The notes beneath the pieces are model-generated. The model did no database searches, was not told where the DNA came from, and saw nothing but the letters and a program-made list of their open reading frames with translations. DNA of 64,000 nucleotides from Pecten maximus (taxonomy: Eukaryota), in the NCBI RefSeq assembly GCF_902652985.1, contig NC_047015.1, positions 30,752,001 to 30,816,000 of the forward strand, in the 5' to 3' direction. The stretch's first letter is position 1; every line of letters starts with the position of its first letter. Both the position numbers and the translations under genes were made by a program. Positions 1 to 64,000 of this stretch are shown here, piece after piece.

Positions 1-483
1 ATGTTCAGTTCAACTCTGTGTGACTGTGTGAATTAACATCTTCATACAGAGTTAAATCAAACATCAAATTTTTATAACTTCAATAATTAAATGAACCTCA
101 AATTCTATTAAATTAGATTGAATCTGGACAGGTGTAGCATGAGCTAAATGAAGCCAATAAGAGATGATTTTAATCAGATTGTCACACGTTGATTATGATA
201 TATTGATATTTTACATGCATAGTCTGAGTTTGGGTTATATTCTGTTTACATATTCACAGCAGAGGGCAGCAGATCAAGATTAGTTGGCTCCATGTCTCGT
301 AGCCAGATGAGAGATGACAATTTATTCTCACATACTTCACATGGTTATCCGGCAGTTGATTGGGAAAAGATAAATCAATCTTACACAGGGGGGGGGGGGG
401 GGGGGGGGGGTCATAAATTTTGAAGACGGCACGATGAAAAACTTTCATAAAAACATACGTTTGGTTGCAAGTATGTGAGAAAA

Positions 484-640
484 ATAACCAAGCATGGGTC
501 TGTTCACGAACAAGGATATCTCAACCCTCGTGTAAGAGTTTGGCTGGCCAGCACTCAACAAGCCTCGTGCTGACTGGCCAAACTCTTACACTCGGGTTGA
601 GATATCCCTGTCCACGGAACTGACCCATGTTAGATTCTAT
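484..640. mobile_element. Palindromic foldback MITE in a RINT1 intron
   Basis: ~70-bp imperfect inverted arms (catgggtc..ggatatctcaaccctcgtgtaagagtttggc / gccaaactcttacactcgggttgagatatcc..gacccatg) around a short loop. Confidence 0.75.
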
Positions 641-953
641 TATTCTTCAAGGTTGCTTCAAGTTTATAGGATTTAAGACAATTAAAAGTTTGTAGATCAA
701 GGCCATGCATTGTTGAGAGATTATCACTTGTACTTAGGAGTGCGTTTACTAAATCAGGTTCATTAATCAGATGAAAGATATATCAATCATATTGACCTTA
801 TTAGTTTATAGGTCAAGGTCATTATCAATATGTAGGTCAAAACTTTCTCATGCTTATGTTGATTATTACAGCTTTAACAGTATGCCAGAGATTAAATTGA
901 AGTTGACTCATTTATTCCACTGCCACATACAAAGTAGGATTTTATTATCACAG

Positions 954-5057
<4,104 letters not shown>

Positions 5058-6774
5058 TTATATAGAAATCTGTAGTTTTACTCAACACAGACCTGGTGTT
5101 CATCTCCCATTTCTTCACAATTCTCAGTGCTTCAAAATTAAGAAAGAATTACGGTTTGAAGGGAGTTATGTACTGGAAACTAACCGTGTGGAAATTAAGA
5201 TTATTGATCTGCTCGAAACCAATTATATTATTATCTCAGCTTCTGATACTGTGGTTTACCTGTCCAATTGTAAGGAGACAGGGATTAATACAGTTTTACA
5301 ACAAGTTAATATTTCATATCTTAGAGATTCTGAGTACTAGCATGAAACTTTATGGAATATATTTCCTTTACCTACTGATGGTAATAGACATTTCACTCTA
5401 CATGTCCCTTGTGGTCTCAATTTAATGCAGGTATGGCGTACATGTATTTGTATATGTCAAAATCGGAAGCATGCTGAATATTAATTTTACATATTTTACA
5501 ACTACCATAAAACAAGTTGTTGTATCAGCTTAATCTCTCTTGTTGTGTGGAAGAAAACTGAATTGCCAGATAAACCGTGTAGTCTGGCAGATGACCAAAT
5601 ACAACCCCCTTCCCTTGAAATTAAATCTTTGTTGGCCTGTTGAGAGATGAGTCTGCTATCCACCATCGGACAACTGCAGAGTAGACTACAGATATTACAA
5701 AGAATACCAAATTGAGAATGTTGAGATGTTGAGAAAAGTATGAAAGAATGACTTTATGTACATTTGTATATTATATTATTGATACCCGGGAGTTGAATTT
5801 AATTAGAAACGATTGTTCTAAAATAAAACAATAAGTAGGGGACACTATTGTAAGAGGGGACATCTTTTACTGTGGTACAATAAAGTTTATTATGAATGAG
5901 AAAGATGAAGTAACTTAATGTAAAATATGTGTTCTTTTCTATTTCTTAATGGCTGTGATTTATAACAATGTATTATGGAATTGTATGTTTTACAAAATTT
6001 TGGTGCAAAACAAAAGCAAAATTATATGTAAACAATGTGGACTTAACCTGAAATATCAAAACTCTAAGAATGATGAACATATACATTAAATGTTCCACTT
6101 TGATATTTCAGGTATTCTTCATTTGATAAAGTACTGTTCAGTACTGTTTTTCAGACTTAAAATGTAGGTTCCACTTGTTCTCGTTATCAGATTATCAAAA
6201 GGGAAAGAAGGGAAAAGTAGAGAGATCAGTCTGACATAGAACCAATTAAGATCATTCAATGGTGGGCGCCAAGATTGGGGATCTCTTGTTTAGAGCCCAA
6301 AATGCCACAAGTGTACTGTAGTTGGATTATCTCCCTTTCAAGTTTTACAAAGAATTTTCATTTCAGAAATGTCTTGTGTAATTGGTGTAGGGAGTTAAAA
6401 GGTGCTTTTGATATGTGATATTTAATACATAGTTTCGTTTTAATATTATCTAATGTGAAGTTGAATGTGTCATGAATGATATAAATAAATGAATTTTATT
6501 TGTGATAATTTCTTTTTGGGGTTTTCTTTTATTTTCATTTGCTTTGCCCTTAGTCCGAATTAATCTTGTTTTATCAATATTTTTATCTTTTGATCCATGT
6601 ACGATGTGTGTGATAAGAGCAACCCTGGTACGGGTCATTTATTTCCCCCTTTATTGTTATAGAGGGCTGGAGTGCTGTCGTAAATCAACGCCAGACAAAC
6701 ATGAATTGTCGTAAATATGATAACTTTATTTTGTAACTAAAATGATTTGCGATCGTATCTTGTTCAGAATAAGG

Positions 6775-7092
6775 TTTTAAGCCAGGAAAATACTAGCAGC
6801 AATATACCACTTGGCTAGAGAGAACTTCTCTTTAATTTGATCAATTTAGTGTAAGACTATTTATTAATTAAGTAATCTGAAGTCCCGGGTCTGATCCTTA
6901 GCAGAGGCATTGAAATAAACTGATCATTGGCTTCATTGTTGCCCATGTAGGGACTTGGTGGACTTATTCTTAGTGTTACTTGTGGAAGCATTGCTGTAAG
7001 TTTTTTCCCTGATGGGGAGGTGATTGAGCTAAAGAGGTTATCTCTAACTGAGCAGTATATTCCAACTACATGTAGTATTTACCAGGGTTACA
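6775..7092 (+). mobile_element. Rearranged miniature LTR element with tRNA-derived LTR (Helenus-like TRIM), same family as 13608-13985
   Basis: LTR-like segment, PBS-like tgttgcccatgtagggacttgg (~6937-6958), PPT tgatggggagg, then an inverted LTR 5' fragment ending ccagggttaca. Confidence 0.6.
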
Positions 7093-7181
7093 CACACACA
7101 AGGTTAATTTAATATAGAAAAAGTGTCAGTGATGATTAAACCAGATTCCAGAGGGATCCTGGCACTCTCCATCATATGATC

Positions 7182-7875
7182 TTTATAATACCCCCCGCAA
7201 CGAAGTTGGGGGGGTATACTGGAATCACCTTGTCCATCCGTCCGTCACAAAATTTGTCCAGCTATGCATTCGCTCATTTCTTTATGGATTTCACTCAAAT
7301 TTAGTATATAGTTAGAAGACCATATGAACTTTTGTCCCCTGCAGTGATTTTGCGATTTAGCCCTTTTTAACAGAGTTATGCCCCTTTTTCATACAAAATG
7401 TGTCATAATTTTGTCCGGCTATGCATTCACTTAGTTTTTGATGGATTTTCTTGAAACTTTATACAGATTGAAGGATGGCATGAAGTTGTGTCTCCAGTAA
7501 CGGCTTCTTCCGAAAAAAAACCTTTTTAACAGAGTTATGCCCCTTTATGTAAAAAATGTTACTAGCTTGTCCGGCTATGCATTTGCTTTGTTTTCAATGG
7601 ATTTTACTAAAATTTGGTATATAGTTAAAGGACCCTATGAGGCTGTGCTCTATGCAAAGATTTTTCCGAATTACCAGTTCTAATATAATTATGCCCCTTT
7701 TTCTTTAAAAACGAGCAAAATTTTTTTCGGCTATGCATTCACTTAGTTCTTACCTAAACATAGAACATGTTTGATTTGGTTATAGTACCATAAATAGGCA
7801 GCTTCACAAAGTATCCAAACCAATCATGGAAAAGCAGGGGGTATACTTGTCACCCCCTCGGTGACAGCTCTAGTT
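7182..7875 (+). mobile_element. HINE/DINE-1-like element with ~156-bp internal repeats
   Basis: 5' tataatacccccc..ggggggtatact inverted repeat, (GTCC)n microsatellite, four repeats containing gtccggctatgcattc, 3' gggggtatact followed by a tgtcacc..ggtgaca hairpin and ctagttt. Confidence 0.75.
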
Positions 7876-7974
7876 TGGTCTGCATAAGTACTTAAAGTAA
7901 AGTACACTGTAAAACTTCTGTTTCTAGATTTTATTTTCTTTCTGATCAAATTGCCATTCATTTGTAGTCTCTAC

Positions 7975-8440
7975 GACGTCTGCCCATAAACAATGTTTAT
8001 TACTGCTTCTAAAGAAGTACTGAAAGGATGTTTCTCAAACTTCACAGTAGGTTACCCTTGCTCCGTAGTTGTGCCCATTTGAGACTGATCCGGAAAACAA
8101 ACTGGCTGACAGGCGGCCATTTTCGATTTGGACAACTGAAATTTGTTATCAGTATTTCTTGAGAAGTACGGGAGGGATATTTCTCAAACTTCACATGTAG
8201 GTTCCCCTTAATCCCTTGTTGTGCCCATTCAATTTTGAATCTGATTTGGAAAACGAAAATGTCTCACAGGCAGCCATCTTGGATTTTGACAGCCTAAGTT
8301 TGTTATCTGTTTCTCAGGATGTTTTTCCTCTTTTTTAGATTTCATATGAAGGTTTTCCTTGTTATGAGATTATGAAAAAGAGGGGAAAGAAGGGAAAAGT
8401 AGAGAAAAGATAGTCTTGCACAGAACCAATAAAGATTGAA
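7975..8440 (+). mobile_element. Degenerate copy of the 155-bp-repeat HINE family (a 3'-end fragment also lies at ~6130-6292)
   Basis: Shares gacaggcagccatcttggattttgac, ttcacatgtaggttcccc and the gggaaagaagggaaaagtagaga tail with 34937-35930 and 61726-64000. Confidence 0.65.
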
Positions 8441-8750
8441 AGTGGTCAAGGGCAGCATTTGGTCAATGACCAGGAAATCTAATCGGGTGTAGATATTTAT
8501 GCTGTTATGTTATAATGAGAATATGAACTAAATCTATTGAGGGGTTAAAGAGCTATCCTGTATCCAACCTCTTCTTTTAAAAGTGGTCGTGTGACTTGAC
8601 CTTAAACATTAACCAATGACCACCAAAATCTAATCATGTCTATAACTGCGATAGCCTGGAACTATAATATCAGTCAAGGGATTAACGAGATATTGTGCAC
8701 CCCCACACATACTTACTACAGTAAAGGCTACAATTATATATTGTATATTA

Positions 8751-11078
8751 AAACAAGAGGACCATGGGCCTTAACGGTCACCTGAGTTAAGAAATATTGA
8801 AGTTAATTTATTTGACCATTGTGCCTCCACCCATTTCAAGGGGTCAGCCAAAGCCAACATATGCATACCATCAAGCTGTCATCCCATGGTGATAATGTTA
8901 ACAAAGTTAAAATGAATTCGAATAGAAATCAAACAATGGTAGTCAAAATTGTGATTTTATATAAACTATAGTAAACTTTATCCCCTCCCCGGGGGAAACA
9001 TGAGGCAGTTAGAATAGGTCACTTGAGACTTTGTCTCGGGTGACCAAAAAAGTTGGAAATGCTAAATTCTATTCCCAACATTGAATATAGTGATAAAGAA
9101 ATCAAAATGAGATGTAGCTAAAGTATTAAATACCCCATTTTTTCTGAGAGTCTTAAGTTTAAAACTCAAGAATTCCACAAAAGTGGATGCGTCACCTGTG
9201 CAGAGAGTTGGGCGATTGCAAGAGTTTTGCATGGAAAATTTTTTTCCATTTTTAGTAAATGACCTTGACCTTTGACCTGGAAAGTAATCCCAAGCAAGTA
9301 CTTGTGGAAATGAAGATCTACATGAAGTTTGAGCTTGATCCGCCAAAGGGAACCGAGTTATCACATGGAAACATCTGTGAGGAAGCGTCGACACCGGCAT
9401 AGTGATACCTATATGTCAACCTGCTTTTTGCAGACAACACAAAAACAGCCGTTAAAGTACCTAGGAGACATTTTGACAATTCTTAGGTAATGAGATGATG
9501 TAAATTTGTGAAGATTCTGTTTGAGAGGTGTTAATATTTGATCATTTCTCAAAATTCAACAAATATACATGACTAATCTACGTTCAAAACATTAAAAATA
9601 TCAGTAAAGGACCTTCTACTGAATATTGACATGAAATTTCAGTTAAAATCCTTTTTCAAAATCAGTATTTAATATCTGTATCGCCAACCTGGTTGGATTA
9701 GGCTAAAATATGTTCAATTTGAATATGTTAATAGCTTTATTTGTTGATTAAAAACAATGCTATATATGGTTATGGGGAAGGGATCTCAACTGCTTCAAAG
9801 ATAAAACCCAGAAACTAAGTGCAGACTCCCTAGGGGCATAAAAAGACCCAGGGATTGCTTTACAATAAGATTGTGTTTAAAGAAACTAAGTACCTTGTGA
9901 TAGGGAAAGACCCCTGGGCCTACTTTTACATCGGGATTGTGTTTATCTCTTTATGTCAAGCAAGGCTATGTATGGTTATGGCAATATGGGGTGGGGATAT
10001 CAATGTTTCAAAGATATAACAAAGAAACAAAGTCCCTTGGGGTAGGAGAAGACCCCAGGGCCTACTTTTACATCATGACTTTGTCTCTTGATGTCCATCA
10101 ATTCTATATATGGTAATGGGGTGGGAATCTCGACAGTTTCAAATATATATCAAAGAAACTTAGTCTCTAAAGGTAGGGAAGACCCCGGGCCTATTTCTAC
10201 AGCCATACCATTTGTAAAATGTTGAATTCCTACCCAATAGGGGTGCTACCATTCAAATACAAACAATACCCATTGCTTAGTTTCAAGGAAGAAGTCGTTT
10301 ATATCAATTTTGTTGAATCCCCCACCCCATAATGATGCTACCAGATAAATAGGAGCAATATCAATTGCTTCGTTTCAGAGAAGTCATTTATATCAATTTA
10401 GCCAAATTGACCCCTTTTGGACCCGCCCCTCAGGGTCAGACCCACCATATGTACAATTTTGAATCCCCACCCAATAATGATGCTACCAGACAAATAGGAG
10501 CAATATACTTCATTTCAGAGAAGAAGTCTTTTATATCAATTTCGCCAAATTGACCCCTTTTGGCCCCGCTCCTCAGCCCCACCATATGTACAATTTTGAA
10601 TCCCCACCCCATAATGTTACCAGACAAATAGGAGCAATATTAAGTGCTTAGTTTCAGAGAAGAAAGTCATTTATATCAATTTAGCCAAACTGACCCCTCT
10701 TGGCCCCAACCCCTCAGGCCCCCCGGGGGTTCAGCCCCACCATTTGTACAATTTTGAATCCAGACCCCATAATGATGCTACCAGGCGAACATAAGTGATA
10801 TCAATTGCTCAGTTTCAGAGAAGTTGTTTATATCAATTAAGCCAAATTGACCTCTTTTGGCCCAACTCCTCAGGCCCCCGGGGGGTTAGCCCCACAATTT
10901 GCAAAAGTTTGAATACCCATGCATCCTATAATGATGCTACCATTAAATATGAGTGATATCAATTGCTTAATTTCAGAGACGTCGTTTACTTCAGTTTAGC
11001 CAAATTGTTGGTGGCAGCCCCACCATTTGTACAATTTTGAATCCCTACCCCATAATGATGATTAGGTGAGCTAATAAA
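8751..11078 (-). mobile_element. Helentron/HINE-type element with internal ~145-150-bp tandem repeats (~10200-11060)
   Basis: Ends aaacaagaggaccatgggcct..tcacctgag and aggtgagctaa (subterminal inverted repeat plus 3' hairpin). Repeats contain tttgaatccccaccccataatgatgctaccag. Appears to contain nested fragments. Confidence 0.7.
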
Positions 11079-11431
11079 CTACAATTGTCTATGGTAGCAG
11101 CCACAAACTTTTATTGGAAATCCTTGAACAGTATTTGATTTTGAAATTCATTTTGTAACATGTAAATAAACAATGTATGACAAATTAAAAACAGGATGCA
11201 ATAGCATTTCAGCTCGTTTGAAACGCTAATGCTAAAAAGAACAAAATGATCGGTCCATGGCATTGTTAACATTTCTCTTCATCCAGTACAGTTGGGAAGT
11301 AACTGGCAATGACTGCTTTTATTATTCACTATATTGCAATAAGTTATTCTTTTCCAATTCACCTGTTCACTGAACATTGTTAGTGTAGACAGCTAAGTGA
11401 ATTGTACTTGATGTACTTATGTTGGTACTGC

Positions 11432-14400
11432 TTAACTTTTCCTCTTCTTAATTTTGGATTTTTTCATCAAACTTTTCCCACTATCATTTGTTGCAGTTAC
11501 TGAAGACAAATTTTTGCTCTTCTCTGGTGTGGCTTTAGACAACACTTTCTTTCCCTTTTTAGATGCAGCTTTAGAAGATTTAACTTTTTCCATTTCTGGT
11601 GTGACTTCAGATGTCACATTTGTAACAACTTCTGATGTAACTTCAGAAGAAACACTGTCCTTTGTTTTTTTAGTATCTAATGTTTTGCTTTTCTTGTTGG
11701 AATCTTTGCCTTTTTTGAAACTTGTTTTCCTCTTTTTTTTCTCAACCTGTTCAAACTGCATTTCATCATCAGACTCCTCATCCATCTTTCGTTTGGTCGT
11801 TCTCTTTGGTATTTTCTTCCTTCTCATGCCAGTGAATTGTCCGTCATCATCCAGCGTTCCCACTTTGACTTGACCCATATTTGTAACAAGCACATGTCCA
11901 TTCATAAGGGTGCTGATCTCTCCAACCACAGGACTTGGTTTTTCTGGCTTTTTGGGAAATTTCACTTCCTTTTTAGAACCTGAGTAATGGTAAATAATAA
12001 TTACAAACTACAATTCCCTTCAACTACTTATTAACAATTTTCATACATGGTGGCTAAACTTTCTTATATAACCCTTTAATTTTTCCAGTGTTTATGTCAT
12101 TATAATTGATTAATCAATGCAACGACATGAACAAGTATTAGATTCTGTTTATCACCTAACTCATATTCATATGATATTAACAGAAATAACATGTATTTAA
12201 TGTCCCAATAAGGATTTAGACAGGGGAATTTCTACTTGAATAGTACCGATATGTTTTCACTACCAAGACAATCATTTGACAACATTTATGAATGATATCA
12301 CCATATATGCGTTTCATATTATATATGTGAAATGGCCGTATTACATGGCATAACAGGTCAGATATGTAGTTACCAGTAATACAATTAGCCATTATATATT
12401 GTGAAATTAATATTTAAGACGATAAGCTTTACATTACTTACTGAATGTTGCATAAAGAGGAAGAGCAAGGGACTTTTCTGTGCGCACATAAACACTCTGT
12501 ATGTTGGCTGGCCCTCCAGGAAGTGCCACAGATATAGACTCCAATGCTTTCATGACATTTTCAGCCAGCTGCTCCGCCGACATATCCGAGTGCCCTATAG
12601 TTGCTGAACTGTAGAAACACAGGATACCGAACATCAGAGATGGAAATATTCAAAGAAACAATCACAGAGTCTGACATTGGTTGATTACATTTTGGCTTTA
12701 AATCAATTTTATATTACATATAGCAGCATTTAAACCTGGATTTTTTAACTGTTCAATATACTCAGCATTTTAACACTGAGGTACTAGATAGCATTTTGTG
12801 CATTTTAGGTAAGTTAATAAAAATGTATCTGAAAGTAGAATTGAAATCAGAAAAAGGAAAGAAAGTAACATTTGTGTACAATAACTATTATGAAGGAGGA
12901 AATATTTCACATTTATTTAAAGTGCATTTTTTTTCATTTCATAGATCATATTGAAATTGAAGAGAAAATCAACTTGGAGGGTAAACTTATGAGATTTTAT
13001 GATTAATATCAAGATATCTATCAAAACAACTACTTGAATTTTCTGCAGCCTGTGTCTGCTCAAATTTGGGAAATTACATTTATAATTTCTTCAAAATTTA
13101 TCAGATATCTTTTTCCTTAATAACACATTTTTTTTAACTGTGGGAAACATCCTGTTATCAGCTGTTAAACAGTGCAACATTTCACTGCAAAACAATCAAT
13201 ATTTAAAAATCAAACTATGTATTAATAATTAAGAAGTTGATAAAAAACAGATATTCACCTCGATGCTCCATGACCAGTAATTATACATCTGCTGTCATAC
13301 ACCACCTTTTCAATTTCACTTTTTAAGTTTGTTGCTTTCATGTTGACTTGAATTGGATGCCTGAAATAGATATAAGATTTGATATAGCAAATACTCATTA
13401 GAATGTTTATCCTCCTCTACATCACTTCTTGATACTGTACATATGGAATAACTGGTATGCAATAGTATATTGATCTGCAGTCTGTATCCCATTCTATATT
13501 CTTAGTCAGAATGATTGTCAATGTACACACAGAGAATAATCTATGGCAGCTTCATTACAATATCTTATTGTAATGAACATTACCTTAATACATTATCTTA
13601 ATACATTGTACCTCTTAGGGTCTCTGGCCTAATAGTCTTACACTCAACTGATCAAGCTAAAGAAGAATTCTCTCTAGCTGAGAGGTGTATTGCAGCTAGC
13701 ACTTTACCAGGATTACATACTCTCCCATCAGGGAAAAATCACTTGAGTTTCTAATAGGTATGGAGATGGTTTCACAAATAACAATAAGTTTAATTTCCGA
13801 GTCCCTACATGGGTGCCAATTCAAACAATTTAAACAGAGCGGATGATGAATTAAATTTCAATGCCTCTGTTAGGGTTTGAAACCCCGGACCTCTGGATTA
13901 CTAGTCTTGCGCTTAATCGATTGAGCTAAAGAGAAGTTCTCTCTAGCCGAGTGATATATTGCAGCTAGTATTAACAAGGGTTGCGCTTACAAACCTGGAG
14001 GCAAAGTGGTCTAACTAACATAACCAACAATTCCGGAAATATGAATTGACACATCACTAACATTTTTTTCTTTCTATTTGGTTTCATTTTTAAATTTGAT
14101 GATGTGGGTATAAAATATGGAGCCTAACAAAGAGATTGCTTTGCATACTTTTTCTTTCCATAGAAGTTTTTCCCAAGCAAAGAAGGTAAAAGGCGTATGA
14201 CCCTCTCATCTGCCACAAACAGATCAAACATATTGGACAGATTTCGCTTTGCCTCAAATGGCTTATACTCCAGCTTCAGACACTTCAAGGGTATGACCTG
14301 TAAAGTAAAATCAGGACAATTAAATATTGATAAAAAAATGTCTTAATAATTATCCAGAAAATCTAAAATTTTGATATTATTAGTAGTTAACTTGGACACT

Positions 14401-17400
14401 AAAATTTGAATCAATATAAAAGGTATGACCTGAAAGAAAAAGAAAAATCAAGAAAATTAAATATTGACGTCAACTTGCTTTTAAATAACATAATTTCAAC
14501 AAAATTGAAAATTTCATAATATTAGTTTTAGAGTCTGAACATCAAAATTTGAGTCAATATCAAAATATATAAGAAATTTTATCTTAAAAATAATTTAATA
14601 TCTACAAAAGGCAAGAGATCCCAAATGGATCTTTGTGTCAACTATTGTATAAGTTCATGGGTTCATAAATATCATAGATATATGTAACTGTTTATCTTTT
14701 AAAGAAAACAGATTCCATTAAGGAGAAGTCTTACCTGAGTTATACAACTGATTCCTATGGATGCCAACAGATCTTTATAGTGCTGTTCTGTCACCTCGTG
14801 TTCCCTGGAAGATTTGTCAAGGTCCTTTACAAAGAGGCAAACCTCCTGTTCTGGTGTCCACACTGAATGTGGTAACCTCCTGAAAAACAAACCAGAAGAT
14901 TCTATCAAATCAAATAACAGATTTCAGTACAGATACTTTACTATCCTTAGACAATACTGAATACAGTTGAACTATAACGGACATGTTAGCTATGTATGGG
15001 GCAGGAACATGTGGCAGATTTTCGAGGGTTTGGGTTTGCAGAAGTGAACAAAGTTGATCATGACTGGTCAGACACCAGATATAATTGGTCCACACTTATT
15101 AAAGAGTTTTTTATTCACTACATGTACAGTATTTATCTAGTGGTAAGATTCAGTGCTTCCTAATTCATGTGCAATTGTATTGGAAGTAAATCGATATTCA
15201 GAATTCAGAGGGATCAGTAATAGTAATTACTACAATATAATACATAAAATTATGTTTAATCATCCTTTCATTCAGTATAAAGAGGTATTTGATTTTTAGG
15301 ATTGGATGTTCCATTATATAAGAAAATGTATCATGCCTACATGTATGATAAATCATCATACTAAGTTCAAAGAGATCAAACCAACATCTTATACCAAACT
15401 AACCGACATCTTATACCAAACTAACCAACATCTTATACCAAACTAACCAACATCTTATACCAAACTAACCGACATCTTATACCAAACTAACCGACATCTT
15501 ATACCAAACTAACCGACATCTTATACCAAACTAACCGACATCTTATACCAAACTAACCGACATCTTATACCAAACTAACCGACATCTTATACCAAACTAA
15601 CCGACATCTTATACCAAACTAACCGACATCTTATACCAAACTAACCGACATCTTATACCAAACTAACCAACATCTTATACCAAACTAACCGACATCTTAT
15701 ACCAAACTAACCGACATCTTATACCAAACTTACCAACATCTTATACCAAACTTACCAACATCTTATACCAAACTAACCGACATCTTATACCAAACTAACC
15801 GACATCTTATACCAAACTAACCGACATCTTATACCAAACTAACCAACATCTTATACCAAACTAACCGACATCTTATACCAAACTAACCAACATCTTATAC
15901 CAAACTAACCAACATCTTATACCAAACTAACCAACATCTTATACCAAACTAACCAACATCTTATACCAAACTAACCAACATCTTATACCAAACTAACCAA
16001 CATCTTATACCAAACTAACTGACATCTTATACCAAACTAACCGACATCTTATACCAAACTAACCGACATCTTATACCAAACTAACTGACATCTTATACCA
16101 AAGTAACCGACATCTTATACCAAACTAACCGACATCTTATACCAAACTAACCTTCATCTTATACCAAACTAACCGACATCTTATACCAAACTAACCTTCA
16201 TCTTATACCAAACTAACTGACATCTTATACCAAACTTACCAACATCTTATACCAAACTAACCAACATCTTATACCAACTAACCAACATCTTATACCAAAC
16301 TAACTGACATCTTATACCAAACTAACCGACATCTTATACCAAACTAACCAACATCTTATACCAAACTAACCAACATCTTATACCAAACTAACTGACATCT
16401 TATACCAAACTAACCGACATCTTATACCAAACTAACCAACATCTTATACCAAACTAACCAACATCTTATACCAAACTAACCAACATCTTATACCAAACTA
16501 ACCAACATCTTTAAACCAAACTTACCAACATCTTATACCAAACTGAACCCAAACACATCTAACAACATCTTATACCAAACTTACCAACATCTTATACCAA
16601 ACTAACCAACATCTTATACCAAACTAACCGACATCTTATACCAAACTAACTGACATCTTATACCAAACTAACCGACATCTTATACCAAACTAACCAACAT
16701 CTTATACCAAACTAACCAACATCTTATACCAAACTAACCAACATCTTATACCAAACTAACCAACATCTTATACCAAACTTACCAACATCTTATATCAAAC
16801 TAACCAACATCTTATACCAAACTAACCAACATCTTATACCAAACTAACCGACATCTTATACCAAACTAACCGACATCTTATACCAAACTAACCAACATCT
16901 TATACTATAGTAACAGTTAACCGAGTAGTGTGCCTCCACTGGGGATTGAACCTGTAACTCTCGACTTGCCGGTTTGCTGTTTTACCTATTGAGCTATAGG
17001 GAAGTTCCCCCAGCACTTTAGCTAGAAGGTAACTGTATCAATATGTGCACTATTTACAATTAAAACCTACCACACTACTCTCCTCTTATCAAAGGTTGCA
17101 ACATTAACAGCCCACGTTCTATCTCCTTAATCTTAATCTCCTATAACTTGCACTTGGAGTGGCATCGAATGTAACAGGAAAGCTAGTGCCTCCACCCAAC
17201 ACCCGGTCATTGAACTTGCAACCCTCAGCTTGCTAATCCACAGCTCTACCAATTGAGTATGAATCTAGTATGTGACTGTATTATCACAATCTAGCACTAT
17301 TTACACCTAAAATCTGCCACATCTATCACCAATGGTATAAGAACATGACATTATTATATTGTTACAATCACAGCTTTTAGTCAGTTTTGTTTTCGTTGAA

Positions 17401-20400
17401 AAATCTGACACGTAAAAAAAAAGTGAAATATCTATTTACTATATATAAATATATGTGTGTGTGTGTTAGTTACTTTCTTCATAAGTGTGTACATATTACA
17501 AGAATCAGGCCAAAATTGAGTTCTGCTAAACCAACATATGCCATGGGATTTCAAACATGTCAACATGCAAACTATAACATAAGTCAGGACACCCCTATGT
17601 AGCCTTCACCTATGTTGTGAAAGATGAACGAATATACAATGATATATATTCAATATCTTTATTGCCGACAATGGCAGGTGTAGTCTACGATCACGCGAGT
17701 GAGGTACGTAAATACGTCCGTGTACAAGCTTGACCAGGTGTAGACTACGCCGATAGTGGTCACGCACGGCCAAACATAAACTCCGGGACGAGGTGACATA
17801 AACACGTTCGCTTAGAGAAGTCAACTCGTCACGTACATTCACAACATAACCATAAAACATACAGACACAGGGCATACATGCATATATGTTACCTGTTATG
17901 ATAATGCACCATACCCAACTTAAATACTGGTCTGATTTCATTTTTTATCAGAAATGGAACATATATGGTGTCTGTCACCATTTCTATTAGAAATACATTT
18001 TATGATATAATCATAAAGTTCCTAGTTTTGTAAAGAGGTTTTCCTTATTTCAATTTATGATTTATTTAATAACCAAGCATCCCACAATTCCTTGCAAGAA
18101 AAGTATCTTGAATTTAATTTCTTTTTCAGCAGTTCATATCAAAATAGAAATCATGATTCAATTTGATCATTCTCCATTAAATTTGAACATGAAGTAATGG
18201 GAAACAACTCTGTACTTTCCAACATTTTTTAACACAGCATTAAACATGAAGCTAAAAAAAATACTCGAAATAAGATCAAATCTTGAAAATATGATGTTCT
18301 CATAAATAAGCCCCGATAAGTTCTTACTGAAGTGAGTACAAGTTTTGGTTTATTTCAGAGATTTTAGGGTTCAAACATATACATGTATCTTGTTTAAGTT
18401 ACTTACAGTTTGACAATTTTGTTTTTGACACTGGGAATCTTCTTCACAGCAAACTGTAAGCATATTTCCTCTTTGTCATCAGAAAGGAGAGATTTCTTTT
18501 TGTCTTTTTTCACCGACATTAATAATAATTGTAGAGTTTTCAGCACCTATAAAAATAAAGAAATATACATAAATTTGATGGAAAATTCATCAAAATTGTA
18601 CCAGGTAATGCATAAAAAGAAAAATAATTAACCTGACCTACAACCTCAATTTCAAAGCGTTCGTCATAGAGTCATTAATATGCTTTTGATAAAAACTGAA
18701 CTGCTTGTTATAATTTCTACAGAGAGTTGATTGCTGTTACAATATAGACCTATATCCGGTATCTTAACTTTTCCTAAGTGATTTATATAAGCTGATATAA
18801 TTGCTTTTACAATTGTTGTAAAAAGCAATAAATAACCTATAAACTGAACATTGTTTTACCTCTTCCTTCTTCATCACATCCAAACAAGATTTCTGCAACT
18901 TCTTTTGTGTCAACAAATTATGAAAAGGAGAAAATATAACATACATGTGTTAATAAACATTTCAATTCTGGCTTACAACCACATACATAATTACCTTTAA
19001 AGCTGTAAGGTAGTAAATACAATAATTAATACAGTAAATACAACAACATATTCTTTACAATTAATGGGTAAATTTCCCTGGGAGGAGAAATACTTCCTAC
19101 CTCATTTTAACATTTTCTTCCTTTTTCAAGAATTTTCATACGTGTATACATTTGTAATTCCAAAATTTTTACTTCAAATCAGCAATGAAAAAATGCAAGT
19201 GTGATCATAAAAATTATATTGTACAGTATAATCCAACTGTAGTGCACCATAGGCTAATCCTGATATACTGAACATGAATACCTTTTCTTTCTCGACTGCT
19301 TCCAAATGTGCTTCCTGCTCTCTCTTGTCTGTCCCTGCATCCTAGTATGAAGAAGAAAACTTTAAATAATAATTCAAAGTTTCCATCTAATGATCAGGAT
19401 TTAACAATACTTTTTTTAAATAAGAATATCCTTCCTTCCTTAACTACATGTATTAATTACTAGTGATGTCACGATGATCAATTTGTTATCGAAAATCGGT
19501 TTGTAACCCTTCCGATTCACGACAATTGTTTGCAAAATCTCATATTTGATTAATCGGAACTGCAAAAAATACAACATAACTTACTTTTTATTTATTTTTC
19601 ATTCTTCCGAGATCGTTGCCATGTTATCCAGAATTTTATGCATGATACAAACCTTTGCACCTTGCAGACAATAGAAGGGCGTTACTAAATTTATGAACAA
19701 GTAGTATGATTCCGAAAATTGTTCCAATAATATAAAATGCCGTTTTCAACGAATTGATAATTCATGAGTATATATGATTCAATTATAATTATTTTCCAAT
19801 TGATCTGACTCTATTGATGAGTGAACATTTTTCTTTCGTGGACGGCTCCATCTTTTACACAGGATAAACATGATTGGTATACGCTATTAACCTAGATCTG
19901 TGATTCCTCATCAGACAATCAAAATACAGTCAAACATGTCTATAAAGACTGCCCAAGGGGAGTCAGAAAAACGGTCACTTTAGACAGGTTGCCTTTATTT
20001 TTATAGACAGGTCAAAATTATCGCACCAACCAGTTCTCGTGAAATTGCCATAAATAACTTGTAATTGAACATTAATATTATTATATATTTCTTATAAATT
20101 TAAAGGGTTAAATCTTTCTTAAAAAATACTTTTCCATTAAAAACCCATGAATTAGATATGATTTTGTTGAGTCCAAGACAAAACAACTCAAAATAGTCTA
20201 TTGGATACAAAAGTAACTTTTTTTATTGTATTTTGTTCTGAAATATTACTAAATGTATTATCAAATTATCTCCCTTTCTTTCTTAAATAACAACAAACAA
20301 ATACACAATAAGAAATTAATTATGTTTGTGTTACTACTAATTATTTTATATTTTTTGACATAAACTGACTTCTTAAAACAAAGTGATTTTTTTTTCTGAC

Positions 20401-23400
20401 TCAAATTGAAATCTAGATATTTGTGGCAGTTTACGACTCTTTATTAGTATTGACTAATTAAAGATGGCGGCAGTACAAACGCTGGTACCGACAGCTACGA
20501 TTAAGAAAGGCTTTATTGGCTTTTATGTGAGTTAATCTTGTTGACAGATATGACCAGTGTTTGTTCTTGAAGTGATGTATCCTAGTTGTAATCACCAAAT
20601 TAACTGACTGTGGCGTGTCAAATGAAGCCAACTATGCACAATTGTAATGTAACACACCAACACGCATAACCTACTCCTCCGAGCCCCAGGCCAGGGCAGC
20701 TACAGTAATTATAGGCTAACAGGTGGTAGGGGTCATTTGTTTATATAATCAGGCCAGGGTCGATGTGTCTGAATTTTCTGGAGATTTTATGAGGGATTAC
20801 TGCCAAGAGCAGAAGATGGCCTATAGAAATCGGTCACTATAGAAAACAGATGAGCGAGTGCCGTTCCAAAATCACTGGTCGTTAGTCACATTAGACAGGT
20901 GGTTGCTATAAAGAGTGTCGTTATATTGTAGGCGGTCGTTACAGACTCGTTAGAGCAGGTTTGACTGTACAGGATTTCAGACAGTAGCAGCCGGATGATC
21001 GGGAAGACTTCGCCTCATCATAAAATCGTATTTTCTTCAAACTATTTTGATTCTTAAATGGTTTTAACTATGTTTTCACATCCATTTTTACGTGCGTGCA
21101 TTGTACCATTGACATCGAGCATTTGTATGTGCATGACAGTTTTGATGCATGAATCACTTACAGCTGTACATAATTTGTAGCATGCTGCTAATAAGATATT
21201 TCACACAATTTCAATCTTTTTAAAACATGATGTTAATATATAATTATAAACTACAGATGTAATGATTTTGCTTTTGTCATAATTCTAGATTTAGTGATAT
21301 CGAAGTTGCTGCCTACAACTATCCATATTAGTTTGTACTTCCATTTTGTTGGCCGAATTGCTACCGAGGATATTTGACCAAGAGTCGAACCAAGTCAATA
21401 TAAAAATGAGATAAATAAGTATTTAGATGTATCTAATTTTTCTTGTGGCCTAAACAAGGTAGAAACTATATTATATAAAGTCCTATATGTTTTATTAATG
21501 ATTATTTGACAATGAAACTGGCTGTACCTTGCATATTTACGCTAAAATTGAGCAAACTGTAGGATGATCCCATGCGGTAACTTTGGTAACTGGGACCCGG
21601 CTGGTGTACACGTTTTATTTGGAGTCTCATAAATTGGGAGCACTTAAAGAATATCAACAGGACCAGTACCCATATTTTAGAACAATCAATGATGATATAA
21701 TTAGTATACCAGTCACAATGTCAGTTACACTATTTCACAGCTACAGCAGCAGTTCTGAGAGAAGCGTAACACCCATATCCAAGCGGACATTATTTCTGTC
21801 GTCAATTACCACATTAGCTTTATTGGGCTAAATAATTAGATTAATTACACATACTTGTGGTGATATATGCAAAATTGTTTACTTGATTTTACTTTTCTTT
21901 GAAAGTGTGTGCAAGTTTGAGCTGATAAATGTTCATAATGCTGTGTGCACGGCGGTTACTGAAGCTTGTCCTCTTAGGGTCGATTTAAAGAAAATAAAAA
22001 AGACACAATTTTGCCATTTCTTCATTACAAATACAAAATAATCAGATTATTTGAATCATCAAGTATCTAGTAGAATGATTTTATGCAAAGTTTTGTGCTA
22101 ATCTGTGTTAGTGTTATTTTCATACATCGTTTTCTGGACTTCCTGGACATCGTTTTTGGTGAAAATTTTCATGGGCAAAATATACAGATAAAAGTTTTTT
22201 TCAGCATTTTCAGCCCCAAAAAGTACCTGTGCAAATTACACAGGTTTTTACGGTACTGGACGGTTGCATTACAAAGTAAGAAAGTTATAATTACAGTATC
22301 ATTTGACCAGTATAATGCATTACAAAGTAAGCAAGATCTATGTAGTGCAGAAATAATAAAGAGGAAGTTCCGATGCGATTATTAACTGATCATTAACTGG
22401 TTGCAAACAACCGATTTTACCGATTAATCAATTATGGTTTTCAACTGATTTGACATCATTATTAATTACTTAACATTCATTGGTGTTAGACTACTGATAT
22501 TAGGTTTGCCCTGAATTACTTAACTGTCCCATCATAACAGTCATACCTCTGATTTCTTTGTGTATTTCAAAGATTTTTCCTGCATTTTCTTGCCTTTGCT
22601 CTTTGACACCTAGAAACAGAAATAAAGAAAATTGTGTCTTTATAAGATATTTCTATGCATATACAGTACTTCAACTAATTAATGCTCCTTTAGTTTCACT
22701 TCTCCAATCCTCCCAGGCCCTTATATATGATAGTCCTATAATACAAGACTTTGGAGGTTGATATCGTGATTTTTTACGTTTATTATCTGATATTTACATT
22801 TTTGTTATTTGTCAAACCTTGAAGTCTTATCGATAGTTGCAAAAAACATGGAGCAAATCCCTGCAGATATCCGCCGGGGAATTTTCATGATCAATAATTC
22901 AAATACACATGCAATGTCAGCAAGAAATGAATGATTCTAGCAAAGGTGAAAGTTTATGAAAGGAAGCAACTACTTACCTTTGTGAATGGAGTGTATTAAA
23001 GGTATAAATTTTTTAAGCGTTTTTTCAAATGTACCATACTTCACACAAATGTATTACTAGGTTACACCCAAACATTCCGGAAAGGCCAGGGTATAGTGTT
23101 CCAAAAGGAACAGTATAAAATCCGAAGATCTTTTTATACGAAACGCAATGGTACAAAGACTGTGAAAAAGACATCATTTGAGAAAGTGTGGTTTTGTTTG
23201 TGTATTCCGGGAAAAATATATGCCGCACACTTTTTCAAACAATATGGCAGCACACTCGCAGTTTGTTTACCGGTGAATTCATAATATATAAATCTGCTTT
23301 ATGTCAACAAAAGGTGGGTAAATGCTCTTAGATACACGTAAAATTTGTTTTTAACGTTCATTAAACAGAATAAACCACATATGATACAGATTAGTAATTT

Positions 23401-24003
23401 TGAGGTTTGCTCCGCATTTTTTGCAACTATCGATAAGACTTCGAGTTTCGACAAATAACAAAAATGTAAATATTTGAAGTCTTATATTATAGGACTATTA
23501 TATATGAATACAACAAAATACATCACTTAATGTGCACAGAGAAATTTAAAACAACTAGAAGGATAGTAGAATGGTTTTACAAACAAAAACAATAATTCAA
23601 AATATGTGTTGAAAATATGACGCCCAAATTTTGTTACAAATGCACGAACGATTTTTTTCTGTTTCAAATTATCCTGCATTTGAGCAACTTATTTACCCAT
23701 ACAAAAGTAGTAACTGCTTCTCAAATGCAGGACGTCGAATATGTCTGTCAATGCACATGAATATGTTGGTCAATGCACATGTCCTAGCCTCGTCTGTCAA
23801 TACATCCAAGATGATATATTGGATGTATTGACAGACGAGGCTAGGACCTGTGGTCGATGTGCCCAACCTGTGATATATGACAAACATCCTCACATTATGT
23901 ACTCGAGTTCGATCTTGAGCCAAAGTGTTCGTATTTCTAAAAATAAGACTTGAATACTGTTATCACGTATCTTGTATAATGAACATACCCTTTCCTTCTT
24001 CAT
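11432..24003 (-). CDS. RSL1D1: Ribosomal L1 domain-containing protein 1, ~441 aa; exons 24003-23989 (tentative, MKKER), 19341-19282, 18546-18407, 14879-14735, 14297-14149, 13360-13259, 12608-12442, 11979-11432
   Basis: Phase-consistent exons give KKIPS..KLRLPHS..EVCLFVKD, LKLEYKPFEAKRNLSNMFDLFVADERVIRLLPSLLGKNFYGKKKHPIQVNM, IGHSDMSAEQLAENV..VRTEKSLALPLY, then a Lys-rich tail. AATAAA on the minus strand at ~11110-11115. The 15-nt first coding exon (ATG..AGG|GTATGT, phase 0) is a best guess. Confidence 0.92.
13608..13985 (-). mobile_element. Miniature LTR retroelement (TRIM) with tRNA-Thr(AGT)-like LTRs (Helenus-like), in an RSL1D1 intron
   Basis: Minus strand: LTR1 ~13985-13820 contains tRNA-like TAGCTCAATCG..GACTAGTAATCC..GGTTTCAAACCC. 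PBS TGGCACCCATGTAGGGACTCG (13818-13798) resembles the complement of the tRNA-Lys 3' end. PPT TGATGGGAGAGTA is directly followed by LTR2 TGTAATCCTGGTAAA (13717). Confidence 0.75.
15377..16904. repeat. 22-bp minisatellite, ~69 copies, in an RSL1D1 intron
   Basis: Unit ACC(A/G)ACATCTTATACCAAACTA. Confidence 0.98.
16909..17321 (-). mobile_element. Second family of tRNA-LTR miniature retroelement (Helenus-like TRIM)
   Basis: Two direct ~150-165-bp repeats (17321-17170 and 17074-16909) begin TGTGG and end CTGTTAC(A/T). Each has A-box/B-box-like CTCAAT.GGTA..GC and (G/A)GTTCAAT..C. PPT GATAAGAGGAGAGTAG abuts LTR2. Flanks ACTAT/TCTAT could be a TSD. Confidence 0.7.
17613..17846 (-). mobile_element. 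Possible solo LTR
   Basis: TGTTGTGAA...TTCACAACA termini, CpG-rich interior and AATAAA on the minus strand ~45 bp from the end. No clean TSD. Confidence 0.4.
19461..22461. mobile_element. Non-autonomous hAT-like DNA transposon (~3.0 kb including a nested insertion) in an RSL1D1 intron
   Basis: TIRs TAGTGATGTCA / TGACATCATTA, perfect 8-bp TSD TTAATTAC (19453-19460 and 22462-22469), subterminal AATCG/CGATT motifs. Confidence 0.85.
19927..20967. mobile_element. Tc1/mariner-pogo (Tigger-like) MITE nested in the hAT element
   Basis: TA|CAGTCAAACATGTCTA ... TAGAGCAGGTTTGACTG|TA, with repeated tagacagg subterminal motifs at both ends. Confidence 0.85.
22723..23504. mobile_element. MITE with ~100-bp terminal inverted repeats
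   Basis: atagtcctataatacaagactt..atatttacatttttgttatttgtc..gaagtcttatcgatagttgcaaaaaa..ggagcaaa is mirrored at 23405-23504. The left arm has a ~40-bp insertion; flanks are TATA-rich. Confidence 0.85.
23781..23847. repeat. Perfect 29-bp-stem / 9-nt-loop hairpin; probable minimal MITE with TAGCCTCG..CGAGGCTA core
   Basis: GTCCTAGCCTCGTCTGTCAATACATCCAA-gatgatata-TTGGATGTATTGACAGACGAGGCTAGGAC. A related degenerate copy lies at ~38303-38360. Confidence 0.85.
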
Positions 24004-24495
24004 ATCTCCCAAACAGATGCCCAATACTTTCTACCTGCGTGTAAAAGTTCCCTTTTAGCCACTTTTACATCATAGCACGTGGAGAGTAGGTAGTAATGTA
24101 ATGGTTTAAACGGATGTCGGTGATCACTTACTCGAATATTATTTACACGTAATTCAAAATATGATGATTCGCCGAGACTTTGTGTTATTATATTATTTCA
24201 TTGTAAAAAATACAAAATTACACCAGGAAAATGTTAGTATTTTTTCGAAATACGCTTATGAATAATAACAAAATGTGAATCTTCCGTAAACGAGCACCTG
24301 TTTCGATTTCTTGGCTTTAGTTTATAATAGCGTAAATAAATCTTTTATGCGCTTGAAGAGCATACAGCTGATCGCACATACAGTTGAGCGCTTAATGTAT
24401 GCGGTTGTATAGGATGTGTTTGGGCAGACGAACAGTGATGGCGAGCCACGTCAGAGAAAAGAATAGTTTGAATTGGGGTGAAATGTAACAGCAAA
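24004..24495. promoter_or_regulatory. Probable shared bidirectional promoter / 5' UTR region of RSL1D1 and CANT1
   Basis: Divergent start codons ~490 bp apart, locally CpG-richer. A possible RSL1D1 5'-UTR intron lies at ~24036-24131 (minus-strand GTAAGT ... cttttacacgcag). Confidence 0.5.
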
Positions 24496-26889
24496 ATGAG
24501 TTCTACCTCATATCCATCGACAGTCCATGACTGGATGCAAGCTATACGACGGCCAGTGCCATACAGAGTTGGCAATGCACGCCTCCATGTCAAAACACGT
24601 ACAGTTGCATATGGGGTGATGTTCATGGCAGCAATTCTTATACTCGTTATTTATATTTTACCCACACAATATATACAACGAAATTGTCCAGATATTTATC
24701 CGGTTTTACATGATTATACTTATCCATTTACATCTCCGTTTAAAAATGAATCTGGGGTTCATTATAAAATAGCTGTTGTAACGGATCTGGATACAGATTC
24801 TAAGAGTAAAAAGGACAAAGATACATGGTTCAGTTACATGTTACATGGAACTTTGTCAATATCTACAGACCAGAAACATGTTAATGTTAATTTTGATTTG
24901 GAGCCAAAAACTCTGAAATCTACGTGGGGTCATGGAGGGCGTGGTATGGAGCTGTCTGAGCTTATTGTATTCAATGGAAAACTCTATACGGTGGATGACA
25001 GGACCGGAGTTGTTTATGAGATCATTGACAACATGGTGGTTCCCTGGGTCGTTCTTACAGATGGTGATGGCAGATCACAGAAAGGTATAACACAAACGTC
25101 ATTGCATATATATATAATCAACAATAGAAGTTGAAGGCAGTTTATATTTTGTAACTAACAAATAGTTTCTTCTTGCTTCATATTCTGACAAAATGCCTAA
25201 TGTTGGAACCAGATGAAACTAAACTTAAAGGTTGTCTAGTCTTTTACCACCTTAATCAACATGACTATGTTTATTGCTAGATTTTGTCTCACCAACTATA
25301 ATGTTGAGTTCTGTCAACATACTCTTATTGTGAACTACTAAGTAGTTCATTGATACATGACCACCAGTAGGCTGCATTCCAATGCCAGTGTAACCTGAGT
25401 TTCCTCTACCTCATAGACATTGTTAATTGGACATTCTGATTGACAGACAGATGTCTGATGTGGGCCATCAAAATGCTTAATGTTTGATACTGGTTTTAAG
25501 ATTTTGGTCCCGTTCTTCCCAATGATCTGTGTGTCTATATTATTTTCCTGCTGTATACATATCTGAGATCTAACATAATGCTGAATTTGACATTAGCATG
25601 GATATAGTAAAATAATCCTATCAGGTAAAAACATGTAGATTGCTTAAAACTTCAAAATCATTTTCTGGTTGATTTGAAATGATTAGGTGGGATTAATGAT
25701 ATCTATTTATATATATTGTTTTAGGAAAAATCACTTTGCACATCATCAAAACAAGCTGAATAAGAAATGTTTGAATGATGTTAATTGTGATTAAAACTAG
25801 AGTGGTAAGGATATATATATAATATATATAGATTTCTAGCTTTGAAAAGGAAATTATATTTGTGTAAACCTGTTACATGCTTCATATTAATGTTGAATTG
25901 TTAACATTACTTTTTTTATTATTATTTTTTTTTACAGGTTTCAAGAGTGAGTGGGCTACAGTCAAAAATGGAAAATTATATGTTGGGGGATTGGGTAAAG
26001 AATGGACAACACAGACCGGGGAAGTAGTCAACTTAAACCCTCAGTGGGTAAAGTCCATCTCAGCCACTGGGCAGGTAGCACACCATGACTGGCATACACA
26101 TTACAATGCCATGAGGAAAGCCACTGGATATGGCCTACCAGGTTTGCAACTGTTTAACTTTGTTTGTGAACCATTGTTTTTTTGATGATCATTTGTTCAA
26201 AAAGCTGTTGAATGTAATCTAATCTAAGATGACCTTTTACAAATTGTCATAGATAAATGAAAGGCTTTACTATGTGTGTAAGGAAACAAGAGTACCATAT
26301 TTTTGAGATCTTTTCTAGGAATCAAACCCTTGAAGGTAAAACGTGCGTGTTAATGCCATCTGACTACCCGAATTGTGTTTTCAGATTGTAGGCTATTCTC
26401 ACCTTCAATTCAAGACTAATCCAGACATTTTCTTTCAGGTTGAAAACTGATCAAGATATTTGCCATGATTGTCCTATTTTCAACAATAGTTTTCTTATTT
26501 ATTACTTTTTTCCTCCAGGATATATGATCCATGAGTCCTCGGTATGGAGTGATATACACAAGCGCTGGTTCTTCCTTCCGCGACGAGCCAGCAAATCCAG
26601 ATATGATGACAAGACAGACGAAAGAAGGGCAACCAACATAATGATAATAGCAAACGACAAATTTGATGATATTGAAATAAGATATATTGGCGTTAAAAAT
26701 GAGTTGAGGGGATTTTCCTCATTCAAATTCATTCCAGGGACAAATGATCAGATGATAGTTGCATTAAAATCAGAGGAAGTAGAAGGAAAAGTTGCATCAT
26801 ACATACTGGTATTTACTGTAAAAGGAGATATCATTCTTCATGATAAGAAAATAGGAGATTTTAAATTTGAAGGAGTAGAATTCATTTGA
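24496..26889 (+). CDS. CANT1: Soluble calcium-activated nucleotidase 1 (apyrase family), 387 aa; exons 24496-25084, 25938-26141, 26519-26889
   Basis: N-terminal TM anchor (VAYGVMFMAAILILVIYIL) and motifs IAVVTDLD, GRGMELSELIVFNGKLYTVDDRTG, GFKSEWATVK..LYVGGLGKEWT, PGYMIHES, WFFLPRRAS, RGFSSFKFIPGT, ALKSEE, KFEGVEFI*. Splice phases are consistent. Confidence 0.97.
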
Positions 26890-29659
26890 GGTAGGTAACT
26901 GATGTTTAAGACTCTTTTTTACCTCATATGAGTATTTGTTCATCATATTTATGAAGATTTATGTTGTGCAGCACAAACAGGGTATAATGATCTTAACCAT
27001 TTAGTGGAATTTATTACTTCTTAAATCAGCCCTGCTTGAGACATTTTCACAATTTTTAGAGTGTGGATACAATGTGTAGCTCTACAATTCTTAACTACTT
27101 TAATTTAGTCATTTATCTTTTTGGGGGATGGAAAAAATAACAAAAAATAGATGCATTGAATGACTTGATATATCTTTTTCATAATTACCATAAAATGTCT
27201 TAAAACATTGTCAGGACTTTAGAAATTGCATTAGATTTGAAAGTATTCCTTTACAAACAACTAAATGAATTAAACCCTAACTGGGATGTGGCTTTTATAT
27301 GACATTCCATTTGTATATGCACACATTAGTACATGTACATGTACTTCCAAATATTAATACCAACTTTCTGGAACAAAATTTAAAAACTTTCATAAAATTT
27401 CTTGGAGCCTTGTTCCTATTTATAAAGCTTGAGTAGTTTTGCAGTAGTGCTGTTTGCTATGTGATACTCTTTAGTACAGTGTAATATTTTTTCTATTCAA
27501 TAAGTCGAGGATAATAATATTCTTTGTGCTAGTTCATCGCTTTCCAAAACTATGAAACTGTCTTAAGTGGGTTTATTATGAGAAGAATGAATGATATAGA
27601 TATATTTATAAATGATTATGTGTTCAATGCCTTCAGCGTTATTAGTCCCTCACTGGTGGGGGTGGGGTTGGCAGGACAGGACTATAGGTTTTACATTTAC
27701 CTATGCATCCATTTATCCTTCTGCTTATCCTGTCTAGGCTCTCTCTCTCCTACACTTACTTGAGGTTTACTTGCTTTGAACTTATGATATTGCTAAGATA
27801 AGTAATATTTCTAAATTCATTCATATTAATACCACCAACTGCAATTTGAATTCAGTTGGTCTGTTAAACAATCAGTATGCATAATTAGTTCCAACACAAA
27901 TTTATTATCACATCCAGTGGGAGACTCTAAATCAACGAATCATCTTGTTGTTATTTATTTCAAGAATTATTATTTGATAAGATTCATTGGAAAACAATTC
28001 TTTAGGGTATTTGTCACCTTGAAAATTCATAGGTCTGATAAATGAGAAATTTTAAATCTATTTAAATATGATATCAATTACATTACAGCAAGAGTCTTTA
28101 ACTATCAGAACATCACATACTTTGGATTTCATAGACATATTAATCCATGAGTGCTTTTTGTTATAACATGCAAGTACACATATTTACCAACATGTTATCA
28201 TAATTATATGATGCAATGAAAATACAAAATAATTTTAGAAAAAAGCAAGAAATCAAATCATTTACGTAAAATCACAGGGACATAGATCAAATTCTCAACC
28301 CAAAATCTATATATATATTGTATACATTTGAAACATTATTGTATAAATTGTATACAGCTATGTATAGGACAATAGGTTGGGAATTTTTTTGGGGGAAGTT
28401 CTTGTGTGTAAAATTAAAAAGCCAATGAGTTGACATAAGTTTCAGTTATCGTGCATAATTTCTTTTATTGTTTGTCATAATGACTCTTTCTTTGGAACAG
28501 CTGGACAAATTTCATAAAGATATTTTTCAATGTACATCAAAAAATTTCATGCTTGTTATTTCTTCTGATATTGATTTTCACTGTGTGAATTTTTGTTTTC
28601 ATTCCTGAAGTCTCTTTTTTAATGGAGGAATGTCTGTATTAATTTTATAGATACTGTGTTAAACTTGTATGCCATATGAAATGTAGAATTATGCTTTATG
28701 TATACAGATGTGTCTTTCCTAATTTTTTATTTTATTTTTTTTAATTTTTAATTTTCAAAATCATATTGGTATTTACTCTTATAAATCACCAGGGGGCACA
28801 AGACTTTTTATTTAGGTTCCCTGTCCTGGCTTATGCATTTTGACTTCACAGTCAGTTATAGTGTCAAATGTAATGTTTTGTATTCATGCTTAAAAATTAA
28901 ATTTCTTTGTCCTGTGATAAGCCCACTTCCTAATTTGAATCAAAAGGCCCACTCCATCCTTTCTTGGGGCAGTTATCTTGAGAATCTGGGGTCATGTATT
29001 GTCCTGTACTGTCATATTTGTGCCCTTAGGATAGCATATGATTGACCTCCCATATGATATCTAGTGAGGTAGTTGCCCCATAATGATTCTAGCTGTTGAT
29101 GTTCTATCAAAGAAACAGGTCAAGTATTGTACGCTGAGTCAAAGTTTGTATGAGTTATTGATACATCATCATCATCTCAATTTACTAAATAAGTGCCTAC
29201 AAGAGGGTTATTGCAAATTTTGATTTTGATTCTCTCAATTTGAATCAGATTCATGAGTTCTGCAAAATTTTCAATTTGAAAGTGCTTTTATGTATGCATA
29301 TTGAACCACTAGTGAAAACAATTTACCATTTGGCTTTTAGTTGTGTCCTTTCATAAGTTATAGGGATAACTTGAGATTTAAAAACAGGAATGTTATGGGA
29401 AGTTTAAAATTCAAGCCAGTAAAATCTTACAGGACCCATATTGAGCATTGATTTTTCTACTGTTGATAACTTTTTTCTCCTTGAATTCTTAGTGAAGATC
29501 AGCTGCATTCAATTTTTATTTTTTGAATATGACTTTTAAATACAGGATTAATGTAATTGCTAAGTTTGAATTGTACATAAACATTGTACAAAATATCATG
29601 GCTTAATCAGAGTAATTCTGTTGTCTTTAGTCCAGGTAGCTTGTTGAAGGAAATGTTCA

Positions 29660-30253
29660 TTTTTGGCTCATATTGCCTGAAGGGCAAAGTGAGCTTATGT
29701 CATGGTACAGTGTCCATTGTCTGTCCGTCTGTCATACAGCTCCCGGACTGATTTTGCTGATAGGTTCCTGGGATGGAGTCCCTCAAAGTTTGTGAAAAGA
29801 AATTAGCTTAACCTATATTTGAGGTCACATGGATAAAATATGTAAGAACATTCAAATGACTTCTGGTTTACCAAAAGGCTTAGAATCATGATGTTTGGCT
29901 TGTAGGTTCCTGGTATAGAACCCCACAAAGTTTGCTAAAAAAGAATATTCAATACCACAGGGTCGGATTTGTTAAAACAATCAAACAACTTCTTTTCACA
30001 AACCAAAAGGTCTAGAATCATGATATTTGGCTGGTAGGTCCTTAGATAAAGCCCCACAAAGTTTGTGAAAAAGAAATGAACTTGACCCATATTCAAGGTC
30101 ACTTGGGTCAAATTTGTTGAAAAACATAAAGGGCTTCTTCTGATTGACTGAAAGGCTTAGAATCAAATTCATTTGATTGTAACTGAAAAGTAGATAATTA
30201 TCAAAGAAGTGAATACCAGGTGATTGATACAGGCACATTGGGCCTCTTGTTTT
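29660..30253 (+). mobile_element. Degenerate HINE-type element with ~135-bp internal repeats
   Basis: ttttggctca..gtgagcttatg 5' end, gtctgtccgtctgtc microsatellite, 3' caggtga..aggcacattgggcctcttgttttt. Confidence 0.65.
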
Positions 30254-31919
30254 TATCAAATTGATTGATACATGTAGTTGCCACTCCATGCTGATTTCAT
30301 TATATCATTACATCATGTGCATACAATGCTAATTATGGTAATTTATAATTCTTTGCATGGCATTTTCTTCTCTTTTCTTTGCATTTGCATCCTATTTTTT
30401 AATTGTAAATTTTTTTCCGTCAATAGGCAATATCATTTCTTTCAACAAAGAAACAAATAATTTGGTATGAATTACATATATAATTTAGTATTATGTAGGG
30501 AATACAAGGCTTCAATATCAGTGTCATTGAAAATAAAAGATTTATGTTATATAAGTGTTAGTAAAATACTGTAATGTTGATCTATAGAATTTATTTTCAT
30601 TTTTATTAAGCGATAGTCCCTGGGTTTGCTGGATAAGCCCTGCATTTACTTGTATTGTAAAATTATTGTAAAATGTTATCTTTAAGTTTCTTGTTTGTCT
30701 GAAAGGAAAGGTGATTGAAGTAATATATATATAATCAGTTATAATATCACTTTAAACAAAATACTGCTTCTAATAACAAAAAACACACTTTTAAAATGTT
30801 AATCATCCAGTGTATATAAAGTATAAAGCAGGAAGGCAAGTTGTGTGCCTCCATCAGGGAATGCCAACCGATTCCTAGCTTGCTGCTAATGGGAAATATT
30901 TAGCCCAATTATGTTCAACCTGCCACTTGTACATTAGATTTTAACACCACCATTATCAGATGGTCAACTGTTCAAATAGCTGTTCATCTATGGTCAGACC
31001 ATAAACAATCTTTGTTCTTGCTAATTTTTGAGAGCACTTCATATGCATAGCTTCTTTGTTCCTTGTTGTATATGTTCAAGAGAGAGATTGGGAAACAAAA
31101 TGGCTGACAGATGACCATTTTGAATTTTGACTGTTGAAGTTTGTTATCACTTTTTCTCTGTGGATTATTACTACATTGTATACAGTATAGGAAAAAAATA
31201 ATTCTTTTTTTGTATGTGGTTGTGCATGATCAATTTTGGAACTGATTAGAAGTAGAAAATTGAAGTAATATTTTGTGAATGCCATGTGAAGATAGAACAG
31301 GTAATTGTTATGTGGAAAAAGGAGAAAAGTACACAAAAGTTCAAACCTACATAGAACCAACCAACTTCAATGGTGCTTATCAGGATTCTTAGGGAGCTCT
31401 TTGTTAAAATTTTATTGTTGTGGCAGGCTGGTCATTGTTTTATTTAGGTTAGAGAAGGACAGTAAAAATGGTTGTCATCCACACACGGATAAATTTATTC
31501 TATTTTGAAGAGTCATTGTGAATATTTACTTTTGTACCACCTCTGGCTGTGGAGTGTTGTAGCAACCAGTTCAGAGTGATGACAATTTTGAATGCATACA
31601 TATCATCGCAGCATGTCTTCAAGAGTGTATAGATATTTCCCTATTTGTAAGCATTTGTTTGCTTCCTAAAATATCATGCTTCAACAGACTTCATTTCAGG
31701 TCTGATTACGATAAAACTTCATGAATTTCACCTCATTGTACCTTGTACAAATTTACAATATAAACTTTTGGGATCAAAAATAAGGTTACAATTTAATTAA
31801 AAACGAGAATGGTGTGTCATCCTTGCTTATCATTTCTTTATTTCTGTTAAAGCTTCTAATAGAAAAATAAATATTCACAAAAATCTTTTCTTCATTTCTA
31901 TTAAAGCTTCATATAAATG

Positions 31920-33108
31920 CATACATGCCATATTTTTGGGAGACCAATAAGGGAGATTGATGATTATTTAAGGGAATTTTGCCTAAAATAAGGGAGATTT
32001 GTGCGCGACATAAATATCGACATTTTTACTCAATTTTTTAGCAATTAACTAATTTTGAAAGTGATAAAGAATATTTGTATTTATTTTAGATATTAATCAT
32101 ATTGTATATGCAAACAACAAAAAGTTGTATAAGGTAAAAAATGCAATAAGTATACATTCAGATTCTGATGATATGAATTTTTTTCCGATTTTTTTTATGT
32201 AACACAAAAAGTTTCACAGCTTTATGCACATTGCATAACAGCATTTGAAAAGGGTATATTATAATTACATGTAGCTAAAGATTAAGACAAGCAAGTTATT
32301 CATTTATCAGTTTGGATTTTCTTAAAATTAGAAAGCTTGATCCACTCTGAGGGAACACATCAGTTGTAAAAATCACCATGAAATGTCCTGTGGGATACCT
32401 TATGTTGGACCATTTAGATATAAAAATATTCCAAGTGTGCAAGTGTATACATGAAATTATGAGAACGGAAGATGTTAATGTTAGGAGACTGCAGTAAATC
32501 TTATCACGATCATTCTAGATTTTGTATATTGTCTCTGTCATGGACTGTACAGTCATTGTAAACACCATGATTGACCACTTTGTAACGACCAACAGATGTG
32601 CTAATTTGATAGTTTTCTAAAAGAAATTATCGGATTTCATCTTGCTATCACTGATCAACGATACACATGGTAAATGAAAAACACGTGTGATTTTGCGTCT
32701 GACCAGACTCTGTATCAATTACCATCATCAAAGTATGGTCCTAAAAGAAAACAAACCATAATTCAAGTCTGTTAGCTAAGGGGGTTAAAATTGTTTGTAA
32801 GCGACTTGCCTTTATTTCATGGTGATAGATATTCTAGCTTAAACATAACACTAGCCAGAGCTTCGTGTGAAAGGCGTGTCCAACAGGCGCCATTTTGATT
32901 GAGTGATCACGTGAACAGATGGATCACGTGATTGCTAAATTTAGTCAAATCTCGCGAGAAAAACACTGTATTGTAAACAAAAATGGCGTCGGCAAAAATA
33001 CCGGAGGGAATTACAAAATACGGGAATTTTGGCTCTCCTGCCGGGAGGAAATAAATGACTTGAAAATAAGGGAGATTTTGTCTCACGCCGGGAGGTATGG
33101 CATGTATG
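31920..33108. mobile_element. Non-autonomous DNA transposon with 13-bp TIRs and 6-bp TSD
   Basis: CATACATGCCATA ... TATGGCATGTATG flanked by TAAATG on both sides; repeated aataagggag/cgggag subterminal motifs. Confidence 0.8.
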
Positions 33109-34936
33109 TAAATGTTCACAAAAATGTTATCACTTGTATTTACTTTTTTTACCTTTTTGGTCAAAAACAAGGTCACTTTTACCAAGATACCTGTGCATCA
33201 TTGCTTGATTTTAGTGTTCTGAAACTTGACACGCACATTTAGAAATATCAGTAATTACCTTCTGCGGTTTAAAGCAATGCCAGCCTTGTTATGTTTATGG
33301 TTCCTTTCAATTTTCAGAATATTGGTACTATCTACAATACTATCTTATTCTACACAAATTTAAAATTCTCTTAAAAAGTGCAAAAGGTGCCATAAGAGAC
33401 TTTGTAAGTTAAATTCCGTCAAATATTGTTTTTGATTAAATGTTGAGTCATGATTTTATGCTTGTTATATACACGATATTGAAAGAAAACAGATTTTCAT
33501 GTACTTTGTTACTTCTATTTAGATTAAGGTAGTGTGTCCCATCACTTACTACTGTATACAGGCCTTTGTACAGTTTTTATTTTGTAATTCTGTTTGTATG
33601 AAATAACTGTGTTCTGTATATTCATAGAGATATAATTATAGACTGCAGGTTTTTTTCTGGAAGTGGGAAGGTTTTGAAATTTTGTATAGTATTAGTACTG
33701 TTGCAGAGAAGTAATGTATAATGATCGGTATTGTAATAACCTTCTAGTTTTTTATCATGAGTCCGATTCTCAGTAGTATGTGAAAAGTAAACATATAGTG
33801 AAAACGTTTCTTTACAGTACCTGCATAACTAAAGGGGAAGCAACGTCTATGTTGGAAAGAAAATGCAGTATATAGAGTGTTGGGACCCTCCACCTTAACT
33901 TCTGTTTTACACTGTATTTAAATTATTATTTCAATCCACATTGGAATGTGCAAACATTTAATCAAACTGGCTATTATGTACTTAATGAATTCCAGATTGT
34001 TCACTATTTTGTGGATACTTTATAGTTTGTTGATTGTCTAATGCTCTCAGTTTAGATGGATAGTTTCATTTTCAACTGTTCCATTGTGATTTGTCTGTGT
34101 ACTGGATATTCAACTCCAAACTGTATCTCTCAGGTACATGTAATGTACTTGTATGACAGATTGAGAAATAAAATTATATTTTGAAATTGTTTTTGCGAAA
34201 ATTATTTTAAGAATTGTGATTATTTTAATTAACTTTTGAGACATGAAAGATTTCTGGACGTTTCACAAAATAAATCTTATGTTGACTGCCATCAATGCAT
34301 TATTGCCTCATGCACAGTGTATTGGATAATACAGTTATTTCCTACATTTCCACTTGTTCCTAACATAATCATACACCTTGACCTATTTTCAATGTCACTG
34401 TGGCCAAATGTATTGAAATATTGGGCCAGTGACATGTCCTGGGATAAAGGTTTACCAAGTTAGATCAAATGATTAACTTTTTCCTATTTTCAAGGTCACA
34501 GGGATCATCTGTTAAGATCTTTTAACAAATTCCTCTAAGTAATCAAGAGGCTGACGGTCATGATTTTGGGCAAGTAGCCTGTTCAAATAAATGACTTTGA
34601 CCTTTTTTTAAGGCCACAATGGTCAAATGTGTTGAAATTTCCCAATACATTGTATGTTTTCCTGCACACTAACATTCCGAGGTGTGATATTAGAAGTGTA
34701 ACAACTGCTGAAACATTCATGACATTGATTCATTCCAACAACATCATTTAAATGGGTCCCCTGTATAGTTTCAGACTATTATGGTGTAAAGACAGTCTTG
34801 ATCCAAATTGTGAAATAGAAATGTGTATTATTCACGATGGCATATGCATGTTCTCTCTTAGACTCACTAATCATGAACTACACATTTTTCGCCAACTGAC
34901 TCGATTTAACCACAGGGCATGTCTAGTCTTATATTA

Positions 34937-35930
34937 AACAAGAGATCCCAGAGGGATCTTGGCGCCCACCATTGAATGATCTTTACAGGTTCTATGTCAG
35001 ATTGATCTTCTCTCTATTTTCCCCTTCCTTTTATTAATCTGTGCAAATTGAGAAACATCCCTCAGTACAATCAAGGGAATCTTAACTATATGAAATTTGA
35101 GATTTAGCGATAATGGCTGTTTGTTAGCCAGGTTGTTTTAAGGACAGATTGGTCCCAAAATGAAATACAAGGGACAAAGGGGAACCTACATATGAAATTT
35201 GAGAAAGAATCCTTCAGTACTTTCTGAGAAGTAGCGATAACAAACTTCAATTGTCAAAATCCAAGATGGCTGCCTGTCGGCCATGTTGTTTTCCGATTGG
35301 TCTCAAAATGCAATATGCTTAACTAGGCTCCAAGGGGAACCTACATATGAAATTTGAGAAAGATCCCTTCAGTACTTTCTGAGAAATAGCGATAACAAAC
35401 TTCAATTGTCAAAATCGAAGATGGCTGCCTGTCGGCCATGTTGTTTTCCGATTGGTCTCAAAATGCAATATGCATAACTAGGCACCAAGGGATACCTACA
35501 TATGAAATTTGAGAAAGATCCCTTCAGTACTTTCTGAGAAATAGCGATAACAAACTTCAATTGTCAAAATCCAAGATGGCTGCCTGTCGGCCATGTTGTT
35601 TTCCGATTGGTCTCAAAATGCAATATGCATAACTAGGCACCAAGGGATACCTACATATGAAATTTGAGAAAGATCCCTTCAGTACTTTCTGAGAAATAGC
35701 GATAACAAACTTCAATTGTCAAAATCCAAGATGGCTGCCTGTCGGCCATGTTGTTTTCCGATTGGTCTCAAAATGGAATATGCATAACTAGGCACCAAGG
35801 GATACCTACATATTAAATTTGAAAAAGATCCCCTCAGTACCTTCTGAGAAATAGCGATAACAAGAATTGTTTACGGACGACGGACGCAGGGCGATTTGAA
35901 TAGCCAACCATCTGATGATGGTGGGCTAAA
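34937..35930 (-). mobile_element. HINE/Helentron-type element carrying ~5 copies of a 155-bp repeat
   Basis: aaacaagagatcccagagggatcttggcgcc hairpin end. Period 155 measured (caaac at 35241, 35396, 35551, 35706). Other end has ggacgacggacg microsatellite and tagccaaccatctgatgatggtgggctaaaa inverted repeat. Confidence 0.88.
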
Positions 35931-35935
35931 AAAAA

Positions 35936-37232
35936 CCCAGAAATACCTATATATATTGACGTCAATATATTCAGTGCTGTCCAGTTGAGTTGCGCACTTC
36001 GCCAGTGATTGGCGAGCTATAGGGATGCCAAAATGGTTCAAACAAGTGATGTTTAATAACAAGCCACAACAATATGTGAATATTTCATTTTGAGTGTAGT
36101 TATTTATATTAAACTTAAAAAGAAACCAACAACAATTATTTCAATATTCTTGATTTAACAACAACATTTGTGTGTCAAGATACATGTGCATGTAATTGTA
36201 TGCACAACCACGTACTGTTTTAACCGTTGTCTTACGCCTCAAGCGCACATTTCGCACAGAAAAAAATGTAATCATCAACCAGATGATCTTCATCCGCACA
36301 GAACTGCAGATGGACCCAACCTTTACAAATAAAGCATTGTCCCCACGGTACAAATTTAACCCCATTGTTCAGGTTGAACCCTTCCGGTTGCCACTTGCCA
36401 CAAACAACACAAGAACTCTCTTATTTCTTCGCGAGTCCTTTTCCTTTCCCACCGGGTATTCCCTTTCCGTGTTTCTTTTGTTCTACTTTCCTTTTTTCAA
36501 ACAACCCTCCTCTGTCTGCTCAGGCTATATATCAAGAAGTTCAATTGTTCTTGGCACCGAAACACAGTCACTAACAGTGACCACTTCGTTTTCACTCGAC
36601 TTGTACGGTGTCTTGGATGTACATTGTAGTTTCCCCCCTACTCTTTTGCCTGCCTTTCCTCCCTTTTTGCTTTCTTTTCCTCCTCTTCCTTCTTTTTTAC
36701 TCCGATTGCTGTTTTTTTTTCCATTTCATACGCTTCATCCTCTGTTATTGCCCATCCTGCTGGTGATACAAATGTTGCCTTCCTTTTTTCCCTCTGCCTC
36801 TCTTCCTCATTTGTTTTCTTTACATTGTCGAATTTTGCTGACGTTTCTGCAAACATAATTTTAATGTTTCTGTTGTCTTTTTCTTTCCTTTCTGGATATG
36901 GCCGTTTTATTTTAATAGGATTTCTATTATAATTTGGTTGAATAGAGTATCGACAAGACTGTCTTAGACTGGCCCCCTGTCTCTAGAATATTAAAATTAT
37001 GAATAAAATTGAGCTTCATGATTTTGATCCCTAGGATATGTCTGTTTCAAACTAGGGGCAGATTATCTAGTATTAGAATTTAGCTTGGCAATTCTTAACA
37101 AAACAACTTAGGGTCTTGTGGCCAGTCTAAGACTCTCTACGTGTCACCTGTTTTGAAGTCTCCAGTTAAATCACAGGGGCATGTCTAGTCTTATATTAAA
37201 AATTAACGTCAATATATAAAGGTATTTCTGGT
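35936..37232 (-). mobile_element. Internally deleted pogo/Fot1-like transposon
   Basis: ~26-bp TIRs CCAGAAATACCT(A/T)TATATATTGACGT at both ends, TA after the right end, and a transposase-like C-terminal remnant inside. Confidence 0.75.
36232..36856 (-). pseudogene. Disrupted transposase C-terminus: K/E-rich linker plus PHD finger
   Basis: 36420-36232 translates ESSCVVCGKWQPEGFNLNNGVKFVPWGQCFICKGWVHLQFCADEDHLVDDYIFFCAKCALEA* (C4HC3). The upstream linker has in-frame stops and frameshifts. Confidence 0.75.
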
Positions 37233-38559
37233 TATTTTTTTTATATATTTTAAAATATATATCAAAACTAAATATCACTTGTTTTCCCAGTTAAAAATAC
37301 ATATCATAGGACGATAATAGCTGCAGCCTCAATATGAAAAGTATAAACAGGTCGACTGTTCAGTAATTCCATATTTTAATGGAAACATTACAGAATAAAA
37401 GGAATTCTCCCTTAACCAATGTTTTTTTCCCTAACACATATTATCATGTGTTTCTGTCCCGACAAACTTTAGCTCGCTAATATAAGGAACGTTGATGAAA
37501 CCGGGGGCAGAATATGTGAATACTCTGGAGTATAAAAGTTTTAAAAAAGAAAGAAAGGGGGGGAAAAAGTAAAATTAAACTCCTCCACATTATACAAGCA
37601 TGATAGGTGTCAGACTTGTGTCGCACAAACTGAAACTTGAACGACACATGGGTTCATGGTGCACTTAATCATTTTATCTATATATATCTGTATTTATTCA
37701 GATTGATGACAACGTAGAGTATATACGTATAGGACTGCTTGGTTCCCTGTACATTCCAGTTGTCGCTGATATACTAAATTTCCTCTGTTTCCTTGATCGC
37801 CTGATAATAAGCCAACAAAGTGAAATAATGCCAAAATGAGTAGGCCGAAGTTGCTAGCCTAAGCGTTGGTCTTTTTCCCTCTAAAGTTAATTGCGCTACG
37901 ATTGATTGATGGTTATGATGTATCATTTAAACTATTTGATGAAAGAGTATGTCAATAACTCTCCCTGCTGAACCTCAACTCTCTTTTGTTGTCCCCTTTT
38001 AACACCCTTCCTCTGCACCTCCCTCTCCAGATATTCTGTGCCAATGGAAACTGTTTCTAATTTGTTTCATCACATAATCGGCCTGTTATCCAATGAATTC
38101 GACTTTGGAATATTGTATTGACTTTCAAGCTTTTACTTGTCAAAGCTCGCAAATTTGAATACTTCTGGGACTCGTTTCATAAAATCGCATATGAAATGAA
38201 AACTCGGTTAAAACCATTATTTCCGTGTTTACCATTTCTGTCCGGAAAAAAAACAGCATTCGTTTCTCCTTGCTATCTTTCAGGACTTTTCTTCTAAGTG
38301 CATTTGTCAGTCAAATCAATATATAATCTAATATAACGGATGTATTGACAGACAAGGCTATATACCTGTGTACAGCTAGACTAGATCAAAGTTTTGTTAA
38401 AGCGGCGCCGCTGTTGGTGGGTATACACTTGTGAGACAAAGAACTTCGGCATTAATCCTTTCTTTGTCCCCCCCCCCCCCCCCCATTATTTTTCTATTTA
38501 TTGGGGGCGGTTGGGTGGTTGGGTGATGATAATTATAAGTCTTCATCACTTTTGTTAAT

Positions 38560-38990
38560 TGAAACAACAGATCCAAAAGGGATCTTGTCGCCCACCATCG
38601 GATGACCTTTATTGGATCAATTTGAGAAAGATTCATCAAGATCTCTCCTGAGAAACTGAGTTGATGGGCTGGTGTTTGACGGTTTCTTTCCTTCGCGTAC
38701 GGAGGAACTTCTGTAAGAGGACTGTAGAAGCTAGCATTTTACGACAAAAGGTGGCAACACAATAAAGCTTGTTTGCTCTTTTGATACTGTGAATGGTCCT
38801 AATCGATTGCGGTTGATAGCCTGCAGTTTCCTCATATGTAGAGTATATATGTGGAAACTGTCTGTAATAAATTTCGGAGAATAGCGATACAATTAATTTC
38901 AACCGTCAAAATTCAAATTTTAAATGACTGCCAGCCATCTTGTATTCTGACCAGTCTAAAAATGGATTATGCACAACTACAGACCAATTA
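38560..38990 (-). mobile_element. Fragmentary copy of the 155-bp HINE family
   Basis: aaacaacagatccaaaagggatcttgtcgcccacc end and a degenerate repeat unit (atagcgata..ttcaaccgtcaaaat). Confidence 0.55.
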
Positions 38991-40178
38991 AGGGCATTAA
39001 GGATGTACACTTTACCCTTCTGTGGTTTCAATCACGTTCAGTCTCGATTTGATCTACAAGCTTAGTGTAAGAGTTTTAACAAGAGTTATTTAACAAAGTA
39101 TTGTCACTCTCATTAGCAAATACGAATCTGAAAAGTGTGTCAAAAATGTAGATGTCTGGTGTTTATAAAACTTTTTTCACAAGAATTCTAATAAATCATT
39201 AATCAGGCGTCCATTTTGAAAATGTGCATTTCTTGCCCTTCATATGAAATGCACAAATTTCATCTTTTATTTTTTACTCTAGATTGATCACTCAAATCAC
39301 AGCGTGTGGCCATTTTTAAATGTAGCTAGTTCATTTTTCTGTACAACTTTGTAATGTTCAATATCATGAAAATAATATACAACAATGTGGAAAATTATAC
39401 ATTTTATTGTTTTTGTTAACGTTTCTGATATAACTTAAACAATTCTAAGGATTTCTGACCCCGCAAATAATAATGGAACAAAAAGGAAGTAGGCCTACAC
39501 GGACATCCCATTTTTATGGCTGTTTTAGAAAGAATAGCTTGTTTTCTTTTAATCTGCTTAATTTTTTTTTTTTTTAAAGTTCAATAGCAGAAATTTGTAT
39601 ACAAATTAAAGCGTTGATATGCAAAAAAAAGGTGTTTTGCTATCAAGAGTTAAGGGCTAGGGGTAGCTTGAATTGCGATTGTGAGATAGATTAACAGGCT
39701 AACGAAATTAACTTCCATAATTCAAAGGAAAATAGTATTTTTGTCAGCTTTGCAACCATACATATCTGACAACACAGATGGAATATATTGTATGGATTTA
39801 TCCTGTATAAGGTCAAAACAGGAAAATTCACTTAAAATCACATTATCTTTATTATGTCAAATTGGTATCTTGAATTAGACCGATCATAGCACAATAACGG
39901 GAACACGGACACATGATTTTCCTTACATTTTCTGATAATCTTTCCAAAAAGGAATATGAGAAATAAAGTTTAATCGACTACAGGATTTGTATTATTATTT
40001 ATTTATTTACTGTATTTATTTGTTTACGTCACAGATGTGTTTCATAATAAAAATGATATTTGAGAGAGATCCAGGGAAATACTGATAACAATCTTATAAC
40101 GACAGTCCAGCAATAACAAGGAAGATAACTCGTACGAAGCTCTTCAGTTATAGAAACAAGAAAAGGTCAGCTGCAAGA

Positions 40179-43100
40179 ATGGCGGAAGTGAGTGTCTGCG
40201 ATTTTTTCTCAAACGAATTATTTTTATTGAATAGGCAGTCACACATATTTTCTTAATTTATATTGACAATTTAAAGTCTTTTTGTTTAAATGTTGACAAT
40301 TGGAGAAACAAACCTTTAACGTATTAGCTTACAAACCGTAAATAGTTGGGTAATTCCTCGTCGAAACGTCACATGACATAAAATCGCATGATGATAATGA
40401 TGCAGTTATTGTTACAACTTATGATGTTTCTTATACAATAAAGAAACCATACCCAAAGAAGATACCAGAGCCATTATATTTAATCTGGCTTTTATAATAA
40501 GCAGGCGTCGTGCTAACCACAGAGAGATCCGACATCGGGTTTGTGTTTTGCCATGTAATCTTACCATTTAAACTTTTTTTTTTTTCAAATAATTTTCCTG
40601 GATTTGTTAATAGCAAAAGTTTGTAACCCGAAAATTTTTTTTGTTTAATTATCATTTGATATTTCCACACGGTATTTTCTGTTGTCATTTACTTCAGAAA
40701 TTCAAATTTATTTTACAATATTTATTTTTGTAACGTCATTTGGATGATAATTTGGTACGTTAATGAATGATGATGGTGCCAAGAGTAATTTAGTTTTGTT
40801 GTAATTTTTAATTTCTACCGACATATCAGGTATTTGGCATCAAAATTTTACATGAAGAATGTACAGATATATTTCTTTTATAACACAACACTAAATTTCA
40901 ATAAAATGTTACCATGAATGAAGGCAGAACATGTGCACGTTACTGAAAAAAGTTGAAAATACAAAGAAATTGTAGCAGATGAAGTTGTGAGGAAAGATTT
41001 TGACCTGAAAGTGTTTAAGACTGGACGCGTCTGGTGTGCTAACAGCGATCTGTGTGGCTGTATGTTTTTGGGTCTATCACCCTGTGAACGGCCAAGATCA
41101 TTTTGAGGCAGGGTCTCCTTGTAGTAGTCTGTGACTACCTCTGTATAGCCTCACTGAACAAAATACGGGAGGCCTAGCCCAAGTTTCCCCTGGCCCTGAC
41201 ACCAGACATGGGCCATGAAACTTGGGTGAATGGGAGAATGTCATTCAGTGCAATAATATTAGGGTAAAGTGTCTTGCCCAAGGACACAACCAAAACAGCA
41301 CAGAACTGTTTGTTTCTCAGCTTTCCAAGAAACAGCGACGGAGCGTCAAACCATACGCGTACCTAACCACACACCTTGGACCTGTATGATGGTTTGTGTC
41401 ATGCAATGTTGGTGTTATAACATGATTCAGACATATGTTCTATATATACATTATGTATATATCAATCTTAAATGAGTTGTCATATGAGATATGAGATGAA
41501 AGGAGCCTTAGACATTTTTATTTTTGCATATTTTTTCCATAAAATCTCATGAAATAAAAACAAATTTAAGATACATTACCCAGAAGATTTCCATTTTGCC
41601 TGGTAAAAATGTGGAGAGCTTAACCAAACGGAGACATTTTCTTGTGCCGTTCACACGCATCATTATCCATATTATGTCTATGATGTCACAATCGATTTCT
41701 GATCAACCTGACCAATGAAGAATGCTCCAGAGTATTCGTCTGTACTATGCGGTCTAATTCACTGGATAACAGCCCGATAAGTGATAAAAGATGTGATAGT
41801 GCTGTTACTTAATTAGTATTACATGTACATTGATTCCTATGATGTTATAAACCTTTATCATGCATACAACATATTTATTTTCAGGAAATTAAAACATACC
41901 TGTCCAAATTGATGAAAACGTGAGTAGATATTGTTATGCAAATTTTTATGTCCCAGCCATAAAATAAGGGAGAGCATATAGTGTTTCCCATGTCCGTCAT
42001 GTCGTGTTATGCTGCATCACATCCCATCCTGTACCGATTCAATGTAAACACTTAGCAACTTCATTCTGTGACAGAGTTTGGTCAGACTTTATTCAAAGGT
42101 CGAACTTCTTTCTGTGACAGATTTTGGTAAGACTTTATACAGAGGTCGAATATGAACACATTTTGGATATAGTGTGTTTCAGCATTCCAGTATCTAGGCC
42201 AAGGTCATGCTTGCTTTATATAGAAAATCATCAGCTGATTCAATGCAAACACTTGGCAATTTTATTCTTCCATGGAGTTTGGTAAAACTTTCTGCAAATA
42301 TCACATGGCAGCGGAGGCATTTAAGTCTTGCAGACATTTTCTAATTTCATGATCCAGCTAATGTAAATGTATTATAAATGACAAGTTTGTGAGCAAAATT
42401 GGCTGTACTGTACCGTATGAATATTAAACCTACAATTTAAAGAAATCTTTTGCATTCATTTCATTAAGATACTAAGATTTCATATTAATATTAAACATGT
42501 TCTTCAGGTTGGTAAGTATGAATAGACTGTGGTATATCACAACCGGTGTAGGATTTGGCCAAGATGAGGGGGCCAGTAGACTCCTGCTGCATATCTATGA
42601 CCCGGTTATAAACCAAGTGAAGCTGAATTGACTTCTATACCATTTGCCACCTCATCAGTGTACAAAGACTATAGTGCAGACAAATAACACCTGTCTATTT
42701 GTACAATTATACACACAACATTTGAGTGAACATTTCTGCTGCTCTGGTCATTTGTCTGGTGAAGATGACACACACAAATCATACACACGTTTTGATATAA
42801 CAAAGTCTATTCACAAGATTTCATGTTTAAATATACAGTGAAGTATTGACAAGCAATTTGTCATATACATACATGTATATACATATATACCGGTATAAGC
42901 ACAGAAAAATGAACATGTGAACAGCCCATAAATTAACAGGCATTCGTTAATTTTTGTGTAATTCATACAATACTTACAAATGGAGGCATGTCCTTAATTC
43001 GAAGATTTATTCCAAATGTTTTGATGTTTTCTTTGTTGCAGAGTTACAGGCCTTTATGCTATTTTGGTAACAGACAGAGATGGTGTTCCAGTTGTCAAGG

Positions 43101-45874
43101 GTAAGATGTTGTGGTTCACAATGCCTCAATGTGTTTTATGATTGGCACTGACAAGGGCAAGTAGATCTTGTATTCCACACAAGTTGTAAAATTTCTAGTT
43201 GCACTGTATATCTTTTAAGAACTTTTCCTAATGACTTGATTCATTTCAGCATTTAAATGTCTTTTCTGTGTTCATTTTGGACAAGTAAAGTTAGTAGAAA
43301 TACCCTGGCCAATGTAAACATAGACATTCTAAATTAATGTATATAGACCAGGAACTGTAAGGTCATTGGATCATAGATTTTGCATATTGGGTATTGGGTT
43401 AATACACAAGTATGAACATAGTTTACATATAATTTCTGCTGCGATCACAATTACATTGCCTTGTATGGCTTATTTCTTGTCAATTTTTAAATGTACACAA
43501 ATATTTTACACTGTTTGACTAATAAAACACAAACCTCTTGTGGTGCAATCAGGGTCACAGGCAGGTTATCAAATGGATCAGGCTAGATCTACATGTATAT
43601 AGAATTTTCTACGAATTAAAAAGATGTCTCAAATTAAAAACTGCATGTTTGTGTTTATGGTAAAATTGTATTGTGCTTAACAGACGATGATAAACAATTC
43701 CCGTCAGGTTGTAAACCTTTATTGTGTTTCAACCAAAAACAAACAATCAACTATAATAATTCGTGCAACCTAGCCGGGCACTCATAGGCGGTACAGAATC
43801 AAAAACATAAACGCATTTAGTATCACGACAACAATAACCAAAAAACGTAAAGTTGCTTCATTTCAACATCTCAGAGTAGGAATTAACTTGCAGTTCAGTA
43901 CATTGTCACATAATCACCAAATGTACAAACAATCACGCAATGACGGGTCCATTTTCCACAATGTCCGATAGATGTTGTAGGCCGTGTCGCGGCTTCCATG
44001 TTACATTAACCGGTTTCACTAAATGCCAACCTGGCAGAGTCATACCACAAGGCAGCGACAAGTTACGAGAAGAATTAACTGGGGTATATTTACAATACAA
44101 AAATGATTCACCAATTTTCTTCCCAAAATGGGGCAAAAATACTTGACCTCAAACCAGTGAAAAAAATTGAGTAATAAAGCCTCCCAGCTTATACAGGATA
44201 ATTATCAAAAGATGTTCTTGGTTGCCCCTTGCTATATTGTAGGTTTTGTATGTTAACAGTGTCCTCAGAGCAGGCTCCAGAATTGGCTTTACGACAAGAC
44301 TTCCTGTGTACCTTTAGTGCAGGAACAGAACAAGCCAACAAAATAGGTTTTAAGAAGAATAATGCAGTTGTCTGCATGTACCAAAACTATCAGGTATAAA
44401 GACAAAATGTTTTCAGGTTTGCATTATTCCCACTTTGTTCCACCGATGATGCCACAATAGTTTATTGATCAAGTTTAAGTGAATCATTGATTACATGTCA
44501 AAAAAACAGTAAATCAAATACATTTTTCATGTAAGGGAACAACCAACCAATTGAAAACATATATTTTTGAAACAGCCCCTGTGTATAGAACGTTGAGCCA
44601 AGGATAAAATGTCTGGCAGCCACTGATTGGCCAGTATGTTATGAGGTGAGAAAATAGATATGTAGCCTGATAGGTAACTATCAATAAGAAATGTTGATAT
44701 AAATTTCCTAAGTCCGATTGGTTTTTTCCCCAAAAGTTCACGTAATAATAGTAAACAGGTAAACATTTAATATTTTTGAGAATTTTTACCGCGAAATTCA
44801 CCTACAATTTGTATTTTCAAAATGGCTACCCTGGAGAAAATTTGAGCTGAAGGACCCAACTTTTTTTTTTGATTAGGTGTTATATCAGACCCTAAACTTT
44901 TGTTATAAACCATAATCGTCATATTCAATTCAAAAATTTGAATGGAATAATCCAAAACGTTAACACTAAGGTCTATGGGAAAACAATTGGTTGGTTGGTC
45001 TCTACAATGAAGTCTGAATGGTGTTGAACTGCTTCTGATAGCATAATGTCTAAGGTATTAAAATATCTAATTTTGAGGATTATAAAGACAAAGGTTGCCA
45101 TTAATATTTCTGTCTTTGTTTTAGGTGGTACAAGTAAATTGTCATCCATTGACTGTGACATACATTGCAGAGAGTGATACAAATACGGGTGAGGATAATT
45201 GATTAACACTTCAAACAAGTCATTGTTCACATTTCCAAATTAGATGTATGCTGATTGGAATCTGTTGGAAAATCATAGTAAATTATCACTTAAACATGAA
45301 CTTCTAATTATTGATTGTGTAATCAGTTGGTCAATGTTGCATTTAAAACATTTTAATGTTATGTGATTGCTTTGCAGAAAAAAGAAGACAAAAAAAAAAG
45401 AATAAATAAATTTAAAAAATGCAAAATAGAGTAAACTATGGTCATTTAATAATATATTATGTAAATTTCATTTATTACAATGATTATTTTAATCATGAAC
45501 TTAACTTGGAAGATTCTCAGAAATGCTTCTTACATTAAAAGAAATGACCAAAATTATTATCACTTGACTTGAAATATTTTTCTTGTTAATTTTCATATTG
45601 CAGGCAACAATGCAACAATATATTTGTGTGAACACATTCCAACACAAATTCCTTTGCATCAAAGAATAGTTAGGGCCTGCACATTTTTCTTTTATTACAT
45701 CATAGGAAACCCACAAGGCTCTGTTGAAGTTGATAGAGTCTGGCAGCTTTCCGATGATGGGCAGTGTAATGTACTCATTTTATATTCTTTGTATTCACAG
45801 GTTTGCTGTTGAGTTTAAAAGAAGATATGAAAGACATTTTAAATGACATTTCATCTGTTGTCATTACATCATAG
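40179..45874 (+). CDS. LAMTOR3: Ragulator complex protein LAMTOR3 (MP1), 124 aa; exons 40179-40187, 41885-41919, 43042-43100, 44260-44393, 45125-45188, 45801-45874 (absent from the ORF track)
   Basis: Spliced product MAEEIKTYLSKLMKTVTGLYAILVTDRDGVPVVKVSSEQAPELALRQDFLCTFSAGTEQANKIGFKKNNAVVCMYQNYQVVQVNCHPLTVTYIAESDTNTGLLLSLKEDMKDILNDISSVVITS*. All junctions are GT-AG and in phase; length and motifs match recalled LAMTOR3. Confidence 0.96.
41050..41380 (-). mobile_element. tRNA-derived SINE (CORE/V-type central domain) in LAMTOR3 intron 1
   Basis: AAGTGTCTTGCCCAAGGACACAAC is the reverse complement of the conserved SINE core gtgtccttgggcaagacactt. Boundaries are approximate. Confidence 0.5.
41943..42347 (+). 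mobile_element. Degenerate HINE/DINE-1-like element
   Basis: ttttatgtccc..gggagagcatatag 5' inverted repeat, tgtccgtc microsatellite, short internal repeats, 3' ggaggcat..gtcttgcagacattttcta. Confidence 0.45.
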
Positions 45875-47117
45875 AAGGAAATGTTACATTCACTTAACAG
45901 ATGTAGTATTGACATAAGTTAATCTGATAGGGAAGTAACCCTGTTTTGTCTGTCATGATGGAGAGGAAACCAGGATTGATGGTTTGATACTGAAGTACAT
46001 TTATAACCATTTTGCTTTTGCAAAGAACACCTGAAATAAAAGAAGTGCTTGTACTGAAATTATGTTGCTGATCTGATAATAAGTTAAAGTTTGCAGAGAG
46101 ATAAAAACAAACCTGAGGTTTCATTTTTCTCTCTCAAAACCATAGTTTTTTTAGACACTGGGAAGTTTGTGTTATTAATTTCTTATTCTAAGTGTCAGTA
46201 ATTGATGCTTAGAATCCATTAGTATTTAAAGTTTATTGCAGATTCTTCTTGTTAAATTTGTTAAATTGTCAACAAAGAAAACAACTCATGGTAGGTTTCC
46301 ATATGTAAATGGCTAGATATCATCTATGCATGTGTAATTGTGTATACAGTGAATGATGAAGGGTGTGTGTGTGAGAGATGGGATTTTACAAGTCTGAAAT
46401 CCTTGCTATTATACTTATGTTGAATTATGTAATGATATCATACTTATAGCATAACTGTTTCCATTCCCTTCAAAGGTTGTTTTATATGAAACTGTTGCTA
46501 TAATCAAGTGTGAGTGGAGTTGAATAGCAAACATTATTTGATGCCCCAAACAACATTATGGTTTTTGTTGTCAAAAAAATAAATATTTATACTGTATATA
46601 AATAGGGGGAAAACTTAGTGAAGTTATGATAAACTACATAGAATGTAATTCATTTTCTTTCAAAACTTTGTAAATTGTTTCAAAATATGTTCTGGCAAAG
46701 TATTTATCATCTTTCCAGAATTATGCTAATGAAACTAAATGTATTAGTGTATAGGATCAATCTGTCCAAAAGTCACATACAGTAACATAGGTACAGCAGC
46801 TGTGAACATGGTATGAAAGGACAATTTAAATGTAGCCGATGAAGTGCAAAGGGTTTAATATGTGATAGAGAAAGTCACACAGTTGTATTTATGCTATATT
46901 ACTGGTACAGAAATACAAAATATGAATAACTGGTGCAAAAATGTGGCATCTGGTGCAAAAAATTAAAATATATTGGATGCTTTAAGGATACACCTTGTAC
47001 AAGATAAAGTGTAGATTGCAGTATTTATGTAATGGGGAAAGTCCAATGTTTTAAAATATTGATGAAGCCACAGAATAAATTTTTTTAAAATCTGTATACT
47101 TTTTAGTATTTTTTCAT

Positions 47118-48706
47118 TTTTAGCTCACCTGGACCGAATGTCCATTGATATTATGTCATGGCGCGGCGTCTGTCGTCCGTCCGTCGTCATTTGCTTCAAA
47201 TCGCTACTAGTAAAAAAGTTCTTATTGGATTTTGACCAGATTTGGTCAGAAACATCCTTGGCAGAAGGGGATAAGATTTTGCATAAATGGTGACTCTGAC
47301 CCTGGAGGGGCAGGGCCAAATAGGGGAAATTGAGGTAATGCCTTTAAATCGCTACTAGTCATAAAGTTGTGAATGGATTTGAATTAATTTGGTCAAAAAT
47401 ATCATTTGGAGAAGGGTAACAGATTTTGCATAAACGGTGACGCTGACCCCCAGGGGCCCAATAGGGGAAATAGATGTAATGCCTTTAAATCGCTACTAGT
47501 CACAAATTTATGAATGGATTTGAACATAATTTGATCAGAAACATCCTTGGGGGAAGGGGAACAGATTTTGCATAAATGACGATTCTGACCTTTAAGGGCC
47601 AGACGGGCGGGACCCAATAGGGGAAATAGAGGTACACTGTAATTTCTTTAAATGGCTACTTGTCAAAAAGTTCTTTGGATTTTGACCAAATTTAGTCAGA
47701 AACATCCTCTGCCAAAGGGGATAAGATTTTGCATAAATGGTGACTCTGACTCCCAAGGGGCCAGAGAGGCGAGGCCTAATAGGGGAAATAGAGGTATTTG
47801 TTTTGTTTTGTTTTGTTTAACATCCTATTAACAGCCAGGGTCAATTAAGGACGTGCCAGGTTTTGGACGTGGAGGAAAGCCGGAGTACCGGAGAAAAAAC
47901 AACAGCCTACGGTCAGTACCTGGCAACTGCCCCACATAGGTTTCGAACTCGCAACCCAGAGGTGGAGAAATAGAGGTAATTTCTTTAAATCGCTACTAGT
48001 GATAAAATTCTTATTGGATTTTGACCAAATTTAGTCAGAAACATCCTCTGCCAAAGGGGATAAGATTTTGCATAACTGGTGACTGACCCCAGAGGGGCGG
48101 GGTCGGATGGGGAAATTAAGGCAATTCCGTTAAATCACTAGTCAAAATTATGAATGGATTTGAACCCAATTTGATCAGAAACATCCTTGGGGGAAGGGGA
48201 ACAGATTTTGCATAAATGGTGACTGTAACCCCCCTGGGGCATGAGGGGCCAAAATGTCCTGCATGGATTTGAACCAAATTTGGTCAGAAAGATCCTTTGG
48301 GGAAAGGAAAAAGATTTTGCATAAGTGGTTGCTATGACCCTCCATTCCATAACCAGCATCGCTGGAAGTTAAGGGATAAACAAAATTTCTTATGTAGAAA
48401 TAGGGCCAAGGGTCTTTTCCCACTCTAAGGGACTTAGTGTCTTTAAACACAATTATGTTGTAAAAACCACCCCTAAGTTGTTTTTTTTACACACTTAGAG
48501 AGTCTGGACTATGTAATTTCTTTAAAGCAGTTCAGATCCCCACACTATAACCATATATAGCATTGTTCAAGATTGACAAATAGAGCTACGTATTAACGAA
48601 TTGAACATGAACATTATTTTGACGTTTGGTCAAATCCAACCAGGTGAGCGATACCAGAGACATATAAATGTCTCTGGCGATACAGGCCCCATGGGCCTCT
48701 TGTTTT
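47118..48706 (+). mobile_element. HINE/Helentron-type element with ~150-bp internal tandem repeats
   Basis: TTTTAGCTCACCTG 5' end, cgtctgtcgtccgtccgtcgtc microsatellite, repeats of aaatcgctactag..ttttgcataaatggtgac, 3' caggtgagcg..aggcccatgggcctcttgttt. Confidence 0.88.
47797..47966 (-). mobile_element. 5'-truncated SINE inserted into the HINE array, with 12-bp TSD
   Basis: GAAATAGAGGTA is duplicated at 47785-47796 and 47967-47978. (CAAAA)n tail and conserved ggtactccggctttcctcca SINE domain on the minus strand. Confidence 0.8.
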
Positions 48707-49177
48707 TCTAGTGCCTGTTATGAATATGAAGATGAACCATGAATCATCATACTTAACAACTTTCTTGACTTAGTTGGGAGTTTCCCGATTTCAGACTCCC
48801 TCTCCCGTGATTTTAATGCTAAACATGAATTTCACTCATACAACGTAAATTGAATACAGTCAGGGGCGTAGCTTCCTATACGCGGGTACTTAAATGCGTA
48901 CAAATAATTTTGAACAACAAAAAATTCTGAAGCTTTGATTATCATTGATTTTTTTTTGTCCCTAAATTTGAGGCGAGTGGGTTTTGGAAAGTACAATAAT
49001 AGGCTGTCTGCCTGAATAAAACTGTTCATGTACTTCTGAATTATAGCTCGTGATTGTTATTGATATGATTCATTCATATGTGTTGTTTGTTATGCTACTT
49101 TGCCTTCAAACTACTTTGTAGTTTCAAACGTCCTAATAAAAGAATTGACGAAATACAATCCAAATAGGCCCCCCCGG

Positions 49178-51490
49178 ACCCGGCAACCCCACACCTGACA
49201 ATCTCGCATCGACAATCCCACACCCGATAACCCCACAACCAACAACCCACACCTGACAATCTCACACCGATAACCCCACACCCGACAACCCCATACCAGA
49301 CAACTCAACACTCGACAACCCCACACCTGACGATCTCACACCAAACAACCCCACACCGGAAAATCCCACACCCAACAACCCTCACCCAACAACCCCACAC
49401 CCGACAACCCCACACCCAACAACCCCACATCCGACAACCCACACCTGACAATCTCACACCCAACAACCCCACACCCGACAACCCCACACCCGACAACCCC
49501 ACACCCAACAACCCCACACCCAACAACCCCTCACCCAACAACCCCATACCCAACAACCCCATACCCAACAACCACACACCAGACAATCTCACACCCAACA
49601 ACCCCACACCCAACAACCCCAAACTGGAAAATCCCACACCTAACAACCCCACATCCGACAACCCCACACCCAACAACCCCACACCCGACAACCCCACACC
49701 AAACAACCCCATACCCAACAACCCCAAACCAGAAAATCCCACACCCAACAACCCACACCCGACAACCCCACAACAAACAACCCCATACCCAACAACCACA
49801 CACCCAACAACCCCACACCCGACAACCCCACACCCAACAACCCCACACCCAACAACCCCATACCCGACAACCCCATACCCGACAACCCCACACCCGACAA
49901 CCCACACCAAACAATCCCATACCCAACAACCACACACCCAACAACCCCACACCCGACAACCCACACCCAACAACCCCACTACCGACAACCCCACACCCAA
50001 CAACCCCATACCCAACAACCCCATACCCGACAACCCCACACCCGACAACCCCACACCCAAACAATCCCATACCCAACAACCACACACCTGACAATCTCAC
50101 ACCCAACAACCCCACACCCAACAACCCCACACCCAACAACCCCACACCCCAACACCCCACACCGACAACCCCACACCCCACAACAACCCCACACCCAACA
50201 ACCCCATACCCAACAAACCCCATACCCAACAACCCCACACCCGACAACCCACACCAAACAACCCCATACCCAACACACAACAACCACACCCAACACAACC
50301 CCACACCCAACAACCCCACACCCAACAACCCCACACCCGACAACCCCACAACCAACAACCCCACACCCGACAACCCACACCCAAACAACCCCACACCCAA
50401 CAACCCCACACCCGACAAACCCCACACCAAACAACCCCATACCCAACAACCACACACCAACAACCCACCCAACAACCCCAAACCGGAAAATCCCACACCC
50501 AACAACCCCACACCCAACAACCCCACACCCGACAACCTCACACCAAACAACCCCATACCCAACAACCCCAAACCGGAAAATCCCACACCCAACAACCCCA
50601 CACCCAAAAACCCCACACCGGAAAATCCCACACCCAACAACCCCACACCCAACAACCCCACATCCGACAACCCCACAACCGACAATCCCACACCCTTCAA
50701 TCTCACATCCAACAACCCCCACACCTGACAATCTCACACCCAACAATCCCACACCCAACAACCCCTCACCCAACAACCCCTCACCCAACAACCCCACACC
50801 CAACAACCCCTCACCCAACAACCCCACACCAAACAACCCCATACCCAACAACACCTGACAATCTCACACCCAACAACCCCACACCCAACAACCCCTCACC
50901 CAACACCCCAACACCCGACAACCCCATACCCAACAACCAACCCCACACCTGACAATCTCACACCCAACAACCCCACACCCAAAACCCCAAACCGGAAAAT
51001 CCCACACCCAACAACCCCACAACCCACAACCCCACAACCGACAACCCCACACCCTTCAACCTCACATCCAACAACCCCACACCTGACAATCTCACACCCA
51101 ACAATCCCACACCCAACAACCCCTCACCCAACAACCCCTCACCCAACAACCCCACACCCAACAACCCCTCACCCAACAACCCCTCACCCGACAACCCCTC
51201 ACCCGACAACCCCACACCCAACAACCCCTCACCCGACAACCCCACACCCAACAACCCCACACCTGACAATCCCACACCCAACAACCCCACATCCGACAAC
51301 CCCACACCCAACAACCCCACATCCGACAACCCCAAACCGGAAAATCCCACACCTGACAATCTCACACCCAACAACCCCACACCGGAAAATCCCATACCCA
51401 ACAACCCCACACCCAACAACCCCATACCCAACAACCCCACACCCAACAAGCCCACACCCGGCAATCCCACATCCGACGATCCCACACCCT
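49178..51490. repeat. 15-bp minisatellite, ~150 copies, strongly strand-asymmetric
   Basis: Unit CCCCACACCCAACAA with variants; minus strand reads (TTGTTGGGTGTGGGG)n. Confidence 0.97.
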
Positions 51491-52145
51491 ACAATCCAGA
51501 TTGCGAGGTTGTGGGGCATATCAAATATCACATGTAAAAAAGAGAGTGTATCAACACGCTAGGCTACATATATATATAGATGACTAAACAAAAAAAATCC
51601 TATCTTATCCACATCACCACGGAAGTACGAGTGGTCATACTTCTAAAAAAAATGATGATATCAAGAGGCCAGGAAACATTGCTTATTGTTTACTTATTAC
51701 TCATAAGAGCCACGATATCGTATTAAACTATATGTCCCTTCCTGTCGGGACGAAGGTGACCGGATAGAGGGTACTCGGAAAATGAGTTTTCAATGTAGTA
51801 GGATGAATTATATAACCCACGAAATATACTAAGACTACGGTCTTCATAGACCACAAAGTCCATGTAACAAGAATTTCTCCTTATATTCCAGTTTTATATA
51901 CCATCCGTGAAAACCATACTTTATGATTTTTTTTTCTTCACGGAAATGAACTAAACCGAAATTAATTATCGCATCGTTTTATTATTCGATTTTATGAAAC
52001 TGAACATGACGGCATACATGGAATAAAGATTTGATGTGGCATATGTCCAGATGACCCAACACATTAATATAAGTGACATAAAAGTAACGCTATCTCGTAG
52101 AGGTCTCAGATTATTTCCTAAGTTATGTATTGGTTACTTATCACA

Positions 52146-52316
52146 TACAGTATATATGTTTGATACAGTATATAAATATGTATTATATATGTTTGATACA
52201 GTATATAAATATGTATTATATATGTTTGATACAGTATATAAATATGTATTATATATGTTTGATACAGTATATAAATATGTATTATATATGTTTGATACAG
52301 TATATAAATATGTATG
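52146..52316. repeat. 33-bp AT-rich minisatellite, ~5 copies
   Basis: Unit TATATATGTTTGATACAGTATATAAATATGTAT. Confidence 0.95.
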
Positions 52317-52798
52317 ATATTTTACGTATACTTAACAAATTACACGGAAGTTAAATTGAAATCAAACACCTACCATTCTATACGATTTAGATTTAGAATG
52401 TAATAACAGTTTAAACTCATTTTAATGTACACCTGTATATACTAGGTACTTATGATTAAATATAGAGTTATTCAGTAAGGTCTCTGTAGAAATGAATCGT
52501 CGACTTGTTTTGTGTAAATTACAGATGTACTGGCCGTTTGACGAAGGTGCTAGCTACGTACATATATATATGTATACACATCGTCCATGTACTATACTGT
52601 AGATTCTATATACCCCAGTACTACATTTTACATGGTTATAGTTTTTAATACCCATGCAATTATTATCTCTCCATTTACTTTTATAACCAACAAAACTTTA
52701 TATTTTATTGAAAATATAGCATTTTCATGCAATCATGTTGTTGCTTGATGTGAACGTTTCACGGAACCCGTTATAGTAATGGCAAAAGTGTGATGACC

Positions 52799-52822
52799 GG
52801 AGTTCCCCAAGTTTTCACCAAT
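52799..52822. promoter_or_regulatory. kB (Rel/NF-kB) consensus site plus CCAAT box upstream of the cGLR
   Basis: GGAGTTCCCC at 52799-52808 (reverse complement GGGGAACTCC fits GGGRNWYYCC) and CCAAT at 52818-52822, ~320 bp upstream of the putative ATG. Confidence 0.45.
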
Positions 52823-53128
52823 CAAAACTCTCCCCACTTAGTGACACACGTATGTATTTACTATTGGTTACTTTCTAATACAAAAGATGATGCACATATA
52901 TATACATTCATACGGAACTAAATGTCAGAAAAAAACTTAAACAGAAAAATGAAATAAGACAATGGTGGACAAATTTATCGTCATGACGAGGCATAGCATT
53001 GCTAGACCGATGGATAGCCGCATACTTAGTGTTGACTAAATTGAAGACATTTGTCATTAAGCAGACGAAACCATTTCTCGTATATCAAACTCGAAGTTGA
53101 AGTGGGAAGTGCCAGAATAATCAGGAAC

Positions 53129-53136
53129 ATGGACAG
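53129..53136 (+). CDS. Putative first coding exon of the cGLR (ATG GAC AG|gtaaga)
   Basis: Good start context aacATGG and strong donor AG|GTAAGA. Phase 2 matches the phase-2 acceptor at 57305, giving MDRISTEKGRLDDKGSRRMSVLL. Confidence 0.6.
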
Positions 53137-53440
53137 GTAAGATATAAAAACACAGATCATGACAAAACAAAAACAAAACAACAACGTTTATCTCGCATTT
53201 CCAGTTCATTCTACTTGGTAATTGTATGTTGCCATGTGAACGCCAGTTTCTCCTGTTTTGTGAATACACTAAAAACAACAACAACACCAAGATTACTCCA
53301 AGACTGGCTGTTGAGTGGATGTTCATGGTATCCGGTAAGATTAATTGAATTAATGAAATAATACATTATCACTAGATATGACTGTTATCACTGGATATGT
53401 CCGGAAACCTTATAACAAAGAACCACATGTGGGGTCTTTA

Positions 53441-56400
53441 GACGTAATCGTTCGTACCGTATGTACCGGTACATGTGATGACAGGAGACGTCATCGTTCG
53501 TACCGTATGTAGAGGTATGTGATGACAGGAGACGTCATCGTTCGTACCGTATGTAGAGATACATGTGATGACAGGAGACGTCATCGTTCGTACCGTATGT
53601 AGAGGTATGTGATGACAGGAGACGTCATCGTTCGTACCGTATGTAGAGGTATGTGATGACAGGAGACGTCATCGTTCGTACCGTATGTAGAGGTACATGT
53701 GATGACAGGAGACGTCATCGTTCGTACAGTATGTAGAGATACATGTGATGACAGAAGACGTCATCGTTCGTACCGTATGTAGAGGTATGTGATGACAGGA
53801 GACGTCATCGTTCGTACCGTATGTAGAGATACATGTGATGACAGGAGACGTCATCGTTCGTACCGTATGTAGAGGTACATGTGATGACAGGAGACGTCAT
53901 CGTTCGTACCGTATGTAGAGATACATGTGATGACAGGAGACGTCATCGTTCGTACCGTATGTAGAGATACATGTGATGGACAGGAGACGTCCATCGTTCG
54001 TTACGGAGACGTCATCGTTCGTACCGTATGTAGAGATACATGTGATGACAGGAGACGTCATCGTTCGTACCGTATGTAGAGGTACATGTGATGACAGGAG
54101 ACGTCATCGTTCGTACCGTATGTAGAGATACATGTGATGACAGGAGACGTCATCGTTCGTACCGTATGTAGAGATACATGTGATGACAGGAGACGTCATC
54201 GTTCGTACCGTATGTAGAGGTATGTGATGACAGGAGACGTCATCGTTCGTACCGTATGTAGAGGTACATGTGATGACAGGAGACGTCATCGTTCGTACCG
54301 TATGTAGAGATACATGTGATGACAGGAGACGTCATCGTTCGTACCGTATGTAGAGATACATGTGATGACAGGAGACGTCATCGTTCGTACCGTATGTGGA
54401 GGTACATGTGATGACAGGAGACGTCATCGTTCGTACCGTATGTACCGGTACATGTGATGACAGGAGACGTCATCGTTCGTACAGTATGTAGAGGTATGTG
54501 ATGAGAGGAAACGTCATCGTTCTTACCGTATGTAGAGGTACATGTGATGACAGGAGATGTCATCGTTCGTACCGTATGTAGAGGTACATGTGATGACAGG
54601 AGACGTCATCATTCGTACCGTATGTAGAGATACATGTGATGACAGGAGACGTGATCGTTCTTACCGTATGTAGAGGTACATGTGATGACAGGAGATGTCA
54701 TCGTTCGTAACGTATGTAGAGATACATGTGATGACAGGAGACGTCATCGTTCTTACCGTATGTAGAGATACATGTGATGACAGGAGACGTCATCGTTCGT
54801 ACCTTATGTAGAGGTATGTGATGACAGGAGACGTCATCATTCGTACCGTATGTAGAGGTATGTGATGACAGGAGACGTCATCGTTCTTACCGTATGTAGA
54901 GATATGTGATGACAGGAGACGTCATCGTTCTTACCGTATGTAGAGATATGTGATGACAGGAGACGTCATCGTTCTTACCGTATGTAGAGGTATGTGATGA
55001 CAGGAGACGTCATCGTTCTTACCGTATGTAGAGGTATGTGATGACAGGAGACGTCATCGTTCTTACCGTATGTAGAGGTATGTGATGACAGGAGACGTCA
55101 TCGTTCTTACCGTATGTAGAGATATGTGATGACAGGAGACGTCATCGTTCTTACCGTATGTAGAGATATGTGATGACAGGAGACGTCATCGTTCTTACCG
55201 TATGTAGAGGTATGTGATGACAGGAGACGTCATCGTTCTTACCGTATGTAGAGATACATGTGATGACAGGAGACGTCATCATTCGTACCTTATGTAGAGG
55301 TATGTGATGACAGGAGACGTCATCATTCGTACCGTATGTAGAGATCCATGTGATGACAGGAGACGTCATCGTTCGTACAGTATGTAGAGATACATGTGAT
55401 GACAGGAGACGTCATCGTTCGTACCGTATGTAGAGGTATGTGATGACGAGAAGTCATCGTTCGTACCATATGTAGAGATACATGTGATGACAGGAGACGT
55501 CATCGTTCGAGCCGTATGTTGAGGTACATGTGATGACAGGAGACGTCATCGTTCGTACCGTATGTAGAGATACATGTGATGACAGGAGACGTCATCGTTC
55601 GTACCGTATGTGGAGGTACATGTGATGACAGGAGACGTCATCGTTCGTACCGTATGTACCGGTACATGTGATGACAGGAGACGTCATCGTTCGTACAGTA
55701 TGTAGAGGTATGTGATGAGAGGAAACGTCATCGTTCGTACCGTATGTAGAGGTACATGTGATGACAGGAGACGTCATCGTTCGTACCGTATGTAGAGATA
55801 CATGTGATGACAGGAGATGTCATCGTTCGTACCGTATGTAGAGGTACATGTGATGACAGGAGACGTCATCATTCGTACCGTATGTAGAGGTACATGTGAT
55901 GACAGGAGACGTCATCGTTCGTACAGTATGTAGAGATACATGTGATGACAGGAGACGTCATCGTTCGAGCCGTATGTTGAGGTACATGTGATGACAGGAG
56001 ACGTCATCGTTCGTACCGTATGTAGAGATACATGTGATGACAGGAGACGTCATCGTTCGAAACGTATGTAGAGGTACATGTGATGACAGGAGACGTCATC
56101 GTTCGTACAGTATGTAGAGATACATGTGATGACAGGAGACGTCATCGTTCGTACCGTATGTAGAGGTACATGTGATGACAGGAGATGTCATCGTTCGTAC
56201 CGTATGTAGAGGTACATGTGATGACAGGAGACGTCATCATTCGTACCGTATGTAGAGATACATGTGATGACAGGAGACGTCATCATTCGTACCGTATGTA
56301 GAGATACATGTGATGACAGGAGACGTCATCGTTCGTACAGTATGTAGAGATACATGTGATGACAGAAGACGTCATCGTTCGTACCGTATGTAGAGGTATG

Positions 56401-57191
56401 TGATGACGAGAAGTCATCGTTCGTACCGTATGTAGAGATACATGTGATGACAGGAGACGTCATCGTTCGAGCCGTATGTTGAGGTACATGTGATGACAGG
56501 AGACGTCATCGTTCGTACCGTATGTAGAGATACATGTGATGACAGGAGACGTCATCGTTCGAAACGTATGTAGAGGTACATGTGATGACAGGAGACGTCA
56601 TCGTTCGTACAGTATGTAGAGATACATGTGATGACAGGAGACGTCATCGTTCGTACCGTATGTAGAGGTACATGTGATGACAGGAGACGTCATTGTTCGT
56701 ACCGTATGTAGAGGTACATGTGATGACAGGAGACGTCATCGTTCGTACCGTATGTAGAGATACGTGTGATGACAGGAGACGTCATCGTTCGTACAGTATG
56801 TAGAGATACATGTGATGACAGGAGACGTCATCGTTCGTACCGTATGTAGAGGTACATGTGATGACAGGAGACGTCATCGTTCGTAACGTATGTAGAGATA
56901 CATGTGATGACAGGAGACGTCATCGTTCGTAACGTATGTAGAGATACATGTGATGACAGGAGACGTCATCATTCGTACCGTATGTAGAGGTGCATGTGAT
57001 GACAGGAGACGTCATCGTTCGTAACGTATGTAGAGATACATGTGATGACAAGAGACGTCATCGTTCGTGCCGTATGTAGAGGTCCGGTACGTGTGATGAC
57101 AGGAGACGTCATCGTTCGTACAGTATGTAGAGATACATGTGATGACAAGAGACGTCATCGTTCGTGTCGTATGTTGAGGTATGTGATGACA
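53441..57191. repeat. 44/46-bp CpG-rich minisatellite, ~80 copies, inside putative cGLR intron 1
   Basis: Unit GACGTCATCGTTCGTACCGTATGTAGAG(A/G)T(AC)ATGTGATGACAGGA. Confidence 0.98.
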
Positions 57192-57305
57192 GATGCATCA
57201 ATTACATGGTTCGGACAATATTAACAGCATTGTTTGTGATAATTAACTCTGATGATGAACCGTAGTTCCTTTTTTCGTCATATTGATTATGATGTTTCTT
57301 TGTAG

Positions 57306-59322
57306 GATCTCTACAGAGAAAGGGAGACTAGATGACAAGGGGAGTAGAAGGATGTCTGTTCTTTTATCGAGATATCTGGACCGGGAATTTCACCTTGCAC
57401 AAAATGTAGTGAACTTCAAGAGGAAAAGTCTGCTCGCGACTGAATGGTTGTCAAATGATGACAATAGTAATATGCATCAGTTTCATACTGGGAGTCGCTC
57501 GGAGGGCGTCAGCATGCTCAATTCTGATATTGATATAATGTATATAGATAGACTTGTAACAGTATTGTACCCTGACCAGCCTATAACCCAAAACAACCAA
57601 CACAAGACAATTCTGCATATAAGAGGGGTGGACAATTGCCGACCTGGTTTTGTAGCTCTTGAGTTGTGTCGCGGAGGAAAGAAATGTCGACGAACACTAT
57701 TGTACTCACTAGTAGAAGTTGGCGGTAAAGTATTTGTCTCAAGTGATATGTTCAGAGAACGAAACCGCATGCAACTAAAAGTAGGAAAGGTGCTAAGCAG
57801 GTCCAATGGTCCAAGTAACACACTCGATATTTTGTCAGGTATTGACACCGTCGTTTGCTTCCCGTGTGATAATTGGCCCAGAGAAGCCGATGATTGGATA
57901 TCTCGCACACGTCTTCATGGTTGGCCAAGTGAAAACTTGATTAGCAAAATTCGGCAAAAAGGCTGTCACCTTGTCCCAATAGGAGACAAATGCTACGAGA
58001 ACACGGGTTTACAGTGGCGGCTCACATTTGTAACTGCGGAGCGACGTTTGGTCCATTCACTTAGTCACATCCAATTCCAAGTGTACATCCTGCTGAAATA
58101 TTTCTTAAAACAGATACAAGGAACATTGAAGGACACCATTGGTGATGCAGATATACTGTGCTCATATTTTATGAAAACTCTGATATTTTTCGCAGTCGAA
58201 AACTCCCGCCATCTGTTCTGGCAGGAGAGGAACTTGTTTTACTGTTTCTGGTTTTGCTTCAATATACTGATCGAGTGGGTATTGGTAGGGTACTGTCCAA
58301 ACTATTTCATCCCTACCAACAACATGTTCCAAAGGAAAGTCCACGGGCAACACCAACAAAAGCTATTGGAAATTCTAAACAAATATCACAGGATGAAATG
58401 GATGTGTCTCTCAGTTGGGAAGTACTTTCCTCCCATTGCAAACAGTTTGTTCAATGCCAAGACACAAGCAGAACTTCAGTTTTCAAATGTTACACAGGAA
58501 ATCGACTTTAATATGGATATCGCAGTCAGGAGCAGTTGCAGGAAAGGTACTATTGATACTCGGAATCCATTGAAAACGATGGCGAAGGCGCTACATTTAA
58601 TGTCGAAATCACAAACACAATGTGACGAGGTCAGGTCATACTGTTGTGCCATGGAAATGCTGTCCCAAATAGCAGGCAACCGCGTTAATCAAGGAAACGC
58701 AGAACCAGTCACAGGCAACAAATCAAGGTATACAAATATTAGAAAATGCAAACGTTGGATGATTCCGTGGGCATCACTCGGAACTAATATGCTGTATCTT
58801 GCTACTTTTTACTTCCTGTTAGGAGACTTCAGAAAATCACTGCAGATGTGCGAAGAAGTGGCGAAGCTTGCGTCTTGTTTCAAGAATAATGTGATACATA
58901 GATCACAAGAAGAAAAGGCAAGATATGTTCAGAAATACTCTGGACATGGACACACCTTACTATCTAGGTGTAAGAAAGAATTCATCGACATCTTAATGTT
59001 TTCAAAAGAAGAACCTTGGCTATGTCTTCCCCAGCTTCATTCAGAACTATCGAATTGCACACATCACATACATATCCCGCCCCTTCCTTATGCCCTGTTT
59101 CTGTCATTTCTGTGCCGGCATGAACTTGGAGACACCAGAAGGCGTGATGCTGCACTAGCCGACCTCATAGTGGTCAAGTATGATCGCGAGCAAGGTGGAC
59201 ATCGGAATAGGATGTTAATAACATTTCTGGAAATATGTTACCAAACTATAGGAGACACTCGCAGGGCAGCCAGGGCCTACCAGGACTCGCAAGACGCTTT
59301 GGCTGCTGGTAACTTTCCGTAG
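57306..59322 (+). CDS. cGAS-like receptor (cGLR): Mab-21 family nucleotidyltransferase with helical TPR-like C-terminus, main coding exon (674 aa in total with the putative exon at 53129-53136)
   Basis: NTase signature TGSRSEG-x5-SDIDIM; third acidic residue in GIDTV; Mab-21 motifs WP..A..WI.R...WP, GCHLVPIG, WRLTF..AE..L, CSYFMKT, CPNYFIP.NNMF. TPR-like helices LYLATFYFLLGDFRKSL and LEICYQTIGDTRRAARAY. Acceptor tttctttgtag at 57295-57305; uninterrupted ORF. Confidence 0.9.
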
Positions 59323-60184
59323 ATGTGAAAGCTGAACTTGTACCAATTTGCGAGGATGGTTATGTGTGCTTAATTTAGATAAGAAGTGATAGGTATTATT
59401 TCAGTAAAAAAAAAAAAAATATATATATAATTAAGGAGATATCTATAAAACAATATAATGTGTTAGGCCTACGATGACTTTCTTGTGACCAGGAGCCGTT
59501 CAGCACAAAATTCCCAGTGTAAAATTTTAATGTTTCAACGTGTGATATGAGTAGTAACTTCTGTCAATGTTTCAGAGGACACTGACAATCAGAAAACGCT
59601 AGGTCCGTTTAATTGTTTTTTCCCCCATTGATTCTATTTCATTAGCTCTGTCGACATTTTGATTTGTTTTCTGTTGTATTCCAAAAAAGCATAATGCCAA
59701 GCGTACAATGAAACTGCTGGTTGATTATTTACCATGTTATAGAGGTACTACGCAAAATAAAACACAGACCCACTTGTATGACGAATAATCAAGTACCCAA
59801 TCCGCCTTGAAATAGCAGGAGATAAACCTCATCTTTGTTTCCCAAAGTGATTCAATTAAAGCACTTAATGATTGCTTGCAGACCAAATATTGAGATGTGC
59901 AGATGGGTGTTACTATAACTCCTTAGTGACTGTTGTGATGAATGATAGCAAATAGAGAGCACCCATACACATTGAGTACATACTCGACACGATCATACTG
60001 TCAGCTATTCATAATACAGTAAAACTTAACAAATCCCACCTGATCAGAGGGTTAAGTTCTTTATATAAGAAATTCGTTATGGGATCAAACAATATGAACG
60101 TGCAAGTTTGGGCCAAATTTTGTGATTTTGATTTACTTCGTAAAAATCCGAAATTTGAATTACTAAATAGTAAGACTGTCTAAC

Positions 60185-61300
60185 GTTTTCCTTACTGTAT
60201 TACTGTATAACAAACCGTTGTTACGTTTTCCTTACTGTATTACTGTATAACAAACCGTTGTTACTTGATTTCTTTACTGTATTACTATATACCACACTGG
60301 TATTACTTGATTTCTTTACTGTATTACTGTATAACTCACATGTGTAACTTGATTTCTTTACTGTATAACTCACAAGTGTAACTTGATTTCTTTACTGTAA
60401 TCTGTATATCACACATGTGTAACTTGATTTCTTTACTGTATTACTGTATAACACACTGGTATAACTTGATTTCTTTACTGTATTACTGTATAACACAACA
60501 GTATAACTTGATTTCTTTACTGTATTACTGTATAACACACTGTTATAACTTGATTTCTTTACTGTATCACTGTATAACACACTGTTATAACTTGATTTCT
60601 TTACTGTATCACTGTATAACACACTGTTATAACTTGATTTCCTTACTTTATTACTGTATAACACACTGTTATAACTTGATTTCTTTACTGTATTACTGTA
60701 TAACACACTGTTATAACTTGATTTCTTTACTGTATTACTGTATAACACACTGTTATAACTTGATTTCTTTACTGTATCACTGTATAACACAACAGTATAA
60801 CTTGATTTCCTTACTTTATTACTGTATAACACACTGTTATAACTTGATTTTTTTACTTTATTACTGTATAACACACTGTTATAACTTGATTTCTTTACTG
60901 TATCACTGTATAACACACTGTTATAACTTGATTTCTTTACTGTATTACTGTATAACACACTGTTATAACTTGATTTCTTTACTGTATCACTGTATAACAC
61001 AACAGTATAACTTGATTTCTTTACTGTATAACTGTATAACACACTGTTATAACTTGATTTCTTTACTGTATTACTGTATAACACACTGTTATAACTTGAT
61101 TTCTTTACTGTATTACTGTATAACACACTGGTATAACTTGATTTCTTTACTGTATTACTGTATAACACAACAGTATAAATTGATTTCTTTACTGTATTAC
61201 TGTATAACACACTGTTATAACTTGATTTCTTTACTGTATTACTGTATAACACACTGTTATAACTTGATTTCCTTACTTTATTACTGTATAACACACTGGT
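60185..61300. repeat. 42-bp minisatellite, ~26 copies, downstream of the cGLR
   Basis: Unit TATAACTTGATTTCTTTACTGTATTACTGTATAACACACTGT. Confidence 0.97.
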
Positions 61301-61725
61301 GTAGCTTTATGTCAATACACAGATGAGTTGTAAAGCTAAAGTAATGCAATACAAAATCTTTAAAGTGTGAAACCCTGGTGTGATTTTTGCGCTGTAGTGG
61401 AGAAAGTTAGTCTTTATAGCTCGACAGAATGATAAATTGTGCTGAGCCATAATGTATTGATTGAAACTCGAAGAAAAAATAAAGCCTTATAGAGAAGATA
61501 TATGTTTTTTGACAAGTATTACAGGATAAAATCCAAACTCTTTTTAATCAAGGGATGATAACCCTATTGCTAAGTTTGATGATAATTGGATAATATTTGT
61601 GGGAGTTGCATGGAAATTGGCGATTGCTCTTGGCCGAGCCCTTAAGGCATTTAACCTTATTACCAAGTTTGAAGAAAATCTGTTAACTGTTCCAGTTTTA
61701 TCATGGAAACAGCAGAAAACATCAT

Positions 61726-64000
61726 TTTTAGCCCAACATCATCAGATGGTGGGCTATTCAAATCGCCATGCGTCCGTGGTCCGTCTGTCCGTCACTCCAT
61801 CCGTAAACAATTCTTGTTATCGCTATTTCTCAAAAAGTACTGCAGGGATCTTTCTCAAATTTCATATGTAGGTTCCCCTTGGTGCCTAGTTATGCATATT
61901 GCATTTTGAAACCAATCGGAAAACAACATGGCCGACAGGCAGCCATCTTGGATTTTGACAATTGAAGTTTGTTATCGCTATTTCTCAGAAACTAATCAAG
62001 GGATCTTTCTGAAATTTCATATATAGGTTCCCCTTGGTGCCTCGTTATGCATATTGCATTTTGAGACCAATCGGAAAATAACATGGCCGACAGGCAGACA
62101 TCTTGGATTTTGACAATTGAAGTTTGTTATCGCTATTTCTCAGAAACCAATTAAGGGATCTTTCTGAAATTTCATATGTAGGTTCCCCTCGGTGCCTTGT
62201 TATGCATATTGCATTTTGAGAATAATCGGAAAGCAACATGGCCGACAGGCAGCCATCTTGGATTTTGACAATTGAAGTTTGTTATTGCTATTTCTCAGAA
62301 AGTACTGAAGGGATCTTTCTCAAATTTCATATATAGGTTCCCCTTGGTACCTAGTTATGCATATTGCATTTTGAGACCAATCAGAAAACAACATGGCCAA
62401 CAGGCAGCCATCTTGGATTTTGACAATTGACGTTTGTTATCGCTATTTCTAAGAAAGTAGTGAAGGGATCTTTCTCAAATTTCATATTTAGGTTCCCCTT
62501 GGTGCCTAGTTATGCATATTGCATTTTGAGACCAATCAGAAAACAACATGGCCGACAGGCAGCCAGCTTGGATTTTGACAATTGAAATTTGTTATCGCTA
62601 TTTCTCAGAAAGTAATAAAGGGATCTTTCTCCAATTTCATATGTAGGTTCCCCTCGGTGCCTAGTTATGCATATTGCATTTTGAGACTAATCGGAAAACA
62701 ACATGGCCGACAGGCAGCCATCTTGGATTTTGACAATTGAAATTTGTTATCGCTATTTCTCAGAAAGTAAAGAAGGGATCTTTCTCCAATTTCATATGTA
62801 GGTTCCCCTCGGTGCCTAGTTATGCATATTGCATTTTGAGACTAATCGGAAAACAACATGGCCGACAGGCAGCCATCTTAGATTTTGACAATTGAAACTT
62901 GTTATCGCTATTTCTAAGAAAGTGCTGAAGGGATCTTTCTCAAATTTCATATGTAGGTTCCCCTCGGTGCCTAGTTATGCATATTGCATTTTGAGACCAA
63001 TCGGAAAACAACATGGCCGACAGGCAGCCAGCTTGGATTTTGACAATTGAAGTTTGTTATCGCTATTTCTCAGAAAGTAATAAAGGGATCTTTCTCCAAT
63101 TTCATATGTAGGTTCCCCTCTGTGCCTAGTTATGCATATTGTATGCATTTTGAGACCAATTGGAAAACAACATCGCCGACAGGCAGCCATCTTGGATTTT
63201 GAGAATTGAAGTTTGTTATCGCTATTTTTCAGAAAGTACTGAGGGGATCTTTCTCAAACTTTTTTTGTAAGTTCCTCTTGGTCTGTAGTTCTGCATATTG
63301 CATCTTGGGACCAATAGGAAAACAACATGGCCGACAGGCAGCCATCTTGGATTTTGACAATTGAAGTTTGTTATCGCTATTTATCAGAAATTGCTGAAAG
63401 GATATTTCTGAAATTTCATTTGTAGGTTGCCCTCTGTGCCTAGTTATGCATATTGGATTTTGAGACCAGTCAGAAAACAACCTGGCCGACAGGCAGCCAT
63501 CTTTTATTTTGACAATTGAAGTTTGTTATCGCTATTTTACAGAAGGTACTGAAGGGATCTTTCTCAAATTTCATATGTAGGTTCCCCTCGGTGCCTAGTT
63601 ATGCATATTGCATTTTGAGACTAATCGGAAAACAACATGGCCGACAGGCAGCCATCTTGGATTTTGACAATTGAAATTTGTTATCGCTATTTCTCAGAAA
63701 GTAAAGAAGGGATCTTTCTCAAATTTCATATGTAGGTTCCCCTCGGTGCCTAGTTATGCATACTGCATTTTGAGACTAATCGGAAAACAACATGGCCGAC
63801 AGGCAGCCATCTTAGATTTTGACAATTGAAACTTGTTATCGCTATTTCTAAGAAAGTGCTGAAGGGATCTTTCTCAAATTTCATATGTAGGTTCCCCTCG
63901 GTGCCTTGTTATGCATATTGCATTTTGAGACCAATCGGAAAACAACATGGCCGACAGGCAGCCAGCTTGGATTTTGATAATTGAAGTTTGTTATCGCTAT
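61726..64000 (+). mobile_element. HINE/Helentron-type element with an expanded 155-bp satellite array (>=14 copies, runs off the window)
   Basis: ttttagcccaacatcatcagatggtgggctatt 5' inverted repeat and gtccgt microsatellite. Same 155-bp unit as 34937-35930, in the opposite orientation. Confidence 0.9.

Follow-up and report, generated by a model that had tools for sequence, protein, structure and literature searches.

Does the stretch of Pecten maximus DNA analysed here (the window, 64,000 nucleotides) encode a working cGAS-like receptor (cGLR), and what might such a receptor recognize? A preliminary description, made from the sequence alone, had proposed an apparently intact cGLR with a TPR-like C-terminal domain. 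The gene corresponds to LOC117330030 and its product to XP_033744143.1, a protein of 674 amino acids; the joined coding sequence of 2025 nt translates identically, letter for letter, and the motifs quoted in that description (GSRSEG, SDIDIM, GIDTV, WRLTF and LEICY) are all found in the translation. The gene is intact and spliced, with two coding exons (ATG at 53129, stop codon TAG at 59320–59322; Table 1). The open reading frame had been described as uninterrupted, which holds for exon 2, where 687 codons run from stop to stop (57259–59322), but 4.2 kb of the interval is intron. Transcripts, the absence of which had been named as evidence against the proposal, are represented by spliced contigs: the exon 1 contigs of runs X3 (52997–53137) and X6 (53017–53137) continue into exon 2 letters, and the splice junction is present in contigs of two runs from two studies. 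Transcription is read from these spliced contigs; among the runs listed with the gene, none is on record as RNA. Gaps in the contig cover of exon 2 and the lack of exon 1 contigs from runs X1 and X4 are uninformative, and contigs are unable to show transcript ends.

Table 1. Features of the locus (positions are those of the window)
Feature	Position	Strand	Basis or remark
Exon 1	52997..53136	+	5' UTR and first 8 coding bases; 5' end at or before 52997
9-codon upstream ORF in the 5' UTR	53010..53039	+	Translation
GT-AG intron, 4169 nt	53137..57305	+	Splits codon 3; donor GTAAGA, acceptor TTTGTAG
46-bp tandem repeat (satellite), 82 copies, intronic	53440..57192	.	
Exon 2 coding part, residues 3–674 and stop	57306..59322	+	Open frame; contig pieces from 4 runs
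cGAS/Mab-21 nucleotidyltransferase body, residues 19–382	57352..58443	+	Fold match, Pfam
N-lobe region of diversifying sites	57439..57849	+	Site tests
Activation loop G65-S66 to metal-binding D77, D79	57490..57534	+	Conservation
Third acidic residue, D183	57844..57846	+	Conserved in 74/77
Predicted TPR-type helical solenoid with small beta-hairpin insertion, residues 379–674	58432..59319	+	Models, structural matches
Tail diversifying patch, residues 409–422	58522..58563	+	Site test
Tail diversifying patch, residues 588–592 (hairpin)	59059..59073	+	Site test
Last TPR-like helix pair, residues 638–670	59209..59307	+	W638R, V640L, G645E vs family consensus; capping helix absent
Likely 3' UTR	59323..60100	+	Contig cover to at least 60100; AATAAA at 59756

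The assignment to the cGLR family is borne out by the G[S/G] loop, the aligned acidic triad, the Pfam domains and the fold. Both Mab-21 (E 8e-11) and Mab-21_C (E 3e-12) exceed their Pfam cut-offs, the core matches cGAS/cGLR structures in Foldseek at E 9e-11, and the full-chain model (pLDDT 92, pTM 0.91), when overlaid on mouse cGAS (5xzb), gives a Z score of 28.5 and an rmsd of 2.9 Å over 303 residues, in line with the full Mab-21 body that had been claimed. Among 77 homologues, G65 is conserved in 76, S66 in 74, and D77 and D79 in all; D183 is aligned by profile with the aspartate of SVDI in mouse cGAS and of SVDL in Sp-cGLR1, and the alignment of the catalytic aspartates with the acidic residues of both enzymes, proposed earlier as a check, thus holds. 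The two-lobed fold is the same as in vertebrate cGAS and coral Sp-cGLR1 (PDB 8GJY), from which XP_033744143.1 nevertheless differs in its low identity (~20%), D-x-D in place of E-F-D, a longer D79–D183 spacing and the extra solenoid tail; the Zn-ribbon insertion of vertebrate-type cGAS has no counterpart, the cGAS stretch falling in an alignment gap. The published motif h[QT]GS X8-20 [DE]h[DE]h X50-90 h[DE]h is not matched literally (the spacing is 101, with H before TGS and T after D183), yet the exact protein is listed by Li et al. (2023), whose curation therefore did not apply the pattern literally. Nor does the protein fall into the inactive MAB21L1-type class: its triad is complete, and MAB21L1 matches less well than cGAS and Sp-cGLR1.

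The approximately 250 extra residues with TPR-like helices noted earlier are confirmed in kind but not in length, since the cGAS fold ends near residue 382 and the tail comprises about 295 residues. As judged from its best matches, the tail is likely a degenerate solenoid of the TPR type. The best structural matches are mostly TPR proteins, with Z scores up to 9.8, a range common for helical repeats; the top ones (Z 9–9.8), which include TOM70, LGN, KLC1, OGT and HOP, would share the helical-repeat fold. Weak sequence matches are to CTPR, HOP and IFIT1 (E 0.027), the last bearing only a weak likeness to the tail. None of these matches stands out, and no function can be transferred to the tail. 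The profile search suggested earlier succeeded for the two Mab-21 domains but not for TPR: TPR_12 in XP_033744143.1 (E 0.014, 16–19 bits) stays below the Pfam cut-off of 30.1, and at E<=0.01 it matches the tails of 19 of 22 family members. Searched with the tail, Foldseek returned zero matches at E<=0.001. The ESM Atlas yielded one Mab-21 cluster and, besides it, nothing but mollusc clusters without a name. In all three orthologues, the last repeat is altered, relaxed and shortened, and the capping helix typical of the family is missing from it.

By itself, the gene is ordinary and already catalogued; what was not found in print is the pattern at the level of the family. The genome carries at least 42 full-length copies, 40 of which are acidic at all three triad positions, which agrees with the bivalve expansion invoked in the preliminary description and with the 61 cGLR and 3 STING genes counted for Pecten maximus by Li et al. 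(2023; PMC9980059). An origin by tandem clustering or recent duplication was rejected: the closest paralogues are 55–59% identical, and the next copy on the same contig lies ~18 Mb away. Protein trees were built in FastTree. The site test on 22 copies yielded a 2dlnL of 186.5, compared with 6.7 for the largest of 30 null simulations, and two non-overlapping clades, one with 16 and one with 14 copies, gave 238.6 and 102.7, respectively, under models that assume a uniform synonymous rate, single-base changes and no gene conversion. Thirty diversifying sites are common to both clades (Fisher p 3e-24; similar with F61). The paralogues thus show strong diversifying selection, and do so separately in each of the two clades.

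Of the 30 shared sites, 19 (roughly two thirds) reside in the N-lobe, namely, 48, 52, 58, 59, 61, 63, 67, 72, 78, 130, 131, 135, 156, 159, 160, 162, 177, 180 and 182, with 80, 82 and 184 added in one clade. They are carried by two helices, besides residues adjoining the invariant aspartates, where they alternate with fixed positions: 78, 80 and 82 vary whereas 77, 79 and 81 are fixed, and 182, 184 and 186 vary whereas 183 and 185 are fixed. Along the canonical nucleic-acid groove, which is built by the C-lobe and the first half of the spine, little or no signal is found, and the C-lobe has none of the diversifying sites. Position 78 displays 18 kinds of residue in 63 scallop proteins and is F or Y in 3 of them; by eye, 13 of the 15 enzymes that were active in the published screen have F or Y at the equivalent place (Li et al., 2023). 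In other scallop species, 10 of 10 pairs of sister paralogues are less alike at these sites than in the background (for instance, 5/21 at 84% overall), and two of nine cross-species pairs show no such reduction. Positions 78 and 80 remain 89%–94% hydrophobic in mussel relatives (n = 66), so that the polar variation is not universal. The diversifying residues likely mark a variable ligand site, at which the enzymes would recognize their triggers.

On balance, we lean towards reading XP_033744143.1 as a full-length cGAS-fold enzyme that would act as a ligand-gated immune sensor for scallop STING, with the trigger engaged at the variable N-lobe surface. The trigger would bind this surface on the non-catalytic side of the lobe, probably together with the tail, upon which the enzyme would make a cyclic dinucleotide directed at scallop STING. 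By analogy with characterized enzymes, activity and STING as the target appear quite probable, and STING_LBD exons above cut-off are present on two contigs of the genome; 2'3'-cGAMP, the commonest product in the published screen, would be the likeliest product, although we place this somewhat short of an even chance. For this copy, which has the most basic core of the 77 homologues (see below), the trigger may be nucleic acid or another polyanion, which we hold to be somewhat less likely than not. That the diversifying residues form one ligand site, as the strand alternation and the packing of cGAS would have it, is a tentative proposal of nearly balanced standing. In classical cGAS, the two helices that flank the catalytic beta-sheet and the back of that sheet constitute hydrophobic packing. 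It is conceivable, if rather unlikely, that the scaffold has become a variable receptor repertoire in scallops, whereby the back of the sheet and two flanking helices would form an open groove whose floor and walls diversify under positive selection; every one of the 40–60 enzymes would then detect a pathogen molecule of its own, probably something other than generic nucleic acid, and feed two or three STING proteins.

Could the protein instead be an ordinary cGLR that dsRNA or dsDNA activates through the canonical groove along the spine, and could its variable sites reflect escape from viral or microbial inhibitors binding the enzyme rather than ligand choice? Both cGAS and OAS are under antagonist-driven selection. 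The core pI of 9.39 is the highest among the 77 homologues, and values above 8.5 have been tied to nucleic-acid sensing (Li et al., 2023); the net charge of segment 120–170 is +8, +7 and +5 in the three orthologues versus a median of −1, and this conserved basic patch overlaps the equivalent of site C of human cGAS (KRKR-loop residues, PMC8365253), R168 being aligned with R302. However, the family median core pI is 7.6, only 15 of 77 cores exceed 8.5, and the variable positions include hydrophobic motif positions of cGAS-type enzymes. Moreover, the near-full-length relatives screened with pooled nucleic acids as samples 81–83 lie outside the 15 enzymes picked as active, poor expression being possible (PMC9980059); this outcome weighs on the reading favoured above as well. 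We thus regard this alternative as unlikely.

Compared with the ligand-gated sensor that we favour, a distinctly less probable alternative is that the tail serves mainly as an autoinhibitory lid or guard module, the enzyme being freed when a pathogen factor binds or cleaves it. The whole-chain pTM of 0.91 implies fixed packing of the tail on the core, and the tail models less well alone (pLDDT 80, pTM 0.74, from a shallower alignment). In addition, it nearly always travels with the core, which is present in 47 of 60 long library matches (the other 13 are multi-repeat matches), and contains two diversifying patches; the concentration of shared diversifying sites in the N-lobe nevertheless argues against this role. 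We consider it very unlikely that what the variable residues adjust is not the trigger but the substrate or the product, be it a different cyclic or linear nucleotide or another target that becomes nucleotidylated. Many of them are, indeed, at most one residue from the catalytic aspartates or within the activation loop (67 and 72), and cGLR products do vary, but the residues that share a strand face with the aspartates (79, 81, 183 and 185) are the fixed ones, and only 2–3 STING genes are available for 40–60 enzymes.

This copy is under purifying selection, and the dN/dS near 1 that would have told against the gene is excluded: branch omega, a long-time average that would miss very recent decay, is 0.217 (p 3e-22 against 1), with 0.083 in the C-lobe and 0.207 over the last 80 aligned codons, in comparisons within the Pecten maximus genome. 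The departures WRLTF and LEICY, previously taken as possible signs of early decay, say little, given that T243 is common to the Argopecten orthologue (WRITF) and that E645, although private (1/77), lies in the last repeat, which is already altered in three orthologues. A decaying or non-enzymatic copy is hardly credible: G645E is unique among 77 homologues, departures at 173 conserved columns number 16 against a median of 10, and many genomic copies are broken, but the omega values, the spliced transcript and the existence of full-length orthologues (that of Argopecten has 23 such departures, that of Mizuhopecten 20) lead us to reject early decay.

The gene itself is not new. Table S1 of Li et al. 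(2023; PMC9980059, preprint) has rows for exactly XP_033744143.1 and for the Mizuhopecten orthologue; that work mentions cGLRs with TPRs both in its text and in the Fig. 1C legend, and its Table S2 contains 51 TPR rows, some of them scallop accessions. In the latter table, XP_033744143.1 is given a Mab-21 domain only and its 295-aa tail is unannotated, suggesting that cGLRs with added domains are undercounted when domains are assigned automatically. The protein is absent from the screened set, and the sections of the preprint considered here contain no selection analysis. Among the papers listed in a literature search, mostly without subscription papers, none deals with the function of TPR-cGLRs of bivalves or with selection on them, nor do the portions considered of a choanoflagellate cGLR preprint and of PMC10732462 hold anything relevant on TPR or bivalves; the family-level diversifying pattern was not found in print. 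Most animal cGLRs are orphans, and unknown triggers are the key limitation named by the main cGLR screen (PMC9980059). A short, replicated list of diversifying sites beside fixed aspartates tells where to look and opens the trigger question to tests in which residues are exchanged among close paralogues or ligands are captured.

By eye, Sp-cGLR2 of Stylophora (712-aa construct) and Cv-cGLR2 of oyster (631-aa construct) resemble XP_033744143.1 in having D-x-D-x-M in the strand where E-[FY]-D is usual; they are the only two of the 15 active enzymes to do so and the longest two constructs (PMC9980059). Sp-cGLR2 makes 2'3'-cGAMP in response to an unknown ligand, and its surface is predicted to be acidic whereas XP_033744143.1 is basic. 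From the numbering, Cv-cGLR2 would be among six ligand-independent enzymes. The TRADD-N proteins of Crassostrea also combine a cGAS-like domain with subsequent TPRs in a bivalve lineage expansion, but begin with HEPN, Ig and DED-TRADD-N domains at the N-terminus (PMC8195603), which XP_033744143.1 lacks. Sample 83 of the published screen looks, by eye, like a member of the scallop subfamily described here.

The Pecten maximus gene is a real, intact cGAS-like receptor (cGLR), as the preliminary description had proposed, and is already catalogued. Its joined CDS of 2025 nt translates exactly into the 674-aa protein P0002 (database name Pecten maximus LOC117330030, XP_033744143.1), in which both Mab-21 and Mab-21_C exceed the Pfam cut-offs. 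In a structure model built from 77 sequences (pLDDT 92, pTM 0.91), residues ~19-382 match the catalytic domain of cGAS over its full extent (Z 28.5 for the best match, rmsd 2.9 Å, 303 residues); the Zn-ribbon of cGAS is absent. Among 77 sequences, the catalytic acids D77 and D79 are invariant (77/77) and D183, which aligns with the third acid of cGAS and of the coral enzyme Sp-cGLR1 in the family profile, is present in 74; the activation-loop residues G65 and S66 are found in 76 and 74, respectively. The gene is transcribed and spliced as read, because contigs of runs X3 and X6, from two studies, run from exon 1 on into exon-2 letters; the loose end of an X3 contig on exon 2 likewise consists of exon-1 letters. 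The intron (GT-AG, 4169 nt) is mostly 46-bp satellite. In the accessible portions of Li et al. (PMC9980059), Table S1 already contains P0002 and its orthologue, Table S2 assigns Mab-21 only to both, and P0002 lies outside the screened set; TPR-bearing cGLRs are also named there and in the part of PMC8195603 available.

Early decay had been considered as one reading of the departures from the expected motifs (WRLTF and LEICY), but is rejected by the codon analysis. Of the first 30 loci, eight with shorter frames were excluded; across the remaining 22 full-length genomic copies, omega on the branch to the P0002 gene is 0.217, far from 1 (p 3e-22) and lower than the background of 0.397 (p 1e-4), although this value is a long-branch average that could still mask very recent decay. 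By region, it is 0.083 for residues 191-378 and 0.207 for residues 591-674. The codon code reproduced the IQ-TREE likelihood of -30099.0 and omega of 0.386. P0002 forms a fully supported clade (FastTree) with its scallop orthologues P0003 (Argopecten, 69% identity to P0002) and P0004 (Mizuhopecten, 60%); P0003 clusters with an Argopecten irradians protein. T243 of WRLTF occurs in two of 77 rows, P0002 and P0003, and E645 of LEICY in one, with H at this position in P0004. Judging from the alignment, the last repeat is relaxed across the orthologue group, an old trait, because all three proteins stop 31-32 residues past L644, without the closing helix kept by most relatives, and share an excess of departures at 173 conserved columns (16 in P0002, 23 and 20 in its orthologues; median 10).

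The label ‘TPR-like’ given to the C-terminal region is a fair one. Residues 379-674 are modelled as helix pairs plus a small hairpin (pLDDT 80 when modelled alone), the structural matches are mostly TPR proteins (Z up to 9.8, none prominent), and TPR_12, which stays below the Pfam cut-off in P0002, is matched at E<=0.01 in 19 of 22 paralogue tails. Foldseek returned no match to the tail model at E<=0.001, and the tail matches point to no specific relative or function. A scallop tail profile matches 125 of 130 proteins tested, mostly from mussels, at E<1e-5, and the core is also present in 47 of 60 long new library matches of the tail; by these profile searches, the tail is bivalve-wide. The Mytilus expansion with the same core and tail (e.g., P0086) has a conserved N-terminal extension of ~100 residues, absent in scallop copies. 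P0028, an 819-aa Ylistrum model with a signal-peptide-like start and a PF07648 (Kazal) match ahead of the cGLR, is possibly a merged gene model.

A core search of the 918-Mb genome yielded 125 matches, the best 69 of which include at least 42 full-length copies (stop-free frame >=660 aa); nearly every copy has its coding sequence in a single long exon. They are scattered over many contigs, some copies on small contigs being perhaps alternative haplotypes, and cluster on C11, C14 and C8, where intact and broken copies are mixed in a birth-and-death pattern. Forty of the 42 have an acidic residue at all three triad positions; the full-length copies L044 (N at 183) and L045 (A at 77), each without one catalytic acid, are candidate non-enzymatic members. 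The accessible text of Li et al. (PMC9980059) counts 61 cGLR and 3 STING genes in Pecten maximus; STING_LBD exons were found on two contigs of the genome.

The site-class test on the 22 copies gave 2dlnL of 186.5 (maximum of 30 null simulations, 6.7), with ~15% of sites at omega >1, under models that scale branch lengths from a one-ratio tree and omit gene conversion, synonymous-rate variation and multi-base changes. The signal was replicated in two disjoint clades of 16 and 14 copies, together 30 of the 42, with the P0002 gene and 11 others outside (2dlnL 238.6 and 102.7; 204.4 and 85.5 with F61). Site rates of the two clades are correlated (Spearman 0.67), and 30 sites pass a posterior of 0.9 in each of them (Fisher p 3e-24), 19 belonging to the N-lobe and 11 to the tail; residues 191-378 hold no site at 0.95 in any site-test run. 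On the catalytic strands, variable positions 59/61/63, 78/80/82 and 182/184/186 alternate with fixed 77/79/81 and 183/185, and further variable sites lie on helices 35-52 (48, 52) and 149-162 (156, 159, 160, 162). Position 78 takes 18 residue kinds among 63 scallop proteins, with F or Y in only three; E-[FY]-D, read by eye, occurs in 13 of the 15 active enzymes in the published screen (PMC9980059). The cross-check used 22 N-lobe sites from the Pecten maximus genome (the 19 shared plus 80, 82 and 184) in protein comparisons without a codon test: sister paralogues from other scallop species were less alike at these sites than elsewhere in 10 of 10 pairs (e.g., 5/21 and 6/21 identical vs 84% and 88% background), as were seven of nine cross-species pairs, the other two not. 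In 66 mussel relatives positions 78 and 80 stay hydrophobic, which counts against generality; in 37 more distant library matches both are variable again.

Neighbouring residues along a beta strand point to opposite faces, which turns the variable positions away from the metal site, towards a face that in cGAS presumably packs on the two helices bearing variable sites. We infer that the diversifying residues mark a putative ligand site at the rear of the N-lobe, which the tail patches would perhaps extend; the canonical groove, by contrast, is formed by the spine and Zn-ribbon side. Such a location agrees with a published idea, in which cGLRs diversify at the ligand surface on their back face (PMC8410604 and the discussion of PMC9980059). 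The core pI of P0002 (9.39, the highest of 77; median 7.6) and its basic segment 120-170, kept in the orthologues and overlapping the site C loop of human cGAS (PMC8365253, in part), favour a polyanionic trigger for P0002. Two results of the published screen (PMC9980059) count against simple nucleic-acid sensing: three long relatives tested there were not picked as active, and of the two long enzymes that were active, Sp-cGLR2 is an orphan as to trigger. A literature search of limited coverage found no paper on selection in the scallop TPR-cGLR clade; what is added here is a map of the diversifying residues, replicated in two disjoint clades, that opens the orphan-ligand question to testing.

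Features of the window (bare coordinates) and copy clusters elsewhere in the genome
Feature	Position	Strand	Remarks
cGLR gene, two exons	53129..59322	+	8 coding bases from ATG 53129, intron, long exon to TAG 59322
Upstream ORF, 9 codons	53010-53039		5' of the 2-base gap at 53081; translation
RINT1-like gene	938-2274	+	exons with Pfam RINT1_TIP1 matches
Lysine-rich single-copy ORF	11435-12007	-	
Ribosomal_L1 exons	12437-12649, 14127-14342	-	Pfam
Apyrase (PF06079) gene, three exons	24472-26889	+	Pfam
Satellite, 15 bp unit	49212-51494		
Satellite, 33 bp unit	52151-52320		
Satellite, 46 bp unit	53440-57192		within intron of cGLR gene
Satellite, 42 bp unit	60187-61298		
Satellite, 155 bp unit	61814-64000		
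Copy clusters	C11 2-5 Mb and 12.8-15.1 Mb; C14 32-37 Mb; C8 7.5-12.8 Mb		

The window lies on contig C1, and the genes flanking the cGLR gene are of housekeeping type (Pfam RINT1_TIP1, Ribosomal_L1 and Apyrase matches). The Ribosomal_L1 exons and the lysine-rich ORF probably belong to one gene (11435-14342, minus strand), which we take to be RSL1D1-like; the Apyrase gene is presumably CANT1-like. Satellites enclose the cGLR gene, and units of ~155 bp recur at 7362-8307, 10313-11007, 35180-35863 and 47194-47796. Two regions with long ORFs (49-51.5 kb and 60.4-61.3 kb) were rejected as genes, these frames being repeat artefacts. At position 53081 in the 5' UTR, two bases are missing from both spliced contigs. 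One contig of a further run, X5 (depth 3.2), has G for A at 59140; this change (R615G), to the residue common in paralogues, may represent an allele or else an error.
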